From Deltaproteobacteria bacterium (GTDB taxonomy: Bacteria; Desulfobacterota; WTBG01; JAGOGO01): 64,000 bases of DNA. The notes beneath the pieces were generated by a model that saw only the letters and a program-made list of their open reading frames with translations, made no database searches and was not told where the DNA came from. The number at the start of each line of letters is the position of its first letter. The stretch's first letter is position 1. Both the position numbers and the translations under genes were made by a program. Positions 1 to 64,000 of the stretch are shown one piece after another. The stretch is from NCBI GenBank assembly GCA_017996625.1, contig JAGOGO010000002.1, positions 1,017 through 65,016 on the forward strand. Reading direction: 5' to 3'.

Positions 1-893
1 TCGGCCCATACCCACACTGTATTCAGATTTGCCAGAAGCATGACATCGCTCGCCGCTTCCACCCGCTCGCCCACCACTGCATGTTTCTCGATGATCGTGC
101 CGTCTGAGGGAGCCCGAATGGTAAGATTCCCCGTCAGGTCGGCGTCGTCAGCGAAACTGGCGTTCGCAATTTCGTGCTCCGAAAGGCCCAGCACCTGAAG
201 CCGTTGTCGAGCCGCCTTGAAAGCTGCCTCAGCTTCGTGAAGGCTGGCTTTCGCCTCCAGCATGTCCTGCTCAGGCGAGATTTTCTGTTCAAAGAGTGCT
301 TTTTCCCGGGCAAAGGTCTTGGCGCGGAGTTCAATCAGGGACTTGTTCTTGAGATACTCAGCCACCGATTCGCCTAACACAGGGCTTTCAATCGTAAAGA
401 GCGGATCGTTCTCTTGTACCTCTGCACCAATATCCACTGCCACGGATCGGATGATCCCTTCGATAGCCGGCGTGATATGAACAGCGGCATTTTCATTGAG
501 CTGCACCTCACCGGTGGTATTGAGAGCGGTGGATATCTTTTGTATTGTCGCCGGGACAACCTTTACCAACCCCTTCTCGGGATCTTTTTCGTCAATGAGA
601 AGAGATGTATCCACCTTGGCGACTCCCACCTCGTAGCGGCACTCCGCACACTGATAGGTCGGCAGCGCATGTTCGCATGACGCCTGGAGAATCTCTTCGA
701 TGGTCAACGCAAGATCATTTCCTTTTTCACCTTCATGCGACTCTTCTTCGTCATAACCATGATTTCCCTTGCTGAGACACTCATGGTGGTGTTTCTCTGA
801 TGCACCCTGCACGAGCGCAGCGATCACGAAGATAATGACCGGGAAGAGGAGCCATGCTTTCCTTTTGAATGAGCGTTCTTTCTTGTTTCTCAT
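1..893 (-). CDS. RND-type efflux membrane fusion protein (CzcB/CusB/HlyD family), truncated by window edge (N-terminus present, C-terminus beyond position 1)
   Basis: Manual translation of minus strand from ATG at 893 (RBS GGAG at 902-905; ATGA overlap with upstream gene stop) gives a stop-free reading to the window edge: MRNKKERSFKRKAWLLFPVIIFVIAAL...EKHHHECLSKGNHGYDEEESHEGEKG...TIRAPSDGTIIEKHAVVGERVEAAS. It has a His-rich N-terminal segment plus a biotin-lipoyl-like MFP motif. It is not in the supplied ORF track because it runs off the window. Confidence 0.65.
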   Translation of the reverse strand, partial: MRNKKERSFKRKAWLLFPVIIFVIAALVQGASEKHHHECLSKGNHGYDEEESHEGEKGNDLALTIEEILQASCEHALPTYQCAECRYEVGVAKVDTSLLIDEKDPEKGLVKVVPATIQKISTALNTTGEVQLNENAAVHITPAIEGIIRSVAVDIGAEVQENDPLFTIESPVLGESVAEYLKNKSLIELRAKTFAREKALFEQKISPEQDMLEAKASLHEAEAAFKAARQRLQVLGLSEHEIANASFADDADLTGNLTIRAPSDGTIIEKHAVVGERVEAASDVMLLANLNTVWVWA

Positions 894-2287
894 AATTGTT
901 TCTCCTTGAGTGACTCTGCGGAGGCAGTTTCAGCCATATCCATGCTCTGGCCGATCAAACGGTCCACGGTGACTTTCTCTTTTTGAAAGCGTGCCACTGT
1001 TTCAACATACTGGCCTTTCACCTCGAACAAGGTGCGTTGAGCGTCTAAAACATCCAGGAAGCCGAATTTACCCTCCTGGTAGCCGAGCTGCGCAGAGCTA
1101 AAGGCTTGCTGCGCTGAAGGCAGGACCTGATCCCGCAAGGCTGAAGCCTCAGCGTGGGAAGCAGCCAGAGCTTGATATGCCTCCACGAGTTCAGCATTCA
1201 GATTGACCTCAACGGCTTTGCGCTCTGCTTGTGCCTTGGCAAGATTCGCCCGAGCTTCTTGAATACCGCCCTGGTTCCGGTCAAACAAAGGAAGCGGGAG
1301 TCCGATTCCCACCACCAGGGCGTGATCATCGCTTTCGGCAAACTGCCGCACCCCTCCGGAGAGGGTAACATCCGGAATGCGGTTAGCCTTTTCCAATTCA
1401 ACTGCAGTCCGGGCCTGCTGGAGTTCTGCATCCCGGCGCGCAATCTCGGGATTCTGGTGAAGAAGGCGTTGGAGGGATTCCAGCGGCGGAATGGCTGCAA
1501 GCGTTTGCAGGTCCCCTCGAGCTTCCTCAAATCCGGGCGATCCGGATCCCCACCAGGAAGCAAGCCGTTGACGGGCGGCGTTCAGATTACGCCGAGCGGT
1601 TTGCTCGGAAATCTGACTAATAGTGAAATTAACCGACGCTTTGGTTTCTTCCAGAGGTGAAACCTTTCCGGCTTGGATGCGTTTTCTTACCGTATCCAGC
1701 ACCTGTTCGGAGAGGCGAAAGGTTTCGCCGGCGAGCCGAACCTGCTCCTGCAAGGCAAGGACCTCTATGAACGCCAGGGTGGTTTCCGTTACTACATCGA
1801 GCCGCTTGGTTTCATAATCCCACGCCGCCACGTCTCGTTCCAGAGCAGCGGTTCTCCCCCGCTGGGAGCGCTTGCCGCCCAGTTCGACAAGTTGGCTTAA
1901 CTGAATGGTTGATTCAGCAGCGTCAAAGCTCTCGGTAGCGCCGCTGCCTCCAAAATTTTCTATCTCCACTCCCAGCTCTGGATTGGGGAAGCGGGAGGTC
2001 TGAAGCATGCGAGCTTCCTTCGCCCGCACCTCCCAGGAATAAGCCTCCAGAGTCTGGTTTTTCACGAGGGCTTGGGAAAGTGCGGTTCGCAATGTGAGTA
2101 CTCCGGTTGGTTCGCTGGCGACAGTTGCCGATAGAGCACACAGGTCGGATGATACCGACACCTGGTACTGAGGGACACTGGGCGCCGAAGCCGCCACAGG
2201 TACAGGTTCCTCTGCGTGAGTGAATAAACCAGGAGCGCATCCCCCTGCTCCCGATACGAATAGCGCAAGAATAATCAACAGTGTCAT
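890..2287 (-). CDS. outer-membrane efflux factor, CzcC/TolC family (heavy-metal RND system OMF)
   Basis: The ORF track gives a 501 aa ORF at 890..2395. The likely start is M37 (ATG 2287, RBS AGGAGG 2289-2295), giving a lipoprotein-type signal MTLLIILALFVSGAGGCA. It has two OEP-type repeat regions with long coiled-coil alpha helices. The stop overlaps the MFP start (ATGA). Confidence 0.8.
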   Translation of the reverse strand: MTLLIILALFVSGAGGCAPGLFTHAEEPVPVAASAPSVPQYQVSVSSDLCALSATVASEPTGVLTLRTALSQALVKNQTLEAYSWEVRAKEARMLQTSRFPNPELGVEIENFGGSGATESFDAAESTIQLSQLVELGGKRSQRGRTAALERDVAAWDYETKRLDVVTETTLAFIEVLALQEQVRLAGETFRLSEQVLDTVRKRIQAGKVSPLEETKASVNFTISQISEQTARRNLNAARQRLASWWGSGSPGFEEARGDLQTLAAIPPLESLQRLLHQNPEIARRDAELQQARTAVELEKANRIPDVTLSGGVRQFAESDDHALVVGIGLPLPLFDRNQGGIQEARANLAKAQAERKAVEVNLNAELVEAYQALAASHAEASALRDQVLPSAQQAFSSAQLGYQEGKFGFLDVLDAQRTLFEVKGQYVETVARFQKEKVTVDRLIGQSMDMAETASAESLKEKQL

Positions 2288-2533
2288 CCTCCTAAGGATT
2301 ACCTGATACATGTCATGTGTCCTATCATGAATGGGAAATCTGTTTCCGGGGATAGTCGTGAACCACAAACCAGTCCACTGTCTCATACCGGTCATTGCGC
2401 AACGCGGGTATAGCTGCCTCTGTACACGCTGGCGAGTTGTAGCTACGCTGGTTCCCGCAGCATGGCTCGGGACAAACGTCCGGGCCGGCGCTGCACTCGG
2501 TGGAGCACGAACAAAGAATAAAGGCTTACGCTC

Positions 2534-2944
2534 TCAGATGAGCAGAATAACGGAACGGATTGAGATGGCCGGAGGGGATAGCCAGGTGTGTTCCGGTTGC
2601 GGTGAGGAATCCGCTTCCGAGGGAGCGATGCTCCTTGCCAGAGATTCCGGAATCGCGTCTCCCGGAATCATCTTCCCGGATAGTTCCCGCTGAAGTGAGG
2701 AGGTACTGACGATGCCGGGACTGATAAGAGGCATATCGGTACACGCATCGCAAGTCACCAGTTCTGATGATGTTGCATCACGACAAGGTTGGCACCGGTA
2801 CCCGTTGGCGGAAAGCTCGACCTGCACCCGGCCATCCTCTTTGAAGCAAAGGATAGTGGGAAGGCTGAGGTTTGCGACTCCCAAGAGGAGAATCACAACC
2901 TGCGGCCACACCAGCTTTCGTATCAGGGTACGCGTTGTTTTCAC
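2534..2944 (-). CDS. hypothetical small Cys-rich exported protein upstream of the efflux operon
   Basis: 136 aa ORF with a hydrophobic N-terminal segment (VVILLLGVANLSL) and several Cys pairs (CQPCRD, CDAC). There is no recognisable family, and an overlapping opposite-strand ORF leaves the coding status uncertain. Confidence 0.25.
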   Translation of the reverse strand: MKTTRTLIRKLVWPQVVILLLGVANLSLPTILCFKEDGRVQVELSANGYRCQPCRDATSSELVTCDACTDMPLISPGIVSTSSLQRELSGKMIPGDAIPESLARSIAPSEADSSPQPEHTWLSPPAISIRSVILLI

Positions 2945-3049
2945 GTTTCAGGTACTATCGGTGTTGTAAGTAAAGAGAAGTAAGTCTATTCGGAATCTCC
3001 CAGGAGCTTCTGTGCGAAGCTCGCTGCGATCATGGTATCTACACACAGC

Positions 3050-3390
3050 GACACAAGTCGTATGCAGATTGTCATTCCGGGCTTGACCCGGAATTCAGTA
3101 TGTGCCTGGATTCCCCCCAAGCGCACAATACTTTAACCGTCATTCCCGCGTAGGCGGGAATCCAGTATTGTGAACAGCGCACCACCACACTGCTAAAACC
3201 CGTTGTGCTGGCGATGAGTGCTCGGTAAAATGTCGTTCCTACCAGAAGCGCCGCTATGCTCTGGATTCCCGCCTTCGCGGGAATGACATCTCAGTGGATT
3301 GCCGCCTGCGCGGGTTGCGCTTCAGCTCTTTATCCACCGAACGAAGTGAGTCCCGCTCCGAGCGGGATTCAGCTCTTTATCCACTGAAGG
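3050..3390. repeat. cluster of MITE/REP-like palindromic repeats (family 1 hairpins plus family 2 module)
   Basis: Family 1 hairpin GTCATTCCCGCGTAGGCGGGAATCCAG at 3129-3155 and its inverse CTGGATTCCCGCCTTCGCGGGAATGAC at 3261-3287. Variant GTCATTCCGGGCTTGACCCGGAATTCAG at 3071-3098. Family 2 module gcgcttCAGCTCTTTATCCACcgaacgaagtgagTCCCGCTCCGAGCGGGAttCAGCTCTTTATCCACtgaagg at 3311-3390, with an internal direct repeat and hairpin. The same units recur at 12.1-12.9 kb, 16.9 kb and 35.9-36.2 kb. Confidence 0.85.
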
Positions 3391-3873
3391 AAGAGAATAA
3401 TGACATTTTGTTCGTTGATGTATGGCGCTCTGTATAAAAGCACTGACACAGAGGAAATGATAAAAAAGTAGACGACACCAATCGCCAAAGTCGGTATTTT
3501 CCTCGTGATTATTGCACTCTAGCATAGTCAAGAGGGATTTGCAAGGAACGGAAGGCTAAGAGCTTAACGTAATTTGTATTTGTGAGAAGTATGGAAAATC
3601 GTCGAGGGGTTCAGAAGGCCAACAGGCATCCCGAGGACACATGACAGTTATTTGCTTGGAGAAAAACAGAAGCGGAGTACAATGGGACCGGAAAGAACCC
3701 CTGCCACCTTCCCGCATCTTCTCCCCTTGACAGCAAAACGTAGTTGTCGTTATGCTTAAATTTTTCAGGCTATCTTCGTTGCTCAGGATCTATCCACGCA
3801 CCAATGGGTCGCCCGGGAGGAGAATGTACAGCGCGGTTTATCCCGGACTGACCCATTTTACTTAAGGGCTTCC

Positions 3874-6800
3874 ATGAACGATCATGCCAAAACGAAACAG
3901 CAGCTTATCGATGAACTGCAGCAGTTACGTCAGCAGGTGGCTGAGCTGAAGGCAGAAGAGCATCAGGAAGCAGTGCTCCGGTCGGACGCAAGAGTTCAGG
4001 CCGCAGCGTCAGCGGACGTTCAGGATTCTCTTAGGCTCAAGTGTGAAGCGCTCTTCGCCCAAGCGATCCGCAGCGCTCAAGCCAATATTTTCTGCCTGGA
4101 TATGGGTACTGGCGAATTCATAGCCTCAGCAGCCACTAAAGCTTTGCACCGCATCCCTGCGGATGCTTTCATTAATCAGGAGGCCGTCATAGCAACGATC
4201 CATCCCGAGGACCGCCCCCGAGTGGAAAAGGCATGGGAAGGCTGTATCGAGCGAGGCGATTGCTGCTTGACGGAATATCGAGTCGTGCAACCTGATGGAA
4301 ACGTGCGATGGATTGCATCACAGGCTCAGGTGTTTCCTGGTCCGCATGGACCGAAGTTCCTGGGAATGTGCCGGGACATCACCGAGCGCAAGCAGGCTGA
4401 AGAGCAGCTGCGTATGAGTGAGAACCGGCACCGGCTGCTGTTTGACGCAATGGCGGAGGGCTTTGTGCTGGCAGAAGCCATCGTGGATGAACACAGGCTG
4501 CCAGTGGACTTCCGGGTGCTTGAAGCTAATCCGGCTGCTGCAGAGTTGACGGGAATTTCGATTCAAGCAGCGATCGGGAAAACTGCCCGAGAGCTCATAC
4601 CCGGTATTGGCAAGGAGTGGATTAAGACCCTCGGAGAGACAGCTCTTAGCGGAGAAGCGACTACTTTCGAGCGCTACGCCCGATCATTGAACAAGTGGTT
4701 TCACGTCCTGGCATATGGCCTTGAAAGGGACACATTCGCCTGCTTCTTTGTCGATATCACCGAGCGCAAACAGATAGAGGATGCGCTGCGAAGCACCCGA
4801 GACACGTTGCAGACAGTGCTGGACACAGCCCCAGCCGGAATACTCGTGGCTGATCAGGACGGGAAGTTCACTCTCGCCAACGCGGTCGCTCTTGAAATAT
4901 TCGGCGGATCGCCGACGGGTAATGTCTACGGACCGCTGGGTAGTTACGAGGTATTCCACAGCGATGGTTCACCCGTGGTACCAGCGGAACTGCCTCTACC
5001 GCGTGCCCTGTACCAAGGCGAAATCACCCGCCAAGCTGAGCTTCTGATCAGGCGAAAGGATGGCAGTGAAGTCGTAGTCTTGGCCGCAGCTACACCCCTG
5101 CACGACTCCGAAGGCCGCATCCGCGGAGCGATTGCCGTGCTCCAAGACATCACCGAGCGCAAACATGCCGAAGAGGCATTGCGGCAGAGCGAGGAGCGGC
5201 TTTTCTTCGTTGTTGAGAACTCCGAGGATACCATCTTTATCCAGGATAAGGACCTGCGTTACCTCTGGGTATCAAAACCAACCTGGCCGTTTACGATGAA
5301 CGAAATCCTGGGCAAGACAGACTTTGACTTTGAAGGTCCCCAGGAGCAATTCCAGCGCATGGTGAAGATCAAACGCACCGTCTTGCATGAAAACAGCCCG
5401 GTCACTACGGAGCTTTCTCTCTCGCTTAAAGGGCGACCGCGCTTCTTTGGGGTAACCTACAAGCCCTGGTGTGACGCTGCGGGTCATGTGATCGGATTGG
5501 CAGGCTATGCCCGTGACATCACTGTGCGCAAGCAGGCCGACGCGGCCTTGCGGCAGAGTGAGGAGCGGTTGAAGCGGGCTGAGGCAATTGCCCATCTGGG
5601 CAGCTGGGAGCTCGATCTTGCGCACGATCACCTTTCGTGGTCCGATGAGGTGTACCGCATCTTCGGTATGCAGCCGCAGGAGTTTGGAGCGACGTATGAG
5701 GCATTTCTCGAAGCAGTGCACCCGGACGATCGCCAGGCAGTCGATGAAGCATACTCCGACTCGCTCCGGGATGGCTGTGACGGCTATGAGATCGAGCACC
5801 GGGTGGTGCGCAAGAAAAGCGGTGAGATACGCTTTGTTCACGAAAAATGCGAGCACGTACGGGATGAATCCGGCCGCATTATCCGCTCCTTCGGTATGGT
5901 GCACGACATCACCGAACGCAAGCAGGCGGAGGAGGCGCTCAGGCAGAGTAAGGAGCGGCTGCGCCTGGCATTGGATGCTGCTCACATGGGTACCTGGGAA
6001 AGGGACATTAGCAACGACAGTGCAATCTGGAATGATGAGGAGTTCCGGATTTTGGGCTATGAGCCGGGGGAAGTAAATTCCTGCTATCAGACCTGGGTCG
6101 CACGTATTCATCCGGAAGACTTGGCAGCGGTAGAAACCCAGATGCGCCGGAGCACAGAATCGTGCTCCGAGTTCACGGCCGAGTACCGGATGCTGTGGCC
6201 GGACGGTACGGTGCATTGGGGCGAGACCCGTGGGCGATTTGAAGTCGATGAGTTCGGCAAAGCCGTGCGCTCCTATGGCGTGTTGATCGATATTACAAAG
6301 CACAAACAGGCTGAGGAGGCGTTGCGGGAGAGCGAACAACGTTTCCGCGCTATTTACGAACTTGCTCCGCTGGGGATAGCTTTGGTTGATTCCCACACCG
6401 GCCGGTTCCTGCAGGTAAATCCCCGCTACGAGCAGATCCTGAGTCGCAGCCAAGCGGAGATTTTAAGTTTGAATTTTCAGGACATCACTCACCCTGATGA
6501 TCTTCCGAAAGACCTGGAAAAGATGCAGCTGCTGGGCCAGGGCAAGATCCGTTTCTTCAGGAGAGAGAAACGCTACCTTCTTCCTGATGGTTCTTATGTC
6601 TGGGTTAATCTCACGGTTGTGCCGATGTGGAAGGAGGGGGAGGTTGCGACGTGCCATATCGCCATGATCGAGGACATCACTGAGCGCAAGCGAGCGGAAG
6701 CAGAACTACGGCAAAGCGAATGGAAGTATCGGACTCTTTTTGAAACAATTGATCAAGGCGTTGTTTACCGCAATGCCGGCGGTGAGATCCTTAGTGCCAA

Positions 6801-7848
6801 TTTTGCCGCTGAACAAATCCTCGGTCTGTCACTTGAGGCAATGCAAAGGCACCTGAGTCCCGATTCTTATTGGAACGCTATCCTGACAGACGGAACAAAA
6901 ATCGTGCAAGACCAGCTTCCGCCCATGATCGCCTTGAAGAGCGGCAGGAAGATCGAGGATGAGATCATAGGCGTTTTCAACCCGAGAGAGCATGGTTACC
7001 GCTGGCTCATCGTTGACAGCATTCCCCAAATCTGGCCGGAGGAGAAGTCTCCTTCTGGCGTTTTTACCATATTCAGGGATATCACTGAGCTGAAAGAGGC
7101 AAAGAGGGAACTGCGTCGGCTGAATGAAACGCTGGAACGCCGGGTCAAGCAACGAACGGCGGAGCTAAAGAGATCACAGCAGCAGTTTCGGCAGCTCTCT
7201 AATGATTTGCTGCAGGCACAGGAAAACGAACGAAAGCGGATAGCCACCGAGATTCACGACAACGCCGGGCAGGTGCTGGCAGCAATCAAGTACCGGGTGG
7301 AATCAGCGTATTTGAAGCTTGAGAAAACCGGTGTTAGCGAAGCGCTGCAGCCGGTCAAAGATCTCATCCCCACCATCCAGGCCTGCATCAATGATATGCG
7401 GCGGCTGCAGATGGAGCTGCGGCCGAGTATACTGGATGATATGGGGGTGGCAACAGCGGTTGAATGGTTCTGCCGCGAGTTTCAGAAGACGTATCCATCC
7501 ATTTCCTTGAAACGAAGGCTGACGGTCAATGAATCCGAACTGTCCGCCTCGCTCAAGCTGGTGATCTTCCGAATCATACAGGAAGCGCTCAATAACGTGG
7601 GCAAGCACAGCGATGCCAGTTTAGTCCGTATCCTGCTCCAACAACGTGAAGAATCGGTAATGGTGAGGATCAAGGATAACGGCCGGGGGTTTGACGTGAA
7701 AGAGGCGCAAGAGATCAAAGCCTTTGGTCAGGGGTTAGGCCTCTCCAGCATGCAAGAGCGAGCGCATTATTCGGGTGGAACGCTGACCATCCAATCAGCT
7801 CCAGGTCAAGGTACGTGTATTGAAGCACGGTGGACGAAAAAAGAGTAG
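3874..7848 (+). CDS. multi-PAS/PAC sensor histidine kinase with HisKA_3 dimerisation domain and HATPase_c (NarX/LiaS-type)
   Basis: 1324 aa. N-terminal coiled coil, then about 7 PAS/PAC units separated by the repeated linker ITERKQAEE(A)LR(Q)SEER. C-terminus carries EIHDNAGQVLAAIKY (H-box of HisKA_3), then N, G1 (IKDNGRGFD) and G2 (GQGLGLSSMQERA) boxes. Confidence 0.85.
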   Translation: MNDHAKTKQQLIDELQQLRQQVAELKAEEHQEAVLRSDARVQAAASADVQDSLRLKCEALFAQAIRSAQANIFCLDMGTGEFIASAATKALHRIPADAFINQEAVIATIHPEDRPRVEKAWEGCIERGDCCLTEYRVVQPDGNVRWIASQAQVFPGPHGPKFLGMCRDITERKQAEEQLRMSENRHRLLFDAMAEGFVLAEAIVDEHRLPVDFRVLEANPAAAELTGISIQAAIGKTARELIPGIGKEWIKTLGETALSGEATTFERYARSLNKWFHVLAYGLERDTFACFFVDITERKQIEDALRSTRDTLQTVLDTAPAGILVADQDGKFTLANAVALEIFGGSPTGNVYGPLGSYEVFHSDGSPVVPAELPLPRALYQGEITRQAELLIRRKDGSEVVVLAAATPLHDSEGRIRGAIAVLQDITERKHAEEALRQSEERLFFVVENSEDTIFIQDKDLRYLWVSKPTWPFTMNEILGKTDFDFEGPQEQFQRMVKIKRTVLHENSPVTTELSLSLKGRPRFFGVTYKPWCDAAGHVIGLAGYARDITVRKQADAALRQSEERLKRAEAIAHLGSWELDLAHDHLSWSDEVYRIFGMQPQEFGATYEAFLEAVHPDDRQAVDEAYSDSLRDGCDGYEIEHRVVRKKSGEIRFVHEKCEHVRDESGRIIRSFGMVHDITERKQAEEALRQSKERLRLALDAAHMGTWERDISNDSAIWNDEEFRILGYEPGEVNSCYQTWVARIHPEDLAAVETQMRRSTESCSEFTAEYRMLWPDGTVHWGETRGRFEVDEFGKAVRSYGVLIDITKHKQAEEALRESEQRFRAIYELAPLGIALVDSHTGRFLQVNPRYEQILSRSQAEILSLNFQDITHPDDLPKDLEKMQLLGQGKIRFFRREKRYLLPDGSYVWVNLTVVPMWKEGEVATCHIAMIEDITERKRAEAELRQSEWKYRTLFETIDQGVVYRNAGGEILSANFAAEQILGLSLEAMQRHLSPDSYWNAILTDGTKIVQDQLPPMIALKSGRKIEDEIIGVFNPREHGYRWLIVDSIPQIWPEEKSPSGVFTIFRDITELKEAKRELRRLNETLERRVKQRTAELKRSQQQFRQLSNDLLQAQENERKRIATEIHDNAGQVLAAIKYRVESAYLKLEKTGVSEALQPVKDLIPTIQACINDMRRLQMELRPSILDDMGVATAVEWFCREFQKTYPSISLKRRLTVNESELSASLKLVIFRIIQEALNNVGKHSDASLVRILLQQREESVMVRIKDNGRGFDVKEAQEIKAFGQGLGLSSMQERAHYSGGTLTIQSAPGQGTCIEARWTKKE

Positions 7849-8342
7849 AAGTAGAACTCAAGGCCACCTGGGCTGAATCACTGGGGTCAGACCAAGATAA
7901 CGGTTTGATTGGTAAAGATATTTATTGAACTGGGGCACGTCTATGCTCCTGGGCATCTTCGTTCTTTTAGAGACCCATTTTTAGCGCAAAAGAGAGGCTC
8001 TGCGCCGATTTGGAGACTGCCTTCTTGCTTTTTTCCGTGCAAGCACACCACCTTAGCATGGTCTGACCCGAACAATTAATAATCGGATGCACAGACACCC
8101 TCACCTCACAGATCATTTCTCCTTTTGCCTAAGACAATGCCACTATTTTATTTGACTTTTTTACTGGGTTCTGCTAATGTCGTTTCGTTCACGGGACAAC
8201 ATACACAACGCGAAATCGATCACTGAATTCCCGGAGCCCTCCGGCCTGCCTTGCCGGAGCTGGCGTTTTTTCCGGTAAGAGAAGACTTGCGAGGCAGAAT
8301 TACCTGTACTCGGGTCATTTTGTTCATGGAAGGAGGGATGGT

Positions 8343-8954
8343 ATGAAACGGAAATTCTGCGCGGCTTTGATTTCACTTTTTGCGGTGATTGCTTATGCTT
8401 CCGGCGCCCAGTGCCTAAGTTTCACCCTGAGTGACTACGACATTGACTACCATGATAGTGACCCCGGCCTGGTGCTCTATACTCAAGACATTCTCGGCGT
8501 GCCGATTTCGTTCGACCTCGAACCCGGTGAATCGCTGACCATAGATCTTTTTGAGGTTGGAACGCTGGAAAATTCTATTAGTTTAGATGACTTCATCTCT
8601 TACCCTCTTTCGGTTAGCTTCGAGTTCTCTCTGCCCGATGTGTCCGGAACAGTAACCGGTTACTCCCACGGCAGAATCCTATGGCAAGACGGCGTCGTTG
8701 ATTGGGATAACGACTTCTCCGATCCGGCAGAGTTTACCTTTGGCGATACCGGCTTGTTCACAATCGGTCTCTCTGATGTTTCTTTTGACACCCCGGGATC
8801 GGCAATTGTTCAAGCTCAGTTAAATTACGTGCGGGCACCTACCTATGATCCAGTCCCCGGACCCGCTACGATGCTCCTCATGGGCTCCGGGTTTATCGGC
8901 TTAGCCGCACTCCGAAAGGGTGCTCACAGGGGCCGGACCAGACTGAGAGATTAA
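8343..8954 (+). CDS. secreted protein with variant PEP-CTERM sorting signal (VPGP..TM..Arg-rich tail)
   Basis: Signal peptide MKRKFCAALISLFAVIAYASGAQC. The C-terminus DPVPGPATMLLMGSGFIGLAALRKGAHRGRTRLRD has a P-x-P motif, a TM helix and a basic tail, typical of exosortase substrates. Confidence 0.45.
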   Translation: MKRKFCAALISLFAVIAYASGAQCLSFTLSDYDIDYHDSDPGLVLYTQDILGVPISFDLEPGESLTIDLFEVGTLENSISLDDFISYPLSVSFEFSLPDVSGTVTGYSHGRILWQDGVVDWDNDFSDPAEFTFGDTGLFTIGLSDVSFDTPGSAIVQAQLNYVRAPTYDPVPGPATMLLMGSGFIGLAALRKGAHRGRTRLRD

Positions 8955-8971
8955 TCTGGCAAAGTTTTCAT

Positions 8972-9565
8972 TTAAAGCTCACTTCTCGTCTCAAAGAATT
9001 CATCCCGGCCGTAGCCGATAATAGTACCGAGAGAAAGACTCCTTGCCACGTCTAAGTCTAATGACTTAAGAAGAAACAGCAGATCATGCGTCACGGCAAT
9101 GCAGTGCTGGTTGGTACGGATGATCCGATCGAGTTCTCCTTTGCCGAGTTGGATTGAAAGCCTTTCATATAAGAACAAAACGAGGTACTGCTGCAATGCT
9201 TGAGGAACAAGGGATTGACAGGCGTGGACCATTTGGTGAAGCAGTGCATTTCCCAGTTCTTTTTCACTTATGACGGAGCCGCTATTAATCTGGATTTCCC
9301 TCTTTTGTAGATCAAAGCGTGCGTGATACCGTTCCCTTGAACCGGGAACATAAAGCAGGAGGTACTCGTCCAGAAGCTCAGTGCCCGCATCGTCCCAGTC
9401 CACATGGAAGTCTTCAGGCGTCTGTGTTTCATACTTAAAGAACCTTTCCCATAGCTCCTTTACCTCGAAACGAAAGTCTTTGAAATAGATGGCTTCGAAC
9501 TGTTCCGCCAGAGAGCGTAACTTCGGCGAGTCTTCCACTTTGATCAATCTTTTTCGCTCATGCAC
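8972..9565 (-). CDS. hypothetical protein (co-directional with upstream response regulator)
   Basis: The ORF track gives 8972..9676, but that start overlaps the response regulator by 55 bp. A GTG at 9565 preceded by AGGAGAAAGGGG gives a 197 aa product (VHERKRLIKVEDSPKL...). No recognised family. Confidence 0.4.
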   Translation of the reverse strand: MHERKRLIKVEDSPKLRSLAEQFEAIYFKDFRFEVKELWERFFKYETQTPEDFHVDWDDAGTELLDEYLLLYVPGSRERYHARFDLQKREIQINSGSVISEKELGNALLHQMVHACQSLVPQALQQYLVLFLYERLSIQLGKGELDRIIRTNQHCIAVTHDLLFLLKSLDLDVARSLSLGTIIGYGRDEFFETRSEL

Positions 9566-9621
9566 TGTACAATTCCCCTTTCTCCTGAAATAACTTCCAC
9601 AGGTAATCGCCAGAAGGACTA

Positions 9622-10041
9622 TCAAAAAAGGCGACCGCTGGGCAAGTTGTCTTCCCGCAGCGGGCCAGGTCTCCACGAGTTCACATCCTTCATCAATCCG
9701 ACAATCTCTTCAATGGACTGGGGGCCTTTGAGCATAAAACTCATTGCTCCAACGTGCGCCGCAGCAATGAGCAATTCGAGTGCGATACAAGGACTGAGCA
9801 TGACAACATGGCTCTTCGGGTTCAGGTGCACGGCCTTATAGGTGAGCTCGAATCCTTCAGCTCCAAGCACGTCAAGATCCATAATTATCCACTGCGGCTG
9901 GTGCTCATGGATAATCTTCTGAGCTTGGATCCTGTCGTACGCCTGCTTGATGTGTATTGTTGGATCGCAAGATAGCAACGCCTCGATTAGGGCTCGCCGA
10001 AATGGCGCATCCGCTTCTATGAGCAGTGTTACGGTATTCAT
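9622..10041 (-). CDS. single-domain response regulator (CheY-like receiver)
   Basis: 139 aa with receiver-domain layout: acidic pocket, phospho-acceptor Asp in IIMDLDV, and conserved K/T region. Confidence 0.7.
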   Translation of the reverse strand: MNTVTLLIEADAPFRRALIEALLSCDPTIHIKQAYDRIQAQKIIHEHQPQWIIMDLDVLGAEGFELTYKAVHLNPKSHVVMLSPCIALELLIAAAHVGAMSFMLKGPQSIEEIVGLMKDVNSWRPGPLREDNLPSGRLF

Positions 10042-10565
10042 GATACTCTGATTAGTGGGAGTTCCTCTTCTGCTGTCATTAGTGTTTTATATGCGGTGGA
10101 CTTGGGTAGGGCTTACTTTTGGTGGGATAACTCTGGATATTACCCATGATATATTTCTCTTTACTTTCAGGTTGCGATTCCAGCTATGGTACGGTTACGG
10201 TATTTCGAGCAAGCGATCCTCGTATTGCTGTGTTCAATTTACAGTAGATCCCATTACAGCAACTTGCATACGTGATGACGAAAGGCAGGGCAGCAGAGGG
10301 TGGTTGGTCTGTATCAAAGGACTCACACGTTGACGTTTTCCAGTTGCAGAAGATAATAGTCGTTGTCTAACAACCGTGTCAAAAACATTCTTTCTCGTGT
10401 AATTATCTTAGGGTATCCCGACCCCGTATCTGCATATACGCGCCTTATGCGGATATGGGAGTAGTAGCTGGGACCTTAAACGGATCAGGATAAATATTGT
10501 TCGCTTTTAATAGAAGATGAAGCAACTCTTAATTTGTGCTATCATGTTGTTACGAGGGTTAAAAA

Positions 10566-10775
10566 ATGGTTAGAGAATTCAGCGTGGTGATTGAAAAAGA
10601 TGAAGACGGGTATTTTGTTGCTTCAGTACCATCTTTGAGAGGATGTCATACGCAGGCAAAATCACTTGATATCCTCATAAAAAGAGTTAAAGAAGCAATC
10701 GAACTCTGTCTTGAAGTTGAAGAACCCGCCCCAACCGAATTCATCGGCGTCCAGCGTGTGGCGGTTAATTCTTGA
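10566..10775 (+). CDS. hicB: HicB-family antitoxin
   Basis: MVREFSVVIEKDEDGYFVASVPSLRGCHTQAKSLDILIKRVKEAIELCLE matches the HicB/UPF0150 N-terminal fold motif (VIEKDEDG.Y.A.VP.L.GC...G.T.EEA). Confidence 0.75.
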   Translation: MVREFSVVIEKDEDGYFVASVPSLRGCHTQAKSLDILIKRVKEAIELCLEVEEPAPTEFIGVQRVAVNS

Positions 10776-10996
10776 GCACCCTTCCAGCTGTTACAGGAAA
10801 TCGTCTCATTAAAGCCCTCAAGAAGTTGGGCTTTGATGTTGTCCGCACAAAGGGCAGCCATCATTTCCTCAAACACCCAGATGGCAGATGTACAATTGTT
10901 CCTTCACACGCAGGTGAGAGTGTTGGCCGGGGGCTTATGGCTCAGATTATGCGTGATTGTGAGATAACAGCAGAAGACCTGAAGAAAATCTTATAA
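10772..10996 (+). CDS. hicA: HicA-family mRNA interferase toxin
   Basis: LIKALKKLGFDVVRTKGSHHFLKHPDGRCTIVPSH matches the HicA (YcfA) motif G.E.iK.L...G....R..GSHH...HP. It overlaps hicB by 4 bp. The antitoxin-first order is the less common arrangement. Confidence 0.7.
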   Translation: MSTLPAVTGNRLIKALKKLGFDVVRTKGSHHFLKHPDGRCTIVPSHAGESVGRGLMAQIMRDCEITAEDLKKIL

Positions 10997-11148
10997 GCGT
11001 AGCATAGTCGAACATAGTCGGGTCATACCAGGGCAAGCGAGGTAGCCCGGATGGAGCGAAGTGGAATCCGGGACAACCAAACAATCATAACTGAAGCCAT
11101 GGTCAATTACCGCCGAGTCCGTAGGTTCTTAGCGCACAGCGCGCCAGT

Positions 11149-11239
11149 ACGGAGAGGGTGGGATTCGAACCCACGTACCCCGGGTTAGGGGGTAAGCCGA
11201 TTTCGAGTCGGCCCCGTTACGACCACTTCGGTACCTCTC
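11149..11239 (-). tRNA. tRNA-Ser (anticodon CGA), 91 nt with long variable arm
   Basis: Reverse complement reads GGAGAGGTACCGAAGTGGTCGTAACGGG GCCGA CTCGAAA TCGGC TTACCCCCTAACCCGGGGTAC GTGGGTTCGAATCCCAC CCTCTCC G. This gives a 7 bp acceptor stem, anticodon loop CU-CGA-AA, T-loop GTTCGAATC and a class II variable arm. Confidence 0.8.
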
Positions 11240-11394
11240 CTGCAGAGCGTTGGAAAATGCCCATCTGCTGCGTTATGCTTATTCCTCGTCACTGCGGCGT
11301 ACTACTCTGTACGCCTCATTCCTCGGATTTGCGCAAGCCTTGCATATGGCCATTTTTGAACACTCTGCCACAAGATGCTATTCTTAGAGAAATA

Positions 11395-11913
11395 CTAAGT
11401 CTCCGACGTTTCGTCGTCTAAGATATAGACCGGCGATTCAATCTTCTGTTCTTCTTTGCAGCCTCTTCGCTCACGAAAGAAGCTTTGCATGATCTCGGCG
11501 CATTCGGATTCCAGCACTCCGGACGTTACGAACAGCCGATGATTCAGCCGCTCATCACCACCGATCCGGTATAGCGACTGCAACGCTCCCCACTTTTCAT
11601 CGTATGCGCCGAAGATCACCTCCGAAATCCGGGCGTGAATCATCGCGCCAGCGCACATGATGCAGGGTTCGACAGTAACGTATATCTGAGCATCGTTCAG
11701 GCGGTAATTTCCAACCGCTTCCGCTGCCTGGCGGAGAGCGAGAATCTCTGCATGCGCGGTCGGATCGTTTCTGGCAATTGTCTCGTTGTGCGCCTTAGCC
11801 AGCAGATTTCCGTCACCATCCACAATCACGGCACCAATCGGCACTTCGCCCATTTCATAGGCTTTCCAGGCTTCCTTCAGAGCTATCCGCATGTAGGTAT
11901 CATGTGAATGCAT
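11395..11913 (-). CDS. tadA: tRNA-specific adenosine deaminase
   Basis: HAEILALRQAA and VTVEPCIMCAGAM are the CDA-fold zinc-binding motifs (H.E, PC..C). Length is about 172 aa from M8 of the 179 aa ORF. Confidence 0.85.
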   Translation of the reverse strand: MHSHDTYMRIALKEAWKAYEMGEVPIGAVIVDGDGNLLAKAHNETIARNDPTAHAEILALRQAAEAVGNYRLNDAQIYVTVEPCIMCAGAMIHARISEVIFGAYDEKWGALQSLYRIGGDERLNHRLFVTSGVLESECAEIMQSFFRERRGCKEEQKIESPVYILDDETSET

Positions 11914-12109
11914 AGGTGCGTGCTGCCGCCTCAATCTGCCTGGTACATACTCATTCGCGACGTTCCGCCGAGAAGTGTAATAATACCTAAATGCATTTTA
12001 AATATCCATAAAAAATCAGCTGCAACCCAAATCCGCCATCTAATACACGGTTGCCTTTGCAAGTCGGTTGGTTAGCTACTTTCCCTGATCACCAAGAAAG
12101 TACGAGATG

Positions 12110-12895
12110 CAAGGCGCCGAGGAGCGATCCCGCGCCACGCGGGCTGCGCTTCAGCTCTTTATCCCCCGCGAAGCGGGACGAAGCGGGACAGATCGTGCTT
12201 TGATGTTGATTCAGAGTGCAATCTTTTCCCTTTTCAAGCATAGCTGATCACAGTACACTAGTTGATAATTCAAGATTGATGGCATCGTAAAAAGCGCCAG
12301 TAAGCCGCGTGGCGGCAACCTATGAGCAACGAAGTGATGCCCACTTCGTTGGAAGTATCCGCTCTCGTCATTTTGTCATCCCCGCGTAGGCGGGGATCCA
12401 GGAGTTCTGCATGGTTATGGACTCCCGCCGGAGTCCATCCCCGCGTAGGCGGGGACGGGAGTGACGGCTTTTGGACTTTTTACGAGTCCATCAAGATTCA
12501 AGGTTCAAAATTCGAAGTACAGTGAAGAGTGAGGAGTGAAAAGTAAGAAGTACTAAGACAATGGCCGATTCGTGCCTATTCGTTCTTACTCCTAACTCCT
12601 CGTATGAAACTTGACGATAGTTCGTCATTCCTCACTTCGCTCGGTGGATAAAGAGCTGATGCGCAACTTGCGCGGGCGGGAATCCAGTATTGTGGACAGT
12701 AGGCACTAGTACTGAAGCCTCGCTTGCTGCCAAAGAGCTCCTTTTCGATTCTCTTGATAATGGAAGCGCTTCACTTCCTGGATTCCCGCCTGCGCGGGAA
12801 TGACAGTAAAGAGTTTCCGCTTCGATCAACCTGGGCCCGAAGGCGCCCAGAGGCTTTCGCTCACTCTTTACTCCTTACTGTTTCACCGTAAACTC
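12110..12895. repeat. ~0.8 kb intergenic region composed almost entirely of MITE/REP-like units (families 1, 2 and 3)
   Basis: Family 1 copies: 12375-12401 (GTCATCCCCGCGTAGGCGGGGATCCAG), 12437-12456, 12678-12700, inverse copy 12778-12804. Family 2: 12125-12190 and inverse 12627-12660 (cacttcgctcggtggataaagagctg). Family 3: 12829-12895 (caacctgggcccgaaggcgcccagaggctttcgctcactctttactccttactg). Also AG-rich gtgaagagtgaggagtgaaaagtaagaagtactaag at 12522-12557. Confidence 0.85.
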
Positions 12896-12912
12896 CTATC
12901 CCATTTGAGTCG

Positions 12913-13740
12913 ATGATCATCAGCGCCAGCCGACGCACCGATATTCCAGCTTTTTATACCTCCTGGTTCATGGAACGAATCCGGGAAGGCTTCGTGATAG
13001 TTAAAAACCCCTTCAATCCTACTCAGCGTAAGCGCGTCAGCCTGCTTCCGCAGGACGTGGATGTGATTGTTTTCTGGACCAGAAATGCTGCTCCGCTGTT
13101 CCCTTATCTCGACGAACTCGATCAGGCCGGGTACCGTTATGTTTTTCTCTATACCATTACCGGATACGGCCCGCCTCTGGAAACACACTGTCCGGCATTG
13201 GAGCGGGTTCTGGAAACCTTTCAGGACCTGAGCCGGCGCATCGGCAGCCGGCGAATAATCTGGCGCTTTGACCCGATCGTTTACCTGGATGGTCAAGGAG
13301 AGGAGCTGCTGATCAGCCGCTTTGATCAGATCGCCCGCTCTCTTTCCGGGTATACTGAACGAGTAATTATCAGTTTTTTGGATTTCTACCGCAAAGTGAC
13401 GAGGCGCCTGCAGATGCTTGCCGATACAACCGGCCTGAAGGTCATCGACGTGAGCGAGAATCCGCTGATTACTCGGCGAATCGGCTGCGCCTTGGCTGGC
13501 CTGGCCGAGAAAAATCATATGTCCATTACCAGTTGTGCGGAAAAGGCAGATCTAAGCGGAAGCGGCATCCTAGCCGGAAGTTGCATCGACGCTCCCTGGC
13601 TCAATGATGTTTTCGGACTCAGCTTGTCTCCCGCAAAGGACAAAACCCAGCGATCCCGCTGTCGCTGTGCCCCCAGTCAGGATATCGGCCGCTACAACAC
13701 CTGTGGCCACGGGTGTGTGTACTGCTACGCAATTCGATGA
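12913..13740 (+). CDS. DUF1848 domain protein
   Basis: N-terminus MIISASRRTDIPAFYTSWFMERIREG and C-terminal Cys cluster (CRCAPS...CGHGCVYCYA), as I recall for the DUF1848 family. Confidence 0.5.
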   Translation: MIISASRRTDIPAFYTSWFMERIREGFVIVKNPFNPTQRKRVSLLPQDVDVIVFWTRNAAPLFPYLDELDQAGYRYVFLYTITGYGPPLETHCPALERVLETFQDLSRRIGSRRIIWRFDPIVYLDGQGEELLISRFDQIARSLSGYTERVIISFLDFYRKVTRRLQMLADTTGLKVIDVSENPLITRRIGCALAGLAEKNHMSITSCAEKADLSGSGILAGSCIDAPWLNDVFGLSLSPAKDKTQRSRCRCAPSQDIGRYNTCGHGCVYCYAIR

Positions 13741-14076
13741 TCCACCCAGGTATTACGAAAAGGTTTCTAGGGGCAGACACGCAGGTCTGCCCCTACGCCG
13801 GTTTCGATCGAGGAACGGGGAGTTCATGTCTTGCCCGGAATCCCCGGGTTTCGCTCTACCCAGGCTTCTATGAGCTCGATCTCAGCCGTCGGCGCAGAGG
13901 ACGCAGGGAGGAGTTTAGCAGATGCTGCCCTGCTATGGTCCAGCCGTGATTTGTGCTTGACTTTAGCGCTCTTTCCTTATACCTATAAGATTCTTTTCGA
14001 AAAAGGCAGCAACCAGCGGACGAGCGTTTTCGGAAGCAATGCAATCTGTTTTTTTGTTTTGAGAGGGCCAGATACT

Positions 14077-15246
14077 ATGATCAGAGTTGATAAAGCACGA
14101 CGAATTAAGGAATTGCCTCCTTACTTGTTCGCCAAACTGGATGCAGTAAAAGAAGAACAGGTTGCGAAGGGTGTCGATGTTATTGACCTGACTATCGGCG
14201 ATCCCGATTTGCCGACTCCTGGCCCGATCATCTCCCACATGAAACAAGCTCTTGATAATCCTGAGCATCATCGCTATCCTTCCTATGTCGGCATGATGGC
14301 TTTGCGTAAGGCTGTTGCCGAGTGGTATTGGAAGCGATTCAGCATCCGTCTCGATCCTCAAAAAGAGGTCATCATCCTCATCGGTTCAAAAGAGGGGATT
14401 GCTCATATTCCTCTTGCTTTTATCGATCCGGGTGATTACGGATTGATTCCTGATCCGGGATACCCGGTTTACCGCACCTCCACGTTATTTGCTGGTGGGC
14501 AGCCTTTTTTTATGCCCTTGACGAGAGCAAATCAGTATCAGCCTGATCTCACCGCGATTCCGGTGTCAGTTGCTGAAAACGCAAAACTCATTTTTTTCAA
14601 TTATCCCAATAACCCGACTGCCGCGACTGCCGAATCGCCTTTTTTTGAGGAAATGGTTCAGTTCTGTGAAAGGCACAACATCATTGCCTGCCATGATGCC
14701 GCATATACGGAGGTGTATTACGATGGTTATAAGCCGAGTAGCTTTTTGGAAGTTCCGGGAGCAAAAGAGGTCGGCATAGAATTCCATTCCTTTTCTAAAA
14801 CATTCAACATGACGGGATGGCGTCTCGGATTTGCGGTAGGGAATGCGGACGTTATTGCCGGACTCGGTCAGATCAAAACCAATATTGACTCCGGTGCGTT
14901 TCAAGCAGTTCAGGAAGCCGGTATTTTTGCTCTTTCCCAGGACCCGTCTGCCTCTGATGATCTGAGAAAAACGTATCAGGAGCGACGGGATATCCTCATA
15001 GCCGGCCTGCGGAAACGAGGACTGACGGTTGACTCTCCCCGAGCAACGTTCTATGTCTGGATGCCGGTTCCCGGCGGATTTACATCTATGGATTTTACCA
15101 CCCTGGTACTCGATAAGACCGGTGTACTCATCACGCCGGGAAATGGCTTCGGTTCAAATGGCGAAGGTTTTGTCCGCTTTTCGCTCACTGCTCCGACCGA
15201 GCGGATCAAAGAGGCGGTGGACCGCCTTGCTTCGATATCCTTTTGA
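14077..15246 (+). CDS. dapL: LL-diaminopimelate aminotransferase (class I/II aminotransferase, DapL-like)
   Basis: Start at ATG 14077 (RBS GAGAGGG). IKELPPYLFAKLDAVKEE, the PLP-lysine motif SFSKTFNMTGWRLGF and overall length of about 390 aa fit DapL. The N-terminal extension in the ORF track has no support. Confidence 0.75.
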   Translation: MIRVDKARRIKELPPYLFAKLDAVKEEQVAKGVDVIDLTIGDPDLPTPGPIISHMKQALDNPEHHRYPSYVGMMALRKAVAEWYWKRFSIRLDPQKEVIILIGSKEGIAHIPLAFIDPGDYGLIPDPGYPVYRTSTLFAGGQPFFMPLTRANQYQPDLTAIPVSVAENAKLIFFNYPNNPTAATAESPFFEEMVQFCERHNIIACHDAAYTEVYYDGYKPSSFLEVPGAKEVGIEFHSFSKTFNMTGWRLGFAVGNADVIAGLGQIKTNIDSGAFQAVQEAGIFALSQDPSASDDLRKTYQERRDILIAGLRKRGLTVDSPRATFYVWMPVPGGFTSMDFTTLVLDKTGVLITPGNGFGSNGEGFVRFSLTAPTERIKEAVDRLASISF

Positions 15247-15737
15247 TGACAGAACTGGTATACATCGGTATAGGATCAAATATTGGAAATCGAATTCAGA
15301 ACTGCCAGCAAGCACTGATCACCCTTGTCGAGTGTACCGGAGGATCACTGAGACGTCGGTCGTCCTGGTACCAGACCCAGCCTTGGGGACGGGAAGATCA
15401 GGAGGATTTTGTCAATGGAGCAGCTGAGATCGAAATGGCGGTTTCACCGCGTCAACTCCTGAAGGCGTGTCAGGAGATCGAACGCCTGATGGGCCGGCGG
15501 GATAGCATCCGCTGGGGTCCGAGGATTATCGATCTGGATATCCTCTTGTACGGAGACTGCATCGTGCGGTCACCGGACCTGGAAATACCTCATCCCCGAC
15601 TCCATCTGCGAAACTTCGTGCTTATTCCTTTAGAGGAGATCGCACCCGATCTGCTGCATCCGGTATTCAAAAAAACGATTCACACCCTGTGCTCTGGTGT
15701 CACGGACAGAAAACAAGTGCTGAAAATTATGGAATGA
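15243..15737 (+). CDS. folK: 2-amino-4-hydroxy-6-hydroxymethyldihydropteridine pyrophosphokinase (HPPK)
   Basis: VYIGIGSNIGNR...SSWYQTQPWGREDQEDFVN...RWGPRIIDLDILLYG...IPHPRLHLRNFVLIPLEEIAPD are the canonical HPPK motifs. The start overlaps the dapL stop. Confidence 0.85.
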   Translation: MMTELVYIGIGSNIGNRIQNCQQALITLVECTGGSLRRRSSWYQTQPWGREDQEDFVNGAAEIEMAVSPRQLLKACQEIERLMGRRDSIRWGPRIIDLDILLYGDCIVRSPDLEIPHPRLHLRNFVLIPLEEIAPDLLHPVFKKTIHTLCSGVTDRKQVLKIME

Positions 15738-15741
15738 TGCC

Positions 15742-15996
15742 ATGTTGATGCGTTTGCTTCTGCTTGCGATCCTAATTTTTATCGTCGTGCGACTTTTGCG
15801 TTCTCTATCGTCCTCTGGCTCCCGTACCTTCCGGCGCTCGGGACCTGATCGGTCCAGCCAGGTAAGCGATATGGTTCAGGACCCGCACTGTGGTGTCTAT
15901 ATTGCACGAAAAGATGCATTTCCCGGCCGTACCAGAAATGGCATAGTATTTTTCTGCAGCGAAGAATGCTACCGGAAATATCTACAGAAAGAGTGA
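15742..15996 (+). CDS. small membrane protein with C-terminal zinc-ribbon/TRASH-like motif
   Basis: N-terminal TM helix LLLLAILIFIVVRLL, then HCGVYIA...FFCSEECYRKY (C-x-x-C...CS-x-x-C). Confidence 0.4.
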   Translation: MLMRLLLLAILIFIVVRLLRSLSSSGSRTFRRSGPDRSSQVSDMVQDPHCGVYIARKDAFPGRTRNGIVFFCSEECYRKYLQKE

Positions 15997-16102
15997 TCGC
16001 GGCCTGGAGCAGTGACATTCGCTCCACATTCCATCGCCGCAATTTCATATATGGTTTTCCCGGAGACAACGATCTGCTCAGTACTAAACTAAGGAGGCAT
16101 TC

Positions 16103-16750
16103 ATGAAATTCTTCATCGACACCGCTGACATTAATGAAATCCGTACCGCGGTCAGTTACGGGCTTATCGACGGCGTCACCACCAATCCCAGCTTAGTCGC
16201 CAAGACCGGCAAGGACCTGAACACAGTGCTGAATGAGATTTGCGCGGTCGTTAATGGCCCCATCAGCGCTGAAGTGGTCAGCACCGATGCCGAAGGCATG
16301 ATCGCAGAAGGAAGAAAGCTGGCAGGGATCAACAACTGTATCGTGATCAAAGTTCCTATGACACTCGAAGGCCTCAAGGCAACCAGAGTTCTCTCGGAGG
16401 AACAAATCGGCGTCAATGTCACGCTGGTTTTTTCTCCAATTCAGGCGCTTATGGCTGCCAAGGCAGGAGCAGCCTACGTCAGTCCTTTCATCGGCCGACT
16501 GGATGATATCGGACAGGCAGGAATGGATCTGGTCGAGCAGACGCTTACAATTTTTGACAATTACAGCATTGATACGGAAATCATCGTGGCCAGCATCCGC
16601 AACCCCGTGCATGTCTTGGAAGCTGCACTCCTCGGAGCGGATATTGCAACCATTCCTTTTTCCGTGATCAATCAGCTGGCCAAGCACCCACTCACTGACA
16701 TCGGCTTGCAGCGTTTCCTGGAAGACTGGAAGAAAGTACCACAGAAATGA
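16103..16750 (+). CDS. tal: transaldolase / fructose-6-phosphate aldolase (short type 3B)
   Basis: [13 protein letters not shown]...GVTTNPSL...[12 protein letters not shown]...VNVTLVFS... with the Schiff-base lysine in IKVP. 215 aa. Confidence 0.85.
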
Positions 16751-16859
16751 CGACAGCTACTGTCTGTCACAGACGGTATAAATGGTAGATTCTGGGCTGC
16801 GAGTTGCGGATACGGAGATGAAACAGGATGGTACGGGTTACGAGTTTCGGGTTGCACGT

Positions 16860-16995
16860 TCGTGTTTCAGTATGAACTCGCAATCCCGCGCAACGCGGGC
16901 TGCACTCTAGCTCTATATCCCCGCCGAAGCTGGCAAGTTACTAACCGTCATTCCCGCGCAGGCGGGAATCCAGCAGGATGTAGGGTGCGCCGTGC
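16860..16995. repeat. MITE/REP cluster (family 2-like module plus family 1 hairpin plus terminal palindrome)
   Basis: caATCCCGCGCAACGCGGGctgcactctagctctatatccccgccgaagc at 16880-16930 is a degenerate copy of 12125-12175. GTCATTCCCGCGCAGGCGGGAATCCAG sits at 16947-16973. GTGCGCCGTGCGCAC palindrome at 16981-16995. Confidence 0.8.
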
Positions 16996-17215
16996 GCACC
17001 ATTCATCACTAGTTCTCATCAATTGGTGCACACAGTGAACCCTACAATTCTTTTCAACCAACGGAAAACGAATGCTAACGGTGAACCCACAACTAGCTAG
17101 CTACCCCGCCATGGGCGTGCCGCAGCGCGTATCAAAGGTAACAATTGAGACCACAACGCGCCACCGTGGAAAACTGATCGCTTCGATGACTCGTGTTCCA
17201 CTTTCACGATTCCCT

Positions 17216-17527
17216 TTACTTGAACAACTTTGCTATGCCGCCAATCAAGCTCCCACTATCTTTTTCCGCGCCGACATGCTCAAGTTCTCCAGGATCCAGC
17301 CAGACTCCCCCGCAGGTCGGGCATTCATCAATTACGATATCCTTGTACCGGATCTCGGTCAGTTCCATACCGCACTTGGGGCAACGCATGTAGTGCAGCT
17401 CTTTGAGGCGTTGTTTGTCTGCCTCATTCATCTTAGCGCGTTCTTGTTCAGCAAGTTTCTTTTTCTTTTCCAGTTCCTGGCGGATGAAGTATTCTTCTTC
17501 TTTTTCTGTCGGTTTTACCGGGCTCAT
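17216..17527 (-). CDS. zinc-ribbon protein (TFIIB-type zf, CPxCG...CxxCGGVWLD)
   Basis: Start ATG 17527 (RBS AGGAG). A lysine/glutamate-rich coiled coil is followed by MRCPKCGMEL...IDECPTCGGVWLDPGEL. Confidence 0.5.
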   Translation of the reverse strand: MSPVKPTEKEEEYFIRQELEKKKKLAEQERAKMNEADKQRLKELHYMRCPKCGMELTEIRYKDIVIDECPTCGGVWLDPGELEHVGAEKDSGSLIGGIAKLFK

Positions 17528-17735
17528 TGCTCTTTGTCTCCTTTCCTCTCTAAGAATGAATATCCACAGCACCTGTTACGTCATTAATCAAGCTAGCCGG
17601 TTACGCCAGCAGATTCCCATGATACTATACAGAAAGCGCCTGAAAACTCAAGCGGAAAGTGAAACTGAAGTCCATTGTTCCATTATTGTCTTTCTCCCTT
17701 GACCAATTTCCCATTCACCATTTCTCCATCCTTTC

Positions 17736-17760
17736 GGTGAACGGTCAACGGACAACGGTG
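17736..17760. repeat. family 4 repeat GGTGAACGGTCAACGGACAACGGTG (also at 36178-36209 and inverted at 35875-35898)
   Basis: Direct sequence identity. The upstream flank ccaatttcccattcaccatttctccatcctttc (17701-17735) resembles 37494-37528. Confidence 0.7.
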
Positions 17761-17765
17761 CATGT

Positions 17766-20249
17766 CTACAGCAGATTGACGGGATCGATATCGATCGACA
17801 TGCTTACTCCTGATCTCCTGGTACGCGGTGCCAGGGATTCAATCACTTTTTTGGTAAAGCGATGCAAAACCTGTCGGTTGCCGCTTTTGAAAAGCATCTG
17901 CCATCGATACTTTCCCTGAAGCTTTTCCCATGGCGCTTCCGCCGGTCCCAGAATTTCCACCGTCCCGGCCACCATCGAATCTTCTTCGAGCAACTTCCGG
18001 CATCCGTTTCCCACCTCGAGAGCATAGGCAGCGGTGAGTTCAGCATCATTTCCCGCCATTCGGACATTTACCATGCGGGCAAATGGCGGATAGTTCAGAT
18101 CAAGCCGTTGCTCCAACTCCTGTTTTACGAATTCATGGTAATCGTGTTTCACCGCCATTTGAATACTAGAGCAAGACGGATTATACGTCTGAATGATCAC
18201 CTGTCCCGGGATCTCACCGCGGCCGGAGCGGCCTGCTACCTGCGTAAACAGATGAAAGCTTCTTTCGTTGGCACGAAAATCGGGGAAGTTGAGTGATGCG
18301 TCCGCGGCCACTATACCAACCAGCGTGACCTTGGGAAGATCGTGCCCGAGGGCAATCATCTGCGTCCCTATGAGCACATCGGTCTCTCCCTGACGAAAGC
18401 GCTTCAGGATTGTAAAAAGCGCATTTCTGCGTGCAACAGTATCCCGATCAAGCCGGGCCACGCGTATTCCGGGAAAGAGCTTATGCATCTCAGTTTCCAG
18501 CCGCTCAGTACCAAAACCCATGACACTCAGCTTGCTGCTCCCGCAATCCGGACATACGGCCGGAAGCTTCTGGCCGTAACCGCAGTAATGGCATCTGAGC
18601 CGGCGCTCCTGCTGATGGTATACCAGAGAGACGGCACAATGAGCACACCGGAAGGTGAAACTGCACTGGCGGCACAGTACGAAGCGGGCAAAGCCCCTGC
18701 GATTGAGAAAAAGCAATGTCTGTTGGCCGGCCTGCAAGCGGGCCCGAATTGCCTCACGCAATGCGGAAGACACCATCGTCCCTGGTGGTTCAGTCCGCAT
18801 GTCGACGACCTCCACCTGAGGAAGCTGTCGATTGTCTACGCGGCTTGAAAGCATAAGGTAGCGGAGTTTTCCGGTTTGAGCATTATAGTATGTCTCGACC
18901 ATCGGAGTCGCTGATCCCAAAACAACAACCGACTGATTCATCGTTCCTCGTACAAGCGCCAAATCCCGGGCATTGTACCTGACCCGGCTATCCTGTTTGT
19001 AGGCAGCATCGTGCTCCTCATCCACCACGATGATTCCGAGATCCTTCACCGGAGCAAAAATTGCGGAGCGCGCTCCGATGACAATGGTTGCTTCGCCGTT
19101 TTTAATGCGCCGCCATTCATCGAATCGCTCTCCCTGAGATAAGCCTGAATGAACCTGAGCGACTCGATTACCGAAACGAGCCATAAAGATACCGATAAGC
19201 TGCGGTGTCAGCGAGATCTCCGGAACCAGAACGATCGCGCTGCGCCCGGTTCGAATAGCTTCACTGATGGCGCGCAGGTACACTTCGGTTTTTCCGCTTC
19301 CAGTAACCCCATGGAGCAGAAAGGCTGCGTACGCGTTCTTGTGAATAGCGGGAATAATTTGCTGCAGCGCTGCTTCCTGATCTGTCGTCAGCTCAAAAGT
19401 CGCACCATGTCCATACGCATCGCCACTAACAGGAACTCGATACATTTCCCGGGCTGAAGTCGTCAGAAATCCCTTTTTCTCAAGCAGCCGGAGAATCGAC
19501 TGCGACTTCCTGCCCCATTGAGCCTGCACATCCCTCTGCGTTGCTACTTCTTTCCGGTAAAGCCATTTCATGATTGTAAATTGACTGGGAGCCCGGCGGC
19601 GGAGCTGCTTCCACTGGCCACAGGAAAGAGTGGAGAGAATTTCGGCATTCAGATGAAACATTTTTTCGCGGCGCACTTGTACGGGCTGGCGGCGCTGAGT
19701 CTGAACGCAGCTGATGAGCGATGTATCCAGCAGCCAGGAGATAAGCGAGTTCAATGAGGCAGTAGAGTGCATTTTCTTCAGGCTTGAAAGCGGAACACAC
19801 CTTTTCCCGGCCAACAAACGAAGCAGATCCAGAGCTTCTGCAGGTGCACGGCCTTCGCGAAAACATGCTTCACCCTGTGGAGTAACACAGACGTGCTTCA
19901 CTGTCGCCAGGTTGATCCCTGCCGGCAATGCCTGTTTGATTACTTCTCCCAGTGGTGAACAATAGTACGAGGATATCCAGAGAAAAAAGGTGAGTTCGGC
20001 AGGTGTGAACAACGGATAGCGGTCGAGCACTTGTTCAATGTACTTCAGATCACCCGCAGCCGAGGCACCGAATACAGCCACCACGTAACCGGTAACCATT
20101 CGCTGGCCCAAGGGAACCAGAACCCTGCTCCCGACAGCCAGACATCCGGATAAGGACTCCGGAATGATGTAATGCAGTGTCTTCGTTAACGGAACCGCAG
20201 GAGCAACTTCAGCAAGGATGATTTCGGATTGATCATGTCCACTGTGCAT
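17766..20249 (-). CDS. priA: primosomal protein N' (replication restart helicase)
   Basis: 827 aa. Walker A LHGVTGSGKTEVYL, DEEHD box (IVVDEEHD), C4 zinc-binding cysteine cluster (CRQCSFTFRCAHCAVSL...CHYCGY...CPDCGS), helicase C-terminal domain. Confidence 0.9.
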   Translation of the reverse strand: MHSGHDQSEIILAEVAPAVPLTKTLHYIIPESLSGCLAVGSRVLVPLGQRMVTGYVVAVFGASAAGDLKYIEQVLDRYPLFTPAELTFFLWISSYYCSPLGEVIKQALPAGINLATVKHVCVTPQGEACFREGRAPAEALDLLRLLAGKRCVPLSSLKKMHSTASLNSLISWLLDTSLISCVQTQRRQPVQVRREKMFHLNAEILSTLSCGQWKQLRRRAPSQFTIMKWLYRKEVATQRDVQAQWGRKSQSILRLLEKKGFLTTSAREMYRVPVSGDAYGHGATFELTTDQEAALQQIIPAIHKNAYAAFLLHGVTGSGKTEVYLRAISEAIRTGRSAIVLVPEISLTPQLIGIFMARFGNRVAQVHSGLSQGERFDEWRRIKNGEATIVIGARSAIFAPVKDLGIIVVDEEHDAAYKQDSRVRYNARDLALVRGTMNQSVVVLGSATPMVETYYNAQTGKLRYLMLSSRVDNRQLPQVEVVDMRTEPPGTMVSSALREAIRARLQAGQQTLLFLNRRGFARFVLCRQCSFTFRCAHCAVSLVYHQQERRLRCHYCGYGQKLPAVCPDCGSSKLSVMGFGTERLETEMHKLFPGIRVARLDRDTVARRNALFTILKRFRQGETDVLIGTQMIALGHDLPKVTLVGIVAADASLNFPDFRANERSFHLFTQVAGRSGRGEIPGQVIIQTYNPSCSSIQMAVKHDYHEFVKQELEQRLDLNYPPFARMVNVRMAGNDAELTAAYALEVGNGCRKLLEEDSMVAGTVEILGPAEAPWEKLQGKYRWQMLFKSGNRQVLHRFTKKVIESLAPRTRRSGVSMSIDIDPVNLL

Positions 20250-20609
20250 AGCCGGGTACGCGGAAAAAGGAAGGTCTTCACGTCGATATCAACAGCGCTC
20301 TGACAAATAAAACCTGCCTTCTGGTAGTTTGTCAATCGAAATCTTTCCGCGGCCTGCATCAGTGGGCAGATAGTACGCCTCATTAGATCCCGGCAGGTGA
20401 TAAGCGTGGAGGATGGGAGCAAAGAGCATGGAACAACGGAGCACGATTTTCTCGTCTACTACCCACATTCACGCTCGGGAAAAAACCTTAAACTCTTTCC
20501 CTGCGCCCTCCGCCCTTCGGCTGGCTCAGGGTAAACTCCCTTTGCGCGAGCTTCAGGGTGGGCAATGAGGGCGTATACTTCTAACTCCTCACTCCTTACT
20601 CCTCACTGT

Positions 20610-22034
20610 TCAGGTGTCTTTTGCCGGCAGCTTGAGGATAAAGGTGGTGCCCATCTCAGGATTATTCTTCACTTCAATCGTGCCCCGATGATGGACAGCG
20701 ATTTTGTGAACGATGGAAAGCCCCAAGCCCGAACCTTCTCGCTTAGTAGTAAAGAATGGGTTAAAAATATTTTCGATGACATCCGGAGCAATCCCCGGAC
20801 CTGTATCGATGACCTCAACGATCGCCTGATGGTCCTCCGCACTATAGGTCGATCGCACCGTGATCATTCCCGTTCCCTTGATCGCCTGCCGCGCATTGGC
20901 AATAAGGTTGATCAGCACCTGTTTGATCTGATGATAGTCACAACAAACCAGCGGGATCGTTAGATCAAGCTCCTGGATAGTAGATATGTTATCTTCTTTC
21001 AGCTCTGAGGACATCGTGAGCAGGCTTTCCTCAACTATTTCATTGAGGTTATGAGCCTGGAAATCGAAGTGCTGTTCCCTTGAAAAAACCAGCAGCTCGG
21101 TAAGGATTTTCTCCAGCCGGTCCACCTCGCACACGATGATTTCCGCAAACTTCTTCTCGGGTCCGAGACTAAAGGAGCGGGATAAGCGGCGGGCAAATCC
21201 TCCGATCGAAACGAGCGGCGTTCTGATCTCGTGGGCGATGCTGGCCATCAACTCTCCCAAGGCAACGAGCTTTTCGTTCTGCAGAAGCTTTTCCTGAGTT
21301 TCCTGGAGCTCTCGATGCGCTTTTTCCAGCGTATGATATAACCGGCTGTTTGCGATCGCCATTCCGGCCTGGCTGGCAAAAATGGTCAAAATTTTCAGGT
21401 CATCATCGTCGATGGGCTTGCGGTTATACATGTTGTCCACCATGATGACACCGATGGCATTACCGCGAGAAACGATGGGGACAGAAGCAAAGGCACCGCC
21501 GCCTACTTTCGAGAAAATGTGTTCCCAAACAAAACTGTCTGCCTGCTCGTCGTCCATTTTAAACCAGCGCTGCTCCAAATACGTACGAGCCAGCACGCCT
21601 CCTTCAGGCAGGAGAGGAATCAAGGTACGCTTGCAGATCCGGTCGAACCGGGATTCCTGGCGTGTCCCTCGCGGCCGGGGCGCTAAAGCCCACTCCAGGA
21701 GACTGAACTGCTTTTGAGAGAAGTCGCTCCAAATACGAAATGCGTCATCAGCAGTGTCCGGCCCAACGCCGACCATGCCTTGAAGCACACTGTTTTTTTC
21801 ATTATCCAGAAAAAGCATGGCGCGGTTAAATCCGAAACCACCGCCCATGGTGACGGCAGCCATAATAACATCCAGAAGGTCTCCCAGCCTGAGCGTGGCC
21901 ATCATGGCCTGGCTGACTTCGTAAAGGTGAGAAAGATTCTGAATAAGCTGATCCTGATCGGGAGTGCGTTTTTCCGGCAAGAGAGCAAAGAGATCTTGTT
22001 CCATCATATGCTCACTACATCGTGTAACTAACAA
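20610..22034 (-). CDS. GAF-domain sensor histidine kinase (HisKA + HATPase_c)
   Basis: N-terminal GAF-like region, H-box IAHEIRTPLVSIGGFARRL, G boxes (DTGPGI, GSGLGLSIVHKI). Confidence 0.8.
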   Translation of the reverse strand: MLVTRCSEHMMEQDLFALLPEKRTPDQDQLIQNLSHLYEVSQAMMATLRLGDLLDVIMAAVTMGGGFGFNRAMLFLDNEKNSVLQGMVGVGPDTADDAFRIWSDFSQKQFSLLEWALAPRPRGTRQESRFDRICKRTLIPLLPEGGVLARTYLEQRWFKMDDEQADSFVWEHIFSKVGGGAFASVPIVSRGNAIGVIMVDNMYNRKPIDDDDLKILTIFASQAGMAIANSRLYHTLEKAHRELQETQEKLLQNEKLVALGELMASIAHEIRTPLVSIGGFARRLSRSFSLGPEKKFAEIIVCEVDRLEKILTELLVFSREQHFDFQAHNLNEIVEESLLTMSSELKEDNISTIQELDLTIPLVCCDYHQIKQVLINLIANARQAIKGTGMITVRSTYSAEDHQAIVEVIDTGPGIAPDVIENIFNPFFTTKREGSGLGLSIVHKIAVHHRGTIEVKNNPEMGTTFILKLPAKDT

Positions 22035-22152
22035 ACTTCTCTTCAGAACAGCGCACCATCATGCGTGCAGGACGCACGTGCCACTCGTCCTAGGCGGGAA
22101 TCGAGAAGGAAAAGAAAGAGGAATGCCAGAGAAGAAGCAGAAGAGAGACAGT

Positions 22153-22521
22153 CTAAACGTAATCTTCGACGATTTTTTCCTTGTTTTCCTGTTCCTCCTT
22201 GCATTCGATGCAAAATGTTGTCACCGGCCGCGCTTCGAGACGTCCTTCCGAAATCTCGCAACCGCATTGCTCGCAGATACCAAAGGTACCATCCTCAATG
22301 CGCTGAAGCGCCTCTTGGATCTTGAGCATCAGCTTGCGCTCACGATCACGAACACGCAGCAAGAAGTTGCGATCTGACTCCAGCGAAGCGCGGTCGACCG
22401 GATCAGGAAACAAGCCCCCCTTTCCGCTCATATCCTTCACAGTGTCTCCCGCCTCGGCACGCAAATCCTCAAGCCATTGGTTCAAAATATTTTTAAAATA
22501 TTCAAGTTTCTCTTCAGTCAT
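22153..22521 (-). CDS. dksA: DksA/TraR-family C4 zinc-finger transcription factor
   Basis: 122 aa with a coiled-coil N-terminus and CEQCGCEISEGRLEARPVTTFCIECK zinc finger. Confidence 0.8.
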   Translation of the reverse strand: MTEEKLEYFKNILNQWLEDLRAEAGDTVKDMSGKGGLFPDPVDRASLESDRNFLLRVRDRERKLMLKIQEALQRIEDGTFGICEQCGCEISEGRLEARPVTTFCIECKEEQENKEKIVEDYV

Positions 22522-22786
22522 CGTATCCGCTGCATCACGTGCAAACCGAAAAGAATAATACTAAGATGGCCTTTATAGCGGACCATTAACCTCCAAAATT
22601 TTAATAATAGCGCATAGGCGCTATGGTTGTAAAGGAAAAAGCAGCTATAACACAATGCCGGAGGCATTTTTCCGGTAGTCGCCGAAACCGAACCCAGTGT
22701 ATGTTACTACATTTTTCTTGCTAAATTCAAATCATATGATAAGTATACAGTCATCGTTTCACCTTTGCCATGGAGGTGATATCCGC

Positions 22787-24316
22787 ATGCTAGCTCGTGT
22801 TCTCAGCGCAACTGTCCTTGGTATCAGTGCTTTCCAGGTTGAAGTGGAAATCGACATTGCTGCCGGCCTGCCTGCTTTTTCTACCGTCGGCCTGCCCGAG
22901 GGGGCAGTCAAGGAAAGCAAAGACCGGGTCAAGGCAGCAATAAAGAATGCAGGGTATGATTATCCCAGCCGCAGAATAACAGTCAACTTGGCTCCTGCAG
23001 ATGTCAAGAAGGAAGGCTCTACCTTTGATCTTCCTATCGCTGTTGGCATCCTGTCCGCCTCCGGCACAATAAAACCATACAAGCTGAAAGACTACTTCAT
23101 TGTTGGAGAACTCTCACTAGACGGTCGCATCAAGCCGGTCAAGGGAACATTGCCGATCGCGCTCGCCGCCCGGCAGGAATGCATCAAAGGCCTGATCCTG
23201 CCTCAGGACAATGCAGCTGAAGCGGCGGTGGTGAATACTATCGAAGCAATCGGCGTGCGTGATCTCGGACAGGTAGTGGACTTTTTGAACAACTCACTGA
23301 ACATTGAGCCAACGACAGTGGATATTGAGTCGATCTTTGCTCAACGCCAAGAATATGACGAGGATCTCAATGAAGTAAAAGGGCAGGAACATGTAAAACG
23401 CGCTCTGGAGATTGCTGCTGCCGGCGGACATAACATCATCATGATCGGCCCCCCTGGTTCAGGCAAAACCATGCTTGCACGTCGCCTTCCAACCATACTG
23501 CCTCCGATGACTCTGGAAGAGTCTTTGGAAACCACCAAGGTGCACAGCGTCCTCGGTCTTCTCGGATCAAATCGTTTTCTGGTAACTACCCGCCCTTTTC
23601 GCTCCCCTCATCATACGGTCTCTGATGCCGGACTCATCGGCGGTGGTTCTATTCCCAAGCCGGGTGAGGTCAGTCTTTCCCATAATGGAGTTCTCTTCCT
23701 TGACGAAGTCCCGGAGTTTCGCAAAAATGTTCTGGAGGTAATGCGGCAGCCTATGGAGGACGGCACGGTCACTATTTCCCGTGCGGTTGCATCTCTCAGT
23801 TTCCCTGCCCGCTTTATGCTCGTGGCCGCTATGAACCCGTGTCCATGCGGGTTCTTCGGCGACCTTCATCGCAACTGCACTTGCACCATTCAGCAAATTC
23901 AGCGTTACAAGTCCCGTGTTTCCGGCCCCCTTCTGGATCGCATTGATCTGCATATCGAGGTTCCCGCGGTACGATACAAGGATTTGTCCCAGGAATCCCC
24001 TGGAGAATCCTCAGCGCTGATACGCAAGCGAGTGATGAAGGCCCGCGCTATTCAATCCCAGCGTTTCGCCAAGAGCACCATTCATTGTAACGCCCAAATG
24101 ACCGCCCGGCATATACGAAAGCAGTGCGCCATTGGTGAAGACTCTCGAATCTTGCTGGAGGCGGCGATCGATAAGCTCGGCCTAAGCGCCCGCGCCTATA
24201 CCCGGATCCTCAAGGTAGCTCGCACCATCGCTGATCTTGCTGAAGAGGAAAACATTCGCTCAGCGCATGTTGGGGAAGCGATCCAGTACCGCAGCATGGA
24301 CAGGAATGTGGACTAA
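22787..24316 (+). CDS. YifB/ComM-family Mg-chelatase-like AAA+ ATPase
   Basis: Start ATG 22787 (RBS GGAGGTG). Lon-like N-terminal domain, Walker [19 protein letters not shown], Walker [12 protein letters not shown]-terminal Mg_chelatase_C region. Confidence 0.85.
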
Positions 24317-24508
24317 CGGCGAGTTCAAGCACTTCCACTCCGGCGAGCAAAGTCGACGCGAAAAGAATACTGTACCGGCAGATGCAAAATACGCTCTTAC
24401 CCCACTATCCCTTGTGGCACTTCCCGGTAAAGTCATAGCAGAAGCACTGATACCCTGATTTTTTTCTGCCGTGATCGAGCAGATCCACCCACCACTAAGG
24501 AGTTGTGA

Positions 24509-25504
24509 ATGACGAGGATAGCCATTGCTGGCGCCGGAATTACCGGTGCATACCTGTATCGGCGGCTCACCGAAAAGAACTGCTTCGACGGCATCGATAT
24601 TTTTGATATTCCTTCAAAGACTCAATGCGGCATTGCACCATGCGCCTGGGGCGCTTCGACCGGATTCCAGCAGTTCCTCGTATCAGGTGGTCTTGACCCG
24701 GAGCTCTATATTCAGAACCGGGTTGATTCAATCCTGATTGACGAAGTACCTACCGTAGTCAACCTGATGATCATCAATAAGCCAAATGTGATCAAGGACC
24801 TGCTCGGCGGTATAGTACCAAACCGTACAGCTCTGGATCCTGCTCAATATGATCGAATCATTGATGCCACCGGTGTAGCTCGAGCCTTGCTCCCTCCCTG
24901 CAAGGATGATGTTCGCATTCCGTGTATTCAATACCTGGTCGAAAGCAGCCAGCCGCTGCCAACCCGCATATCCTTTGGTGGAATCGGATATGCATGGATT
25001 TTCCCGATCGGTGCCAATCAGTATCACATCGGCTGCGGCAACCTCAAAGAAGATCCCGGACAGAAGCTCAAGTCGCTGAAGTGGATCTCTGCTGACACCG
25101 TAACTCGGGTGCTTTGCCGATGCTCGGGAGAAGTGCGGCTTGCTGCTCCTCATAACTCCCTGCCTCTGGTGAGTTCCTCAGCCGGCAAGGAGATCTGGGG
25201 CGTGGGTGAAGCGATTGGCTGCGTTTCTCCCCTTGCTGGAGATGGTATCATTCCCGGGCTCAAGAGCGTAGAGATACTTCTCCGTCACTGGAATGATGCA
25301 GAAGCATACACCACTGCTATCCTGGCGGAGTTTTCCTGGATGAAGCGGGAACGCATAGTGATCGATAAGATGATCGCCAGGAAGAAGCTCGGGCTCGGCG
25401 ATGCTTGGATACTGAAAAAAAATTCCACAAGGGTAGGAATGCGCATGGGTATTCGACAAGCGTTCAGTATTCTCGAAAATATGCCTGAAGGCAAGATCGT
25501 ATGA
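24509..25504 (+). CDS. FAD/NAD(P)-binding oxidoreductase (geranylgeranyl-reductase-like family)
   Basis: N-terminal Rossmann motif IAIAGAGITGAY..RRL. About 330 aa and no second dinucleotide motif. Family assignment is by overall pattern only. Confidence 0.45.
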   Translation: MTRIAIAGAGITGAYLYRRLTEKNCFDGIDIFDIPSKTQCGIAPCAWGASTGFQQFLVSGGLDPELYIQNRVDSILIDEVPTVVNLMIINKPNVIKDLLGGIVPNRTALDPAQYDRIIDATGVARALLPPCKDDVRIPCIQYLVESSQPLPTRISFGGIGYAWIFPIGANQYHIGCGNLKEDPGQKLKSLKWISADTVTRVLCRCSGEVRLAAPHNSLPLVSSSAGKEIWGVGEAIGCVSPLAGDGIIPGLKSVEILLRHWNDAEAYTTAILAEFSWMKRERIVIDKMIARKKLGLGDAWILKKNSTRVGMRMGIRQAFSILENMPEGKIV

Positions 25505-26208
25505 ATTCGGAAACAGGTATGGGGCTCGTTTATCATTTTTTTGCAGGTACTGGTTCCACCTACGACCAGACGGTCAAGCGCTGGACCCTGGGTCTCGATG
25601 GATGGTGGAAGAGCGCCATCATTCGCCGGATTCCTCTTCAGCCGGTGAGGATTCTGGATCAGGCCTGCGGTACCGGCATTCTGAGCTTTAGAATGGCTCA
25701 GCGTTACCCACGATGCCGGATCATAGGAGTTGACCTGCAGGAAGAATACTTGCTCTGTGCCCGAAAAAAACAAAAAATGCTTCGTCTGGATACTGTGGAT
25801 TTTGTGCTCGGACGAGCCGAAGAGATCTGCTTGCGGCTGGATTTTGACTGCATAACATCTTCTTATCTGGCGAAATATGCCGATCTTCCAGCACTGGTTA
25901 AAAATGCGCGAAATATGCTTAAGCAGAACGGAGTCCTCATCATGCATGATTTCACGTACCCCTCCAATGTCTGGAGCGCACAGGCACTGGAATGTTATTT
26001 CAAACTGATGCAGTCACTGGGAAAACGCTGGCACTACCCAGAATGGCACACCATCTTTCGAGAATTACCTGATCTTATCCGCTCTACCCGATGGGTCGGT
26101 GAGCTGCTCGCCGCACTTCAGGCTCATGCCTTTGAGGACATCGCGGTGACTCCTCTCACCTTCGGCGCCTCCACGATTGTCACTGCACGAAACGTGAAGC
26201 CCCTGTAA
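25501..26208 (+). CDS. class I SAM-dependent methyltransferase (UbiE/COQ5-like)
   Basis: Motif I ILDQACGTGILS, motif post-I IIGVDLQEE. It overlaps the upstream oxidoreductase by 4 bp, so the two are probably co-transcribed. Confidence 0.6.
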   Translation: MNSETGMGLVYHFFAGTGSTYDQTVKRWTLGLDGWWKSAIIRRIPLQPVRILDQACGTGILSFRMAQRYPRCRIIGVDLQEEYLLCARKKQKMLRLDTVDFVLGRAEEICLRLDFDCITSSYLAKYADLPALVKNARNMLKQNGVLIMHDFTYPSNVWSAQALECYFKLMQSLGKRWHYPEWHTIFRELPDLIRSTRWVGELLAALQAHAFEDIAVTPLTFGASTIVTARNVKPL

Positions 26209-26369
26209 GCTCTCTGGCGTGGCGATGAGTAAATCAGTCTATCGCAGAGTGGTCAAAAAGGTGCAGATGCAAGGCGCACGCAGTTCCGAGGAATGAGGCG
26301 TACAATTTAGTACGCCGCAATGACGAAGAACGAGTGCAACACAGCAGATGCGCCTTTTTCACCGCTCTG

Positions 26370-27128
26370 CTACGTGCGCAGACGCCAGATGAGAAGCCCT
26401 ACACCCAGAGAAATAACGCCGAAGCTGAGACACTTCAGGATAATCTCGTAAGTTCGAATCAGACTTTTTTCCTGCGGTTCAGAACAGTTCCGCCGCCGTT
26501 TGAGTTGCTTATACGGTCGCGAGGTCTTGATTTCAGCCAGACTCAGAATGCCCATGGACACAGCCAGCATGAGCATCTCCAGACTTATCCGGTTTGTCTG
26601 CATCATAAAGCCCATTACTACCGGCAGCGATCCCCAGGAAAACGCAAACCATCCGTCCTTGTGAAACTTTCCAGAAAACCATTCCAGATTATAGGCAAAC
26701 ACAAAAAAGCCTTCCAGCACCGCAACAACCCAGAGGCGGGGAACAAACAAGACCATGTAGTAGATCAGAATGCAATAGGCAGATACAAGAGCACTGATGG
26801 CGAGCGTCCATAGTTGGCCCTTGGAAAACACTTCGCCCCAGGGCTTACTGATTTTACTTCCCAATGCATCCAGGGAGTGAGCAGCAATGCCCAGACCCAG
26901 GATATAGACGATCACTACAGCAACAATCCGGTCCCAAAAAACATGAGGGGCCAACACCGAGCCGATTATGGAAAAGGAGAGTACCATCCCGGTATAGGGC
27001 AAAAACAGCATTCCTACGCCGCACCGGAATCGCACCGAACCAAAAGAAGGAACAAACCATTCGGCCAACCGATCATCAGTTCCGCAAGCACCATTCAGGA
27101 GATTCTCTGTACTGTCTTGTCTCCACAT
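26370..27128 (-). CDS. polytopic integral membrane protein, family unknown
   Basis: 252 aa with about 7 predicted hydrophobic helices. Convergent with the methyltransferase. Confidence 0.4.
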   Translation of the reverse strand: MWRQDSTENLLNGACGTDDRLAEWFVPSFGSVRFRCGVGMLFLPYTGMVLSFSIIGSVLAPHVFWDRIVAVVIVYILGLGIAAHSLDALGSKISKPWGEVFSKGQLWTLAISALVSAYCILIYYMVLFVPRLWVVAVLEGFFVFAYNLEWFSGKFHKDGWFAFSWGSLPVVMGFMMQTNRISLEMLMLAVSMGILSLAEIKTSRPYKQLKRRRNCSEPQEKSLIRTYEIILKCLSFGVISLGVGLLIWRLRT

Positions 27129-27247
27129 GCCGACAATCCTCCCCTTCGCAGAACAGTGAAGACTGTGCAGCTTCGAAGCTTCTGCAGGCTACATATGTAT
27201 CCCTTCACCTGAATGCTTTCGCATCAGTTGACAATACTCAGCGCAGC

Positions 27248-27592
27248 TCATTTCACGGACTCGGTCGGATATCCCTCTTCAATCCACTCATCCCAGCCAC
27301 CCTGCAGAGCAAACACCCTTTCGAATCCTTGTTCGATCAGCTTCTGTGCCGTACCGGCACTGGTGTTTTCATTGGGTCAGGCGCAGTAGAGAACCAGGGT
27401 TTTCTGTCTGGGATAGGTATCCATCCAAGTCCGCACATCATCAGGATTCTCCAGATGCGCGCCCGTGATCCTGGATTCATCCTTGTGACGCCGTACATCA
27501 ATCACTATGGTGTCAGCATCACCGAGGTGACTGCGGAGATCATTCTTATTCATTCGCGGCACCATCATTATCCCTCCTGTATTCCGATACAA
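27248..27592 (-). CDS. single-domain rhodanese-like sulfurtransferase with an in-frame TGA two codons after the active-site Cys (candidate selenoprotein, or a pseudogene)
   Basis: The ORF track stops at 27377 (…KTLVLYCA-TGA). Continuing in the same frame gives PNENTSAGTAQKLIEQGFERVFALQGGWDEWIEEGYPTESVK-TGA (stop 27248-27250). This is a complete rhodanese C-terminal half (..A..L...GF..V..L.GG...W). On the mRNA, a 6 bp hairpin GUGCCG-GUA-CGGCAC begins 16 nt 3' of the UGA. Confidence 0.5.
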
Positions 27593-27703
27593 TGAAATCT
27601 ATCTTGCTCGATTGCAGATTTCATTGTAACCGTGCCGATGGAGAAATGAATACGGCTGAACACGCATTTTCATCAGACACATACAGTAGAAGGAAGCGAT
27701 ACC

Positions 27704-28096
27704 TCACCGATGATTATTCTCCAGCTCACGGCCAAGATGATGCAGAAGAAGCGTAATGTTTTTCTTGTTGGCCTTCCATCCAACATCGAACAGATCTCCA
27801 AGCAGCGGGACACTGCCAAGTCCAAGATCAAGGAGCACGTTGCCGAGCATGCGCATCAACATCGCTTTGCTCACACCTGACCGGTGAGCCTTGGCAATAA
27901 TGTACACGGAAACTGCAGCGGTAAGACCATCACCGATGCCGGGGATAAGTCCTATCAGGCTATCCAATCCGAATCGCCATCTGGTACCCGGTATTTTGAA
28001 CCGGTCATCAAGAAGGTCAGCGAGGTAGCGAAGGTGGTGAAGCGAGGAGGGATCTGGCGGCGCGCCATGAAGCAGTTGTTTGTATTTCAGTACCAT
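27704..28096 (-). CDS. DUF4112 membrane protein
   Basis: FKIPGTRWRFGLDSLIGLIPGIGDGL matches the DUF4112 signature as I recall it. Confidence 0.55.
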   Translation of the reverse strand: MVLKYKQLLHGAPPDPSSLHHLRYLADLLDDRFKIPGTRWRFGLDSLIGLIPGIGDGLTAAVSVYIIAKAHRSGVSKAMLMRMLGNVLLDLGLGSVPLLGDLFDVGWKANKKNITLLLHHLGRELENNHR

Positions 28097-28150
28097 TCCG
28101 CTGTACCTGTCGGCCGGAAATTGATCGTGTATACTGTCATGCAGCCATGT

Positions 28151-28309
28151 TTACCGCTTGAAGATTATCCAGACCGCATGGATAATACCAGGAATGTACC
28201 CCAGCAACGTCAAGATGACGTTCAGCCAAAACTGAGCGCCGAATCCCACCTGCAAAAAAACGCCTAAGGGCGGAAAGACTATTGCGAGGATAAGACGGAC
28301 TAGGTCCAT
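28151..28309 (-). CDS. Pmp3/YqaE (UPF0057) stress-induced proteolipid, 52 aa
   Basis: Manually translated; it is absent from the ORF track because it is under 60 aa. Sequence: MDLVRLILAIVFPPLGVFLQVGFGAQFWLNVILTLLGYIPGIIHAVWIIFKR. This is a near-perfect match to the family consensus. Confidence 0.75.
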   Translation of the reverse strand: MDLVRLILAIVFPPLGVFLQVGFGAQFWLNVILTLLGYIPGIIHAVWIIFKR

Positions 28310-28573
28310 GATGCCTGCTCCCGATTTGATTCAGTGTGGTGATTCTCAAGCACCCTGCTACTGCGCTCGCGATTGTATAAAAAGAATATTTTATTATATA
28401 CATGCACCCATCAGAGCAGAATACGCTCTTTCACGTATTTCCTGAAAAGATGCACCGTATTCAGAAAGGCCAAACGAGCCAGGCAGCAATTGACAGATAC
28501 AAGCGCTTGACAATCCTTGTTGACTGAAGAAAAGGACACCACATAAGGATACTGACGGGAACAATTCCTGAGG

Positions 28574-29617
28574 TTACCGTGTTTCAAAGCGATTGGCAGC
28601 TTCCCTCGGGTGGGGAATATGGCCCCAGCGCACCAGGAATCCTCGGACATCGACATGCACAAAAGGCCCATGGCCTTCTGTCTTCCGGTATTGAGCAAGC
28701 CCACCAGTAAGAACCCGGTCCCAGGAAGTATCGCAAAAGGCATGGATAATTCCTGCAATGACAGCAGTGTCGCGACAGTCGACTCTGCCATCGTTGTTTA
28801 TATCATCCATCATGCCATCTTCAGGCGCCTCATCGATGCATATGTCCGCAGCACCGCCCCAGAGATGATAGCTGTACTTTGCGTTGCCTATTGTTTCGTT
28901 ATACCAAGGCGTCCGGTATCCACTGAGAATCGTGAAGGTGCGACACCGATATCCGGCTTCATTCAGGTGCGACAAAATCTTTTCCAGCTTGATCAGCAGT
29001 CGTCCCTGCAAAACAAGGTACTTGGGATATCCTCCTTCCTGCTTGCACACAAACTGACTCAGGGTAAAATGAGGGGACACGAATATCCCGGCATTGTCTT
29101 CGGTGACCTCGATAAAACCCGCGGGCCTTTCATAGATGCCAGGTCCATCCTTCGGCATTTTGGGATAGACACCAATACGGCACCCATTGAGGAACTTATT
29201 CTGCACCTCATCCGAAGGAACCATGACGAATACATTGAGTGTTATCTCATGAACTGAACAGCTCGCACCTGCTTTGAGAAAATACGTTCCCTTCTGTCGA
29301 GGGGCAGTGAACTTCCAGCGGGAAGGCAAGTACTGGACCAGTTCACCTGCCGGTGCGATGATCGTCCCCGGACAAGGGACACCTTCCTGCAATGTTTCCA
29401 GTTCTATCGTTCCGCCAGGCAGCACCGAGATGCTCATAATACGATAGGAGATAAACTCATCGTTGGCCTTGAGAACGAAGTCCACTGTTTCTGCCGACCA
29501 CGGGACTCTCGGATCAGCCAAAGCAGTAGGTAATAACAACGCGTATCCCACAAGCCACGTGCCTATGACGAGGCAGATGCTGCTGCACCGCTTCAGTATT
29601 AGAGTAATCATGAACAC
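28574..29617 (-). CDS. secreted peptidase M15 family protein (DUF882 / MepK-YcbK-like murein endopeptidase)
   Basis: Signal peptide. The motif SGYRTPWYNETIGNAKYSYHLWGGAADI follows the M15 zinc-ligand pattern (SxH..G.A.D). Located next to an L,D-transpeptidase, as ycbK-ycbB is in E. coli. Confidence 0.6.
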   Translation of the reverse strand: MFMITLILKRCSSICLVIGTWLVGYALLLPTALADPRVPWSAETVDFVLKANDEFISYRIMSISVLPGGTIELETLQEGVPCPGTIIAPAGELVQYLPSRWKFTAPRQKGTYFLKAGASCSVHEITLNVFVMVPSDEVQNKFLNGCRIGVYPKMPKDGPGIYERPAGFIEVTEDNAGIFVSPHFTLSQFVCKQEGGYPKYLVLQGRLLIKLEKILSHLNEAGYRCRTFTILSGYRTPWYNETIGNAKYSYHLWGGAADICIDEAPEDGMMDDINNDGRVDCRDTAVIAGIIHAFCDTSWDRVLTGGLAQYRKTEGHGPFVHVDVRGFLVRWGHIPHPREAANRFETR

Positions 29618-30012
29618 CCCCCTTGTCGCACAATCCGCCCCCGTTTCCCTAGCAAGCTACGGCAGGAGCCGCCTGCAAACAGGGAACTGGAAGTTCAAGG
29701 TGGAACAGCAGGAGTACAGAGTAGGGAGTACTCAGACGATGGGTGCCTCGAGCCTATTCATCACCACTTCTCGTATGAAACTCGCATGCAGAATATCTGC
29801 TGGGTGAGCAGGAGATGCACCCTGCAGCTTCCTGAAGCGCTCTTGAGTCGTGAACTCCCCCGAACCCCTCTTTGGAAAAGAGGTAAGAAATGGAAGTCGA
29901 ATGTCACCAATGACTATGGGAGCCTCTCGTCAATAGCCTTCCCCCTCGTGAGCAAAGAGGGGGCAAGGGGGAGTTCGCTCTTACAATCAATGCGCTTTGT
30001 TTCTTTCCTCGA

Positions 30013-30120
30013 TCAACCTGGGACCGAAGGAGCCCAGAGGCTTGCGCTTACTCCTAACTTTTCACTTTTTACTTCTTACTATTCCACCGTGAACCTTGAA
30101 CCTGTAACCTTGAACAGCTG
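30013..30120. repeat. family 3 repeat (caacctgggaccgaaggagcccagagg... followed by ACTCCTAACT/TTACT-rich tail)
   Basis: gatcaacctgggaccgaaggagcccagaggcttgcgcttactcctaac... aligns with 12829-12890 (two substitutions in the hairpin region). The tail carries the tandem motif aaccttgaacctgtaaccttgaac. Confidence 0.75.
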
Positions 30121-30140
30121 AAGGCCTTTTCACCACCCGT

Positions 30141-31928
30141 TTAAAAGGCCTTGGGGGGCGATGAAGACAAGGCAAGCCGCAAGGACTCATCGCGGCCGTA
30201 AATGTCATTACGAAAATGAACTATCCCTTCACGTTCAGCCCATGCAGTCCAGTACAGAAGATGAACCGGCATGTCCTCCGGCAGGTCCACGATCCGCTCA
30301 ACATTTTTGTCCAGTGCTTCAACAAGCGCCTCTCGAGTCCACCGGGGGTCTTTCTGCAAGAGATACTCCGCCAATGCGAGCGGCTTTTCGATCCGAATAC
30401 ATCCGGAACTGAAAGCACGGCTGGACCTGTAAAAGAGATCTCTTGCCGGAGTATCATGCAGATATACGTTGTGCTGATTTGGGAACATGAACTTCATCCG
30501 CCCGAGAGCATTGAGGGGGCCAGGCTCCTGACGAAAACGGTACGCGAATCCCTCCGAGGTTACATCACACCAGTGAATTTCTCTTGGATCGAGCTCAATA
30601 GTTTCCTCTCCCCAACCAAGAAATACCTGAAAGTGCTGCTCCTGAAGATACCCCGGGTACTCACATTCCATAGGAACAATATCTTCCATGGCAACTATCT
30701 TGGGCACATGCCAGTATGGACAGAGTACCATATAGGTTATACGATCGCTGAATACCGGCGTCGGCCGGAAATTACGGCCGACGACCACGCGCATGGTCAT
30801 CACCGCCTCGCCCCCGTCGACCACCTGCAAATCGAAGTCGGCAATGTTGATAAGTATATAACGGTTCCCCAGATACTGAGGCAACCAGCGCCAGCGTTCG
30901 AGATTCAGAATCACCTGACGAATCCTTGACTCCACCGGAACATTGAGCGCCTCCAGGGTAGCCGGTCCGATTATACCGTCAACATCCAGCCCATGACGAT
31001 ACTGAAATGTTCGTACTGCCTCTTCCAGAATTTCGTCAAAAAAATCTTCTTGTTCATTCGTCTTACGGATGTCTCCGGAAACGATGAGACGATTACGCAA
31101 CGCTACGATCCGATCGCTGCATTCATTCTTGTGCAGCGTCGGTCCATCAGGCACCTGCGGCCAGCCGCCTTCCTGCGCGATGTGCCTGTACTGCTCAAGC
31201 GTCTTCCTAAGATACTGATATCCCGGATGGACAGGGAGGAGTGATTGCAGCGCTTGTTGTACGGTTCCGGTTTCGAGGGCCGTTTGCAGATGAGCAGGCA
31301 GATCCTTCTCGCGACGATGCACTTGCCACTCGGGATCAATGGTTTCCGGATTGACTCTGCCTGCGAGCAGGTGAGAGGCATAGGTCAGAAAAGCATCAGT
31401 GAGCAAAAGATCGAGTTCCACCATCATCTGCGGGTGAACAAGGTTGCCTGAAGACTGCACGTTTTCAACGTTTTTTCTCAGCTCCTGAATCTTGGCAAGA
31501 TGGTAGTCAGTCGGCTCGAGCCCCTCCTGAAAGGCAGCTTCAATCTCGGCAACAAGCGCCGGCACTGCCGTCGACAAGCCATGTGCGGTGCTCCATGCCG
31601 GCTGATAGGATCTTCGTTCATAAAAGAGCGGCAGCACTTCAGAAGAAAAGATACATTCAGTACCAACACAGATTTTCGGGGGCTTGCCCGCCGGCTCGAT
31701 CTGCCTGCGAAGAAGCTGAGCGGCGGTATCTTCAGCGTCTACAGTTGCTGGCACTTGGAGCATCACAGCACTGCAGACGAGAACGATAATAAGGAATAGT
31801 ATGGTGTATCCAGTCCCCCTCTGGGGGGACTGCTGTGATAGCAGCACTCTTCGAACCACTCTCTTCCCTCGCACTGAATCATGACCTGGAGCTGTGCGGC
31901 CTGCCGAATTCTGCTGATCATTCCGCAA
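30141..31928 (-). CDS. murein L,D-transpeptidase, YcbB/LdtD family (PG-binding domain plus YkuD catalytic domain)
   Basis: Peptidoglycan-binding repeat AVRTFQYRHGLDVDGIIGPATLEALN. YkuD active site HDTPARDLFYRSSRAFSSGCIRIE (His...Cys). Confidence 0.75.
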   Translation of the reverse strand: MRNDQQNSAGRTAPGHDSVRGKRVVRRVLLSQQSPQRGTGYTILFLIIVLVCSAVMLQVPATVDAEDTAAQLLRRQIEPAGKPPKICVGTECIFSSEVLPLFYERRSYQPAWSTAHGLSTAVPALVAEIEAAFQEGLEPTDYHLAKIQELRKNVENVQSSGNLVHPQMMVELDLLLTDAFLTYASHLLAGRVNPETIDPEWQVHRREKDLPAHLQTALETGTVQQALQSLLPVHPGYQYLRKTLEQYRHIAQEGGWPQVPDGPTLHKNECSDRIVALRNRLIVSGDIRKTNEQEDFFDEILEEAVRTFQYRHGLDVDGIIGPATLEALNVPVESRIRQVILNLERWRWLPQYLGNRYILINIADFDLQVVDGGEAVMTMRVVVGRNFRPTPVFSDRITYMVLCPYWHVPKIVAMEDIVPMECEYPGYLQEQHFQVFLGWGEETIELDPREIHWCDVTSEGFAYRFRQEPGPLNALGRMKFMFPNQHNVYLHDTPARDLFYRSSRAFSSGCIRIEKPLALAEYLLQKDPRWTREALVEALDKNVERIVDLPEDMPVHLLYWTAWAEREGIVHFRNDIYGRDESLRLALSSSPPKAF

Positions 31929-32577
31929 ACCACTTGTTCCCCTATCACATTCAATCGAACCATGGTTACTACATACTTAGCAGTGAATGGAACCACCTCA
32001 GTCTGCTTCACGTCCATGAATTCCGAAACAAACCGGCAAGGGGCAGGTACGCCTCTCCTTTACGGTTGTAACCGCGCTACCGGGGTCTAAGACAAAAACA
32101 TGCATCAGTAAGTTCTTGTCGGCAGTTTTTCCACCTAAGGCACCGGGCGGTCAGGCCGTGTTGACATTCGGCGACCATGAAAACGTAGCACGAATGAGAA
32201 GAAAAAGAAAAGCAAAAAGGAGAAGACAACCATTACAACCCATCGATAAAGAACACTAATTTTTATTTTCTCATTTTTTATAAATTATTTGTTAACGAGC
32301 CGGGCCACTCAGGATACCATCCGGCGTTGCTCATTATCCTCTAAGGTCTTCGGAAAGCATCCATAAAGAGGAAGCACTGTTCAAAGGTGCGACATTCAGG
32401 TTTTGAGACACCGATTGATCATCTGTTTTTTTGAGACAATATACCGCCGATTAACCGGGTCTAAGAACATCTTCAATCGTTGACAACTCTGCCAAGAGAC
32501 TTATTTTTTCACGCGGAGCACAAGAATCAGCGATCGTGTAAGAGAGGTAAAGGCACCAGCGTAAAGGATCATGAAAA

Positions 32578-32838
32578 ATGGGAAGGAAGAAAGCGATAAA
32601 GTCGAATGTTCTCGTTTGGTTGAGCATAGCGTGGGCAGCACTGATCATGATCGCAACGTTTCTCCCCGGTGATACGTTCCGATTTTCGAAAGCGATAACG
32701 TATCTTGTCTTGTCGTTGCCGCCTCTGATCGGTCTTGTCCTGATACTCTTTTCCCGGTCCTGCCCGCGCTGTGGACGATGGATGTCGTATTTCTGGAGAA
32801 AACGGCGCTGTGCGGTTTGCGGAACCGAGATTGGATAA
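32578..32838 (+). CDS. small membrane protein with C-terminal CxxC...CxxC zinc ribbon
   Basis: Two TM helices followed by CPRCGRW...CAVCG. Weak. Confidence 0.3.
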   Translation: MGRKKAIKSNVLVWLSIAWAALIMIATFLPGDTFRFSKAITYLVLSLPPLIGLVLILFSRSCPRCGRWMSYFWRKRRCAVCGTEIG

Positions 32839-32847
32839 GTGGATTGA

Positions 32848-35829
32848 TTAGAGCGTCTTTTCGCTTTCCGGCTTCAGTGACGTTATCTTTTTCACCCGTA
32901 TCGATATCGCCCCGAAAAGGTCTTCCACCACTCCGGTAAGCACCAGCGGCCGGGTGAAGCTGATCATCTGACAATACCTCTTGTAGGCTGCGGGGAAAAG
33001 CGTTGCTTCAAACGTAGCAGTCATATCTTCGAAGCTTACAAATTCCATCGGCTCACCGCTTTTCACAAAAACGCTTTTCGCCGCGACAGCCATACCTGCT
33101 ACCACAACGTTCTTTCCTACCTGCTCATGAAGTCTACATGCCGGAACGGGAGCGGGTTTGATCCGATCGATCTGATTACGGAAAAGCTGCAATGGATGAA
33201 AAGAAACCGGAAAGCCGAGTGCTTCAACCTCCTGTCGCTGTTTCACCTCTTCCGGAAGATCCCCGGTGGGAAACTCGGCCAGGTGTGCTTCCGAAAGCGC
33301 TCTGTGATCCTGGCCACTATGAGCGCGAATATACCAGGCCATTCCGATCCGGCCCAGTTTGCTGCTGAGCGAATCAAGGGCGCCGGCTTTGAGCAACAGC
33401 AGCGCATCCGGCTGCGTCGGCCGTACGCGCATCATAAAGTCGACAAAGCTCGTAAACTGCTGCTTCGCACGCTCTTCGAGGATACCTTCCCGGCAGAGCC
33501 ACGAAAGCCCTTTAATGGCAGACAATCCCACACGCAGCAGAGTTCCGCTGCCCGTATATCCATTATCACTTACAGCAACATCCGGAGAGAGTATCGTAAT
33601 TCCCATCCGGACAGCCTCGGAAATATACGCCCGAGGCGCATAAAAGCCTCCACCATTGCTCAGCACTGCGGCGATAAATTCACTTGGAAACCGGCTTTTC
33701 AGATACGCTGCCTTGAAGCTTACCAGAGCATAGCTGGCTGAATGAGGTTTGCAGAATGAATAACCGGAGAAGGAGCTAATCATTTCCCAAAGCGCATCAA
33801 TGACGGACCGTGAAACTCCTCGGCCAGAGGCTCCTCGATAGAACCGTTCTTTCTGATCCGAAACACGATTCCTGATTCGTCCCGTAACGATCCTGCGAAA
33901 CATATCCGCCTCTGCTTCGCTGAAGCCTGCAATCATCATCGCGATCCGGGCAATATCCTCCTGGTACACCATCACGCCAAATGTTTCCGCAAGAATCTCT
34001 TCTATAGCGGGATGAAGCGGCTTCCAGGCGCCCCCCTTAAGACGGCGCACATATTCGAGAATAAACCGGTTGGCAGCCGGCCGGATGATTGAGGAAAGTG
34101 CAATCAGGTGGTGGTAATCGCCCTGGTCTGCCATGCGTAAGAGCCGTCGCATGGCCGGAGACTCAACATAGAACACACCCATGGTTTGGCCGCTGCGAAT
34201 CAACTCCTGGGTTGCATGGTCATGCAACGGGTTGAACTGATCGTAGGAGATACTGATACCGTACTGGTTCTTGATCGCCTCCAGCGTATCCCGGATCACA
34301 GCCAACGTGCGGTTACCGAGCAGGTCCATTTTTACTAATCCGCGATCCTCAGCACCATCCTTGTCCCATTGAATCAAAGGAACACGCTTTGCCGAAACCT
34401 GTACCGGAACGTGACGTGCAAGTGCATCAGGCGTAACGACAATGCCGCCGCAGTGTGTTCCCAGGTGTCGGGGAACACCCTCCAGACGGCTAGCCCAGGC
34501 AAAAATTGAAGGCCACGGCTCGGGAAGCTCAAAGCCGGCAAACAGCGGATGTTCCTGTACCCGATGGACAATTTCGGTAGCCGGTGCATAGCTTGAAAGC
34601 CGGCGCGTTACTTTTCTGATCTCGTGGTCCGGCATCCCGAAGACTTTTGCTACTTCGCATACCGCTGCCCGGGAGCGAAAGCCGGTCACGGTGGCTACCG
34701 CAGCCACATGCTCTTCACCGAAACGTCTGCGCACATACGTAACCACCTGGTCGCGTTCATCCCACGGAAAGTCTACATCGATATCCGGAAGATCACTTCG
34801 ACCCTCGTTGAGGAAGCGGGAAAAGAGCAGATTGTGCTCGATCGGGTCTACATGAGTGATGCCCAGGCAGTAGCTCACCAGTGATGCGGCTGCCGACCCC
34901 CGACCACAGGTAATGGGAAACCTGCTGACGATATCAGCGACAATGAGAAAGTATCCGGCAAAGCCCTTAGCGCAGATCAGGTCAAGCTCCTGGTTCAGAC
35001 GGTCGATAGCCTTCTGACATGGACTTCCGTAGCGTTTTTTGAGGCCTTCGTGACAGTGCACACGTAACGCATCAGCGCTGCATATGCTTCCTTCCCATTC
35101 AGGAAATACTTCACCATCCGTCTCCCACGCTTGCTGAAGAGTCTCGGCGATCCGCACCGTGTTCTCAAGTGCTTCCGGAGCATAGGGAAAATGACGGCTC
35201 ATAGCCTCCGGGTCCTTGAGCCAGGCGTGAGGCAGTGCACATTCATCCGGAGAAATAAGATCGAGGGTGGTATTACGATTGATTGCCCGCAGCATCCGGT
35301 GCAGTTCCCGATCACCAGCATCGAGAAAATATACGGCACCCGTAGCAATTGCCGGAATGCCTAATCGTCGGGCTGCCTTGAACGTTGCCAGGCTGCCCGC
35401 GTCCGGCACCAGTTCGACAAACATGTCTTCGGCATCCTGCAAAGCACTAAGCAGCGACAGATCCGGTGAAAGCAGAACGCAGTTCGAAAATCCCTGTTTG
35501 AGTTCATCAAGGAGTGAAAAAGAACCGGTGTGATGATGCAGCTTCGTCAACAGGCGACACATACATTGATAGCCTTGGGCGTTTTTTGCCAGAAGGACCG
35601 CCCGGCTATCAGAAGTGCATACATGCGCTCCTACCAACGGCATGAGGTCATACTGCTTTGCCGCAGAAAGAAATTCCGGCAGACCGTATAATCCGTTGGT
35701 ATCAGTGAGCGCCAGCGCCTCATAGCCTAACTCCTTCGCCCGGCGGCAGAGAGCGTCCGGTGACGCGGTCCCGGCCATGAACGTGTAATAGGAGTGGACA
35801 TGGAGATGAATAAACCGTTGACCGTGCAT
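32848..35829 (-). CDS. dnaE2: error-prone DNA polymerase III alpha-type subunit (DnaE2/ImuC)
   Basis: 993 aa, shorter than replicative DnaE. PHP domain start FIHLHVHSYYTFMAG, then Pol3 alpha core and OB fold. Sits downstream of imuB and lexA. Confidence 0.8.
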   Translation of the reverse strand: MHGQRFIHLHVHSYYTFMAGTASPDALCRRAKELGYEALALTDTNGLYGLPEFLSAAKQYDLMPLVGAHVCTSDSRAVLLAKNAQGYQCMCRLLTKLHHHTGSFSLLDELKQGFSNCVLLSPDLSLLSALQDAEDMFVELVPDAGSLATFKAARRLGIPAIATGAVYFLDAGDRELHRMLRAINRNTTLDLISPDECALPHAWLKDPEAMSRHFPYAPEALENTVRIAETLQQAWETDGEVFPEWEGSICSADALRVHCHEGLKKRYGSPCQKAIDRLNQELDLICAKGFAGYFLIVADIVSRFPITCGRGSAAASLVSYCLGITHVDPIEHNLLFSRFLNEGRSDLPDIDVDFPWDERDQVVTYVRRRFGEEHVAAVATVTGFRSRAAVCEVAKVFGMPDHEIRKVTRRLSSYAPATEIVHRVQEHPLFAGFELPEPWPSIFAWASRLEGVPRHLGTHCGGIVVTPDALARHVPVQVSAKRVPLIQWDKDGAEDRGLVKMDLLGNRTLAVIRDTLEAIKNQYGISISYDQFNPLHDHATQELIRSGQTMGVFYVESPAMRRLLRMADQGDYHHLIALSSIIRPAANRFILEYVRRLKGGAWKPLHPAIEEILAETFGVMVYQEDIARIAMMIAGFSEAEADMFRRIVTGRIRNRVSDQKERFYRGASGRGVSRSVIDALWEMISSFSGYSFCKPHSASYALVSFKAAYLKSRFPSEFIAAVLSNGGGFYAPRAYISEAVRMGITILSPDVAVSDNGYTGSGTLLRVGLSAIKGLSWLCREGILEERAKQQFTSFVDFMMRVRPTQPDALLLLKAGALDSLSSKLGRIGMAWYIRAHSGQDHRALSEAHLAEFPTGDLPEEVKQRQEVEALGFPVSFHPLQLFRNQIDRIKPAPVPACRLHEQVGKNVVVAGMAVAAKSVFVKSGEPMEFVSFEDMTATFEATLFPAAYKRYCQMISFTRPLVLTGVVEDLFGAISIRVKKITSLKPESEKTL

Positions 35830-35874
35830 ATACTGCGCGTTTACTGTTATCCGTTTACGTGCTGCGCGTTAAAA

Positions 35875-36209
35875 GTTGACCGTTGACCGTTCACCGACTT
35901 AGGCGCAGTGCTGATGCTTTGGCCAAAAGGCGGTATACGTGATAGTCCGTCATGCCCGCGCAGGCGGGCATCCAGGATATACAGATACTTCTATGAGTAC
36001 CTCGCGTTCCTTGAAACAAGAAAGATGATCTTTTACAACTTCATTGCAAATTCTAAATGTGGTGAAGTCGCAAGAGCCCTATTCCTGAAAAGATTTAGCT
36101 TTCGTGCGCTGCTGAAAGCACTGGATGCCCGCCTTCGCGGGCATGACATGCTGGCTCTTGCTGATAGCACCCTTGTCGGTGAACGGTGAACGGACAACGG
36201 TGAACGCAG
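35875..36209. repeat. MITE-like element inserted between imuB and dnaE2: inverted pair of family 1 hairpins (35949-35975 and 36121-36147) flanked by family 4 GGTGAACGG repeats (35875-35898, 36178-36209)
   Basis: GTCATGCCCGCGCAGGCGGGCATCCAG and CTGGATGCCCGCCTTCGCGGGCATGAC are inverted copies. Relative to 3129-3155 the stem carries compensatory T>G and A>C changes that preserve pairing. The internal 93 aa ORF at 35908..36189 is probably not coding. Confidence 0.8.
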
Positions 36210-36214
36210 AACCA

Positions 36215-37381
36215 TTAGCTAATCGTTCTGCCAAACGCCAGCGCTTTCGTCCCGAATCGTTCCCGTATCTGATCCACAGCCGCCATCAGGGCACGGGCTT
36301 TCGCGTGTCCGATATTCTGAGGGAAAAGGGTAAGCTGTGGAAACGGCATCACGAGGCCGGATACGGACACTATTAGCTCCTTGATCCGTACCCGGCGCTT
36401 TCTGATCCGCTCCAGGAGCAGTGCTGCTTTGAAAAAAAGCTGCCAGTCCAGATCATCGTCCTGCTCGCCGAGAACAGATGCTCCACCTGCCTGCATGCCA
36501 TCAAGATAGGCGAGTTTCAGAGTCAATCGTGTCGAAAGCCGATTTCGCTTTCTCAACTCGCGTCCAATCTTTTCACACAAGATGAACAGTTCGGCCTGAA
36601 GCTCATGCCGCCGGTTCTCCCCTTCCGGGAGGGAAGCGGCAGCGGTGATGGATATGGTTTTCTCCGGAGGCACAACCGCCTCGCGATCTTCCCCGCGAGC
36701 AATGCGAGCCAGGGCTTCTCCTTCAGCACCGAACACCCGGCTCAAGAGCAGCGGCGGAATTTCCGCCAGACGACCGATAGTGCACACTCCCAGTTCAGTA
36801 CACAGCAGATCGCAAGTGTCATCTCCCAGCCGGGGGATGGCGTTCAGATGCAAAGGAAAAAGAAACCGCTGCTCCTCTCCCGGCAGCACTGAGCATACAT
36901 CCCGGGGCCGGGAGAGGCTGCCTGCCACACTGCTCACCAGTTTGTTAGCCGCAAGGCCGATCTGCGGCAGCAGGCCGGCAGCAGTCATCACCTCATTACG
37001 TACTTTCACAGCCGCATCTGCACCTGCACCCCATAAAAGCCGCGTCCCGGTGAGATCGAGGAAAAAGGTTCCCCACCCAGAGGGTTCCACCAGAGGCGTA
37101 AACCGCTCCAGGAGCGAAAGCACGACTGACTGCCCGGTACGGTAAAGCGGAATATCCGGCGGCACCAGGAGCAGAGACCGGCATGATTTCCGCGCCTGAG
37201 CAGTGGACATGCCGGTATGGACGCCTTCACGGTGCGCCTCTCTGGAAATCTCCAAGACCTTTCCCTGGGCACTCTGCTCGGCTACAACCACCGGCCGTCC
37301 TCGCAGAGCAGTATCCCGATCTGCCATCAGGCTGATACAGAAATGAGGTATGTGGAAATTGACGATCGACCGATCTGTCAT
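36215..37381 (-). CDS. imuB: ImuB-like Y-family polymerase paralogue
   Basis: 388 aa with Y-family palm/finger-like N-terminus (LLLVPPDIPLYRTGQ...FFLDLTGT). Position between lexA and dnaE2 is the canonical mutagenesis-cassette context. Confidence 0.7.
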   Translation of the reverse strand: MTDRSIVNFHIPHFCISLMADRDTALRGRPVVVAEQSAQGKVLEISREAHREGVHTGMSTAQARKSCRSLLLVPPDIPLYRTGQSVVLSLLERFTPLVEPSGWGTFFLDLTGTRLLWGAGADAAVKVRNEVMTAAGLLPQIGLAANKLVSSVAGSLSRPRDVCSVLPGEEQRFLFPLHLNAIPRLGDDTCDLLCTELGVCTIGRLAEIPPLLLSRVFGAEGEALARIARGEDREAVVPPEKTISITAAASLPEGENRRHELQAELFILCEKIGRELRKRNRLSTRLTLKLAYLDGMQAGGASVLGEQDDDLDWQLFFKAALLLERIRKRRVRIKELIVSVSGLVMPFPQLTLFPQNIGHAKARALMAAVDQIRERFGTKALAFGRTIS

Positions 37382-37523
37382 ACACGAACTATTCGATTTG
37401 GGAAAATGCTGGAATGGGAAAATGGTTAAAGGTCTACAGGCAAGGACACCGTAGGAGATCTTCCATTATTCCAATTCCCTAATTCCCCAATCAACCAATT
37501 TTCCATTTTCTCATCCTTTCGTT

Positions 37524-38126
37524 TCACGGCGTGTATTTCCTATAGAGCCCTACCACCACTCCCACAATGCTCACCCGTTCGGCATCCACTACGAGCGGTA
37601 CGAAGTGTTCATTGGCCGGCCGGAGCGTAACGGTTGCGTCATTCCGGAAGAAGCGTTTTACAGTTGCTTCCCCGTCTACAAGTGCTACTACGGTCTGGCC
37701 GGTTTCCGCATAATCCTGCTTGCGCACGATGAGCACATCGTCCTCACGAATCCCTTCATCAATCATCGACTGCCCTTCTACCGTGAGGGCAAACGTTTCC
37801 TTTCCGGTCAGAAGCCATTCCGGAACATCTATCTCGTCAGCCACTTCCACTGGCTCGATCGGCTTTCCGGCAGCTACACGACCAAAAAGGGGAATGCGTA
37901 CTGCATTGGATTTGAGAGGAATAAGCTCTAAGGCCCGCTTCCGGTTTCCCCAGGGACTCTGCAGACACCCTTTCCGTTCGAGCTGCTTCAGCTGTTTTGC
38001 TACTGCATTGAGTGACTGCACGCCGAGAGCTTCCCGGATTTCTTCGTAGGAAGGCGGCCTTCCGTTCTTATCTATAAAAATCTTAATAAACTGGTAGGTT
38101 TCTTTCTGCTTTGCGGTAAGATACAT
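37524..38126 (-). CDS. lexA: LexA repressor (S24 peptidase)
   Basis: wHTH N-terminus, Ala-Gly cleavage site in RVAAGKPIEP, catalytic Ser (GQSMID) and Lys (TVKRF). Confidence 0.9.
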   Translation of the reverse strand: MYLTAKQKETYQFIKIFIDKNGRPPSYEEIREALGVQSLNAVAKQLKQLERKGCLQSPWGNRKRALELIPLKSNAVRIPLFGRVAAGKPIEPVEVADEIDVPEWLLTGKETFALTVEGQSMIDEGIREDDVLIVRKQDYAETGQTVVALVDGEATVKRFFRNDATVTLRPANEHFVPLVVDAERVSIVGVVVGLYRKYTP

Positions 38127-38149
38127 GGACGGCTCCTTTTGGTTTCAGA

Positions 38150-38185
38150 ATAGGTGAAAGTAAGGTGAAAGTAAAGCGGAAACAT
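38150..38185. promoter_or_regulatory. tandem direct repeat TTACTTTCACC x2 in the lexA upstream region (candidate operator, speculative)
   Basis: In lexA orientation: gctTTACTTTCACCTTACTTTCACCtattctgaaaccaaaaGGAGccgtccATG. This gives TTCAC-N6-TTCAC spacing 20-45 nt upstream of the start. Confidence 0.2.
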
Positions 38186-38227
38186 TCCCATTTTGAAAAT
38201 TTTTTCGTGTTACATTAAAATAGTGGC

Positions 38228-38458
38228 ATGAAAAACGTAATTATTACATTAGACGAGCAGGTTGCCTTGCGGGCCCGGATCAAAGCTGTAGAAAGAAACG
38301 TAAGCCTTTCGAGACTGGTTGGAGAACTATTGCATAAAAAAATGCTCGAGGAAGAGCAGTACCAGACTTTAATGCAATACTACCTGTCCCAGCCGCTTCA
38401 GCCTTTGAAAGCACCAGGGACATCATATCCCGACCGCGACGAACTCTATGACCGTTAG
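38228..38458 (+). CDS. ribbon-helix-helix antitoxin (VapB-like)
   Basis: MKNVIITLDEQVALRARIKAVERNVSLSRLVGELL is a beta-strand followed by two helices typical of RHH antitoxins. The stop overlaps the downstream PIN remnant. Confidence 0.5.
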   Translation: MKNVIITLDEQVALRARIKAVERNVSLSRLVGELLHKKMLEEEQYQTLMQYYLSQPLQPLKAPGTSYPDRDELYDR

Positions 38459-38540
38459 AATTTTCGTCGATACGAATATTCTGGTATACGCGCGGGACAC
38501 ATCCGAACCGGACGAGCTGAAGCAGGCGCAGGATAAAAAG
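38446..38540 (+). pseudogene. truncated VapC/PIN-domain toxin remnant (31 aa)
   Basis: MTVRIFVDTNILVYARDTSEPDE... is the conserved PIN N-terminal strand with catalytic Asp, then stops after 31 codons. Confidence 0.4.
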
Positions 38541-38598
38541 CACGATTGAGGATTGACAAAAGCATCCAGAAAATCTATAAACTACCGTACAAATAATA

Positions 38599-38684
38599 CG
38601 CCGGAGTGGTGAAACTGGTAGACGCAGGGGACTCAAAATCCCCCGGCCCTTGCGGCCATGTCGGTTCGATTCCGACCTCCGGCA
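38599..38684 (+). tRNA. tRNA-Leu (anticodon CAA), 86 nt, class II
   Basis: GCCGGAG TG GTGAAACTGGTAGACGC AGGGGA CUCAAAA UCCCC + long variable arm GGCCCTTGCGGCCATGTC + GGTTCGATTCCGACC TCCGGC A. The left boundary of the downstream defence island abuts its 3' end. Confidence 0.8.
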
Positions 38685-38985
38685 TAACAAAATCAATAGG
38701 TTATCACTGAGCGTGATAGCCTTTTTTTGTGGCTACTCCTCATTGTTAGCCGATTGGTTAGCCAAGTTTCCAAAAATAGTCGAGGGTCGGACCACGATAC
38801 GCACTTGCGATACAAGAAGAATCGCTCTAAAACAGGGCTATTTTGAGCCTTAGACCTGTGTTTTTGACCTTGGAAATGTCATTTTAAGATGGACGACTCT
38901 GCCTCACGAGCGTGGACTAGGACGTGGAAGGGAGGTGGGGCGAAGAGCATAGCTTGATCCGATCCCAGAATTATTCCCCCACTGA

Positions 38986-40011
38986 TCATCGGGAATCCTT
39001 AGCTTTCAGCAGGTGCTCACCACGCAAAGTCAGCAGGTATTTCTGATTGCGGCTGCGAGGTGTGTCAGGATGAATCATTTCGATCAAGCCTGCTTCAAGG
39101 GCAGGATGCAGGTAGTTCTTGCGGAACGAGTGCCTATGCGCCAGCCTCAGTTCTGCCATAATATCCGCAGCGCTTCGCTGCGATTTTCGCAAGGAGTTAA
39201 GCAGACGAATTACTTGGTCGCTTACTTGGTCGCTTACTTGGTCGCTCTCGAGGTCCGCTTCTTCAATTGCTTGTCGAATGGCACTGAGCATGAATTCAAC
39301 AAAGGCAGTGGAATCTGCCTCGCTATCGGCACGGCGCAGCACGGTGTAGTAATCCTGCTGACGATCGCGGATGATGCTCTCCACCTGAAGAATGGAAAAG
39401 ACCTGCTGCCAGCGACTGAGGATCAAGGTCTGCCAAAGCCGTCCGAGTCGGCCATTTCCATCTTCGAACGGGTGAATGAACTCGAATTCATAGTGAAATA
39501 CGCAACTCGCAATGAGAGGGTGCTCCTCCGTGCGTTTAAGCCACAATAGCAGATCATCGACCAACACGGTCACCCGATCGGCAGGAGGAGCGACATGTAC
39601 AATCCTCCTGCCGCGGTGAATAGCGACGCCGCCGGAACGAAACCGTCCGGCTTCGTCGGTCAATCCGGCCATCAACAGACCATGGGCAGCAAGCAGATCC
39701 CTGCGAGAGTGCGGTGACCAGCTCGACAGTTGCTCGTAGGCGGAAAAGGCATTGCGAACCTCCTGAATTTCACGGGGGAGTCCCAATACCCGTTTGCCTT
39801 CAACGATCGCAGTAACCTGCTCCAGACTGAGAGTATTGCCTTCGATCGCCAGCGAGGCCTGAATGGTTTTTATGCGGTTACCGCGCCTTAGAAGCGGGAC
39901 AGCCGCGCTGCCTGAGCACGAGCGAAGCTTGCCCAATGCCTCGCCGATCTGCTCGACGAGATGAAGAATTGCGGAGGTAATGTGATACGGAGGTATGTAT
40001 CGGTCAGTCAT
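38986..40011 (-). CDS. Fic/DOC-family protein (AMPylase-type, HPFx[DE]GNGR motif)
   Basis: HPFEDGNGRLGRLWQTLIL. Start ATG 40011 (M30 of the ORF-track ORF). Tandem SDQVSDQVSDQV near the C-terminus is encoded by the direct repeat gcttacttggtc x3 at 39212-39247. Confidence 0.8.
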   Translation of the reverse strand: MTDRYIPPYHITSAILHLVEQIGEALGKLRSCSGSAAVPLLRRGNRIKTIQASLAIEGNTLSLEQVTAIVEGKRVLGLPREIQEVRNAFSAYEQLSSWSPHSRRDLLAAHGLLMAGLTDEAGRFRSGGVAIHRGRRIVHVAPPADRVTVLVDDLLLWLKRTEEHPLIASCVFHYEFEFIHPFEDGNGRLGRLWQTLILSRWQQVFSILQVESIIRDRQQDYYTVLRRADSEADSTAFVEFMLSAIRQAIEEADLESDQVSDQVSDQVIRLLNSLRKSQRSAADIMAELRLAHRHSFRKNYLHPALEAGLIEMIHPDTPRSRNQKYLLTLRGEHLLKAKDSR

Positions 40012-40233
40012 TGATTGGTCTCCGAACTCTGAAAAATGCCCAGGTTCTCTGAACCTCTTCAAAATCCAGGTGGCGTCCTGACCTTGAGCTGTTGCCACAA
40101 CATCGGCAGCATCACCATCTCAGTGAACGTTTCGCAGAAGGTAGCAACGGTTAGATGCTGTTATATTCCGTGCGTCGTTCATAGCAATCTTAGCCTATCT
40201 TCATCACATAAAATATAACATTTCGGCGATACG

Positions 40234-40527
40234 TCAAAGAATTTCAGGAGACGCCTCGGTCAAAGCACGTAGTCTGCTGGTGAACATTTTCCCGTCCTCG
40301 GTTCGAAGTTTGACTTTCTCCACCTGATCGTCTTCCATCCAGTCGTTGATGACCTTGAGCTGCTCGCGCAGCACCGGCAACATCGCCATCTCAGTGAACG
40401 TTTCGTGGCTGGCCAGGTCGAGAAAATCTTCTGGGGGTGAAGACAGAACCCCTCCCGGAACCATATATTCTCGAAAGTGTTTTAGCATCAAACGCTTGAG
40501 AGATAGCAGACGTGCCTCCTGATTCAC
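40234..40527 (-). CDS. hypothetical protein
   Basis: 97 aa with no family recognised. A degenerate duplicate of its internal segment (…ETFTEMAMLP…) lies at 40094-40145. Confidence 0.3.
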   Translation of the reverse strand: MNQEARLLSLKRLMLKHFREYMVPGGVLSSPPEDFLDLASHETFTEMAMLPVLREQLKVINDWMEDDQVEKVKLRTEDGKMFTSRLRALTEASPEIL

Positions 40528-40729
40528 GAATCATATCTAATTTTCGTGAATCGATAAAGCCTTATTCCTGCACCGAATTGCCTCAAATACAGTGTTACCC
40601 AAAAGGGGATGGGGGAGAGATCGTTGCCTCATAATAGATGTTACCGCCTCGGCCTCTTACCGGAGGGGACACATCATGGGCCTACGATCAAAAAGGAGGA
40701 CTCTCCTGGGGTCGAGCCCAATCTGTCAT

Positions 40730-40935
40730 CGGGCAGTTAAAACCGGCCACCGAGGGGTGAATCATAAGCGGCCATTTCGCCCGCCGGCTCTCTCCGTATG
40801 CTGAATTGTGATGCTGGGCTATACTGGGCAACGACACACCGTCGGTTCTTGAATGTCGCATCACGATAGACATTCTGGTGGTGAACCTTCTGTGTCCCAG
40901 AAGTTAAGTATTGTGTCCCCAGAATTCTCCCAGGT
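40730..40935. repeat. IS21-like terminal-repeat fragment family, copy 1 (about 200 bp)
   Basis: Shares gcagttaaaa..gcggccatttcgcc...gggcaacgacacaccgtcggttcttgaatgtcgcatcacgatagacattctggtggtgaaccttcTGTGTCCCagaagttaagtatTGTGTCCCCagaattctccc with 43001-43180 and 49315-49530. The tandem TGTGTCCC motifs resemble IS21-type multiple terminal repeats. Confidence 0.6.
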
Positions 40936-40936
40936 T

Positions 40937-41827
40937 TTATCTCTGCGTGGCATTGTCCGCCGCCAAGGGAAACAATTCCTGCAAGGCCGACACGAATTCA
41001 TCGAGCTGCAACTCGGGGCGATAGTAAGCACTTTCCCTTAATCGGACCATGCCCAGGCGGTTTGGGGTAGAAAAGTACTCGAAGACCAAATCACCCGCCT
41101 CTGATACATAAGGCTGGGAACGATACTGATCTCTCAGCACAAGGGAATGCCGCCATTCTTCTTCTGATGTCGTCGCGAGAATCGAGTAGAGGTCCAGAGC
41201 ATGATAGCGCCCGAATTCGCTCGTAGAATCGTTGAGCCGATCTCTGAAAGCAAAAAGCTTCATCATCAGATAAGTGTATGGATGGGGGATGAAAACCTCA
41301 GCGTTAAAAAGATTGCCTGAAGTAAGTTTCCCCCTGAGAAACACAGGCAAGAGGCCATCCTCTAGAGTAGGTGCCTCGTCAACCGGGTGAGCATGAATGC
41401 CAACGGACGGACTGGGACGTACCCGGCGCGCATCCACTTTTGCCCGTGTGGCTCGAAACCTGGTTTGCGGACCAGTGAGTATGTCTATCTTGATGCTGCC
41501 CGCGATGTCTCCCCGCGGACCGGGTTTGACGAACTGGTATTTTTCCGCACCGGGAACAACCCTGTAGCCTAACCTGTCAATGGCCTCGGCCAATGGTTTC
41601 AGTCTTGCCGATTCTATGAGCACTTCCGCTCGAAGGAAAAGGTCAATGTCGTTCGTTGACCGAGCTTCTGGCCATTCCTCCAGCAGCGTACGAATACCCA
41701 GCCGTTTCACATGCTCCATCTTAAGGTAGATACCGAAGCCTCCACCAATGATGAGTTTGATGTCTGAGCCTTCTATCTCATACAGCAAATCCAGCAGTGA
41801 TGTTTGAAGGTCGGGAATGGTAATCAT
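40937..41827 (-). CDS. nucleotidyltransferase-fold protein, AbiEii/DUF1814-like (type IV TA toxin family)
   Basis: LIIGGGFGIYLKMEH...RSTNDIDLFL matches the AbiEii GG.A...[R].[ST].DIDF minimal NTase motif. 296 aa. 4 bp overlap with the upstream partner. Confidence 0.5.
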   Translation of the reverse strand: MITIPDLQTSLLDLLYEIEGSDIKLIIGGGFGIYLKMEHVKRLGIRTLLEEWPEARSTNDIDLFLRAEVLIESARLKPLAEAIDRLGYRVVPGAEKYQFVKPGPRGDIAGSIKIDILTGPQTRFRATRAKVDARRVRPSPSVGIHAHPVDEAPTLEDGLLPVFLRGKLTSGNLFNAEVFIPHPYTYLMMKLFAFRDRLNDSTSEFGRYHALDLYSILATTSEEEWRHSLVLRDQYRSQPYVSEAGDLVFEYFSTPNRLGMVRLRESAYYRPELQLDEFVSALQELFPLAADNATQR

Positions 41828-42915
41828 CGATGAACTTGATTGAGGTTATTTATTATGTATGATCTCAGCTGCTCGGCGGTCTCTTGGTCGCGCTTGTCAC
41901 CGGCCTTCAGCTCGAGGTATACCTGTATTGGGGATGCCCACCAGAAATTCCCCTCATACCGGCTATCAAAGAAAACCGTTTCATCCTCGGTTTCCACAAG
42001 TTCGAGGTTCGGGAAACGATCGGACTGGCTTCCTGGTACCCTCTCTATCAGCACATCAAGCCGAGGGCAATAAACAGACAAGAGAGGCCCGCGTTCCATG
42101 ACAGCATACCGTTTCACCGATGATGTCCCAGTAGCCACCATAGGTAAATCCAAGGATTGCGACGCTTCACGTAACAATTCCGTAATCGGTCCCGTTTCCT
42201 CGGAAACCTTGAGACGAACCCGTGTCCTGATGTTGGGAGAAGCGTAGCTTTCACTCAGCTTTTGCAGAAGCTTGTCTGGTTGCAGAAGCCGAATGGCGCC
42301 TTCACGGGTAATGATCAAGTCCTCTTGCAGCGTTTTCAATACCTTCGAAACTGTGGAGATGCTCATCGGGGTTTTATCCCAGCGCTCCGCCAGCAGGTTC
42401 CTTCGGTTTATCTCCAGCCAGACATCTTGAACGGTGTCATAGAGGGAGCGGGCAAGAAAGACCCTTCCTACCATGGAACTGTTTCTGCGATAGATATTCT
42501 TGATCGGAGCAGAAGAAGTGAAGCGATTCTTCCCGCCGCTGCGGAAGACGGAAAACTTGCCCGGTGAAATCACGACACCATTCCCACAGAGATCGATCCC
42601 GCTGATGCCATCCTTCTCAAGCTCCAGCAATTGCTGGTCGTTGAGAAAAGGCACAAACAGCATCAGGTTGTATCCTTTAGGCAGTTTCACCGCCTTCAGC
42701 CGGTTTATTCCATCCTGAAACGACTTGGGAGTCGAAAGCGCTTTGCACTCGACCACGAATCGTGCTTTATCTTTACCCCACGATGCCTCAACAAGCGCAT
42801 CGAAGCGGCTGTTTACCCCTTTGTCTAGCTCACTCTGCAAAAGACGAAAGGAGAGCGGGGGTAGCGATACTTCGCCTTTCTGCAGCTGCTTGATCATTTC
42901 TTTTTCCGTAGGCAT
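41824..42915 (-). CDS. putative AbiEi-like partner protein (antitoxin/regulator) of the NTase
   Basis: Position and translational coupling only. The 363 aa sequence has no motif I recognise, and is larger than a typical AbiEi. Confidence 0.3.
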   Translation of the reverse strand: MPTEKEMIKQLQKGEVSLPPLSFRLLQSELDKGVNSRFDALVEASWGKDKARFVVECKALSTPKSFQDGINRLKAVKLPKGYNLMLFVPFLNDQQLLELEKDGISGIDLCGNGVVISPGKFSVFRSGGKNRFTSSAPIKNIYRRNSSMVGRVFLARSLYDTVQDVWLEINRRNLLAERWDKTPMSISTVSKVLKTLQEDLIITREGAIRLLQPDKLLQKLSESYASPNIRTRVRLKVSEETGPITELLREASQSLDLPMVATGTSSVKRYAVMERGPLLSVYCPRLDVLIERVPGSQSDRFPNLELVETEDETVFFDSRYEGNFWWASPIQVYLELKAGDKRDQETAEQLRSYIINNLNQVHR

Positions 42916-43000
42916 TTTCCTAATCTCCTATTTTTTCCTATTCAAGAAAATAGCCTCAATTAGGAAAATATGCAAGCATCATTTTTAGGTTTCCCCCAAT

Positions 43001-43180
43001 GGTGTCATCGGGCAGTTAAAAGCGGCCATTTCGCCCACCGGCTCTCTCCGCGTGCTGAAGTGTGGTACTGGGCTATACTGGGCAACGACACACCGTCGGT
43101 TCTTGAATGTCGCATCACGATAGACATTCTGGTGGTGAACCTTCTGTGTCCCAGAAGTTAAGTATTGTGTCCCCGGCATT
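43001..43180. repeat. IS21-like terminal-repeat fragment family, copy 2
   Basis: See copy 1. It lacks the 24 bp insertion present in copy 1. Confidence 0.6.
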
Positions 43181-43347
43181 TCGGACATCAGCCTGCAGTC
43201 GTTTTTAAATTCTTTCTGTGACGGGTTTGACGGGTTTATGATGGGTTTGGCGTTGTGTTTTTGGCAAAAAGGCTTCTGCCGATTGAGGTGCGCTGTCGGT
43301 CGATTATCGGTCGATTTCGTGAGCTGGTCAACTACCGTCATGCTCGT

Positions 43348-43560
43348 AAGGCAACAAACAGAGTCAGCCCCTGAAAAGGGACATGCTCTGCATGGTCGGC
43401 CCACCTTCTCTTCGTGGCGACGATCGGTCATCACTATCCATCAATACACAGCTCTGCAGCCTTTAGCTATCCTTCGTTCTCGTTTTTCGTCTTCTGCTTC
43501 GTGAATACAGCTTAGCACCTACGATGTGCTATGTCGGGACTGACCCTACTGCCGTTCCCC
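43348..43560. repeat. ~200 bp repeat (aacaaacagagtcagccc...cactatccatcaatacacagct...cagcacctac..atgt..gccgttcc), copy A
   Basis: Near-identical blocks at 47795-48000. Both lie immediately downstream of an IS21-like fragment in the same orientation, bracketing the McrBC cassette. Confidence 0.75.
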
Positions 43561-43863
43561 AGTTACAACGAGTTGTTTGATGATTGACTTTGCGAATAGG
43601 ATACGCCGTCAGCTCTTACTGCTGTCGCCTTGAGGTTTACGATTAACAAATTCTGCTTTACGATTACTTAACGATTCGCCCAGCATTTTCACGCGGTATC
43701 GAGTGGAGCGACCAGCCCCAACCCTATCACCAAAAGCATTATTTGCCTGTCCCTATGATCCCTAATAAGCAACCAAGAAAGCGATTGATCATCTTTTTCG
43801 AAGCCTATAGTTCTTAATAAGACCTGACGCTTTAAGCCGCAGCAACGAGCCACTTGTACCAAT

Positions 43864-45090
43864 TTATTGCTGCAAGTGACTTACTCCTAATGTCTGAAGT
43901 AAATTCCCCATGAACATCTGGCCGGCAGCCTCGAGGTCTCCAGATAGTGCGAAGGCCATGGTTCTCACTCTAATTTTTTCACCAACCTTTTCATTCATCG
44001 AGGCATCTAGAGGAACCGGATAAATCAGTATTGCTTCCTCACAGTTCTTCATCTCTGCATAGGTCACAACTTGTGTCACATCATGCGCCTCCGGTTTGTG
44101 CTTCGCCTTGTATTTGGTATCGAGGACACAGAGGGCCTTGTCAGTATGAGCATCATACAAAACGAGATCGATCTGAAACGAAAGGTCGTTGTTCTCGCCA
44201 ACCGTAACGGTCTCCTGCTTTCCTAATCTGATGCTCGCGGGCAGATGAGTTCTTAGCCACTCCGCGACAAAGAGTTCATACAGCCTTGCCATATCCACCA
44301 CAAATGGGAGCATTGTCTTATCGCCCGAATGATGTGTCGGACCGCTATGCTCCAGAAAAAAGCGGCAGAGGGCATGCAACGGTCGATAATCTTCATTGAG
44401 CCGGTTATATAACCGTTTGATACAATTCCTAGGGGAAACCGCGTTCAATGATGCAAAGCCGCGAAGTGCATGGAAGGCGCGACGAACTGTCGGCAGCACT
44501 CGCTCAGTGCAGATTCCGCTGCGAGCGATAAGCGCCATAGTCCAGCAGAGGATCTGATTTTCTTCGATGTCAGCAGTATGCTCCTGATAATGACAGTGCA
44601 CCTTAACGTCCCAGGGACTCTTAATACATTGAGGAACATCCACTCTGCCCCTGATAAAAGGGAGTTGATCGTTCTCATTCAAGTATGTTCGATACAAGCC
44701 CTTGCGGCTCCTGTCGAGTATCCGCTGGGCTAAGATATTGGCTAAGCGTTCATAAAACTCCTGGATAGAACTGCAGCCGGTAAGACCTTCGAGGATCTGA
44801 AAACTATTCAGCTGGTAGGCGTACTCGAGCATACGAAAAATGTTGCTCAGTTCTACCTTTGGTTTGAGACTAATACCTAAATCTGGGGTGCAAGGCAAAT
44901 ACCCGACCCATCCCTGAGAACTAAGGAGCCACTGGTTTTCAGTCTTTGGGCTGGGGAAATCGACAGAAACCTTGTCCTTATATTTCTTCCAGATAAGCTC
45001 TCCCTCTTCAGGGGATAGTGCGTTAGAGGGAAACATCTGAGAGACATACTCAGTTAATGAGATAACTCTGCGTCCGCTCTCTTCATTCAC
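43864..45090 (-). CDS. mcrC: McrC subunit of McrBC modification-dependent restriction endonuclease
   Basis: PD-(D/E)xK core VLDTKYK. 408 aa. 4 bp overlap with mcrB upstream. Confidence 0.8.
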   Translation of the reverse strand: MNEESGRRVISLTEYVSQMFPSNALSPEEGELIWKKYKDKVSVDFPSPKTENQWLLSSQGWVGYLPCTPDLGISLKPKVELSNIFRMLEYAYQLNSFQILEGLTGCSSIQEFYERLANILAQRILDRSRKGLYRTYLNENDQLPFIRGRVDVPQCIKSPWDVKVHCHYQEHTADIEENQILCWTMALIARSGICTERVLPTVRRAFHALRGFASLNAVSPRNCIKRLYNRLNEDYRPLHALCRFFLEHSGPTHHSGDKTMLPFVVDMARLYELFVAEWLRTHLPASIRLGKQETVTVGENNDLSFQIDLVLYDAHTDKALCVLDTKYKAKHKPEAHDVTQVVTYAEMKNCEEAILIYPVPLDASMNEKVGEKIRVRTMAFALSGDLEAAGQMFMGNLLQTLGVSHLQQ

Positions 45091-47039
45091 GGGATGATCT
45101 CTTTCCCAATTTTGTTCCAGCTGAATTCCTCTACTCGTTGATGCTGATCAAAAAAGTATTCTTCCAGATAGGGCTCTATTTCCATTCGCCAGATGTCCTC
45201 AAGATGATCTGAAAGCTTTTCCCGGAGAAAGAACGAAATACCGACTTCATAGTGTGGATCGCCAATCTGGTTGTTGAGCTTTTTTAAAACAGCAATAAGC
45301 CCTTCAGGATCAAAACCGTTCTTCTCATGAAAAACACGCAAGACATCATAATTTGGCTGGAGAGCAAGGAAAGCAAACCTGCGGCGAAGGGCGTGATCAA
45401 CTAATGCAATTGACCGGTCAGCGGTATTCATGGTACCGATGATTCGAACATTCTCTGGGATGCGCAGCGAGCCGCCGCTGGCAAGGGGAACCTCTTTATT
45501 GCGATACTCGAGAAGATACATCAGCTCGCCAAAGACTCGTGCCAGATTGGCCCGATTTATTTCATCAATGATCAGAACGCAACGGCCCGTACATTCTGCC
45601 GCCTTCCGGCAGAATTCAAGAAACCTGCCGGGTACCACCGGATAATCGAGCTGCCCGCCGGCATTGGCCTTGGGACGGATTCCCTGCATGAAATCCTCGT
45701 AAGCATAGGCGGGATGAAACTGCACCAGGTCACTGAAGCCATCACCACCGCTGATGAGGTGTCTCGCCAAGTGCTCGGCAATAAATGTTTTGCCGGTGCC
45801 CGGGGGCCCATAGAGAATGGCTTGCCCTTTGCGCTCGATGGCGCGGACCCAGCGCTGTAATGCGTCTTGCGGAAACCCCGTCTTAGCGGCACATTCAGAT
45901 AAAGAATACTTATCAGGTGGTATCTCAGCAGGTGGAAGAAGCGCTTCGAGCCGCTCAAACTCCCCTTTTGTGAGAGGGGTAATGGTCTTCATGAACTTAG
46001 CCTGGAGTTCTGTGGGAATGGGGACGCCGGTATCTGAAATCCGGTAATAGTCTACGGCAACAGTATGCTTGTAGTCTTTCAGTTCGGGCCGGAACCGGTA
46101 TCCGCTCTTCACTATCCCTGCAGCAAGAAGAATCTTTTTCCCCTTGTTGGTAACCAAGTGGTCTCCAGGTTTAAGGTTGATAAAGTTGAAAAGCTGCCGT
46201 GCTGCAATTTTCCGCTGTCCTTCCTTGAGATTCGGGCGTCTAGTACGATACATCTCGATAAGTTCAGCATGTGATTTTCCCGTTAGGTCGAAGGCAAGAG
46301 GGGCGAACCCTACTGCTGCAATCGAGTCTCTCTTGAAATCTCCCCACTCACGTCCCCCTTTACTTGCACCGATCTGCCAGTAAGACCCTTGTGAAGTCTT
46401 AATCAAGGACTCTATGAGATCAACACCTTCCTGCACTTCCGTCCCGTAATGCATCAGATGGTTCAGCTGGTAGAAATCCTGGCTAGGGTCGAGTTGCTTG
46501 AGATGAAGGAAGGCGTCAGATATCAGTCGGTATTTCTGCGCAGTGGAGAGTTTTTGGGTTTTCACATTGATGCCGACCTTCTGGAGAAAGTTCTCGGTCT
46601 TGTTGTTCCAGTTGGGCAGCACATCTGGATATCGAGCCTGAAGAATGGGCGCCCAGAATGACCTGGCGAAGATGGGAATCTTGAATTTCCCCTCGAGGAT
46701 CTTTTCTGCTTTTTCAAAGGGATCATCAGGGGAGTCGATGAGGTATTCAAGATTTCTTTTCACTTTGCTAAGCTGACCAGATATCCTTGGCATGCCAAGC
46801 CGAATATATGCCGGCCCCTCCAGCTTCCTGGAGTACTCGAAAACTTTATCACTCAGATCCTTTTTCGATACTTCGGAAAGGTACTTCTTACTGAGCAGCG
46901 TTGTGCGCAGATCTTCGGCAAGTTGCCGGTGCCGCTCGGCATACTCAGTCCCTTCCTTCGTATCCTGCGCACACCAGGAGGAATAGGAAGCGAGAAGCGT
47001 CTTGAGGTCCTCATCGGAAAGAATAAAAGTACTGCTCAT
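45087..47039 (-). CDS. mcrB: McrB-family AAA+ GTPase subunit with long N-terminal DNA-recognition region
   Basis: Walker A ILYGPPGTGKTF and McrB-specific box RCVLIIDEINRANLARVFGELMYLLEYR. 650 aa. Confidence 0.85.
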   Translation of the reverse strand: MSSTFILSDEDLKTLLASYSSWCAQDTKEGTEYAERHRQLAEDLRTTLLSKKYLSEVSKKDLSDKVFEYSRKLEGPAYIRLGMPRISGQLSKVKRNLEYLIDSPDDPFEKAEKILEGKFKIPIFARSFWAPILQARYPDVLPNWNNKTENFLQKVGINVKTQKLSTAQKYRLISDAFLHLKQLDPSQDFYQLNHLMHYGTEVQEGVDLIESLIKTSQGSYWQIGASKGGREWGDFKRDSIAAVGFAPLAFDLTGKSHAELIEMYRTRRPNLKEGQRKIAARQLFNFINLKPGDHLVTNKGKKILLAAGIVKSGYRFRPELKDYKHTVAVDYYRISDTGVPIPTELQAKFMKTITPLTKGEFERLEALLPPAEIPPDKYSLSECAAKTGFPQDALQRWVRAIERKGQAILYGPPGTGKTFIAEHLARHLISGGDGFSDLVQFHPAYAYEDFMQGIRPKANAGGQLDYPVVPGRFLEFCRKAAECTGRCVLIIDEINRANLARVFGELMYLLEYRNKEVPLASGGSLRIPENVRIIGTMNTADRSIALVDHALRRRFAFLALQPNYDVLRVFHEKNGFDPEGLIAVLKKLNNQIGDPHYEVGISFFLREKLSDHLEDIWRMEIEPYLEEYFFDQHQRVEEFSWNKIGKEIIP

Positions 47040-47101
47040 AAGGGACTCCTTTTCAATACGTCATGCACAGTGTCATTGGTTTTCAGCACCAGTTCCCATG
47101 A

Positions 47102-47521
47102 TCACCGAAAATCCCTTCCCTCAATCAGGGTACAGACTGCTTCCAGGAATTGATTGAATGCGGGGGTAGGTTCCGGCTTTCCGGAAGGGCCACCTTTGCT
47201 GTTCGGGTAATTATTGTATCCTCGGCACGTGATTGATCTTCCGCTAATAGCAATATCGACTAACCAGTGAGTACCGTCACAGATTCCTGGATTTTGATAC
47301 TCCAGCTGCCAGTCCCAGATACCTATCTTATCAAGTCTAGTCCAGAAGCTCATCCATTTCTCCTCGTCAATGGAGAGTACCTCCTGTTGAGGTTCTGCCG
47401 ACGCGTGCTGAGTTGCCTCATACTGCAGGTTGTCGCCGTGAAGCTTCAAGGAATAAAAAGGTCCCGGATAGCCACCGATAGCAACAATAAACCGGTGCGG
47501 CAAGAAGCGTGTGTGGTGCAT
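47102..47521 (-). CDS. hypothetical 139 aa protein immediately upstream of mcrB
   Basis: ORF only, 62 bp from the mcrB start. No family recognised. Confidence 0.3.
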   Translation of the reverse strand: MHHTRFLPHRFIVAIGGYPGPFYSLKLHGDNLQYEATQHASAEPQQEVLSIDEEKWMSFWTRLDKIGIWDWQLEYQNPGICDGTHWLVDIAISGRSITCRGYNNYPNSKGGPSGKPEPTPAFNQFLEAVCTLIEGRDFR

Positions 47522-47794
47522 TTCAATATCTCTTCGTTTCCATCTTTACGTGAAGAGGAATTGGGGTGGTTCATCCCATTGCTGCATTAAGTATGGTGTC
47601 CTCAGAATTTCCGTATCACAAGAATTTTCCCCACTACTCTTAGAGCTTCGTTTTTGGCAGCAAAACAGGGCTTCTAAAGCGATGTTTGAGCCTCTTATTC
47701 AGCAAAGCTAATGTAATTTCAATTCCTTATCCAGGTCCGACCCGGGAACCGACGCGTCTCAAGTCCGGGCCTGACCCCGGACAGTTTTCCGAGG

Positions 47795-48000
47795 CAATAA
47801 ACAGAGTCAGCCCAGGACATGGGACATCTCTGCATGAACGGATCAGCTTCTCTGAGTGATGCCAGTCGTTCTTCACTATCCATCAATACACAGCTGTGTA
47901 GCCTTTAGCTATTCTTCGTTCTCGCTTTTGCCCTCTGTTTCGTGGAGGTAGTCAGCACCTACAATGTCCCCTGTCCGTGCCTGGGCCCGTTGCCGTTCCT
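47795..48000. repeat. ~200 bp repeat, copy B (preceded at 47588-47615 by an IS21-like tail fragment cattaagtatggtgtcctcagaatttcc)
   Basis: Aligns with 43348-43560 across the whole length with scattered substitutions. Confidence 0.75.
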
Positions 48001-48131
48001 CATTTTTGCGAATTTGTACGCTTTCAAAAAAAATATTTTACTTAATAAGAGCAGAGTATTCACCTGCGAAAGGATATTTATTTTTTAGGGGGCTAAGAAA
48101 TAAATCAAGAGTAGTCTACTCAACAGCGCTA

Positions 48132-49049
48132 TCAATGTTGGCCCTCCAATAACTCGTACGCGAGAAGCACATTTTCCAGTGCCTTTTTCTGTGTCCTTGT
48201 GAGCTTTACATCCTTGTAATATTGATTTCCGTTGAGTCTTACCGTAGTTTCTTTGGAGCATGCGATAGATCTGATCATGTCGAGATCGGAAGAATCCAAT
48301 TCGATCATGCACCACTCCCACACCTCCGTGTAATTGTCTCGTTCGAAGCCTGCATACTTCTTGAATTTGTTGCCATCGACTTTTATGTCAAAAGATTCAA
48401 TAAAGAGCCACTCATCTCCATAGTACTGCACAACAAGATATAGATTGGTGAGTCGCATATCATCAGTTCTACCGAAACAAACATAAAAGCCGTTTTGAGA
48501 TCTGCTGGTTGGTGAAGTTTGGTCACAGTATAAAGTCATCTCCTCCATATCGTCTCTTTTCTTGCGCAGCTTTTTCAAAGTGTCCGTTACCCTCTTTTCC
48601 TTTTCTCTCTTGTAATAGTTAAACTTCTCTTCATAAAGCTTCTCTTCTGGATTCACTTCCATGAGCTGGGAATAGAGCATTATATTACGATCAAGATCGG
48701 TCGAAGGGACGGTCTTCACTTCCTCAAACAATCTTTTCTCTTTTTCTTCCTTCGTTTCTGCTTGCTTCGCTTCGCTTTGAGTTATAGTCTGCTTCTCTTT
48801 TGTCTGTTTGTCTGAACATTCCCGAATGAGATTTGAAAAAAACCCTATACCTGCAATAACAACGAATACGGTAAGGCAACCATGACTCGACTTCGTCGAT
48901 TTCTTCTTTTCCTTCGCATAAGGTGGCTCCTTATAGGATAGTTCCTTGCCCTGCAACATTGCACCGCAATGTTTACACTTGATAGCCTCTTGCTTTATTT
49001 CTTCTGCACAATAAGGACACTTTTTTGTTGCAGACATCCTCGCCTCCAA
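48132..49049 (-). CDS. zinc-ribbon plus single-TM protein with unknown C-terminal domain (low-GC, likely horizontally acquired)
   Basis: CPYCAEEI...CKHCGAML, then TM helix LTVFVVIAGIGFF, a K/E-rich linker and a 170 aa C-terminal domain. Noticeably A+T-rich relative to its flanks. Confidence 0.4.
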   Translation of the reverse strand: MEARMSATKKCPYCAEEIKQEAIKCKHCGAMLQGKELSYKEPPYAKEKKKSTKSSHGCLTVFVVIAGIGFFSNLIRECSDKQTKEKQTITQSEAKQAETKEEKEKRLFEEVKTVPSTDLDRNIMLYSQLMEVNPEEKLYEEKFNYYKREKEKRVTDTLKKLRKKRDDMEEMTLYCDQTSPTSRSQNGFYVCFGRTDDMRLTNLYLVVQYYGDEWLFIESFDIKVDGNKFKKYAGFERDNYTEVWEWCMIELDSSDLDMIRSIACSKETTVRLNGNQYYKDVKLTRTQKKALENVLLAYELLEGQH

Positions 49050-49079
49050 CCGATAGTGGATATCTAACGAAAGCTAACT

Positions 49080-49530
49080 TTGTTAGCAGCAGTTAAAAGC
49101 GGCCGCTGAAGGGAGAATCAAAACTGGCCATTTTCGAGGATAATACCTTGTGAGAGTATAGCCACTGGTAAGGAGATGGCTGTGTGAGTAACTACTTGAA
49201 AATGGCCAAGCAGAACCTGATTCTTGCTCTCAAAACCTTAGGCTGGTCCATGCGACATATCCAATGGGAGATCGGTGTGCGCCGCGAGGCCATCTCAGAA
49301 TACGTGCGCTGCTCGGATGCAAAAGCGGCCATTTCGCCCACCGGCCCTCTGCGCATGCTGAATTGTGATACTGGTCTGTACTGAACAACGACACACCGTC
49401 GGTTCTTGAATGTCGCATCACGATAGACGCTCTGGTGGTGAACCTTCTGTGTCCCAGAAGTTAAGTATTGTGTCTCCGGACTTTCGGATTATTACATTAA
49501 GTATGGTGTCCCCAGAATTCTCCTTGCCGT
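49080..49530. mobile_element. IS21-like remnant: about 35 aa IstA-type N-terminal HTH fragment (49184-49384 ORF) followed by terminal-repeat copy 3 with three TGTGTCCC-type direct repeats
   Basis: ORF MSNYLKMAKQNLILALKTLGWSMRHIQWEIGVRREAISEYVR resembles the IS21 IstA HTH (…IK…G.S.R.IA.ELG.SRNTV.KY). Bases 49315-49530 align with copies 1 and 2. No intact transposase follows. Confidence 0.4.
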
Positions 49531-49576
49531 TAGAAACTAAGAATCAAGATATGAACCCGATTGTTGCACCACTACT

Positions 49577-52500
49577 TTATAGGTAATCCTGCCACGTCAC
49601 AATCGACGATTGTGGATCAAGAAAGAAATCAGTATCCTTGAATAGGAAGTAAGGCCAATCCTTTGAAATACTTGACTCAGCTAGTCTATATCCTGCTTGG
49701 TCGTACCAGTCAATGTGATGTTTCTCCTTTACGGGGAGAATGCGCAGTTTCGGTCCCGTGTACGTTGAGAAATCATCGACAAGTGTAACGGGAATTTTCC
49801 GTTGAGTCGGATAGCGTTCGTCTTCTATCGTAGCTCTAGCATCCTTTCTTTCGAATATCCATTTATCAACTAATCTGGGTTCCAGAACAGCATCGCTGAT
49901 TTCGCCGACGTTGTTCCAATACTCCTTGGCTATAACTGCAGCATCTGGGCGCGTGTAGGCTTCTTTCCTTGTCAGGAGATGTGTAGCAATAGGATCAAGC
50001 ATACCCCAGCTTATCATATCCTTATACCATAACACCGACCACGGCAATTCGCATCGCCGCCAGCGTTCCAGAAAATCTCCATCGCCGCCATCATGCTCAA
50101 GAATAGACCCAATGGCTGATCCAAGAGCCCAATTCAATCCATAGATAAAATACTTAGATGCAAAGTCATACCAACGAGAAACACTCTTGCCTGATGGAAT
50201 GCGATCGGATCTATAAGGTGCCATCCACCAGGTCAACACATCTTGCCAAGCCACAGTGGACTTCCCGCTTGTTAGATCACGAACTCCAAAGGCTTCAATC
50301 TGGCTAATCGCCTCAACTAAGGAGGTGATATTGTTGATCCGCTCGGAATCGTTCCAAGTGACGAAGTCCACTGCCTTCGTCATGATGGTCTTGATATTAG
50401 AGAGCTTGGAGATCAGCACCTTTCCATCTCTCGGCGCCAAACCTGTATGATATAAAGCGCGGCGATATTGTTTTTCAGGATAAATGAACTCTGTTATTGC
50501 TTTTCCTCGCTGCAGAAATATCTTTTCTGCAATTGAGTCACTGAAACCCATTTTACAATGAAATGCTAGTGTGTTATGCCACAGCGACCGAAGTGAATCC
50601 TCCATATTTGCTTCGGGATTCAAGCCTTCAAGTTCGACAATACTAGTGAGCAATTGCTGATCAAGCGTATCTAAAGATCTTAAGAGATTCCCTTCCTCGC
50701 CTTGCGCCGAAGAAAATGCAGTCCGTTCAAGCCAAGCGATAAACTGATTGATATCCTTGCTCCCGGATAGGCGCGACCAGAGATTCTCAATCCGAATTGT
50801 CAAAGCATACAACGGAGAGTTTAGTCTTTTGACGTTTTTGACTTGCCGCTCGGTCATGGCGCGGATGATCTTCTCATATGCCTCTTGAGAAATCTTCTGA
50901 GCTTCTCCAAGGGCATTTGTGGAAAGTAGTACAAGTGTTTTACCCTCTGTAGAAACTCCTGGCCTTCCAGCCCGCCCCGCTACGTTAATTATCTCCCTTG
51001 AGGTCACAGGTTGTCTTGAATTCACAGGCTGTCGAAAGCGTAAGAGTGATGGTATCAGAATTGTCTCAAAAGGAAGATTCACGCCTTCAGACAGAGTTGA
51101 GGTTGCAATTACGATATTGATTACATGCTCTTCAATAAGTTCGATGAGAAGGCGAGACATCACCGGCGGCATCTTGCCATGATGAAGGACTATACCCTTC
51201 TGAAGGAGACGGTGTTCACGGGAAATCGGACCGAAGTAATCAGCGCATGAAGCCAAACAGCGAGATAAAAGGGCTTGATCCCTGCTGCGCTTTGGCTGCC
51301 CGAAGAAATCTGGATATTGGATGTCTGCCCAATCATCTGTGAGTAACCTTATGAATGTTTCAGCATATTGTTCAGGGTGCTCGGTTACTGATATAAGAAC
51401 CGAGTGTCTTTTCCCGTCCAAAGGTCGAGCGAAGTGCATGGCCGCCCATAATAGATGTGCCCGCATGCGCTTCTCAACACTATCATCTTTCTTAAAAGCC
51501 CTTATTACCGGCGGATGCGGGGGAAAAGGGTTAGCAACGTAGGGGGCACTTTCCTCCTCATTAACTAATAGACGTTGTCCATCGAGCACATCATATCGAA
51601 TAGTGGTCACTCCATTGTCACTACACCACAGTTGGCCAAAAAGTTGACGAGTACTTCTATAATCTGGGGCAATAGCGCGAGATTCATTCTTTCCTGTCAT
51701 CCAAGCTGACAGAACATCCCGGATATCTGTTGCTACAGCAGACAACGCTACGAATGTGGTATGTGGAGAACATAAGGTTTTCAGCCGAGAGACAAGGCCC
51801 TCCAACCGTAGAGAGCGGCTTTGAGCTGTGGCCAGAGCTTCGTAATCCCCTGTGAATGCAACTGAATGGGCCTCATCAATAATAACGCATGATAGCTTTT
51901 TCAGCATTGTTTGACCTAACAAGCGAAGAAGAGCATCTGCTTTTTCATGCGTCGAAATTAATACGATAGGTTGTTCTGCAATATTGGTTAGGTCCGATGG
52001 GCCAAAATCATTGCCACCATAAAGTGACGTAACTACGACGCTCGTTGCTCTGATGTTGCGCAAAGAGCGTGCAATGTTCGATTCAACCTCACTCGAAAGT
52101 GCTTTTGAGGGAGTGAGATAGAGAATCAATGGGGCGTCATTCTTGATGTGTCGATCTTCATGTCCAAACAAATGACGTAGTATCACCAATTCCGCGACAC
52201 GCGTCTTACCTGAGCCAGTAGGTGTGCAAAGAGCAAAAGAACCTTCTGATGCAATGCCAGCAATACCAGCTTGCTGAGATGGCCAAGTTAGTATCTTTCT
52301 TTCCAGAAATGCGACTCTCGCATAACGGTTTAATGCCTGACGACCGTCATCGGATACCTTTTCTGTGAGAGGTAAGAGCGATGTCCAAAGAGCCTCGTTC
52401 TTAAACTCTCGTGCGATTGCAGCGAAAATAACAGAAAGCAACCAAGAGAACCTATCACTATCGTAACGTAATGCGCTGGCGACCTTCTCAAGAGTCTTTA

Positions 52501-53152
52501 TAGCCGAGTCGATCCGCACCTCATCTCCCCACCTCATCCATGCTGTAAGTACTCCGATCGCGCGTAATAGCTGATTGAGAATCACAATACCTGTCTGATG
52601 TTTTGTTGAATCGCCTTTACCACCATGTCGCCAAAAGTCTAGCAAAAGTCGTTGTGCTCGAAAAAAATCCGCACGAAGAAGAGCTGTAAGAATCTGTGAT
52701 GTCTTATCCGGTAGAGTATGTTCAGACAATATTCCTAAAGCTCTCGCGGGGTACCCAGCTAATTGGTAAATGGATGCAGCAAGGAGTACCACTGGAATTG
52801 GGAAATCGACAGGTGAACTTGTCGCCGCCCACTCAAATATCTCTGCAGCGCGGCGCAGGTACCTACGGCTATCGGACATATCTGGAGCAGCCATTCCAGC
52901 AATCAAAAGCTTTTCACCCTCGGTTAAACGAACAATGAGTTCATCATTTGTCCATGAAGGCAGTCCCTTCGCACCAGCGCGGAGCCTTGTATGTTGGGCA
53001 TAGAGGCGTGCAATACCCCGACTGAGCGATGGTCCGGCCACGCGCTCTGCAAAGTCGTGAATCAAGTCCAAGCTGCCTTCAGCCATATATTTCATTTGGA
53101 GCCATCCATCCTCTCGTAGAGTGAAGAGATGAGGATATGAACGCCAGGGCAA
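49577..53152 (-). CDS. large SF2 DExH helicase, HamB-like (Hachiman-type helicase partner of DUF1837)
   Basis: Motif I CTPTGSGKT, II VIIDEAHS, VI VAGRAGRPG. 1191 aa with long N- and C-terminal extensions. The start overlaps the upstream DUF1837-like gene by 61 bp. The helicase call is secure; the Hachiman assignment is inferred from gene pairing. Confidence 0.5.
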   Translation of the reverse strand: MPWRSYPHLFTLREDGWLQMKYMAEGSLDLIHDFAERVAGPSLSRGIARLYAQHTRLRAGAKGLPSWTNDELIVRLTEGEKLLIAGMAAPDMSDSRRYLRRAAEIFEWAATSSPVDFPIPVVLLAASIYQLAGYPARALGILSEHTLPDKTSQILTALLRADFFRAQRLLLDFWRHGGKGDSTKHQTGIVILNQLLRAIGVLTAWMRWGDEVRIDSAIKTLEKVASALRYDSDRFSWLLSVIFAAIAREFKNEALWTSLLPLTEKVSDDGRQALNRYARVAFLERKILTWPSQQAGIAGIASEGSFALCTPTGSGKTRVAELVILRHLFGHEDRHIKNDAPLILYLTPSKALSSEVESNIARSLRNIRATSVVVTSLYGGNDFGPSDLTNIAEQPIVLISTHEKADALLRLLGQTMLKKLSCVIIDEAHSVAFTGDYEALATAQSRSLRLEGLVSRLKTLCSPHTTFVALSAVATDIRDVLSAWMTGKNESRAIAPDYRSTRQLFGQLWCSDNGVTTIRYDVLDGQRLLVNEEESAPYVANPFPPHPPVIRAFKKDDSVEKRMRAHLLWAAMHFARPLDGKRHSVLISVTEHPEQYAETFIRLLTDDWADIQYPDFFGQPKRSRDQALLSRCLASCADYFGPISREHRLLQKGIVLHHGKMPPVMSRLLIELIEEHVINIVIATSTLSEGVNLPFETILIPSLLRFRQPVNSRQPVTSREIINVAGRAGRPGVSTEGKTLVLLSTNALGEAQKISQEAYEKIIRAMTERQVKNVKRLNSPLYALTIRIENLWSRLSGSKDINQFIAWLERTAFSSAQGEEGNLLRSLDTLDQQLLTSIVELEGLNPEANMEDSLRSLWHNTLAFHCKMGFSDSIAEKIFLQRGKAITEFIYPEKQYRRALYHTGLAPRDGKVLISKLSNIKTIMTKAVDFVTWNDSERINNITSLVEAISQIEAFGVRDLTSGKSTVAWQDVLTWWMAPYRSDRIPSGKSVSRWYDFASKYFIYGLNWALGSAIGSILEHDGGDGDFLERWRRCELPWSVLWYKDMISWGMLDPIATHLLTRKEAYTRPDAAVIAKEYWNNVGEISDAVLEPRLVDKWIFERKDARATIEDERYPTQRKIPVTLVDDFSTYTGPKLRILPVKEKHHIDWYDQAGYRLAESSISKDWPYFLFKDTDFFLDPQSSIVTWQDYL

Positions 53153-54012
53153 TGGAATTCGACTGATGTTAGTTCACGCATCCCAGTATATCGTTCGTGG
53201 GGAGAGTCTGTTGGAATCCATGTCTTCCTAAGCTTGGGGCAATCACCACAAACATACACACTCAAGTCGCAACGAACGGAAAGCTTCCTCGATGCATATT
53301 GCCACCAATATTTCTGCAATGCGGAGATCCAAGTTCGGCTGTACTTGTCATCACGATAATCCTTCAACGCATCGATCAGTCGGAGCAAGTCAATTGGTCG
53401 AGTCACGGCCTGACTGAGTTTCTCATGATTATCGGATATCAGTTGAGACGAATGATCTCTGGTACACTTCGCTTCGCATGCCAGCCAAGCTATGATATCC
53501 CCATCCTTATTTAGCGCAAAAGCTAGGCCGTCATCGCCTGTCCGCCCTATTACTTGCCTCGACCACTCATCAGTTTGTTTCATGTATTCGAGCTGCTGGA
53601 AAGCAATTACATGAGTGCGAAAAAGGTAGACCGGAACTTTCCATTCGTATTCACCATCTCCTGCATAGTATTCGGCGACAATTCCGGCGATAATCTCGCC
53701 AAAGAAAGCTTGAAGAGCGATATTGCCCAGCTTGTGTGGATATCCAAAGGCCGGGTCGATTTCAGTATCATAATGGAGAGGATGTAGTGAGTTTTCAAGT
53801 GGTGCCCGCAAAGATTGGCGAGCACCATCATGGGCGTGGTCAATATATGTGAAAAGTTCATCTAGTTCGGGTTGAGTAACGGTCCGTTTAGCGCGAATAA
53901 GCAGATGGCAATAGCGAGGGGATTTTTTGTTATGAGTCTTCTCTACCGTTAGCCAAGAATTTAGCAGTCTCAGTCGCGGATGTTCAGCAGAAACTATTGG
54001 GTCGGATTGCAT
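53092..54012 (-). CDS. HamA-like (DUF1837-like) PD-(D/E)xK nuclease-fold protein
   Basis: LNKDGDIIAWLACEAKCT gives a D...EAK nuclease motif. 306 aa, translationally coupled to the helicase. Confidence 0.4.
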   Translation of the reverse strand: MQSDPIVSAEHPRLRLLNSWLTVEKTHNKKSPRYCHLLIRAKRTVTQPELDELFTYIDHAHDGARQSLRAPLENSLHPLHYDTEIDPAFGYPHKLGNIALQAFFGEIIAGIVAEYYAGDGEYEWKVPVYLFRTHVIAFQQLEYMKQTDEWSRQVIGRTGDDGLAFALNKDGDIIAWLACEAKCTRDHSSQLISDNHEKLSQAVTRPIDLLRLIDALKDYRDDKYSRTWISALQKYWWQYASRKLSVRCDLSVYVCGDCPKLRKTWIPTDSPHERYTGMRELTSVEFHCPGVHILISSLYERMDGSK

Positions 54013-54490
54013 ATAACTATGCCCCGTATCTAAATGAGCATTTCTCGAACTTATGTCATATCTTGGGGAGGGGTGGGGATGTTATTCACTGGATTAACTA
54101 ACGACCATGCGACTCAGATTAGGGGCAATCGCTGCGGCCGATATCCCACGCTGTAGTATGGTTTCCGCTACCCCCATCCCCTGCTTCACAAGCTTCTGAG
54201 TACACTACCCTCGAAAACACAGTTTGTGTACCCAGTGAACAACGTCCCCGGCTAGTTCCCTATCATTAAGCAGGAATTGCTCTCGAACCGCAGTGGAAAT
54301 TATTCGGGATGAATGCGGTATGTGCAAAATCATACGCTCCTGTCAGCCTGCGGTATACTGCTGTTGGCCGCATATGATAAGAATTTACGGAACAGGTAAG
54401 CAAGCTAATACAAGTCATCCGATATCTTGTGTGATCACGTTTAACGCCCTCTCATTCAATGTCCCTATTTTCACTCGATTGCTCGGTAAT

Positions 54491-54832
54491 CTATGGTTCC
54501 TTCAGAGACAAGACTTCTATCTCACCTGATAGGGTATCAAAAAGGAAATGATCAACCTTGTCGAGTTCTCCCGGTATTAACATCGGCGCCCTTTTCAACA
54601 TTGCCACCCACGAGGAGTCTGCTACTTTGAAGGTGTTTCCAAGTCTCTTGAGTCTAAAGTATTTTTTAAATCGAAACGCTACACAATGCTTAAACAAAAC
54701 CAGCCACTTTTTGTTTTTACTGATGTCCTCAAGGCATATAGAAAGATGATTGTCGGATTTTAAAATAATCTCGTGGCTGGCAAGATTATCGATACGAGAC
54801 AAAGGCGTCTTCCACACTTCTATTGAATCCAT
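54491..54832 (-). CDS. hypothetical 113 aa protein downstream of retron RT
   Basis: ORF only, 175 bp from the RT stop. Confidence 0.25.
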   Translation of the reverse strand: MDSIEVWKTPLSRIDNLASHEIILKSDNHLSICLEDISKNKKWLVLFKHCVAFRFKKYFRLKRLGNTFKVADSSWVAMLKRAPMLIPGELDKVDHFLFDTLSGEIEVLSLKEP

Positions 54833-55007
54833 ACCGATTTTTTATTTCTGAGACTGTTAGATCATGATGATACAGCAGTCTTCTGCCTCGCTGAATTTAC
54901 AGAGTCTTACTCGGTGAAGTATAGACCCTGCTTAGGGTCATTCTGAGCTGGCAGGAAAAATATACTATGCGTGCTGTAGCTCGCCCTAGACCACCTCTTG
55001 TGCGTTC

Positions 55008-55934
55008 CTAGATGTTGCTCAATACTCGTTTGCCGTATTTTTGTTCCATCCGTTCGACAAAATTCGGTTCGATAGAGCGGGCAAATGCAAGCATGCCGCG
55101 GAGTGAACTTTTTTCCTGGGGAGTGAGATGTCCCGTTATAAGATGATGTATCTGCGCTCTAATACGGCGCTTCTTTTCTCGGCCAAGTGACACACGGCCT
55201 GCATTAGAGAGAACTAATCCGGTTACCATCCGACGATGAGCTTTTGACCCGAAAATTGTTTTCTTCTGATTAATTTGCAGCTTAGGAAATGGCAGTTGTT
55301 GTATCACTTGAAGAACCCTATTGAGAACTTCTGATCTAGCTGCCTTCTCCATCATGGAAAAAGTCATATCATCGGCATACCTGGTATATGTGATACTACG
55401 TTGGCAACAATAGCTTTCAATTTCACTATCAAACCTATGCATGATGGCGTTGGACAAATAAGGAGAGGATGGAGCACCGACTGAAAGCTGAAGGTTGTGA
55501 ATTCGTTTAGGATACCAAAAAAGAATCCTTACAAGCAACTGTAGATCGAGCTCATCGAGGTCCAGGTTGTTGAGTTCTCTTATGTACTGAATAAAATCAT
55601 CTCCCTTGATTGAAGGAAAGAAATCCACGAAATCAAGCTTCAGCAAATAAGGCTTGGCGACATGAAGTTCAGAGTTGTTTAATATATTCTTTGCCTTTAT
55701 ATAGGCAGTTGCGGACGGATGAATTGGCAATCGTGGAAATAAATTCTCAATAACCCAGTACTGGAGCCTTTTAACCTCCTTAGCTGGTTGGGCTATGGTG
55801 CGCATACCAGTTCCAGATCGCTTTGGTACCTCATAGACCTTATAGCGATAAGGTGCACTTCTAATTAAGTATTCCAAACGTTCCTTTGGCAGAAGTAAAT
55901 CTTTAGACAATTTGGCTAAGAGTGAGACTACCAT
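55008..55934 (-). CDS. retron-type reverse transcriptase
   Basis: All retron RT signatures are present: PKRSGTGMRTIAQPAKEVKRLQYWV, LKLDFVDFFPSI, SVGAPSSPYLSNAIM, YTRYADDMTFS, VTGLVL. 308 aa. Confidence 0.85.
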   Translation of the reverse strand: MVVSLLAKLSKDLLLPKERLEYLIRSAPYRYKVYEVPKRSGTGMRTIAQPAKEVKRLQYWVIENLFPRLPIHPSATAYIKAKNILNNSELHVAKPYLLKLDFVDFFPSIKGDDFIQYIRELNNLDLDELDLQLLVRILFWYPKRIHNLQLSVGAPSSPYLSNAIMHRFDSEIESYCCQRSITYTRYADDMTFSMMEKAARSEVLNRVLQVIQQLPFPKLQINQKKTIFGSKAHRRMVTGLVLSNAGRVSLGREKKRRIRAQIHHLITGHLTPQEKSSLRGMLAFARSIEPNFVERMEQKYGKRVLSNI

Positions 55935-55947
55935 AAAAAAGTCCGAT

Positions 55948-56916
55948 CTAACTCGTTTGCCTAAAATGTGAAATCAATGCCTTGTATTTTTGCTTATTGT
56001 GGTGGATGTAATGATCATTAAACATTATTGTCCAACGATCCCGATCCATGCCACGAACGTTTGCCGTCTGTCTATAGGCAATCGCGAGCCGAGGTTCGTG
56101 CGCGCAAGTGCGGTAATAGACATTGTGGCCGTATTGCTTTTTTTCAATCAGCTTCAAGGATTTCAGTAAACTCAAATATTTGCTTAGTTGATATCGTTCA
56201 TACCGTATATCCAGCCATTCGAGAAATTTGTTTAATTCATCTAAAGATGCGAGCTGCACAGTCTCCAGCAGATCGAGCATTAGTAGCATGACATGCCCTA
56301 ACTTATCTCTGCTGAACGATTCGGACTTTGGCAATTCCAAAAGAATTTTCATTACTGTCTCTGCGAGGTCTTCCACATCAAAGAAATCATCCTGCGTGAC
56401 CGACTCGTCATTATTATCCTTGTTCCTCCAAGTATATACTGTAACTGGGCTATCTTTGCCGTTCTTTTCTGCAATCTTCATAATATGCAGGATGGGTCCT
56501 CGCCAAATAAAAGATTTCTTTTCCCAATGATCTTTGTGCATGACTACCAGAAGTCTTTCCCGAATAGTATCCAGTACTGCAAACGAACCGAGCTCAGCAA
56601 TTGAGCCAGGGCTCTCCGAGAAAATTATTGTCAAAGCAGATAGCTCAGCCAAGTCTCTTTCAAAGTCAAGAAGGTCGGTGTATTCTGAGTGGTAAAAATA
56701 GTCGAAAACATCCTCTGCTAATACAATGTCCTGGCGATACATGTATTTGCTCTGACAGATATATTTGCAAAAGGCATCGCGACAAGAGTGCGGGGCTTTG
56801 TGGGAGTCTGTGATTTCACCACCACACAGGAAAACGAAGGAAGGCAACTTGACGACACGGCTCTTCGTCAAGTCAATTGATGATATCCATTCTCTGTATA
56901 TTGGATCTATTTCCAA
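55948..56916 (-). CDS. retron accessory/effector protein with N-terminal nucleoside 2-deoxyribosyltransferase-like (NDT) fold
   Basis: VFLCGGEI... and ESPGSIAELGSFAVL resemble the NDT family D.G[TS].FE.G.A catalytic-Glu motif. 322 aa with a TTG start. It lies 14 bp upstream of the RT, the Sen2-like arrangement msr/msd - effector - RT. Confidence 0.45.
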   Translation of the reverse strand: MEIDPIYREWISSIDLTKSRVVKLPSFVFLCGGEITDSHKAPHSCRDAFCKYICQSKYMYRQDIVLAEDVFDYFYHSEYTDLLDFERDLAELSALTIIFSESPGSIAELGSFAVLDTIRERLLVVMHKDHWEKKSFIWRGPILHIMKIAEKNGKDSPVTVYTWRNKDNNDESVTQDDFFDVEDLAETVMKILLELPKSESFSRDKLGHVMLLMLDLLETVQLASLDELNKFLEWLDIRYERYQLSKYLSLLKSLKLIEKKQYGHNVYYRTCAHEPRLAIAYRQTANVRGMDRDRWTIMFNDHYIHHNKQKYKALISHFRQTS

Positions 56917-56920
56917 TAGA

Positions 56921-57085
56921 ATGCTCTTTACTTAGAGGCAGGCATGGTGGCCTTCCTCGGCTTACCGACGGTGAGCCGAGGAAGGCCACCATGCCGGTAA
57001 GTGTTATCAATCCGTAAAAGTCCAGCGGAACGCCGGACAAAGCCTAAAAACTGCTTATCCTCTAAAGAGCAAGTTCTATCCTTGC
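56921..57085 (-). ncRNA. candidate retron msr-msd non-coding RNA
   Basis: Read on the minus strand. A TTGACA -35-like hexamer sits at about 57100. It is followed by a1 GCUCUUUAGAGG (57070-57059). The msr hairpin is GUCCGGCG-UUC-CGCUGGAC. A perfect 22 bp stem GGCAUGGUGGCCUUCCUCGGCU / AGCCGAGGAAGGCCACCAUGCC with an 11 nt loop (56943-56997) is the proposed msd. An imperfect a2 CCUCUAA(GUA)AAGAGC (56938-56923) abuts the effector start. Confidence 0.4.
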
Positions 57086-57197
57086 AAGATTTCAGATGCT
57101 TGTCAATGGCAAACTTAATATTCAGTGTTTGATTTATTATATTCCCGCAACAAATATCCATGAGGTAGGATGTTTCTTGCTAAGCATAAAACCCTTC

Positions 57198-59972
57198 TTA
57201 TTTAACCGGTACCCTCCCGCTCAAACCCAAATCTCCGAGTATGAGCTTGAGGTCTGACTCGAAGCTCTGTGCCTGGTTCTTCTCAACCGTTACGGAAAAA
57301 CAGATACTGATCTTCAAGTCCGATCCGCTGCGCAGCTTCGGGAGAATCTTTGTCCCCAGTCGATTCCAGACTTCAGGCGGAATCTCACCGGAAATCTGGA
57401 ATGTGCGGGTTCCTGCACCAGGTATAACCTCCGGCTCGGTTCCTTCTCCTGACTGAGTGCCGATCACATCTATAACTTCTGGTCGAGGTTCCGGACGCTG
57501 GGTGGGCTCAGGTTCATGAGCCGGCCCTGAGCTTGACTTTAACGCCTTGGCCTTCGATTTCAGAAGAAGAAATACTCCCTGATCGAAAATGATTTCTTCT
57601 GACGGGACTGCCTCCTGAAACCAGACCCGATCATAGGAGCCGTCTGTCTTCTGACCTGAGGCGAATCCAAAGTCCCCCTTATCCACCCAAGCAGCTATTC
57701 TGCTGCGCAGGACAGTGTCTGGATCAAGGAGGCGCGTCAGTGATCCATTAAGGAAGCTTTGCCGGAGACTGGTCAGAGGCCAGGCACCGGAGTCTCTCAA
57801 GGCAGGGGGCCAATTGCGTTCAACATAGCTGGCTCCTACTGATTCATTCAGCAAAGCCTGCGACTTGAGCGCAGTGATAACCCGGCCGCACAGAGTCTCT
57901 CCACTGCTGGAGTGCCCAGCTCCGAGGTCAATAGTCTTTAATCCGTTCGGCTCCTTGCTGTCAGCAATGACTACAAAGCGATAGCCTCCCCATACTTCGT
58001 CGTGGGCTGCTTCTTCGCCTTCAGTCGCCTTTGTCCGCACCTCCAATCTATCTTCAGGACTGAATTCTCCTCCCAGTGTCTTCTCTCTGATTTCCTTATC
58101 TACTCGTTTCCAGGCCAACCATAGTTCAATCTTGTCACGCAAATCGCGGCCGGGCTTTTTCACACACCACACAAGCGAGCCCGGATAGAGCCTGGGTGAC
58201 TTTCCCCTTTGCTTGGTCCATTCGGCAATTTGATCAACAAGGCTCCCCTTACCCGTCCATTCGCATGCAGGGTCAAGCACCACAAGCGTCAGCTTGGGTG
58301 TATCTTGAATCTCGGTGCCGTCGGATGGAAACTGGACAAGGGGAATGGTTGCTCCACGCTCAAACTCTTTTTGAACAACAGCGCGCATGGCCGGTTTGAC
58401 ATCGTTCTCATCATCCAGGGACGCGCGTCGGTCGTTCACAACCTTTTTCATCGTCGGCTGGTAGCCGATTCTGAATCCGTCGGAACCGATGCGTCGAATG
58501 AAATATGATTTGTCTTCGAGAGCGAAAGCGGCATTGTCCACCGACGTGGTATCGATCTCCGGCTCACCAAGGGCAAAGCGCAATTCGGGCAGGTGCGCCA
58601 CTTTATCCACCTGGCCACCGGAAGACTCAAAGAGAATCGCAGTGGCTACCCGTCGATGAATATCGCGCAATGCCGCTTTTGAGTCAGCATCGAGGGCGCG
58701 GGCATGAGAATGATCGCCGGCAATATCAGCATCAATAGCGGCCTCAAGGCGTGATTCCCCAAGTTGGCCGAGAACAACACTGCGGAATTCCGCCACCTCC
58801 AAAGGAGCCGATCCAAGAGTGATAAGCGCCTCGTTGCGCGCGTCATAGAAATTAGTGCGGCTAGCCCAGGAAATCCACTGGGCAAGCATGGCAAGGGTTC
58901 CACGCGTCTGCTGGTACTGCGGCAATGCCTGCCATTTTCTCTGGAAAACCGACAGGGTCGCGGGGTGAAATGGATAACACGTCTCAAATCGCTGCTGCAA
59001 ATATTCTTTGGCTTTTGCTTCCGTGGCTGCGGTGTCAACGGCCATCCATTCAGGCGGAAGCTGGGCACGGCGTTGGAAGCACCATTCGGCGTAAGTCTTC
59101 GCCACAGTCTTGCGAACTCGGTCTTTCCCTATGTCCTCAAACAACCGCCGGCGAATCACTTCGCTTATTTCAGTTTCGTCGTTTGCGATGAGATCCTTGG
59201 CCACACGTCGAACCACCTTTGTAATCTTATTCTGCCATGCCATGTCCCAGTCGGTCATTTCCACCTGGCTTCGCGGCAAACTTATGACTGCTGCTCCGTG
59301 AGTAGTACCCGTAGTTGCAACCGTCAAGTTCTGAATAAAGGAATGGAACTGATCAGCCATATCTCTATGCCGATTCAAGAAGTTCAGTACTTCATCGAAG
59401 AGAATGAGCACCGGGGCTTCAGCAGCCTTAAAAATCCGATCAAGCGCTTCGGTACCTGGGGGCGTATTCCTTGCCGATGTTCCGAGCTCCCTGACTCCCT
59501 TATCACCCGCAAGCTGCCGAGCAATATCAATCCACGGTGTCTCGCGACCTTCTTGCGGATCCCAAGCATTGCCGACAAATGCAGCGACTTTCGCATGCGG
59601 CACTGCGCTTATTGTTGCCTCATATACAAGATCAGCGACACCAGTATACTCGGCTGCCTTTTCACCGCTACTCATCAAATGGTAAAGAGCTGCAAGTGTG
59701 TGCGTCTTGCCGCCACCGAACTGAGTAATAAGGGTCATGACGGGTGCCGTATTCGCTGTCTCGCCCGAAAGCCGACGCATCACCATGCCGGTGTGCTCTC
59801 TGAGTGCCCGAGTGAAGCAGGTACGAGCAAAGAATTGCTTCGGATCGCGATAATCTTCCGGAGCAGTTTTGGCAATCACCTGTTCCAGATGAATGGCAAA
59901 CTCGTCCGGGTTGAACGAACGCCCTTGTCTGACTTCTTTACGAGGGGTAGTGCTTTTGTACCACGGGTCCAT
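57198..59972 (-). CDS. DUF499-family P-loop ATPase (COG1483-like), 924 aa
   Basis: Walker A TQFGGGKTHTLAALYHL, Walker B PVLILFDEVLN. The large size and the pairing with a DUF1156 methyltransferase match the DUF499 context. The DUF499 assignment itself is from memory of the family. Confidence 0.55.
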   Translation of the reverse strand: MDPWYKSTTPRKEVRQGRSFNPDEFAIHLEQVIAKTAPEDYRDPKQFFARTCFTRALREHTGMVMRRLSGETANTAPVMTLITQFGGGKTHTLAALYHLMSSGEKAAEYTGVADLVYEATISAVPHAKVAAFVGNAWDPQEGRETPWIDIARQLAGDKGVRELGTSARNTPPGTEALDRIFKAAEAPVLILFDEVLNFLNRHRDMADQFHSFIQNLTVATTGTTHGAAVISLPRSQVEMTDWDMAWQNKITKVVRRVAKDLIANDETEISEVIRRRLFEDIGKDRVRKTVAKTYAEWCFQRRAQLPPEWMAVDTAATEAKAKEYLQQRFETCYPFHPATLSVFQRKWQALPQYQQTRGTLAMLAQWISWASRTNFYDARNEALITLGSAPLEVAEFRSVVLGQLGESRLEAAIDADIAGDHSHARALDADSKAALRDIHRRVATAILFESSGGQVDKVAHLPELRFALGEPEIDTTSVDNAAFALEDKSYFIRRIGSDGFRIGYQPTMKKVVNDRRASLDDENDVKPAMRAVVQKEFERGATIPLVQFPSDGTEIQDTPKLTLVVLDPACEWTGKGSLVDQIAEWTKQRGKSPRLYPGSLVWCVKKPGRDLRDKIELWLAWKRVDKEIREKTLGGEFSPEDRLEVRTKATEGEEAAHDEVWGGYRFVVIADSKEPNGLKTIDLGAGHSSSGETLCGRVITALKSQALLNESVGASYVERNWPPALRDSGAWPLTSLRQSFLNGSLTRLLDPDTVLRSRIAAWVDKGDFGFASGQKTDGSYDRVWFQEAVPSEEIIFDQGVFLLLKSKAKALKSSSGPAHEPEPTQRPEPRPEVIDVIGTQSGEGTEPEVIPGAGTRTFQISGEIPPEVWNRLGTKILPKLRSGSDLKISICFSVTVEKNQAQSFESDLKLILGDLGLSGRVPVK

Positions 59973-60082
59973 ACGCTTATCTCCTTAAAGCGGACGATAC
60001 CAGGAGCGCTTTCTCATCGCCAAAACATTCGGTCCCAAATCACAAAAATCACAAAAAGGGTGTTCTCTTGTGATTTTTGTGA

Positions 60083-61252
60083 CTATTTTAATTCTCGCCG
60101 CTTGATATACTCTGCGAATAAAGGATCGGCGATGCGATACTGACCGCGTCCGATTCGCTCAACTAATCCTTTTTCCGTAAGCCGCTTAAGCACTTCCGCA
60201 GCGTTCTTTACCTTTGCGCTGCGCTTCTCAAGGGTTCGCGGGCTCAGAACGGCATCATTTGTAGCCAGCACTTTGAGCGCTGTCATTTCTTGAACACTGG
60301 CACGCCCCACCATCCCTTCAAATTGCGCATCAGCCAACGCCAGAAGTGTATGGTAAAGTGCGGTTTCCCAATTTTCCATGGAAACCCTGCCTTTGACTTG
60401 CTGATCAAAAAGGGCTTCGCAGAGTGCCTGTACTTCGAAAACATGCCCACGAGTGATATCGAAAATATTTTCTTTCACACCTTTCTCAAAAACGACTCCC
60501 GATTCTCGCAGGGAATCATCGATAAGCCTGAAGGTCTCGGTCTTCGCAAAAGAGCCCAAAGGCCTGCGAGGCATAAACAATCGCCCGAGAGGATGATCCC
60601 GTACCAGATACGGTTTCCATGCTTGCTCGATTGAACTAATGACCATGAGGATTTTTGTTTGTCCAAGAATACGCTCATCAGTAAGCACATTCCTCAAGAG
60701 GGTAAGCTGCTGTCCCTCTGTCGAGAGATTGTGGACATCGTCAATCAATATGACCAATGAGCGCGCTCCATGCCTTTCGGCGTGTTCATGCAGCCGCATC
60801 AAGCCATCGCGCAGTACTAACTGCGGGTCTTGATTCGCAGAGGCATTTCGCCACTGCAACTGAAATCCAAAGCCGAGCACACTCGCACCTGCACCTTCAA
60901 CACGCTTTGCAAAAGGCTCCTTCTTCTCTGGCAGAATAGGCAAATCAGACGCCGTCATATCGAGCACATGGCGAGCGAAATCCGTGAGGCCTTCCTGAGC
61001 GGCAAATGCCCGGGTACTGAAAAGGAGAGCCCACGCTCCCTCGGTTCGAGCGACCAACTTCATCTGCCGGAGAAGAACCGTCTTTCCGATGCCCCATGTC
61101 CCCGTGATAACGTAGTGTTGAAATCTGCCATGGAAAGCGTTGCTCAACCGTTGTTTGAAGAACGCTACTTCCTCATCCCGGCCAATGAAAACTTTTGGGT
61201 CCATGCCGGATCTTGCTGTAAACGGATTGACAAGCATCTTCTCTCCTCTCAT
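60083..61252 (-). CDS. AAA ATPase of the archaeal-ATPase (PF01637-like) type with C-terminal wHTH
   Basis: Walker A VITGTWGIGKTVLLRQ, Walker B LVILIDDVHNL. The C-terminus LTEKGLVERIGRGQYRIADPLF is a wHTH. Confidence 0.55.
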   Translation of the reverse strand: MRGEKMLVNPFTARSGMDPKVFIGRDEEVAFFKQRLSNAFHGRFQHYVITGTWGIGKTVLLRQMKLVARTEGAWALLFSTRAFAAQEGLTDFARHVLDMTASDLPILPEKKEPFAKRVEGAGASVLGFGFQLQWRNASANQDPQLVLRDGLMRLHEHAERHGARSLVILIDDVHNLSTEGQQLTLLRNVLTDERILGQTKILMVISSIEQAWKPYLVRDHPLGRLFMPRRPLGSFAKTETFRLIDDSLRESGVVFEKGVKENIFDITRGHVFEVQALCEALFDQQVKGRVSMENWETALYHTLLALADAQFEGMVGRASVQEMTALKVLATNDAVLSPRTLEKRSAKVKNAAEVLKRLTEKGLVERIGRGQYRIADPLFAEYIKRRELK

Positions 61253-61258
61253 GCTACC

Positions 61259-63999
61259 TCACCTAGGCACAGCCAGCAGCATTGCATCGAGCAATCGTTT
61301 CTCCTCACTCCCCTTCGGATAGAGCGCCGAGAGGGCATTAGCCAAACGGAGAAAATCCGGGCTGCGCTCCTGCTCGGCCTTAACCAGCGCCCGTAAGGCA
61401 TTGGTCTGTCCGCCAGACTGCAGCAGCATCGCAGCATGCACGCGATCAAGCGTGGTAATATTTCGCTGGTTCTGAAAATCGGCAGCAGCCGGGTCCAAGA
61501 CAACTCCTTTCCGCTGCCCTCGAACGCGAAGCTTCGGTGCCTGCTCTTTCTCCAATTCAGGAAAGAGAACACGCTGCAGGTTTTTCATAGGCTGCTTCTC
61601 GATGATATCAGCAGAGGCTCTAGCGCCTTCTTCGCCAAAAAGTTGCTTGCTGCGGTCGGCAATGCCCAAGAGCCTGATCACGCCCTTCTCAGTCTTGATT
61701 ATGCGGTTCTCCCACTTGGGAAGATCAATCCCGAGCGGCTGCGCAAAGCGGCGGACTACATCGAAGACGAGACTATATCCTTTAGCCTTCCCTTTCGGAG
61801 TAGGTTCTTCATCATCCTCGTCAAGCTCTTCTTCCTCTTCAACATCTTGGCTTTTACCTTTGCTCTTTTCATTTTTGTCTTCAGCATTGGTGGCCTGCAA
61901 CGTCCATAGGAATAAGGCTGTTAAACGCGCATCCTCTTCCAATACACCTGCCATACCATTTCGGGCACGAGCTTCCTCAGTGCCGAGAATCTGTTCCAGT
62001 GCCGTGCGGCCCACTACCTCCCAGACCTTCTCCAGGTACTCAGCAAGCTTGACCTCGCGACCTTCGGCAGTCTCCACCTTTGAGTACCGGCTGAAGATTT
62101 CGAGAGCCGGTCCGATACAGGCGAACACCAGATCCGCCCCTCGAATCCCTTCGCCCTGCAAGCACTCCATCCAGTCCCCTACCCGATTTGGAAGTTCACG
62201 AAGCACCTCCGACCAATCGCCCACGGATGCGTCCTCTGGACGTGGACGACAGACGAGGTGGACACTGGTGGCGAGGGCAGCTGTGTCGCGTGCCAGTAGT
62301 CGAGCTCCCCTCTCTGTTGCAATGGGCCAGGAACCTGTGATTGCCCAACCGCCGCGGACGATGCCTGAAAGAAGTGCTTCCCATCCTTCGGTTGTCTTGT
62401 GCGCAAACACTACAGAGGCAATCCCATCCTCCTTCAGTACTCGCCGTCCTTCTGAGAAAGCCTGAGCCATGGCGTCTTCGTAGTACTGTCTGTCTTTGAC
62501 ACGCCCCGTGGGGTCACGATCCTTTTGAGATTGGATGACCTCGGCAGCTTTGGGAGTGAGGGGGTTGGATGCCTCATAAGGGTCTCGCAGTAGCGGGTCT
62601 CTCGCCATCATCCGTTTCAGCCACACGAAGAAGAAATCGGAGAGGTCAGAATAAGGGATTGCGTCATAGTACGGCGGATCAGTGAACCAAACTGTAGCCG
62701 AGTCATTTGGCAACGGATGATTTGTGGCGTCTGCCAGCTGCGTTTGTCCCATCTTGGGTATCCCACTTGCGATCTGCGAAACAGCTCCCACCAGTTCGTC
62801 AATTGCGTTTCCCACCCCCCCGCGAACTCAGATAGCGGATAGAACTCCGGAAAATCCCATGACATAGGCAGCGCATGTCTGCCGAACGCCCCAGCGACTG
62901 TCTGACTGCCTTTGTGCCAAAAGGCGAAAGCATTGCAATGTCGGATGGTTTTGCCAAGCACGAGAGACGGAAGTCCGCTTTTCCCCACTATTACTCCAAG
63001 CAGTGTGTGTACCAACGCCTGTCGAAGTGAAAATAGGTCTCCAAATACCCGTGCCCCATAGCGTGTGACCGCGGAAAGACCACGAGCATTTGCAGAAGGG
63101 CGCTGTGGATCAATGGGTTCATCTGGCAATGGGCATGGGCCTTTCTTGCCCGCCTTTTCCCATTGGTGAACAAGAAGATTCATCCGCTGATGTGCCTTCC
63201 ACACCGCTTGATAGTCTTGTGTTGTGGGTTGACGGTACTTTCGCTCGCGGCTATTATTGCACATCGTAACAACCGCTAGCAGTCTCGCCCCACCAATACG
63301 GTTGCCATTTGTATCAAAAATCACGTCTGGCCGGCCACCTTGCTCGGTGATTTGCTCACGAACGCGTTCTGATGAAAGGACAGCACCACAGGCAGGGCAC
63401 GTCGCCCTGCCATCCTTTATCGTTCTTTGCGCGATCTCTTGATGTTGGCCGCGTGCTGACGCCGCTATCTCGAACTCTATCTCGGGTCTTTTGCCATGCT
63501 TACGAATGACCGTGTGTCGAAGGCCACACTGCCAGCCACTGCTTTGGCAGAAGAGAAATGACCGCGCAAGCGGGATTTCCGCTCCGCAGTTGGGGGACTC
63601 GCATTTGACCGTTCTCGCCCAAAGGTAGGCTATCGGCGCGGCCCCGTCAGGGTCCTTGGGATAAAACTCAGCGAGTTCCTTCTCAGCCTGTTTCTTGATC
63701 TCACCGCCGACCCGGCGCAGTTCCTCGGCAAGCTCTGGTCCATGGCGTGGAATATCTTCCAGCAGGACTTTGAGAATGAGGCAGGCTACTGGATTGAGAT
63801 CGCTGGCAAATGCTTCACAGCCCAGTCTCAGAGCTTCCAGTGGGATCGATCCACCACCTGCAAAAGGGTCAACAACGAGCGGCGGTTCCTCACCATGCGC
63901 AGCCTTTACTAGCGTTCGTCCTGCTTCGGCATACATTGGGTTGCATGACAAATCCCAGTTTGCGAAGTCGCCTATAAACTCAAGCAATGCTTTCCTCAA
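61259..63999 (-). pseudogene. DUF1156-type Zn-ribbon DNA methyltransferase (COG1743-like) split by a -1 frameshift at a G7 homopolymer. N-part 62617..63999 (motif I, runs off window), C-part 61259..62815 (DPPY)
   Basis: N-part has VVDPFAGGGSIPLEA (FxGxG SAM motif) and CxxC pairs (CESPNCG, CPACG). C-part has WFTDPPYYD (motif IV). The two ORFs overlap by 199 bp in different frames. The frame change maps exactly to GGGGGGG at 62815-62821 (minus strand). One additional G would give the continuous product ...YPLSEFAGGVGNAIDELV.... Confidence 0.6.
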
Positions 64000-64000
64000 G

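What the first reader, a model, noticed from the sequence alone, without database searches (positions are those of the whole stretch)
43001..48000. McrBC cassette bracketed by direct copies of a composite repeat (IS21-like end fragment plus ~200 bp element)
Copies at 43001-43180 plus 43348-43560 and at 47588-47615 plus 47795-48000 lie in the same orientation on either side of the 139aa-mcrB-mcrC block. This looks like a cassette delimited by recombinogenic repeats, a possible route for swapping defence modules in and out by homologous recombination.
Basis: seen in the sequence. Interest (0 to 1): 0.6.

Follow-up and report, generated by a model that had tools for sequence, protein, structure and literature searches.

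The report
IS21-remnant repeats shuffle defence genes
The McrBC restriction genes sit in a tRNA-linked defence island whose gene modules are separated by same-direction copies of a decayed IS21 transposon fragment, and metagenome contigs from related strains suggest that recombination between these copies adds, removes and reorders modules, which is an ordinary mechanism caught in an unusually clear example.

Summary
The repeats are real, but their structure differs from the description. R2 (43349-43564 and 47792-48005, 78% identical) brackets 139aa-McrB-McrC in direct orientation. The "IS21-like" part belongs to a larger element, R1. R1 has three long direct copies: 40724-40934, 43003-43185 and 49081-49488. 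The piece at 47578-47609 is only a 32-nt unit. The spacers between R1 and R2 are unrelated, so this is not one duplicated composite.

R1's left end is colinear with an intact IS21-family element, from the terminal TGT through about 54 codons of istA. The next ~140 nt are of unknown origin.

R1 separates defence modules: an unknown gene pair, McrBC, a Zn-ribbon gene and Hachiman HamB. In relatives it abuts Lamassu LmuB and a PDC-S02 nuclease. Its right boundary is the same to within 5 nt in five contexts.

Short-read contigs from other samples show R1 recombinants:
- An "empty site" contig (363aa gene-R1-HamB) lacks both McrBC and the Zn-ribbon gene.
- Two contigs carry the junction ZnR-R1-296aa.
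- The crossovers fall in the 43-44-nt stretches that are identical between copies.

No R2-mediated variant was found. The best reading is homologous recombination between IS-remnant repeats. This is a known kind of process. All variant evidence is short-read and needs long-read confirmation.

The parts
38600..38684 (+). tRNA-Leu(caa). It marks the border between the core genes (lexA, imuB-like, dnaE2) and the defence island.
   Evidence: ARAGORN; Rfam tRNA 51.6 bits; Pfam on the neighbours
40724..40934 (+). R1a, a short form of R1. It holds the IS21-type terminus TGTCATCGGGCAG, two AAAA(C/G)CGGCC repeats and the 168-nt core (40764-40931). It ends in a U3-type unit 3 nt before the stop codon of the 296aa gene.
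40937..42915 (-). Module of two overlapping genes (296 aa and 363 aa) of unknown function. There are no Pfam or PADLOC hits apart from a weak HTH match.
43003..43185 (+). R1b, a short form of R1. 43003-43043 is the IS21 IRL terminus fused to istA codons ~46-54, through a deletion between AAAAGCGGCC repeats. 43044-43185 is the ~140-nt part of unknown origin with units U1 and U2. It ends at TTTCGGA.
43186..43348 (.). Spacer A. It is unique sequence, unrelated to spacer B.
   Evidence: z 2.6; also present after a different R1 variant in L012
43349..43564 (+). R2a, a non-coding ~216-bp repeat. On the minus strand it lies 300 nt downstream of McrC.
   Evidence: no significant fold; no consistent ORF, judged by reading the two copies (they differ by 1-nt indels)
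43864..45090 (-). McrC (408 aa)
   Evidence: Pfam PF10117 E 2.4e-41; 2187 homologues, the nearest non-identical at 66%
45087..47039 (-). McrB-type AAA+ GTPase (650 aa)
   Evidence: Pfam AAA_5 E 1.3e-20; precomputed DUF8426 and McrB_lid hits
47102..47521 (-). 139-aa orphan ORF upstream of McrB
   Evidence: Only itself among 5.8e9 proteins; weak DUF6438 match below the cut-off
47578..47609 (+). R1d, a solo U3-type unit of R1. It begins exactly where R1b stops when both are placed on R1c.
47610..47791 (.). Spacer B, unique sequence
47792..48005 (+). R2b, the second copy of R2. On the minus strand it lies 127 nt downstream of the Zn-ribbon gene. It has 20-nt imperfect inverted arms at 47808-47827 and 47964-47983.
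48132..49049 (-). Zn-ribbon protein (305 aa; called as 301 aa) of unknown function. Its GC content (~40%) is lower than that of its neighbours.
49081..49488 (+). R1c, the long form of R1. It holds the IS21-family IRL (TGTTAGC...), the leader, a 66-aa istA N-terminal remnant ORF (49184-49384) and the ~140-nt part of unknown origin.
49489..49523 (+). U3 unit following R1c (TTATTACATTAAGTATGGTGTCCCCAGAATTCTCC). It lies 50 nt before the HamB stop codon.
49577..54012 (-). Hachiman-type HamB helicase (1191 aa ORF; called as 1172 aa) plus an upstream overlapping 306-aa gene
   Evidence: PADLOC HamB E 4e-68; Pfam DEAD/ResIII

Best explanation
The region is part of a defence island next to tRNA-Leu. 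All its genes read on the minus strand. Its modules are separated by direct copies of R1.

R1 is a dead chimeric repeat. Its left part is the left end of an IS21-family insertion sequence: the terminal inverted repeat, the leader and the first ~54 codons of istA. This is fused to ~140 nt of unknown origin that carries 21-nt units (U1-U3). R1 encodes no enzyme.

Because the copies are 88-92% identical and share 43-44-nt (b/c, a/c) or 107-nt (a/b) perfect stretches, the host's homologous recombination machinery can cross over between them. This can delete, excise as a circle, duplicate or re-insert whole modules. It can also swap flanks with R1 or IS copies on incoming DNA.

In the window's strain, the McrBC block plus the Zn-ribbon gene lie between R1b and R1c. 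In another strain a single R1b/c hybrid joins the two outer neighbours directly.

What is shown:
- the repeat anatomy;
- the IS21 origin of the left part;
- hybrid R1 copies whose crossovers fall in the identical stretches;
- different defence cargo at one R1 boundary.

What is inferred:
- that the variants arose by RecA-type recombination in cells rather than in the assembler;
- the direction of the events (gain versus loss);
- that an older event placed the McrBC block (43186-47577) between units U2 and U3 of one R1 copy;
- that R2 is a bystander small repeat (possibly MITE-like), not the exchange site.
For: - Anatomy: three long R1 copies plus one 32-nt unit, all direct.
- R1b ends at R1c position 49488 and R1d starts at 49488.
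- IS21 origin, protein level: a profile of the small ORF finds 1038 N-terminal matches. One is P0007 (E 2e-12), which scores 279.6 bits on NCBIfam IS21 transposase (cut-off 160) and is followed by IstB.
- IS21 origin, DNA level: R1 aligns colinearly from the first base of that IS (L020 2559) through istA codon ~54.
- Decay: omega of the remnant ORF is 0.44-0.75. The short forms are deletions between AAAAGCGGCC repeats.
- L037 equals window 41511-43185 joined to 49321-50831. Its R1 is b-type up to 43082 and c-type from 49429.
- L010 and L011 come from two assemblers and two samples. They equal 48976-49428 joined to 40829-41245, and share SNPs 41222/41225 that are absent from the window strain.
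- L012 is a c/b hybrid followed by spacer A.
- L013, L014 and L028/29 carry other cargo after the same boundary.
- L034 has other sequence in place of R1a, breaking at 40930.
- Contigs of the window's strain often end inside R1, as expected for a multi-copy repeat.
- Module GC content differs: ~40% for ZnR, ~49% for McrBC and ~46% for HamB.
Against: - All variant junctions come from short-read metagenome contigs. Some are very short and of low coverage (L010 is 860 bp at 1.7x; L012 is 544 bp at 1.3x).
- The 'empty site' rests on a single 3-kb contig.
- Crossovers in the longest identical stretches are also what an assembler mis-join would give.
- Pure homologous recombination does not explain why R1's right boundary is the same to within 5 nt next to five unrelated flanks. 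It also does not explain why its left boundary is exactly the IS terminus next to at least four flanks. Something more specific must have made the first junctions, such as transposition of intact IS copies followed by recombination, or an unknown site-specific step.
- No relative was found that carries ZnR without McrBC, so the proposed older insertion between U2 and U3 is inferred from sequence alone.
Confidence: 0.6

Rival explanations
1. R1 is a dedicated docking site. An unidentified site-specific recombinase or transposase, encoded elsewhere, inserts defence cassettes at a fixed point at the right end of R1 (TTTCGGA/TT, the U2|U3 junction), much as an integron captures cassettes. The McrBC block (43186-47577) would be one such insertion. 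Homologous recombination between R1 copies would be secondary.
For: - The right boundary of R1 is the same to within 5 nt in five unrelated contexts: spacer A/McrBC, U3/HamB, LmuB, PDC-S02 and the novel L028 flank.
- R1b and R1d together reconstitute the R1c arrangement exactly at 49488.
- Every cargo gene next to R1 reads towards it, with its 3' end 3-80 nt away.
- The cargo consists of distinct defence systems.
- In L013 the hexamer CAATGA lies both left of the IRL and 4 nt right of the boundary, a possible target duplication.
Against: - There is no integrase or transposase in the 64-kb window or in the related loci.
- R1 has no attC-like palindrome and no significant fold.
- R1 lacks an IRR, so IstA could not move it as a unit.
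- The observed crossovers lie at different positions inside R1 (43083-43125 versus 49431-49474), not at one core site.
- The breakpoints differ by 2-5 nt between contexts.
- Only about six independent contexts exist.
Confidence: 0.15
2. The McrBC cassette entered by a single crossover between an R2 copy on a circular donor and a resident R2, leaving R2a and R2b as the flanking direct repeats. It can leave by the reverse reaction.
For: - R2a and R2b are direct repeats bracketing 139aa-McrB-McrC together with R1d and spacer B.
- 78% identity would fit hybrid sites from diverged partners.
- R2b has 20-nt inverted arms, so R2 could be a mobile or site-like element.
Against: - No contig shows ZnR-R2-spacerA-R1b, the product expected from R2a x R2b. 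All contigs that reach across keep ZnR-R1d-139aa-McrB.
- At 78% identity with short identical runs, R2 is a much poorer recombination substrate than R1.
- R2 was found nowhere outside this strain.
- The model leaves the exact R1b/R1d complementarity as a coincidence.
Confidence: 0.1
3. The repeats are inert debris and the apparent rearrangements are artefacts. R1 and R2 are decayed mobile-element fragments with no present role. The hybrid contigs are mis-assemblies through a multi-copy repeat, or belong to other R1 loci of the genome.
For: - Assemblies visibly struggle at R1, and many contigs end inside it.
- The hybrid contigs are short, and switches occur exactly in the longest shared stretches.
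- A second R1 locus exists in the same MAG (GCA_035342615.1 holds both L016 and L030). R1 flanks from elsewhere could therefore be mis-joined.
Against: - The shared stretches (43-44 nt for the b/c and a/c pairs) are shorter than the final k of MEGAHIT k141 contigs and probably of the SPAdes runs, so graph collapse is unlikely (inference).
- L010 and L011 give the same junction from different samples and assemblers, and carry private SNPs in the flanking gene.
- L037 carries SNPs shared with another strain (L032) in the 363aa gene.
- L013 is 93% diverged throughout and has its own cargo, so it cannot be a chimera of window-type reads.
Confidence: 0.15

Closest known systems
Homologous recombination between dispersed IS copies or IS remnants (IS-mediated deletion, duplication and cassette exchange, as known for IS26, IS6110 and IS1 copies)
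   Same: Direct repeats derived from an insertion sequence flank accessory genes. Hybrid repeats have crossovers in identical stretches. Strains show presence/absence and order polymorphisms.
   Different: The repeat is a 180-410-bp dead chimera with no transposase, no IstB and no right end. It recurs specifically at junctions between defence modules, all in one orientation.
IS21 family insertion sequences (IstA/IstB; TG...CA ends with multiple terminal repeats)
   Same: The left terminus TGT(C/T)A..GGGCAG, two AAAA(C/G)CGGCC repeats, the leader and istA codons 1-54 are colinear with an intact family member (L020 2559-4994).
   Different: The element is truncated after the HTH. The rve domain, IstB and IRR are absent. 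About 140 nt of R1, including the unit at 47578-47609, has no similarity to the IS.
Integron cassette arrays with attC sites, including those carrying anti-phage cassettes
   Same: There is an array of same-direction modules. Each is followed at its 3' end by a copy of a conserved repeat. The cargo is defence systems, and one repeat boundary is constant.
   Different: There is no IntI and no attC-type imperfect palindrome (fold z-scores +0.4 and +1.0). The repeat is 170-410 bp and IS-derived. Crossovers are not at one core site.
ISCR 'common regions' next to variable resistance genes (own knowledge)
   Same: A conserved element has one precise boundary, beyond which unrelated cargo is found in different contexts.
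   Different: ISCR elements encode an IS91-like rolling-circle transposase. R1 encodes nothing functional.
Chromosomal defence hotspots next to tRNA or core genes (for example the P. aeruginosa core defence hotspots, PMC10250203)
   Same: The site next to a tRNA and a conserved SOS cassette holds a strain-variable set of defence systems: McrBC, Hachiman, an RT module, a DUF499 system, and Lamassu in a relative.
   Different: In the described hotspots, exchange is attributed to the flanking core genes or to mobile elements. Here an internal repeat separates the individual modules.

Membership tests
IS21 family insertion sequence | IstA transposase with N-terminal HTH, rve catalytic core and C-terminal domain | tested here: not met
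   Only the first ~54 codons (the HTH) are present. They are homologous to IstA P0007 (E 2e-12; NF033546 279.6 bits for P0007). There is no rve domain anywhere in the window.
IS21 family insertion sequence | IstB AAA+ helper gene downstream of istA | tested here: not met
   No IstB_IS21 match above the cut-off. The only hit is a sub-threshold P-loop match inside McrB.
IS21 family insertion sequence | Left terminal inverted repeat starting with TG and carrying repeated subterminal motifs | tested here: met
   TGTTAGC.../TGTCATC... plus two AAAA(C/G)CGGCC motifs align with the IRL and IRR of the intact IS in L020.
IS21 family insertion sequence | Matching right terminal inverted repeat ending in CA | tested here: not met
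   There is no inverted copy of the IRL motifs in R1 or nearby. The right part has direct units of a different sequence.
IS21 family insertion sequence | 4-8 bp target-site duplication | tested here: inconclusive
   None is seen at R1a, R1b or R1c. A possible ATGA/CAATGA duplication occurs only in L013.
McrBC type IV restriction system | McrB AAA+ (AAA_5) GTPase gene followed by an overlapping McrC (PF10117) gene | tested here: met
   AAA_5 E 1.3e-20, plus McrB_lid and DUF8426. McrC PF10117 E 2.4e-41. The genes overlap by 4 nt.
McrBC type IV restriction system | Restriction of modified DNA | not testable with these tools
   Needs phage or plasmid challenge assays.
Integron cassette / attC | attC site: an imperfect palindrome (R''-L''...L'-R') that folds as single-stranded DNA, with an IntI integrase at the array head | tested here: not met
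   R1 folds no better than shuffles on either strand (z +0.41 and +1.01). No integrase domain was found in any ORF tested.
MITE (for R2) | Short non-coding element with terminal inverted repeats, target duplication and many dispersed copies | tested here: inconclusive
   R2b has 20-nt arms that are 80% complementary. R2a has none by the same scan. No target duplication was seen. Only two copies are known, and there are none in other collections.
Hachiman (neighbouring module) | HamB helicase with a HamA (DUF1837) partner | tested here: inconclusive
   HamB E 4e-68. The overlapping 306-aa partner has no Pfam or PADLOC hit.

The most novel reading that the evidence does not exclude
R1 is not just recombination-prone debris. 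It would be the conserved attachment element of a previously undescribed cassette-capture system in Thermodesulfobacteriota. In this reading, defence modules (McrBC, Hachiman, Lamassu, PDC-S02 and unknown genes) are inserted one by one, always in the same orientation, at a fixed point at the right end of an IS21-derived element. An enzyme encoded elsewhere in the genome would do this. It would be functionally integron-like but unrelated to attC/IntI.
Probability: 0.1. Interest if true: 0.8.

Novelty: new member of a known kind. Interest (0 to 1): 0.4.

Why it matters
How chromosomal defence islands gain and lose individual systems is still poorly documented outside model bacteria. This locus gives a concrete, testable case in an uncultured anaerobic-reactor lineage. 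A dead IS21 fragment, copied between modules, appears to serve as the portable homology that lets whole defence modules be dropped, reordered or replaced between co-occurring strains. The constant right-hand boundary of the repeat next to four different defence systems is not explained by plain homologous recombination, and it is the one feature worth a closer look.

Tried and rejected
- Rfam scan of 38-52 kb: only the tRNA was found, so R1 and R2 match no described RNA family.
- RNA folding of R1 and R2 on both strands: z-scores between -0.87 and +1.01, so there is no support for a structured RNA or an attC-like hairpin.
- Promoter and terminator scan: fewer hits than in shuffles, so it is uninformative. 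The one exception is a -35-like ATGACA in the IRL terminus that faces the 363aa gene.
- tblastn of the small ORF and blastn of R1c and R2a against plasmids: no match.
- Pfam and PDB searches with the small ORF: no match. Only a profile search against 1.84e9 proteins revealed the IstA relationship.
- Exact-pattern scans for R1 in genome contigs (two patterns) found nothing. One R1 pattern in viral contigs also found nothing. A second scan of metagenome contigs returned only the L014 locus again. The R2 scan in viral contigs found nothing.
- Testing R1 as an internally deleted IS21 with both ends (a MITE): rejected, because no IRR motifs are present.
- Testing the ~140-nt part of R1 as an IstB 3' end or IRR: no similarity to the intact IS.
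- Treating the 139-aa ORF as a conserved McrBC partner: rejected, because it is an orphan.
- Looking for a near-identical McrBC donor: the nearest McrC is 66% identical.
- Several resemblances of the U units to Tn7, Tn402 or Tn3 ends, recalled from memory, were considered and dropped as unsupported.
Full report
**1. What is in the sequence**

The window is identical to JGI metagenome contig 3300010353 Ga0116236_10000497. NCBI names the same proteins as coming from a Thermodesulfobacteriota MAG.

Core genes run up to a lexA / imuB-like / dnaE2 cassette at 32848-38126. A tRNA-Leu(caa) gene follows at 38600-38684. From there to the end of the window, all genes lie on the minus strand and look like a defence island. 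In order they are:
- Fic;
- a 296aa+363aa pair of unknown function;
- McrC, McrB and a 139-aa ORF;
- a 305-aa Zn-ribbon protein;
- a HamB-type helicase (PADLOC E 4e-68) with a 306-aa partner;
- a reverse transcriptase module, a DUF499 protein and others.

**2. The observation**

Two repeat families are present.

R2 (43349-43564 and 47792-48005) is a direct repeat with 78% identity and z = 72 against shuffles. It brackets the 139aa-McrB-McrC block.

The other part of the claimed composite belongs to R1. R1 has a 168-nt core with three long direct copies, at 40764-40931, 43018-43185 and 49321-49488. Pairwise identity is 88-92%.

The piece at 47578-47609 (R1d) is only a 32-nt unit. It matches the extension that follows the third copy (28/32, z = 13). 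It also matches the last unit of the second copy at 22/28.

The DNA between R1 and R2 on the two sides is unrelated (z = 2.6). The description is therefore right about order and orientation. It is wrong to treat the two parts as one duplicated composite, and it omits the two other full R1 copies.

**3. What R1 is**

The longest copy (49081-49488) holds a 66-aa ORF. This ORF has no Pfam, PDB or plasmid match. It has only three close homologues among 5.8 billion proteins.

A profile of those three, searched against 1.84 billion representatives, gave 1038 hits, all at protein N-termini. The best full-length hit, P0007 (504 aa, E 2e-12), is a bona fide IS21-family IstA. It scores 279.6 bits on NCBIfam NF033546 against a cut-off of 160, and has rve and Mu-transpos_C_2 domains. 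It is followed by IstB in five contigs.

Comparing those contigs delimits an intact 2436-bp IS (L020 2559-4994). R1 is colinear with this IS from its very first base. The shared features are the terminus TGT(T/C)A..GGGCAG, two AAAA(C/G)CGGCC repeats, the leader, the start codon and about 54 istA codons. The similarity ends at ...GCCCACCGGC.

The remaining ~140 nt (49347-49488) have no similarity to that IS. They carry 21-nt units: U1 is TGTGTCCCAGAAGTTAAGTAT, U2 follows it, and U3 lies after the third copy.

The two short copies arose from the long form by deletions between the AAAAGCGGCC repeats.

The remnant ORF evolves with omega 0.44-0.75. R1 folds no better than shuffled sequence, and Rfam finds nothing.

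R1 is therefore a dead chimera of an IS21 left end and unknown sequence. It is not demonstrable for the rest of that copy or for the 47.6-kb unit.

**4. R1 as the junction between modules**

On the minus strand every module ends a few to 80 nt before an R1 copy.

Contigs recovered through exact-protein look-ups give further contexts:
- L013 (JGI 3300010346, about 93% identical) has the 363aa gene, a long R1 and then a Lamassu LmuB gene where the window has McrBC.
- L014-L019 have a formylglutamate amidohydrolase gene, R1 and then a PDC-S02/NucS-like gene.
- One MAG (GCA_035342615.1) holds both this second locus and the tRNA-Leu island.
- L028/L029 have 62 nt of other sequence after R1b.

In all of these the similarity stops within 5 nt of TTTCGGA(TT). 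On the left it stops at the IS terminus next to at least four different flanks.

**5. Evidence for exchange**

L037 (JGI 3300009669, 3018 bp) equals window 41511-43185 joined to 49321-50831. It reads 363aa gene - one R1 - U3 - HamB, with neither McrBC nor the Zn-ribbon gene. Its R1 is b-type up to 43082 and c-type from 49429. The switch therefore lies in a 43-nt stretch that is identical in both copies.

L010 and L011 come from two samples and two assemblers. They join the Zn-ribbon gene through a c/a hybrid R1 to the 296aa gene, and they share two private SNPs in that gene. This is the junction expected from a circle or tandem duplication made by R1a x R1c, or from another module order.

L012 is a c/b hybrid followed by spacer A. 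L034 has other sequence in place of R1a.

By contrast, all of the contigs read for the Zn-ribbon gene (18) or the 139-aa gene (20) that reach across the gap keep ZnR-R1d-139aa-McrB together (10 places listed per look-up). No R2a x R2b product was seen. R2 was found nowhere else.

**6. Most likely mechanism**

The most likely mechanism is homologous recombination between R1 copies (confidence about 0.6). It explains three things:
- the hybrids;
- the crossover positions, which differ between events (43083-43125 versus 49431-49474);
- the presence/absence of the McrBC+ZnR block.

The exact abutment of R1b and R1d on R1c (both at 49488) suggests an older event. In that event the 4392-bp McrBC block (43186-47577) would have landed between U2 and U3 of a single R1. 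This is inferred only.

The diversity of left flanks can be explained by recombination with intact IS copies inserted elsewhere. The near-constant right boundary is not explained. It keeps alive a site-specific 'docking' model (about 0.15), although no recombinase, palindrome or fixed crossover point supports that model.

The strict R2-to-R2 model gets about 0.1. The reading that the variants are assembly artefacts gets about 0.15. The private SNPs, the independent assemblies and shared stretches shorter than the final k-mer argue against artefacts, but only spanning reads can settle it.

**7. Comparison with known systems and novelty**

McrBC itself is ordinary. Both Pfam signatures are present, there are 2187 homologues, and the nearest non-identical one is 66% identical. 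The 139-aa ORF is an orphan.

IS-remnant-mediated recombination and strain-variable defence hotspots next to tRNA genes are known kinds of thing, for example PMC10250203. The arrangement resembles an integron array or an ISCR common region in outline, but it fails their defining features.

I rate it a new member of a known kind with moderate interest. Its value is a clear natural example and the unexplained fixed boundary.

Noticed in passing
window 3113-3177, 3258-3289, 12384-12413, 12670-12699, 12775-12810, 16921-16985, 35923-35975, 36118-36149: A family of short palindromic intergenic repeats with the core GTCATTCCCGCG(C/T)AGGCGGGAATCCAG occurs in both orientations (REP-like). It is unrelated to R1 and R2.
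   Followed up: no
window 11242-11368 and 26244-26370: There is a 127-nt inverted repeat at 80% identity. Its first arm directly abuts tRNA-Ser(cga) at 11150-11240. It could mark an inversion or an old integration site.
   Followed up: no
window 3874-7848: A 1324-aa ORF contains eight in-frame ~384-nt repeats, each starting with GACATCACCGAGCGCAAGCAGGC. It appears to be a multi-PAS-type sensor.
   Followed up: no
window 40079-40134 and 40350-40405: A 56-nt direct repeat (86% identical) lies at the 5' end of the Fic gene and 270 nt beyond it. Strains differ here: Fic is called as 370 or 341 aa, and the neighbouring ORF as 97 or 76 aa.
   Followed up: partly
window 43008-42981 (minus strand): Read outwards, the IS21-type terminus of R1b gives a -35-like ATGACA, a 16-nt spacer and AAAAAT. 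This lies about 70 nt upstream of the 363aa gene and is a possible hybrid promoter supplied by the IS end.
   Followed up: no
L036 1-161 (JGI 3300010346), corresponding to window 50726: A 56.8-kb contig that is otherwise 99.995% identical to the window diverges inside the HamB gene for its last 161 nt. This could be a truncated HamB in that sample or a contig-end artefact.
   Followed up: partly
window 42439-42742; L032, L037: The 5' third of the 363aa gene carries a dense patch of SNPs in some strains (35 within 300 nt in L032, two of them shared with L037), while the rest of the gene is nearly identical. This looks like a recombination tract ending next to R1b.
   Followed up: partly
L013 203-214 and 617-632: CAATGA occurs immediately left of the R1 terminus TGT and again 4 nt beyond the right boundary. 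It is a possible target duplication and is seen only in this copy.
   Followed up: partly
window 55008-56916 and 57198-63999: Further defence-type modules lie beyond Hachiman: a reverse transcriptase (RVT_1) with a neighbour that carries a precomputed STM3845 hit, a DUF499 protein, an AAA_16/AbiEi-like protein and a D12-type methyltransferase fragment. No R1 copy separates them.
   Followed up: no

What the first reader, a model, noticed from the sequence alone, without database searches (positions are those of the whole stretch)
49577..54012. Hachiman-like pair: D..EAK nuclease-fold protein translationally coupled to a 1191 aa DExH helicase
The 306 aa protein with DGDIIAWLACEAK overlaps by 61 bp a helicase with motifs I/II/VI and large accessory domains. 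This is the HamA(DUF1837)-HamB architecture. The helicase is longer than the HamB proteins I remember, so this may be a divergent subtype or a different nuclease-helicase system altogether.
Basis: partly seen in the sequence, partly recalled or inferred. Interest (0 to 1): 0.6.

Follow-up and report, generated by a model that had tools for sequence, protein, structure and literature searches.

The report
Hachiman (HamA-HamB) anti-phage defence pair
These two overlapping genes are a member of the known Hachiman anti-phage defence system (a DNA-cutting enzyme held in check by a DNA-sensing helicase); its only unusual feature is that the nuclease belongs to a divergent branch that standard domain libraries do not recognise.

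Summary
Both ORFs are real. The helicase is a full-length HamB. It matches PADLOC HamB1 models at E 4e-68. A profile of its relatives matches the solved E. coli HamB (1174 aa) at E 1.9e-58. Its AlphaFold model superposes on E. coli HamB at TM 0.76-0.80 over the whole chain, against about 0.40 for Hel308 and Pol-theta. Its length is normal for this HamB clade. The 61-bp overlap comes from taking the longest ORF. The likely start is the ATG at 53095, which gives 1172 aa and a 4-bp ATGA overlap.

The 306-aa protein has no Pfam DUF1837/HamA (PF08878) hit, and neither do any of 56 relatives. It is still a remote HamA homologue. Its only significant PDB fold match is E. coli HamA (E 2.7e-6). A profile-profile alignment to PF08878-positive HamA lines up the GxFGE, WxVP, GxDxLAF and ExK motifs (E 1e-4). 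D161, E180 and K182 are invariant. In 75 of 80 genomes that carry this HamA branch, a HamB gene follows directly, and in 19 the two are one fused ORF.

Verdict: an ordinary type I Hachiman system in a defence island, and a new member of a known kind. The mechanism is inferred by homology: HamB senses damaged DNA and activates the HamA nuclease, which degrades DNA.

The parts
53092..54012 (-). hamA-like gene, 306 aa. It is a PD-(D/E)xK-type nuclease of a divergent HamA branch that Pfam PF08878 does not detect.
   Evidence: ORF listed. AF2 model has pLDDT 90.5. Foldseek against the PDB puts E. coli HamA 8vx9_A first at E 2.7e-6, with the next hit at E 0.16. hhalign to PF08878-positive HamA gives E 1e-4. 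No Pfam hit.
53467..53547 (-). HamA active-site segment G156-K182 (GRTGDDGLAF...CEAK). The predicted catalytic residues are D161, E180 and K182.
   Evidence: These residues are invariant in 56 family members. They align with D120, E137 and K139 of canonical HamA. Coordinates were checked by translation.
53092..53095 (-). ATGA junction where the hamB start codon overlaps the hamA stop codon, implying translational coupling.
   Evidence: Sequence read. Gene calls on identical contigs show the same 4-bp overlap. Orthologous pairs are separated by about -8 to +3 bp.
49577..53095 (-). hamB gene, 1172 aa from the ATG at 53095. The longest ORF, from the TTG at 53152, would be 1191 aa. It is a Ski2-like SF2 DEAH helicase with HamB-specific accessory domains.
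   Evidence: PADLOC HamB1 E 4e-68. PDB profile search hits 8vx9_B at 1.9e-58. AF2 model has pLDDT 86.4. Foldseek TM 0.76-0.80 to E. coli HamB.
52301..53095 (-). HamB N-terminal alpha-helical bundle, residues about 1-265. It corresponds to the NAH domain that binds HamA in E. coli HamAB.
   Evidence: All-helical in the model. The family profile aligns to E. coli HamB from residue 59. The role of the NAH domain is taken from PMC12278908.
52202..52216 (-). HamB motif I (Walker A), GSGKT, residues 294-298.
51866..51877 (-). HamB motif II, DEAH, residues 407-410. It aligns with the DEGH motif of E. coli HamB that contains D431.
   Evidence: The D431A mutant is described in PMC12278908.
50963..50977 (-). 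HamB motif VI, GRAGR, residues 707-711.
49580..49813 (-). HamB C-terminal beta-barrel, residues about 1095-1172. It is OB-like, as in E. coli HamB.
   Evidence: Beta strands at 1100-1170 in the model. The whole chain superposes on 8vxa_A and 8vx9_B. The OB domain is described in PMC12278908.

Best explanation
This is a two-gene type I Hachiman anti-phage defence system, of the kind with a nuclease-only HamA and a long ECOR31-like HamB, sitting in a defence island.

Shown here: hamA and hamB are co-oriented and translationally coupled. HamA has the HamA fold and an intact D161/E180/K182 nuclease triad. HamB has all SF2 helicase motifs and the full HamB domain order (N-terminal helical bundle, RecA1, RecA2, helical region, C-terminal OB-like barrel). 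The two genes are inherited together or fused across many phyla.

Inferred from the E. coli HamAB work (PMC12278908, PMC11914072): the proteins form a 1:1 complex in which the HamB N-terminal helical bundle holds HamA inactive. When HamB meets damaged DNA or a free single-stranded DNA end during infection, it hydrolyses ATP. The resulting movement activates or releases HamA. HamA then degrades phage and host DNA non-specifically, which is abortive infection.
For: HamB identity:
- PADLOC HamB1 models PDLC00192 at 4e-68 and PDLC00174 at 2.5e-64, covering residues 123-1011.
- phmmer hit to 8vx9_B HamB in a single stretch, 236-1011.
- Family profile against the PDB: 8vx9_B first at 1.9e-58, 11 orders of magnitude ahead of the Ski2-like helicases, which match only the helicase core.
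- AF2 model with pLDDT 86.4. Foldseek top three are E. coli HamB structures, TM 0.76-0.80 in both normalisations, E 4e-37. The next hits, Hel308 and Pol-theta, are at E 9e-17 with TMq 0.40.
- All helicase motifs are intact.

HamA identity:
- AF2 model with pLDDT 90.5. The only significant PDB fold matches are E. coli HamA 8vx9_A and 8vxy_A (E 2.7e-6 and 1.5e-5, probability 1.0, TM 0.55/0.63). Everything else has E >= 0.16.
- hhalign of the family against 33 PF08878-positive HamA proteins gives E 1e-4 over 244 columns, with GxFGE, WxVP, GxDxLAF and ExK in register.
- 28 of 56 relatives hit PADLOC HamA1, best E 1.6e-9.
- G105, E106, D160, D161, E180 and K182 are invariant.

Linkage:
- 75 of 80 species genomes with this HamA branch have HamB immediately downstream on the same strand. 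Three of the other five loci run out of DNA.
- 19 loci are single-ORF HamA-HamB fusions.
- A canonical, annotated HamA sits beside a related long HamB in a Streptomyces plasmid.

Context: a type II-A retron, McrBC and a DUF499/DUF1156 system flank the pair.
Against: - Pfam PF08878 (HamA/DUF1837) does not hit this protein or any of 56 relatives at E <= 1.
- A profile of the family finds no PDB sequence at all.
- PADLOC HamA hits the window protein only at E 0.04, over 48 residues.
- The hhalign probability is only 58%.
- The HamA fold match is moderate: TM 0.55-0.63, rmsd 6-7 A, 12-15% identity.
- No promoter or terminator signal exceeds chance.
- Complex formation, nuclease activity, DNA sensing and phage defence were not and could not be tested here.
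Confidence: 0.87

Rival explanations
1. A housekeeping Ski2/Hel308/Lhr-type DNA-repair helicase that happens to lie next to an unrelated hypothetical gene.
For: The RecA core resembles Hel308, Brr2, SLH1 and Pol-theta. No DUF1837 Pfam hit was found in the upstream protein.
Against: - NCBIfam Hel308 and Lhr-type equivalogs score 32-90 bits against cut-offs of 850-1500.
- Only HamB matches outside the helicase core, across profile positions 60-999.
- The whole-chain TM-score is 0.78 to HamB and 0.40 to Hel308.
- The upstream gene is linked to the helicase in 75 of 80 genomes and fused to it in 19.
- The locus lies among defence genes and appears on plasmids.
Confidence: 0.02
2. A distinct nuclease-helicase defence system that shares only a HamB-like helicase. 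Its 306-aa partner would be an independently recruited PD-(D/E)xK nuclease, analogous to PADLOC candidate PDC-M23 or to the AbpAB-type variants.
For: The partner escapes PF08878 and reaches PADLOC HamA models only weakly. The helicase also hits PDC-M23B models at 4.7e-30. A profile of the family finds about 360 clusters at 50% identity, a discrete group.
Against: - The only significant PDB fold match is HamA itself.
- The motifs line up end to end with canonical HamA.
- HamB1 models beat PDC-M23B by about 38 orders of magnitude.
- The partner has no extra Cap4 or peptidase domain, and its active site is intact, unlike AbpA/type I-B (PMC11914072).
- No PDC-M23A hit was found.
Confidence: 0.08
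3. A decayed or non-functional remnant of a Hachiman locus.
For: Some related loci carry a split or truncated hamB (L004-L006; several).
Against: In the window both ORFs are full length, and every catalytic and helicase motif is intact. The identical HamA protein is found on 17 contigs from several samples.
Confidence: 0.03

Closest known systems
E. coli ECOR31 Hachiman HamAB (PDB 8VX9, 8VXA, 8VXC, 8VXY; Tuck et al. 2024, PMC12278908). It is called type I-A in PMC11914072 and type III-A in PMC13064477.
   Same: - Two genes in the order hamA then hamB.
- HamA is a single-domain D-ExK nuclease.
- HamB is about 1170 aa with the same domain order (NAH, RecA1, RecA2, WH*/CAH, OB-like) and a whole-chain TM-score of 0.76-0.80.
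- The motif II Asp aligns with D431.
- The HamA ExK aligns with E138/K140 by fold match.
   Different: - Only 18-19% identity for HamB and 12-15% for HamA in the Foldseek alignments.
- HamA here is 306 aa, against 259 residues in the 8vx9_A chain.
- HamA here is invisible to Pfam PF08878.
- The host is a Desulfobacterota-like metagenomic bacterium.
Canonical PF08878 (DUF1837) HamA proteins, for example Streptomyces sp. NBC_00624 WP_331718347.1, which lies beside a 1204-aa HamB.
   Same: The gene order is the same, with a 4-bp overlap and a long HamB. The GxFGE, WxVP, GxDxLAF and ExK motifs are shared.
   Different: That protein hits PF08878 (1.4e-6) and PADLOC HamA1 (1.4e-23) over its full length. 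The window protein and its family do not. The two HamB proteins are about 27% identical.
AbpAB / type I-B Hachiman (E. coli K-12; PMC11914072, PMC10732053).
   Same: A HamA-like protein paired with a Ski2-like helicase, acting in DNA-damage-responsive defence.
   Different: AbpA carries an N-terminal Cap4 nuclease and a catalytically dead DUF1837 domain, and its HamB lacks the WH* and OB domains. Here there is no extra domain, the active site is intact, and an OB-like barrel is present.
Hel308/Hjm, Pol-theta helicase domain and Brr2/SLH1 (Ski2-like SF2 helicases).
   Same: The RecA1-RecA2 core and ratchet-like helical region are shared.
   Different: They lack the N-terminal HamA-binding bundle and the C-terminal barrel. 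TMq is 0.40, and family cut-offs are not reached.

Membership tests
Hachiman type I (HamA + HamB) | HamA matches the DUF1837/HamA Pfam model PF08878. | tested here: not met
   No hit at E <= 1 for the window protein or for any of 56 relatives. The same library does hit a canonical Streptomyces HamA.
Hachiman type I (HamA + HamB) | HamA is homologous to characterised HamA, judged by fold and profile-level similarity. | tested here: met
   Foldseek against the PDB: only 8vx9_A and 8vxy_A (E. coli HamA) are significant, E 2.7e-6, probability 1.0, TM 0.55/0.63. hhalign against PF08878-positive HamA gives E 1e-4 over 244 columns, but the probability is only 58%. PADLOC HamA1 hits 28 of 56 relatives, best E 1.6e-9, and the window protein at E 0.04.
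Hachiman type I (HamA + HamB) | HamA has a conserved D...ExK nuclease active site (the catalytically active class). | tested here: met
   D161, E180 and K182, plus G105/E106, are invariant in 56 sequences. They align to D120, E137 and K139 of canonical HamA.
Hachiman type I (HamA + HamB) | HamB is an SF2 Ski2-like helicase that matches HamB models. | tested here: met
   PADLOC HamB1 at 4e-68 and 2.5e-64. PDB HamB 8vx9_B at 1.9e-58 with a family profile.
Hachiman type I (HamA + HamB) | HamB has its specific accessory domains: the N-terminal helical HamA-binding bundle (NAH), the C-terminal helical region and the OB-like barrel. | tested here: met
   The whole-chain TM-score is 0.76-0.80 to 8vxa_A, 8vx9_B and 8vxy_B. 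The secondary-structure order is given. The profile alignment starts at residue 59-60 of both proteins.
Hachiman type I (HamA + HamB) | Helicase motifs I, II and VI are intact. | tested here: met
   GSGKT at 294, DEAH at 407 and GRAGR at 707.
Hachiman type I (HamA + HamB) | hamA and hamB are adjacent, co-oriented and conserved as a pair. | tested here: met
   4-bp ATGA overlap. 75 of 80 genome loci have HamB directly downstream, and 19 are fused.
Hachiman type I (HamA + HamB) | HamA and HamB form a complex, show ATP- and DNA-triggered DNase activity, and protect against phage. | not testable with these tools
   This needs biochemistry and phage assays. The natural fusions are only indirect support for a physical association.
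Hachiman type I (HamA + HamB) | Called as Hachiman by the DefenseFinder or PADLOC system rules. | not tested
   Only the PADLOC HMMs were available, not the system-calling logic or DefenseFinder models. The HamA hit at E 0.04 may fall below the tools' thresholds.
Hachiman type II (with HamC, DUF3223) | A third gene, hamC (DUF3223), lies in the operon. | tested here: not met
   The flanking ORFs 54491-54832 and 48132-49049 have no DUF3223 hit. The first has no Pfam hit and the second only a zinc ribbon. The neighbours are not conserved in related loci.
AbpAB / type I-B Hachiman | HamA carries an N-terminal Cap4 nuclease domain and an inactive DUF1837 domain. | tested here: not met
   The protein is a single domain of 306 aa with no other Pfam or PADLOC domain, and its active site is conserved.
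Hel308 / Lhr housekeeping helicases | The protein reaches the NCBIfam equivalog cut-off and has the Hel308-type architecture. | tested here: not met
   Scores are 32-90 bits against cut-offs of 850-1500. TMq is 0.40.

The most novel reading that the evidence does not exclude
This HamA lineage is a sizeable branch of Hachiman. It comprises about 360 clusters at 50% identity and at least 98 loci in the one-genome-per-species collection, spread across more than 10 phyla. Pfam and PGAP do not label it, so Hachiman prevalence would be under-counted. Within this same branch, Nostocales cyanobacteria (and one Moduliflexus MAG) encode HamA and HamB as a single 1,516-1,615-aa polypeptide. If those fusions are active defence proteins, HamA can be activated while covalently tethered to HamB. 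That bears on the question Tuck et al. left open: whether HamB hands HamA to the loaded DNA in cis or releases it to cut in trans.
Probability: 0.35. Interest if true: 0.5.

Novelty: new member of a known kind. Interest (0 to 1): 0.25.

Why it matters
For this window, the result turns a "hypothetical protein" and a "DEAD/DEAH box helicase" into a recognisable Hachiman system, inside a dense defence island that also carries a retron, McrBC and a DUF499/DUF1156 system.

More generally, it shows that a whole branch of HamA nucleases is missed by the Pfam HamA model and is annotated as hypothetical even in RefSeq records (Rhizobium etli, Nitrobacter hamburgensis). Surveys that depend on that model will under-count Hachiman.

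The single-chain HamA-HamB fusions in cyanobacteria could serve as a natural experiment on whether nuclease release is needed for activation. None of this changes what is known about how Hachiman works.

Tried and rejected
- Pfam and NCBIfam scans of the 306-aa protein found nothing. A Pfam scan of 56 relatives found only scattered chance hits and no PF08878.
- phmmer and profile searches of HamA against PDB sequences found nothing meaningful. Homology to solved HamA shows only at the fold level.
- A Foldseek search of the HamA model against viral structures (BFVD) found nothing with E <= 0.001.
- A promoter and terminator scan of 49000-55100 gave counts equal to the shuffled expectation.
- An Rfam gathering scan of the window found only two tRNAs.
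- The 478-bp region upstream of hamA folds only marginally better than shuffled sequence, z = -2.0, and was not pursued.
- The 61-bp overlap and TTG start were rejected in favour of the ATG at 53095.
- The Hel308/Lhr housekeeping reading, the AbpAB type, type II Hachiman and PDC-M23 were all considered and rejected (see Rival explanations and Membership tests).


Full report
**Observation.** The minus strand carries a 306-aa ORF at 53092..54012. It contains the quoted peptide DGDIIAWLACEAK at residues 170-182. Directly downstream is a long helicase ORF that ends at 49577.

The junction reads ...TCC AAA TGA in the hamA frame and ATG AAA TAT ATG in the helicase frame. That is an ATGA start/stop overlap at 53092-53095. 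Gene calls on identical public contigs give a 1172-aa product with this 4-bp overlap. Orthologues are 1160-1172 aa and align from this ATG. I therefore take hamB to be 49577..53095, 1172 aa.

The window matches JGI metagenome contig Ga0116236_10000497 (67 kb). An nr record for the identical HamA protein gives "Deltaproteobacteria bacterium" as its source.

**The helicase is HamB.**
- PADLOC HamB1 models are by far its best matches: PDLC00192 at 4e-68, and PDLC00174 at 2.5e-64 covering residues 123-1011 of a 1163-position model.
- Against PDB sequences, the single protein matches E. coli ECOR31 HamB (8vx9_B, 1174 aa) in one stretch, 236-1011.
- A 37-sequence family profile puts 8vx9_B first at 1.9e-58, aligned over profile positions 60-999 against chain residues 59-983. 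Ski2-like helicases (SLH1, Brr2, Hel308, Pol-theta) follow at 1e-47 or worse and match only the RecA core. In that alignment the family's DEAH aligns with the E. coli DEGH motif.
- The AlphaFold model (pLDDT 86.4, pTM 0.86) has an N-terminal all-helical bundle (about 1-265), two RecA domains, a long helical region and a C-terminal beta-barrel (about 1095-1172). This is the NAH, RecA1, RecA2, WH*/CAH, OB order described for ECOR31 HamB (PMC12278908).
- In Foldseek its top three PDB matches are the E. coli HamB structures: TM 0.76-0.80 in both normalisations, E 4e-37 to 2e-34. The next matches are Hel308 and Pol-theta at E 9e-17 and TMq 0.40.
- NCBIfam Hel308 and Lhr-type equivalogs score 32-90 bits against cut-offs of 850-1500.
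- Motifs I (GSGKT, 294), Ia, II (DEAH, 407), III, V and VI (GRAGR, 707) are all intact.

That is not so: the structurally solved HamB is 1174 aa.

**The 306-aa protein is a remote HamA.** NCBIfam has nothing. Sequence searches of the PDB, with the single protein and with a profile, find nothing meaningful. PADLOC HamA1 (PDLC00159) touches the protein at E 0.04, over 48 residues around the active site.

Four further lines tie it to HamA:
1. Of its relatives, 28 of 56 hit PDLC00159 (best E 1.6e-9) and 8 hit PDLC00155. Most of these hits are weak and partial.
2. A high-confidence AlphaFold model (pLDDT 90.5, pTM 0.91) has only two significant PDB fold matches, both E. coli HamA: 8vx9_A at E 2.7e-6 (probability 1.0, TM 0.55/0.63) and 8vxy_A at 1.5e-5. 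Everything else has E >= 0.16.
3. I took an annotated, PF08878-positive HamA that lies beside a long HamB in a Streptomyces plasmid, collected its relatives, nearly all PF08878-positive, and compared the two family profiles. hhalign gives E 1e-4 (probability 58%) over 244 columns. GDFGE aligns with GyFGE, WcVP with WeVP, G-D-LAF with GDDgLAF, and PEVK with CEAK.
4. G105, E106, D160, D161, E180 and K182 are invariant in the family.

By this alignment the catalytic Asp is D161. It lies immediately before a beta-strand (residues 162-167 in the model). The residues match those shown by mutagenesis to be needed for defence in E. coli HamA (E138/K140 in PMC12278908; E150/K152 in PMC11914072) and S. 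thermophilus HamA (G89, D90, E93, D127, E147, K149 in PMC13064477).

**Linkage.** Individual look-ups always found a roughly 300-aa homologue directly upstream of a 1170-1200-aa helicase, in these sources:
- Desulfosediminicola ganghwensis
- Bacillus rubiinfantis
- several metagenomes
- the Rhizobium etli p42f plasmid
- a Nitrobacter hamburgensis plasmid

The upstream gene is usually annotated "hypothetical protein".

A scan of one genome per species found 98 loci, and 80 were fetched. tblastn with the window HamB found a HamB homologue immediately downstream on the same strand in 75 of them. Three of the other five loci end within 126 nt of the HamA match.

In 19 loci the two proteins are one ORF. 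These are mostly Nostoc, Calothrix, Anabaena and Rhizonema, plus one Moduliflexus MAG. For example, a Nostoc 1530-aa protein has an N-terminus 40% identical to the window HamA over 285 residues, with the GRTGDD...CEAKC motif intact. The 1567-aa RefSeq CDS on Calothrix PCC 6303 plasmid pCAL6303.01 is annotated only as "DEAD/DEAH box helicase".

An exhaustive profile search found 360 clusters at 50% identity with E <= 0.001. The branch is discrete and of moderate size.

**Context.** The pair lies in a lower-GC stretch (0.43-0.50) packed with defence genes:
- McrC and McrB at 43864-47039.
- A type II-A retron: NDT effector at 55948-56916, RT at 55008-55934, and a strongly structured ncRNA candidate just upstream.
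- A DUF499 (HmaC-like), AAA_16 and DUF1156 cluster from 57198 onwards.

No HamC (DUF3223) gene and no Cap4 or peptidase extension is present, so the system is neither type II nor type I-B/C/D in the published schemes.

**Mechanism.**
- Shown here: gene order and coupling, folds, intact catalytic and helicase motifs, and co-inheritance or fusion.
- Inferred from E. coli HamAB (PMC12278908, PMC11914072): a 1:1 complex forms in which the HamB N-terminal bundle restrains HamA. ssDNA ends or damaged DNA trigger HamB ATPase ratcheting. That activates or releases HamA, which degrades DNA non-specifically and aborts the infection.

I put about 0.87 on this being a functional Hachiman system that works in this way.

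**Novelty and score.** This is a new member of a known kind. The mildly interesting points are two. First, this HamA branch is invisible to the Pfam model, so it is left unannotated. Second, its cyanobacterial relatives are natural single-chain HamA-HamB proteins, which bears on the open cis-versus-trans (release) question in Tuck et al.. I did not find such fusions described in the three Hachiman papers I read, but I did not search the literature exhaustively. Interest is 0.25.

Noticed in passing
L016:1990-6693 (Calothrix sp. PCC 6303 plasmid NC_019727.1, 10659-15362); P0174 (Nostoc, 1530 aa); L018-L023, L025, L034, L036, L046, L051 and others: HamA-like and HamB are encoded as one 1,516-1,615-aa polypeptide in 19 of 80 related genome loci. 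These are mostly Nostocales, plus one Candidatus Moduliflexus MAG. The nuclease motif is intact. RefSeq calls them only 'DEAD/DEAH box helicase'. The three Hachiman papers read do not mention such fusions.
   Followed up: partly
window 56915-57080 (-), between the DUF499 gene and the NDT gene: Probable retron msr-msd ncRNA. A 27-nt near-perfect hairpin (56941-56995) is enclosed by 9-nt inverted repeats (56922-56930 and 57063-57071). MFE is -88 kcal/mol, z = -10.2 against shuffles. It lies upstream of a type II-A retron: NDT effector at 55948-56916 and RT at 55008-55934 (PADLOC 8e-73 and 7e-120). Rfam has no match at gathering threshold.
   Followed up: partly
window 43864-47039 (-): An McrBC-type restriction module. 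The 650-aa McrB-like AAA+ protein has an N-terminal DUF8426 region, and its gene overlaps a 408-aa McrC (PF10117).
   Followed up: partly
window 57198-64000 (-): A cluster of a DUF499 ATPase (PADLOC HmaC, 2e-93), an AAA_16 ATPase (60083-61252) and a DUF1156 methyltransferase-like gene that runs off the window end. This looks like part of an Hma-like or DUF1156/DUF499 defence system.
   Followed up: no
window 54013-54490 and 54491-54832 (-): A 478-bp non-coding gap lies upstream of hamA. It contains a 28-nt imperfect inverted repeat (54075-54102 and 54222-54249; fold z = -2.0). It is preceded by a 113-aa ORF with no family hit. No function is assigned.
   Followed up: partly
window 48132-49049 (-) and 47102-47521 (-): A 305-aa protein with an N-terminal zinc ribbon and a lysine/glutamate-rich middle, and a 139-aa protein with a weak DUF6438 hit, lie between hamB and mcrB. 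They are not conserved next to hamAB in related loci.
   Followed up: no
window 38600-38684 (+) and 38986-40098 (-): tRNA-Leu(CAA) lies at the point where GC drops from about 0.55 to 0.43-0.50, followed by a Fic/DOC gene. This may be the boundary of the defence island. No integrase was seen.
   Followed up: no
L013:1910-2866 (Rhizobium etli p42f, WP_011428411.1); L014:2118-2987 (Nitrobacter hamburgensis plasmid 2, WP_245270122.1): RefSeq 'hypothetical protein' genes directly upstream of long DEAD/DEAH helicases. The R. etli protein clearly belongs to this HamA branch (hhalign 1.7e-30). Neither protein has a Pfam hit. Many alphaproteobacterial plasmids appear to carry unannotated Hachiman systems.
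   Followed up: partly

What the first reader, a model, noticed from the sequence alone, without database searches (positions are those of the whole stretch)
55008..57130. Complete retron (ncRNA - NDT-like effector - RT) wedged between a DUF499/DUF1156 module and a Hachiman-like pair
The RT carries every retron-specific block (for example PKRSGTGMRT, YTRYADDMTFS, VTGLVL). The gene 14 bp upstream has an NDT-like motif ESPGSIAELGSFA, which is the effector class of Eco1/Sen2-type retrons. Its position is unusual. The upstream DUF1156-ATPase-DUF499 genes and the downstream HamA/HamB-like genes are all co-directional with short gaps. The retron may therefore be an insertion into a larger operon, or it may be a functional partner. 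Retron RTs cooperating with helicase/nuclease or methyltransferase/ATPase modules would be new.
Basis: partly seen in the sequence, partly recalled or inferred. Interest (0 to 1): 0.8.

Follow-up and report, generated by a model that had tools for sequence, protein, structure and literature searches.

The report
Ordinary Sen2-type retron in defence island
This is a complete, standard anti-phage retron of the well-studied Salmonella St85/Sen2 type that sits next to other defence genes in a defence island, with no sign that it works together with them.

Summary
On the minus strand, 57106-55008 carries a promoter-like site, a retron ncRNA (57070-56923), a 322-aa NDT-like effector (56916-55948) and a 308-aa RT (55934-55008).

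- **Classification.** Both proteins pass NCBI's curated cut-offs for the retron St85 family. PADLOC assigns them to RT_II-A and NDT_II-A. The effector model superposes on the solved Retron-Eco1 effector. The ncRNA has a1/a2 repeats, an msr hairpin and a 27-bp msd hairpin, and shows compensatory changes across 16 relatives. This is a type II-A1 retron (Sen2-like).
- **Neighbours.** They are as described: an Hma-like DUF1156/DUF499 module upstream and a divergent HamA/HamB pair downstream.
- **Cooperation idea not supported.**
  - None of 62 loci with related retrons has an Hma or Hachiman homologue within 10 kb.
  - Six Hma relatives and three HamAB relatives have no retron.
  - The retron block has its own conserved -35 box and a lower GC content (40-46% against 52-55% and 45-49%).
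  - HamA starts 995 nt after the RT stop.

It is best read as an autonomous cassette in a defence island. It is a new member of a known kind and of low interest. msDNA production and defence activity remain untested.

The parts
57078..57106 (-). Promoter-like site of the retron. It has a perfect -35 TTGACA (57106-57101), a 17-nt spacer and a weak -10 AAGGAT (57083-57078). This places the transcription start at about the first base of a1.
   Evidence: Read from the sequence. A TTGAC box lies 34-38 nt upstream of a1 in 13 of 17 loci, window included. The consensus scan did not list it because the -10 matches only 3 of 6. Function is inferred.
56923..57070 (-). Retron ncRNA (msr-msd). Its parts are a1 57070-57063 (GCTCTTTA), the candidate branching G at 57062, the msr hairpin 57038-57020 (GTCCGGCG-TTC-CGCTGGAC), the msd hairpin 56995-56941 (27 bp, 1 mismatch) and a2 56930-56923 (TAAAGAGC).
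   Evidence: MFE -88.4 kcal/mol, z = -9.5, 0 of 200 shuffles as good. Inverted repeats I1 and I4. Weak Rfam msr match of 22.2 bits at 57002-57070, below the gathering score of 52. In a 16-sequence alignment, 16 of 35 pairs show compensatory changes. 93.2% of cells are paired, against 80.3% shuffled (0 of 500) and 37-47% when slid.
55948..56916 (-). Retron effector, 322 aa. [quoted passage not shown] The start codon is TTG, 6 nt after a2.
   Evidence: PADLOC NDT_II-A 7.9e-73. NCBIfam STM3845_fam 225 bits against a cut-off of 100. Homologues align from residue 1, and the invariant residues are listed. The Ec86 effector 7v9x_C matches at E 3.5e-12, and the residue mutated in the E106A structure 8qbl aligns with E108. 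AF2 pLDDT is 89.9. Foldseek top hits are 8qbk_E, 7xjg_J and 8qbl_E, followed by wHTH regulators.
55008..55934 (-). Retron reverse transcriptase, 308 aa, with NAxxH (SNAIMH), YADD and VTG motifs.
   Evidence: Pfam RVT_1 5e-18. PADLOC RT_II-A 7e-120 and RT_I-A 1e-102. NCBIfam retron_St85_RT 355 bits against a cut-off of 235. The best PDB hits are retron RTs: Ec78/Ec83 class at 213-242 bits and Ec86 at 166 bits.
54491..54832 (-). Context, not shown to belong to the retron. A 113-aa ORF of unknown function lies in the same low-GC block as the retron.
   Evidence: No Pfam, PADLOC or NCBIfam hit. It is a real small protein family, with 17 representatives at E<=1e-10. It is absent from all 62 related retron loci.
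53092..54012 (-). Context: a divergent HamA-like PD-(D/E)xK nuclease candidate, 306 aa (invariant D160/D161, E180, K182).
   Evidence: No Pfam hit in it or in 112 homologues. The AF2 model (pLDDT 90.7) matches only HamA, 8vx9_A: E 6.8e-7, probability 1.0, TM 0.57/0.65.
49577..53095 (-). Context: a HamB-like helicase, 1172 aa counted from the ATG that overlaps the HamA stop (ATGA).
   Evidence: PADLOC HamB 4e-68. PDB HamB 8vx9_B at E 8e-25 over residues 236-1011. The start overlap was read, and gene calls in L001 agree.
57198..59972 (-). Context: HmaC / DUF499 ATPase, 924 aa, the last gene of the Hma-like module.
   Evidence: PADLOC HmaC 2.3e-93 and Pfam DUF499. Homologues are 74-78% identical across phyla. 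It is the terminal gene in six related loci.
60083..61252 (-). Context: an AAA_16 ATPase with a C-terminal AbiEi-like wHTH, lying in the variable slot between hmaB and hmaC.
   Evidence: Pfam and PADLOC. In relatives the slot holds other genes: DUF8426, PDDEXK_3, MNT/HEPN or SLFN_AlbA_2.
61259..64000 (-). Context: HmaB / DUF1156 methyltransferase. In the window it is split by a 1-nt frameshift in a G run at about 62815-62821, and it runs off the window end.
   Evidence: PADLOC HmaB 4.6e-41. It is an intact 1004-aa gene in L001-L002. The window has G7 where L001-L004 have G8, and this is the only difference in 18,053 nt.

Best explanation
This is an autonomous type II-A1 retron of the St85/Sen2 family. 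It works as a tripartite toxin-antitoxin abortive-infection system and sits as one cassette among several in a defence island.

Inferred mechanism, by homology with Retron-Sen2 and Retron-Eco1:
1. Transcription starts at the retron's own promoter, at about 57070, and yields ncRNA-effector-RT on one transcript.
2. The RT recognises the msr hairpin. It primes from the 2'-OH of the G that follows a1 (about 57062) and copies the msd hairpin into a multicopy single-stranded DNA of roughly 70-85 nt.
3. The RT-msDNA complex binds the NDT-like/winged-helix effector and keeps it inactive.
4. Phage functions that modify, degrade or sequester the msDNA release or activate the effector.
5. The effector's N-glycosidase domain (catalytic Glu, E108 here) attacks NAD(P)+ or another nucleotide substrate. 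This stops growth of the infected cell.

Shown here: the three components are present, intact, conserved and in the canonical order. The ncRNA structure is supported by covariation. The cassette occurs elsewhere without these neighbours.

Inferred: msDNA synthesis, toxin neutralisation, the trigger and the effector's substrate.
For: **Family assignment**
- PADLOC RT_II-A 7e-120 and NDT_II-A 7.9e-73.
- NCBIfam retron_St85_RT 355 bits (cut-off 235) and STM3845_fam 225 bits (cut-off 100).
- Homologues are named 'retron St85 family effector protein' in annotated records.

**RT and subtype**
- The RT is closer to the Ec78/Ec83 RTs than to the Ec86 RT.
- This fits RT clade 1 and type II-A1 of Mestre et al. 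2020 (PMC7736814).

**Effector**
- The sequence matches the Retron-Eco1 effector, and the active-site Glu is conserved.
- The model matches it over about 290-300 columns.
- 19 residues are invariant among 42 homologues.

**ncRNA**
- z = -9.5.
- 16 of 35 pairs show compensatory changes, and 74 double-change cells are seen against 23 expected.

**Autonomy**
- The effector is followed directly by the RT in 61 of 62 related loci from many phyla.
- None of those loci has a homologue of HmaB, AAA16, HmaC, orf113, HamA or HamB within 10 kb.
- The flanks of ten relatives differ from one another: IS transposases, R-M genes and housekeeping genes.
- A -35 box is conserved 34-38 nt upstream of a1.
- GC steps from 52-55% to about 44% at 57200 and rises back to about 48% near 54400.

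**Mechanistic precedent**
- Sen2 is a tripartite TA system with the msDNA as sensor (10.1101/2020.06.22.160168 and 10.1101/2020.06.22.160242).
- Eco1 forms NAD(P)+-hydrolysing filaments triggered by msDNA methylation, as summarised in PMC12673091.
Against: - No experimental data exist: msDNA, toxicity and phage defence are all untested.
- The Rfam msr model scores only 22.2 bits (gathering score 52).
- The -10 element is weak (3 of 6).
- No intrinsic terminator was found between hmaC and the ncRNA or after the RT, so read-through co-transcription with neighbours cannot be excluded.
- No flanking direct repeats or mobility gene mark how the cassette arrived.
- No 'empty-site' allele was found, because the metagenome scan failed.
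- The neighbourhood survey used tblastn with this locus's own proteins at E<=1e-5. It could miss very divergent Hachiman helicases.
Confidence: 0.9

Rival explanations
1. Composite system. The retron is a functional partner of the Hma-like methylase/ATPase module, of the HamAB pair, or of both. For example, it could be co-transcribed with them and act as a sensor or back-up layer, as an appended or embedded cassette.
For: - All genes from hmaB to hamB are co-directional.
- No terminator-like site separates them.
- The arrangement is identical in more than 10 metagenome contigs, though these are of the same organism.
- Defence cassettes are often nested in Hma, BREX and DISARM systems in the same orientation, which may allow co-regulation.
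- The HamAB-like pair is itself nested in SNF2/methylase operons elsewhere.
Against: - 0 of 62 related retron loci carry Hma or Hachiman homologues.
- 0 of 6 Hma relatives and 0 of 3 HamAB relatives carry a retron.
- The retron lies after the last hma gene, not between hma genes.
- It has its own conserved promoter box.
- GC content is discontinuous.
- The gap to hamA is 995 nt.
- No HmaA helicase was found in the available sequence.
- The methylase is frameshifted in the window.
Confidence: 0.05
2. Decayed or silent retron. The cassette is a remnant that no longer makes msDNA or no longer defends.
For: - The -10 element is weak.
- The effector uses a TTG start.
- The neighbouring methylase carries a frameshift, which could suggest a decaying island.
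- There are no expression data.
Against: - Both ORFs are full length and align end to end with homologues.
- All invariant effector residues and the RT motifs (YADD, NAxxH, VTG) are kept.
- The ncRNA helices are intact.
- The TTG start is shared with 6 close relatives, so it is a family trait and not a lesion.
- The sequence is 100% identical across independent samples.
Confidence: 0.04
3. The RT is not a retron RT but another defence or mobile RT (group II intron, DGR, Abi or DRT), and the upstream hairpin is incidental.
For: Only the generic Pfam RVT_1 hit is found in Pfam. The Rfam msr match is sub-threshold.
Against: - Group II intron RT scores 42 bits (cut-off 300), Drt2 40 (390), Drt3a 46 (200) and AbiA 26 (250), against retron_St85_RT 355 (235).
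- The top fourteen PDB sequence hits are retron RTs.
- The ncRNA covaries with relatives.
Confidence: 0.01

Closest known systems
Retron-Sen2 (St85) of Salmonella Typhimurium, type II-A1: msrmsd, RcaT/STM3845 and RT
   Same: - Same three components in the same order.
- The effector and the RT both pass NCBI's St85-family models.
- The effector has an NDT-like N-terminal domain and a DNA-binding C-terminal domain.
- The RT is of the clade shared with type I-A retrons.
- The expected mode of action is a tripartite toxin-antitoxin system in which the msDNA senses phage functions.
   Different: - The host is an uncultured Thermodesulfobacteriota/Deltaproteobacteria MAG (names).
- The msd sequence is unrelated.
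- The effector has a TTG start directly after a2.
- Triggers are unknown.
Retron-Eco1 (Ec86), type II-A3, with solved structures 7v9x, 7xjg and 8qbk-8qbm
   Same: - The effector has the same fold over its full length (Foldseek E 3e-10).
- It shares the motif ESPGS..ELG, with the catalytic Glu (E106 in Eco1, E108 here).
- The msr core resembles the Rfam msr consensus.
   Different: - Effector identity is only about 20% in the fold alignments (18-21%).
- The RT is more distant (166 bits, against 213-242 bits for the Ec78/Ec83-class RTs). This indicates a different RT clade, clade 9 against clade 1 in Mestre et al..
- Filament formation and Dcm triggering cannot be assumed.
Type I-A retrons (Eco7/Ec78, Eco4/Ec83)
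   Same: They have the closest solved RT sequences. According to Mestre et al., types I-A and II-A1 share one ncRNA-RT module.
   Different: [quoted passage not shown] No such genes are next to this RT.
Defence cassettes embedded in or adjacent to Hma systems (Payne et al. 2021, 2024)
   Same: An Hma-like hmaB/hmaC pair has a foreign ATPase gene in its variable slot, and other defence cassettes lie alongside in the same orientation.
   Different: The retron lies downstream of the last hma gene and not between hma genes. No HmaA was found. The main text of the 2024 preprint does not mention retrons (0 occurrences in it).

Membership tests
Retron (general) | Reverse transcriptase of the retron clades with the retron signatures (NAxxH, YADD, VTG) | tested here: met
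   Motifs read. PADLOC RT_II-A 7e-120. NCBIfam retron_St85_RT 355 bits against a cut-off of 235, with other RT classes far below their cut-offs. The top PDB hits are retron RTs.
Retron (general) | Adjacent same-strand ncRNA with a1/a2 inverted repeats, a G after a1, msr stem-loop(s) and an msd hairpin | tested here: met
   Fold z = -9.5. a1/a2 is 8-9 bp and the msd stem is 27 bp. Across 16 sequences, 16 of 35 pairs show compensatory changes. 93.2% of cells are paired, against 80.3% shuffled and 37-47% slid.
Retron (general) | Match to the Rfam msr family RF00170 at its gathering score | tested here: not met
   22.2 bits against a gathering score of 52, E = 1.7, at 57002-57070 on the minus strand. 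The position and strand are right but the score is sub-threshold. I give it little weight against the covariation evidence.
Retron (general) | Production of branched RNA-DNA msDNA | not testable with these tools
   This needs msDNA extraction and a gel or sequencing.
Type II-A1 retron (St85/Sen2 family) | [quoted passage not shown] | tested here: met
   PADLOC NDT_II-A 7.9e-73. STM3845_fam 225 bits against a cut-off of 100. Sequence match to the Ec86 effector. The AF2 model matches the Eco1 effector over its full length, and its C-terminus matches wHTH regulators.
Type II-A1 retron (St85/Sen2 family) | Gene order ncRNA, effector, RT | tested here: met
   Coordinates. The same order is found in 61 of 62 related loci. 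The ncRNA was found upstream in the 15 relatives aligned.
Type II-A1 retron (St85/Sen2 family) | RT in the clade shared with type I-A retrons (clade 1), not the Ec86 clade | tested here: met
   By best hits only, since no tree was built. PADLOC RT_II-A is first and RT_I-A second (398 and 341 bits). The PDB Ec78/Ec83-class RTs score 213-242 bits against 166 bits for Ec86. The classification is taken from PMC7736814.
Type II-A1 retron (St85/Sen2 family) | RT-msDNA neutralises the effector toxin, and the system gives phage defence | not testable with these tools
   Known for Sen2. Here it is only inferred.
   The 322-aa protein has no Pfam family at E<=0.01. This is expected, because Mestre et al. 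found these effectors only distantly related to NDTs. The relation is at the level of fold and motif, through the Eco1 effector.
Hachiman (HamA + HamB), neighbour | HamB helicase next to a HamA (DUF1837) nuclease, with the genes coupled | tested here: inconclusive
   HamB is met: PADLOC 4e-68 and 8vx9_B at E 8e-25. For HamA there is no DUF1837 or other Pfam hit in the protein or its 112 homologues. The predicted fold matches only HamA, 8vx9_A, at E 6.8e-7. The start and stop codons overlap as ATGA.
Hma (HmaA helicase, HmaB methylase, HmaC ATPase), neighbour | All three hma genes present | tested here: not met
   HmaB and HmaC are found. No HmaA/SNF2 helicase is in the window or in the 2.5 kb upstream of hmaB in L001, where a HerA-like gene and an IS200 transposase lie instead. 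HmaB is frameshifted in the window. Sequence beyond the contig end was not seen.
   0 of 62 retron relatives. 0 of 6 Hma relatives. 0 of 3 HamAB relatives.

The most novel reading that the evidence does not exclude
The retron and the HamAB-like pair may be cassettes appended in the same orientation to the 3' end of an Hma-like methylase/ATPase module and read through from its promoter. The island would then act as one co-regulated, layered defence unit, with the retron's msDNA sensing phage anti-restriction or methylation functions that defeat the neighbouring modification-based system. A smaller untested idea is that effector translation is gated by the ncRNA. Its Shine-Dalgarno-like AAAGAG lies inside a2, and a weak TTG start follows 6 nt later.
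Probability: 0.05. Interest if true: 0.5.

Novelty: new member of a known kind. Interest (0 to 1): 0.15.

Why it matters
It matters little beyond annotation. The locus adds an environmental (Thermodesulfobacteriota MAG) member to the St85/Sen2 retron family. Standard pipelines such as PGAP/NCBIfam and PADLOC would already name both proteins.

Three points are useful:
- Gene callers truncate the effector to 264 aa, but the true start is a TTG directly after the ncRNA.
- The well-defined ncRNA with a 27-bp msd stem could serve retron-editing work.
- The locus is a clean example that co-directional adjacency in a defence island is not evidence of cooperation.

If the cooperation reading were true, it would be a first case of a retron coupled to a modification or helicase system. 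The comparative data argue against that reading.

Tried and rejected
- **Rfam.** At gathering thresholds it found only two tRNAs in the window. The msr match is sub-threshold, and the 'miRNA' hits at 56940-56995 are just the long msd hairpin.
- **Pfam on the effector.** It was replaced by NCBIfam, PADLOC, PDB and fold evidence.
- **Empty-site search.** HmaC and HamA homologue contexts were used instead.
- **Flanking direct repeats or target-site duplications around 53800-57500.** Only one chance-level 15-nt pair inside the genes was found.
- **Terminator scan.** Nothing was found between the modules.
- **PDB sequence search for the HamA-like protein.** No meaningful hit. It was resolved only by structure prediction plus Foldseek.
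- **orf113.** No family in Pfam, PADLOC or NCBIfam. Its homologues are small proteins, plus repeats within PD40 beta-propeller proteins, which is uninformative.
- **HamB as the missing HmaA helicase.** Considered and rejected. In relatives HmaA is an upstream SNF2/NOV_C helicase. This protein's best PADLOC hits are HamB models.
- **Group II intron, DRT or Abi RT.** Considered and rejected.
Full report
**1. What is there**

All relevant genes are on the minus strand. In the direction of transcription the order is:

| Feature | Coordinates | Notes |
|---|---|---|
| DUF1156 methyltransferase (HmaB-like) | from beyond 64000 to 61259 | |
| AAA_16 ATPase | 61252-60083 | |
| DUF499 ATPase (HmaC) | 59972-57198 | PADLOC 2.3e-93 |
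| Non-coding stretch | 57197-56917 | 281 nt |
| 322-aa ORF | 56916-55948 | TTG start |
| 308-aa RT | 55934-55008 | follows a 13-nt gap |
| 113-aa ORF | 54832-54491 | |
| Non-coding stretch | 54490-54013 | 478 nt |
| HamA-like protein, 306 aa | 54012-53092 | |
| HamB-like helicase | 53095-49577 | ATG overlaps the HamA stop as ATGA |

Further on lie two small ORFs and an McrBC-like pair at 47039-43864.

**2. The retron proteins**

- The RT scores 7e-120 on PADLOC RT_II-A and 1.3e-102 on RT_I-A.
- It scores 355 bits on NCBIfam retron_St85_RT, whose curated cut-off is 235. Group II intron, Drt2, Drt3a and AbiA models score 26-46 bits, against cut-offs of 200-390.
- Its fourteen best PDB sequence matches are all retron RTs. 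The Ec78/Ec83 class (type I-A) scores 213-242 bits and Ec86 scores 166 bits.
- In the classification of Mestre et al. 2020, type II-A1 (Sen2/St85, Vch2, Eco3) shares RT clade 1 and an ncRNA type with type I-A. Ec86 is type II-A3 in clade 9 (PMC7736814). By best hits, this RT is therefore type II-A1. I did not build a tree.
- The 322-aa protein has no Pfam hit in the local copy. It scores 7.9e-73 on PADLOC NDT_II-A and 225 bits on NCBIfam STM3845_fam, 'retron St85 family effector protein', whose cut-off is 100.
- All 120 listed homologues carry the precomputed family PF28093/STM3845.
- A 42-sequence alignment shows 19 invariant residues, including E101, S102, G104, A107, E108 and G110 of the ESPGSIAELG motif. 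Homologues align from residue 1. The 264-aa gene call found in public data (P0001, starting at M59) is therefore a truncation.
- The protein aligns to the Retron-Ec86 effector at E 3.5e-12. The residue changed in the inactive E106A structure 8qbl aligns with E108.
- An AlphaFold2 model (pLDDT 89.9) has as its top three PDB matches the Retron-Eco1 effector chains 8qbk_E, 7xjg_J and 8qbl_E (E 3e-10 to 6e-9, probability 1.0, 289-303 aligned columns). Its C-terminal part matches winged-helix regulators.

**3. The ncRNA**

The features of the stretch 57070-56923 (minus strand) are:

| Feature | Coordinates | Sequence |
|---|---|---|
| a1 | 57070-57063 | GCTCTTTA |
| G aligned with the branching G of the Rfam msr consensus | 57062 | |
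| msr hairpin | 57038-57020 | |
| msd hairpin (27 bp) | 56995-56941 | |
| a2 | 56930-56923 | TAAAGAGC |

- It folds at -88.4 kcal/mol, z = -9.5 against dinucleotide shuffles.
- The Rfam msr model finds the right place and strand, but at only 22.2 bits (gathering score 52).
- Stronger evidence comes from relatives. The same architecture lies upstream of the effector gene in related loci.
- In a 16-sequence alignment, 16 of 35 consensus pairs show compensatory double changes, all but one of them in the msd stem.
- With controls, 93.2% of cells pair, against 80.3% in shuffles (0 of 500) and 37-47% when the partners are slid. There are 74 double-change cells against 23 expected.

**4. Autonomy versus partnership**

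*(a) Comparative, from the retron side.*
- A scan of one genome per species found 62 loci with a relative of the effector (26-52% identity; Desulfobacterales, Planctomycetota, Acidobacteriota, Gamma- and Alphaproteobacteria and others).
- 61 of them have the RT directly downstream. The exception ends at the contig edge.
- None has a tblastn match (E<=1e-5) to HmaB, the AAA_16 ATPase, HmaC, orf113, HamA or HamB within 10 kb.
- The immediate neighbours in ten of these loci are unrelated to one another. They include IS transposases, AAA_14/DUF4143 ATPases, type I and III R-M genes, LeuA, an EamA transporter, a kinase and a Macro-domain protein.

*(b) Comparative, from the neighbours' side.*
- HmaC is very conserved (74-78% identity across phyla).
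- In six loci it is the last gene of the module: SNF2/NOV_C helicase, variable genes, DUF1156, one variable slot, then DUF499. What follows differs each time and is never a retron or HamAB.
- The HamA-like/HamB-like pair occurs in three other loci directly after SNF2 and methylase genes, again without a retron.
- So Hma and this Hachiman-like pair are not linked to each other elsewhere either. There is no 'larger operon' for the retron to have split.

*(c) Local signals.*
- A perfect TTGACA lies at 57106-57101. A TTGAC box sits 34-38 nt upstream of a1 in 13 of 17 loci. This argues that the cassette brings its own promoter.
- GC falls from 52-55% in hmaC to about 44% at 57200. It stays at 40-46% through the retron and orf113, then rises to 45-49% from about 54400.

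*Caveats.*
- No terminator-like site separates the modules.
- The -10 element is weak.
- All contigs with the identical arrangement (L001-L010) come from the same organism, so they say nothing about conservation.

*Prior work.* Co-directional nesting of defence cassettes in Hma, BREX, DISARM and type I R-M systems is already described. 62.7% of Hma systems have embedded genes, and 96.7% of embedded genes are co-oriented with the flanking system (10.1101/2024.01.29.577857). Here the embedded gene in that sense is the AAA_16 ATPase between hmaB and hmaC. The retron lies after the last hma gene.

**5. Mechanism**

By homology, the RT would copy the msd hairpin into msDNA, primed from the G after a1. 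RT-msDNA would bind and silence the effector. Phage functions that methylate, degrade or sequester the msDNA would free the effector, and the cell would stop growing.

- This tripartite toxin-antitoxin logic was established for Retron-Sen2. There Dam methylation, RecE and a prophage RT were identified as triggers (10.1101/2020.06.22.160168 and 10.1101/2020.06.22.160242).
- For Retron-Eco1, the effector is an N-glycosidase that hydrolyses NAD(P)+ within RT-msDNA-effector filaments and is triggered by Dcm methylation of the msDNA (as summarised in PMC12673091).
- None of these steps is shown for the present locus.

**6. Verdict**

It is a new environmental member of a known, curated family (type II-A1, St85/Sen2), sitting in a defence island. 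The proposal that its position signals cooperation with Hma or Hachiman is not supported by any comparative evidence obtained here. I give that reading about 5%. Interest is low.

**7. Side observations**

- The window differs from contig L001 by a single base in 18,053 nt: a G7 run instead of G8 at about 62815-62821. This frameshifts the DUF1156 methylase. It could be an assembly error or phase variation.
- The 306-aa protein belongs to a family with no Pfam domain. Its model (pLDDT 90.7) matches only HamA.
- The effector start codon is TTG in the window and in six close relatives. It lies 3-10 nt after a2 in nearly all relatives, so the Shine-Dalgarno-like AAAGAG is part of the a1/a2 helix.

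Noticed in passing
window 62815-62821 (C run on the + strand, G run in the gene): The DUF1156/HmaB methylase is split into two overlapping ORFs by a single-base difference. The window has G7 where contigs L001-L004 have G8, and those contigs carry an intact 1004-aa gene. It is the only difference in 18,053 aligned bases. It could be a homopolymer assembly error or phase variation of the methylase.
   Followed up: yes
window 53092-54012 (-), with relatives in L077-L079: The HamA-like partner of the HamB-like helicase belongs to a family of more than 100 proteins with no Pfam domain (no DUF1837). Its AF2 model matches only HamA, 8vx9_A. In L077 and L079 the pair follows directly, in the same orientation, after an SNF2 helicase and a large methylase-like gene, and in L079 it lies between that gene and a DEAD/MZB helicase. 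This is a divergent Hachiman subtype that standard HMMs miss for HamA.
   Followed up: partly
window 56914-56930 (-), and the same position in L011-L036: The effector start codon lies 3-10 nt after the a2 repeat in nearly all relatives. It is TTG in the window and in six close relatives. The only Shine-Dalgarno-like sequence (AAAGAG) is part of a2 and would be base-paired with a1. This suggests that toxin translation is kept low or is gated by the ncRNA fold. Public gene calls start at M59 and miss 58 residues.
   Followed up: partly
window 60083-61252 (-): An AAA_16 ATPase with a C-terminal AbiEi-like winged helix sits in the slot between hmaB and hmaC. In relatives that slot holds unrelated small genes: DUF8426, PDDEXK_3, MNT/HEPN or SLFN_AlbA_2. 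It is an 'Hma-embedded' candidate defence gene in the sense of Payne et al. 2024.
   Followed up: partly
window 54491-54832 (-): The 113-aa ORF between the RT and HamA belongs to a real family of small proteins (17 representatives at E<=1e-10). Its C-terminal 40 residues resemble a repeat found in large PD40 beta-propeller proteins. It shares the low GC content of the retron but is absent from all related retron loci. Its function is unknown.
   Followed up: partly
L001 343-2439 (upstream of the window end): In the same organism, a 496-aa HerA-like/DUF87 ATPase and an IS200-type Y1 transposase lie upstream of hmaB, where relatives have the SNF2/NOV_C helicase HmaA (with other embedded genes, for example SIR2 and HerA in L074, in between). 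The Hma module here may be 5'-truncated.
   Followed up: partly
window 43864-47039 (-): This is an McrBC-like type IV restriction pair. The precomputed annotation of the 650-aa McrB-like protein includes DUF8426. The same domain occurs as a stand-alone gene in the hmaB-hmaC slot of L074 and L075.
   Followed up: no
window 32848-40098: A LexA gene (37524-38126), a Y-family polymerase/ImuB-like gene (36215-37381) and a DnaE2-like gene (32848-35829) form an SOS mutagenesis cassette. They are followed by tRNA-Leu(CAA) at 38600-38684 and a Fic-domain gene at 38986-40098. The tRNA may mark the edge of the defence island. No integrase was seen.
   Followed up: no
window 47102-49049 (-): Two uncharacterised genes lie between Hachiman and McrBC: a 305-aa protein with an N-terminal zinc ribbon in a 40% GC patch, and a 139-aa protein with a weak DUF6438 hit.
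   Followed up: no

Follow-up and report, generated by a model that had tools for sequence, protein, structure and literature searches.

In the window, the 64-kb stretch of DNA analysed here, a long and perfect hairpin lies on the minus strand in the 280-nt gap between a DUF499/HmaC gene (57198-59972), its upstream neighbour on that strand, and an effector ORF (55948-56916). What is this hairpin: part of a retron RNA, the tail of the gene before it, or a repeat that has nothing to do with the genes around it? The original prediction took it for a candidate msr-msd immediately upstream of the effector gene. This reading is borne out by the St85-family genes next to it, by the orthologous loci, by covariation and by a covariance model built with the window left out. 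With high confidence, the element that fills the gap can be regarded as the msr-msd gene of an apparently intact type II-A1 (St85/Sen2-family) retron, with the order ncRNA, effector, reverse transcriptase (RT). The RNA belongs to an environmental clade of II-A1 and is a new but ordinary member of a known retron family, retrons being established anti-phage systems of bacteria; it is present here as a previously unannotated intergenic hairpin. From analogy with studied retrons we infer its priming G, the ends of its msDNA and the defence function of the locus.

Genes of the locus and anatomy of the RNA

Both protein genes lie immediately downstream of the RNA on the minus strand, in the order ncRNA - effector - RT. 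The first (55948-56916, TTG start) encodes an NDT-like effector of 322 aa from the retron St85/STM3845 (RcaT) family. It is matched by NF038232, the NCBIfam model of the retron St85 family effector (225 bits, cut-off 100), and by PADLOC NDT_II-A (7.9e-73), and its orthologues in the close loci compared carry PF28093 (STM3845). The second gene (55008-55934) encodes a retron RT of 308 aa, matched by NF038233, the NCBIfam retron St85 family RNA-directed DNA polymerase (355 bits, cut-off 235), by PADLOC RT_II-A (398 bits, 7e-120) and by RVT_1; the second-best PADLOC model is RT_I-A (341 bits). The RT carries the YADD, VTG and NAxxH-type motifs of its clade as RYADD, RMVTG and N87-S-E-L-H91 (N-x-x-x-H), and these residues are invariant in 50 homologues. 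An NDT-like STM3845/RcaT-family effector placed between the ncRNA and a clade-1 RT is the make-up of type II-A1. The retron locus sits between an Hma-like system and a Hachiman-like helicase, and these surroundings fit a defence island and are consistent with an anti-phage role.

The whole ncRNA, from a1 through a2, covers 148 nt (56923-57070, minus strand, as are all its parts). The 5' repeat a1 (GCUCUUUA, 57063-57070) forms a perfect inverted repeat with the 3' repeat a2 (UAAAGAGC, 56923-56930), and the nucleotide directly 3' of a1 is the candidate priming (branching) G (57062), an invariant column (G14) of alignment A2. Two msr hairpins follow. Stem-loop 1 (AAGC...GCUU, 57040-57056) appears in the RNAalifold consensus and shows double changes in the family, and stem-loop 2 (GUCCGGCG-UUC-CGCUGGAC, 57020-57038; 8 bp with one G.U) is the G·U-containing hairpin that had been predicted between the repeats. 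A single-stranded linker with a conserved AUUGA motif (56996-57019; ATTGAT is invariant in close relatives) leads to the msd hairpin, located by inverted-repeat and uniqueness searches. As predicted, this hairpin has a perfect 22-bp stem and an 11-nt loop, but it occupies 56941-56995, the predicted coordinates (56943-56997) being 2 nt too high. The arms (GGCATGGTGGCCTTCCTCGGCT) lie at 56974-56995 on the minus strand and at 56941-56962 on the plus strand. Folding of the minus strand from 56900 to 57130, which had been proposed as a check, gave -95.8 kcal/mol (z = -9.4 against chance), and the region 56910-57071 gave z = -8.7 against shuffles. Retron ncRNAs are built from 1-3 msr hairpins and one long, stable msd stem-loop (PMC7736814); the RNA described here, with two hairpins and a 22-bp stem, is encoded on the RT strand, is enclosed by a1/a2 and has a conserved G 3' of a1.

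How far do the enclosing repeats extend? The inverted-repeat search returned a perfect 9-nt pair around the hairpin, 57071-57063 (UGCUCUUUA) with 56930-56922 (UAAAGAGCA). The longer flanking repeats of the original prediction were found exactly where it had placed them, GCTCTTTAGAGG at 57070-57059 and a partner at 56938-56923; with 16 nt facing 12 nt, however, they leave a bulge of 4 nt rather than 3. From the comparison across the family, the conserved a1/a2 is the outer 8 bp alone (GCUCUUUA/UAAAGAGC), all pairs of which covary. The inner GAGG/CCUC pairing of the window is lineage-specific. In most close relatives it is replaced by AGCG or AGUG facing CGCU, in two of them (L168 and L169) it is weaker, and the wider family, in which the alignment register differs, has no consistent counterpart; the inner block was not retained as a part of the conserved a1/a2.

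Two further pairings were considered and discarded. The minimum free energy fold of the window lengthens the a1/a2 stem by pairing AUAGAA (57079-57074) with UUCUAU (56921-56916), which was rejected because the relatives have no such complementarity and because the segment lies upstream of the likely transcription start. A local hairpin between a2 and an a1-like CUC block 5' of it was paired in 68.5% of cells, against 64.4% in shuffles, with no excess of covariation.

Orthologous loci, covariation and known retrons

The RT has hundreds of homologues, mostly metagenomic, many of them 60-71% identical. Scans of genomes and metagenomes gave mostly relatives with at most 49% identity and one at 64% (L081), and a search of E. 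coli genomes for near-identical copies of the entire locus gave no match. The close loci compared were L081 and L161-L169, one of which (L164) was located by covariance model search; L161 is a duplicate of L162, hence nine are distinct. An STM3845-family effector gene lies directly upstream of the RT gene in every one of the nine. Just upstream of the effector gene, all nine carry an RNA of the same plan: GCTCTTTAG... at the start, with a1 invariant among close relatives, then two msr hairpins and a long stem whose sequence differs among the loci, and ...TAAAGAGC at the end. The genes further upstream are different at every locus and include an antitoxin, a DDE transposase, an SNF2 helicase, UvrB and a zinc-ribbon protein. 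The presence of the same RNA beside unrelated neighbours indicates that the element moves together with the retron genes rather than with DUF499. An absence of the hairpin from orthologous retron loci, which would have counted against the original prediction, was looked for; the hairpin was present in them instead, including loci whose upstream neighbours are unrelated to DUF499.

These loci bear on the possibility that the hairpin is an intrinsic terminator or a 3' UTR structure of the DUF499/HmaC gene. It does lie downstream of HmaC on the same strand, in a 280-nt gap for which no other terminator is predicted. An intrinsic terminator, however, combines a GC-rich hairpin with a T-tract, and the sequence that follows this stem is TGCCTCTAAGTAAAGAGC, without a T-tract, as originally noted; a terminator scan of 56700-57400 called 0 terminator-like sites. 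The stem begins about 200 nt past the HmaC stop codon, the same structure accompanies retron genes where the upstream genes are unrelated or on the other strand, and the stem covaries within the larger fold enclosed by a1/a2. We consider it extremely improbable that the hairpin serves to end the HmaC transcript.

Is the pairing itself maintained by selection on the RNA, or could the hairpin have nothing to do with the retron, as a palindrome that arose by chance or as a REP- or MITE-like dispersed repeat? Some dispersed repeats do typically contain long perfect palindromes. Yet the 22-mer of the msd arm, searched with up to 3 mismatches, has no second copy in the 64-kb window (0 are expected in shuffles), and the stem varies in sequence among orthologues while its pairing is kept, the opposite of what a dispersed repeat would do. 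In a plain MAFFT alignment of nine close sequences, fitted to no structure, RNAalifold recovers a1/a2, both msr hairpins and the msd stem, and compensatory changes occur in 14 pairs of the msd stem. When the covariance model made from this alignment (R1) was run on 169 RT-homologue loci, about 50 of them had a full-length match on the RT strand. In all loci with a clear full-length match the RT is at least about 36% identical to the query, and more distant retron types give marginal matches at most. The position of the match relative to the RT gene is fixed in these roughly 50 loci. It lies either about 900-1190 nt upstream of the RT gene, with the effector gene between them, or 30-130 nt upstream, which is the layout of type I-A; one locus of the latter kind is annotated with PtuA and PtuB. 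A repeat without any tie to the retron is scarcely conceivable under these conditions, and the reading as a retron RNA is preferred.

The alignment of the R1 matches gives the larger covariation count, which has to be read with the caveat that this family alignment was fitted to the model. Its 59 rows include ten that repeat the palindromic msd hairpin from the reverse strand, and a further reverse-strand row (L009) is doubtful. Across the alignment, 92.8% of cells are paired, compared with 61.6% in shuffles and about 40% when the partners are slid, and double (compensatory) changes occur in 46 of the 47 modelled pairs. The signal extends over every main element: a1/a2 (compensatory changes in 8/8 pairs, 97.4% of cells paired), msr stem-loop 1 (double changes in 4/4 pairs, 94%), msr stem-loop 2 (double changes in 7/7 modelled pairs, 90%) and the msd stem (compensatory changes in 22/22 pairs, 95%). 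Support is weak for a short GAUR/YAUC helix ahead of the msd stem, which is paired in 73% of cells. The window was left out of a second model (R2), which was built on eight relatives and has a sole full-length match in the 64-kb window, at 56918-57075 on the minus strand (136.3 bits, E=9e-38); its only other match in the window is the reverse-strand echo expected from a palindrome.

The Rfam msr model (RF00170), the known-retron covariance model that had been suggested as a further check, fell short in the window. It aligns to 57002-57070 on the minus strand, beginning exactly at a1, with 22.2 bits (E=3), below its gathering threshold of 52. Among close relatives it gives 32.2 bits in L166 and no match in L161, L163, L165 and L169. 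The Rfam model thus does not reach the clade of the window, and homology was established through R1 and R2 instead. In three loci (L172, L012 and L007) Rfam msr exceeds its gathering score and overlaps the 5' (msr) part of the R1 matches. In enterobacterial and Vibrio loci the msd part is matched by Rfam STnc400, with scores under the threshold of that model. R1 also matches PGAP-annotated St85-family loci of E. coli (in a P4-like satellite) and of Vibrio, as well as a Klebsiella Ec78-type (PtuA/PtuB) locus, where it scores 49.7 bits with ACUCUUUAGCG...AGUAAAGAGU and where the score of Rfam msr is above threshold. The best R1 match in the Ec86 locus falls exactly on the ncRNA but is weak (11 bits, E=0.03). 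The Ec86 ncRNA sequence used as query matched 48 E. coli genomes at 99-100% identity. In the R1 alignment G57062 corresponds to the G of UUAGCG in Ec86, which we take to be the branching G of that retron, and a conserved G precedes a2, as in Ec86.

The retrons reached in this way fall into described types. Types I-A and II-A1 have one class of ncRNA and RTs of clade 1 (Mestre et al., PMC7736814), and R1 accordingly finds the RNA in both architectures. Sen2/St85, Vc81 and Ec73 are II-A1, and Ec86 belongs to II-A3 with an RT of a different clade, clade 9 (PMC7736814). The nearest named systems are Sen2 (St85, Salmonella Typhimurium) and Vmi1 (Vm85, Vibrio mimicus), both of type II-A1, which share with the window the order msr-msd, effector, RT. 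Their effector (RcaT or ORF323) has about 320 aa, close to the 322 aa found here beside an RT of 308 aa. Vmi1 consists of msr-msd, orf323 and ret, with two RNA stem-loops (PMC11701397), and common to both systems and the window are a promoter just upstream of msr, two msr stem-loops, a G after a1 and a long msd stem. The likeness to Sen2 is drawn from its published description, and the sequences were compared with other St85-family loci. In that comparison, the RT of the window is about 40-44% identical to PGAP-annotated St85-family RTs (plasmid collection), and the motif after a1 is UUUAG in the window as against UUUACG in the St85-family loci of E. coli, Vibrio and Rahnella (L170, L171 and L019).

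Eco7 (Ec78) and other type I-A retrons (PtuA/PtuB) have an ncRNA homologous to that of the window, but there the ncRNA lies directly upstream of the RT gene and the effectors (ATPase and HNH) come after it, whereas in the window an NDT-like effector stands between ncRNA and RT. Eco1 (Ec86, II-A3) follows the same general plan of ncRNA, with a G after a1, an msr hairpin followed by AUUGA, a long msd stem and a G before a2. This relationship is distant; in Ec86 the effector gene is upstream of the ncRNA and the ORF that follows a2 is the RT.

Predicted promoter and msDNA, and a proposed mechanism

The original prediction had placed a TTGACA hexamer about 30 nt upstream of a1, and it was confirmed at 57101-57106 on the minus strand, exactly 30 nt ahead of the first G of a1. 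This -35 box was read in the sequence and is conserved in the clade: TTGACA occurs 28-30 nt upstream of a1 in nine of ten clade sequences (the window and nine relatives), the sole exception (L168) having a DDE transposase gene just upstream, and TTGAC stands at a similar distance from a1 in many more distant family members. A candidate extended -10 (TGcAAGGAT, 57078-57086, minus strand) follows after a spacer of 17 nt and ends 7 nt before a1. In most relatives (L161, L163-L167 and L169, the last with a 16-nt spacer) a hexamer of the form nAnnnT ends 6 nt before a1. A scan with the strict sigma-70 consensus called no promoter on the minus strand, where the -10 of the window (AAGGAT) matches 3 of 6 positions; the promoter assignment rests on the conserved -35 box and its spacing. 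With this box at a fixed distance, transcription probably starts at G57070 or 1-2 nt before it, in agreement with Vmi1, whose promoter is predicted 6 bp upstream of msr (PMC11701397). Since no terminator lies between the RNA and the effector and RT genes, the RNA is probably the 5' leader of one operon transcript.

Which part of this transcript would be copied into DNA? In Ec86, the priming G lies opposite the nucleotide 5' of a2, and the template starts with the nucleotide after that. Applied through the model alignments, this rule would give an msDNA from about 56932 to about 57009-57010. The 3' end near 57009-57010 is predicted by alignment to Ec86 and to the Ec78-type locus and is uncertain by several nt. 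The predicted msDNA (56932-57010, plus-strand sense) would thus have about 79 nt, with both ends placed by analogy and possibly off by several nt. When folded as DNA it forms a 26-bp hairpin (-34 kcal/mol, z = -11.5). A calibration of the length on the P4-satellite locus L170, assumed to be Ec73 (73 nt), was dropped; it was inconsistent, with an end that fell inside the stem, and the estimate of about 79 nt comes from the Ec86 and Ec78-type alignments only.

The RNA folds with a1 (57070-57063) paired to a2 (56930-56923) and with the two msr hairpins and the long msd hairpin enclosed, a structure supported by covariation. What follows can be proposed from the homology to retrons that have been studied. 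The RT would bind the msr hairpins and prime from the 2'-OH of G57062. Copying of the msd would begin at about 56932 and pass through the hairpin to about 57010, with the template removed by host RNase H. The likely product would be a single-stranded DNA of about 79 nt, present in many copies and with a stem of 22-26 bp. Retron RTs recognise the folded RNA and prime from the 2'-OH of a G beside the inverted repeats, and the template is taken away by RNase H1 (PMC8989520); the msDNA of Sen2-type retrons is also trimmed at its 5' end by an exonuclease (bioRxiv 10.1101/2020.06.22.160168; PMC8989520). Sen2 is a tripartite toxin-antitoxin system with the order msrmsd-rcaT-rrtT (bioRxiv 10.1101/2020.06.22.160168). 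Judged from studied relatives (Sen2 and Eco9), the RT-msDNA complex may keep the NDT-like toxin, a homologue of RcaT, inactive, and phage factors that disturb the msDNA would release the toxin and lead to abortive infection.

It is also conceivable that the RNA descends from retron ncRNAs but that the locus is now a relic, in which msDNA production and defence of the host have been lost. Every close relative has an msd apical region longer by about 15 nt than that of the window, the -10 box of the window is weak, and one relative (L168) bears signs of decay: it lacks TTGACA, its stem contains mismatches and a transposase gene lies just upstream. Against this, the ORFs of effector and RT in the window are both full length, the RT retains the catalytic YADD and the other family-invariant residues, the stem is perfect, a1/a2, the G and the -35 box are intact, and the start codon and reading frame of the effector are conserved. 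Inactivation therefore appears unlikely, and the locus is best read as an apparently intact retron.

The a2 repeat ahead of the effector gene

The effector gene starts 6-7 nt after a2 in the clade of the window (6 nt in the window itself). Its start codon is TTG in most loci of the clade, and L081 and L167 have ATG in its place. Synonymous changes in the first ten codons (I-Y-x-x-W) show that this start is real. The only purine-rich, Shine-Dalgarno (SD)-like sequence upstream of it is a2. The neighbouring HmaC gene has an AAGGAG SD sequence at a similar spacing. In Ec86, too, the first downstream ORF lies 6 nt after an SD-like a2 (TAAGGGTGCGCA-ACTTTC-ATG), the same spacing as in the window. 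Most environmental II-A1 loci have the effector start within about 10 nt of the modelled end of a2. The arrangement differs from that of the enterobacterial and Vibrio II-A1 loci examined, in which a terminator-like hairpin follows a2 and the effector starts 41-56 nt later; in the window there is no hairpin between a2 and the TTG.

Does a2 then serve two purposes? With a2 as the only SD-like sequence at the effector start, a1/a2 pairing could limit translation of the toxin. It is possible that, in the environmental II-A1 clade, a2 doubles as the SD of the toxin, such that each transcript is either folded, as a template for the RT with its ribosome-binding site (RBS) occluded, or translated. 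The ncRNA would then set the ratio of toxin to antitoxin in cis, and the overlap of a2 and RBS would replace the terminator-like hairpin that separates ncRNA and effector in the enterobacterial and Vibrio relatives examined. We put this forward tentatively and think it rather less probable than its absence. The same a2 sequence occurs in loci where no ORF closely follows, and the levels of RcaT in Sen2 were reportedly largely unchanged in the antitoxin deletion strains tested (bioRxiv 10.1101/2020.06.22.160168). Type VI retrons are the only ones whose RNA has been reported to sequester an RBS (bioRxiv 10.1101/2025.10.22.683967). The hybrid RNA of the type VI Retron-Vpa2 is a precedent for a retron RNA that sequesters the RBS of an effector (bioRxiv 10.1101/2025.10.22.683967), but the likeness is one of concept only, as retron type, effector (a small peptide in Vpa2) and architecture all differ from those of the window. 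The overlap between a2 and the ribosome-binding site nevertheless offers a cheaply testable idea of how expression of the toxin may be limited.

The general understanding of retrons is unchanged by this element. What it alters is the reading of the locus: an unannotated intergenic hairpin becomes a defined retron RNA gene with a predicted promoter, priming G and msDNA. For the family, it reveals that Rfam msr misses a widespread environmental clade of St85-family retrons, which the R1 and R2 models recover. The compact and perfectly paired msd, together with the intact operon, makes the locus a reasonable candidate for retron-based DNA production. For the bacterium, the RNA gene is the third and last part of a presumed defence system that is flanked by Hma-like and Hachiman-like defence genes.

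Close spacing of the a2 repeat and the effector start

In the window, the retron effector starts with a TTG codon located 6 nt downstream of a2, the inverted repeat that closes the 3' end of the msr-msd RNA (56914-56930, minus strand), and a2 itself (UAAAGAGC) is the sole Shine-Dalgarno-like sequence 5' of this start. The same geometry is common to the close relatives and to most environmental type II-A1 loci. Ec86 (Retron-Eco1) is arranged likewise, with a2 followed by 6 nt and then the ATG of the reverse transcriptase (RT). In contrast, the St85-family loci examined from enterobacteria and Vibrio carry a terminator-like hairpin 3' of a2.

The 8-10 nt directly 5' of a2 (56931-56940 in the window, and the same position in relatives) are similar to a1, the partner repeat of a2, as exemplified by CGCUCAAAG versus CGCUCUUUAG. 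The CUC of this a1-like block is kept in many family members. A local hairpin was tested as the reason for this similarity and was not supported.

Defense genes flanking the retron

The retron is bordered on one side by a Hma-like system, formed by a HmaB-like (DUF1156-type) methyltransferase (61259-63999, minus strand), an AAA_16 ATPase with an AbiEi-like C-terminus (60083-61252) and HmaC (57198-59972). The methyltransferase is split into two overlapping ORFs on the minus strand: 62617-63999 fits the N-terminal portion of the PADLOC HmaB models, and 61259-62815 the C-terminal portion of those same models. The split reflects either a frameshift, through pseudogenization or sequencing error, or a programmed division of the gene.

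On the other side, a 113-aa ORF (54491-54832) follows the RT and gives no significant family match. Genes downstream of the RT vary across all orthologous retron loci, and this ORF is therefore probably not a retron component. Further along, within 49577-54012, lies a Hachiman-type, HamB-like DEAD-box helicase of 1191 aa (PADLOC HamB, 4e-68). The 306-aa ORF upstream of it (53092-54012) occupies the position expected for HamA and is matched by no PADLOC or Pfam model.

Atypical relatives

In the close relative L168 (1-1521), ~55 nt separate a1 from the end of an upstream DDE transposase gene, no TTGACA is present, the msd stem contains several mismatches and the effector is called shorter (284 aa); this locus may represent a retron in decay. 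At another locus, L087, the ncRNA match (2436-2637) does not precede the RT match (734-1621) but follows it by ~800 nt, on a contig of 2.7 kb, an order that could arise from tandem retrons, a circular contig or misassembly. Finally, NCBI lists a Promethearchaeota (Asgard archaeon) MAG as the source of the RT homologue P0046 (62% identity), implying either binning contamination or an archaeal retron.

Retron RNAs in current annotation

In the relative L161 (1016-1516), the source gene caller places a 166-aa ORF across the entire ncRNA on the opposite strand; it has no Pfam match and is probably a spurious call owed to the unannotated RNA gene. At the Ec86 locus of E. coli C (L173, 1591-2760), the PGAP effector CDS runs 14 nt into the 5' end of the ncRNA, and the RT start is set at ATG 2752, later than ATG 2678, 6 nt after a2. 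PGAP also names both proteins "St85 family", contrary to the assignment of Ec86 to type II-A3 (PMC7736814).

The Rfam family STnc400 (RF02058, "Gammaproteobacterial sRNA") gives sub-threshold alignments directly 3' of the msr matches at four loci: the St85-family loci L170 (1300-1436) and L171 (1310-1433), L172 (2313-2427) and L007 (326-407). Because of this position, STnc400 spans the msd portion in retron RNAs of the St85/Ec78 type, and this "sRNA" family thus appears to be the retron msd.
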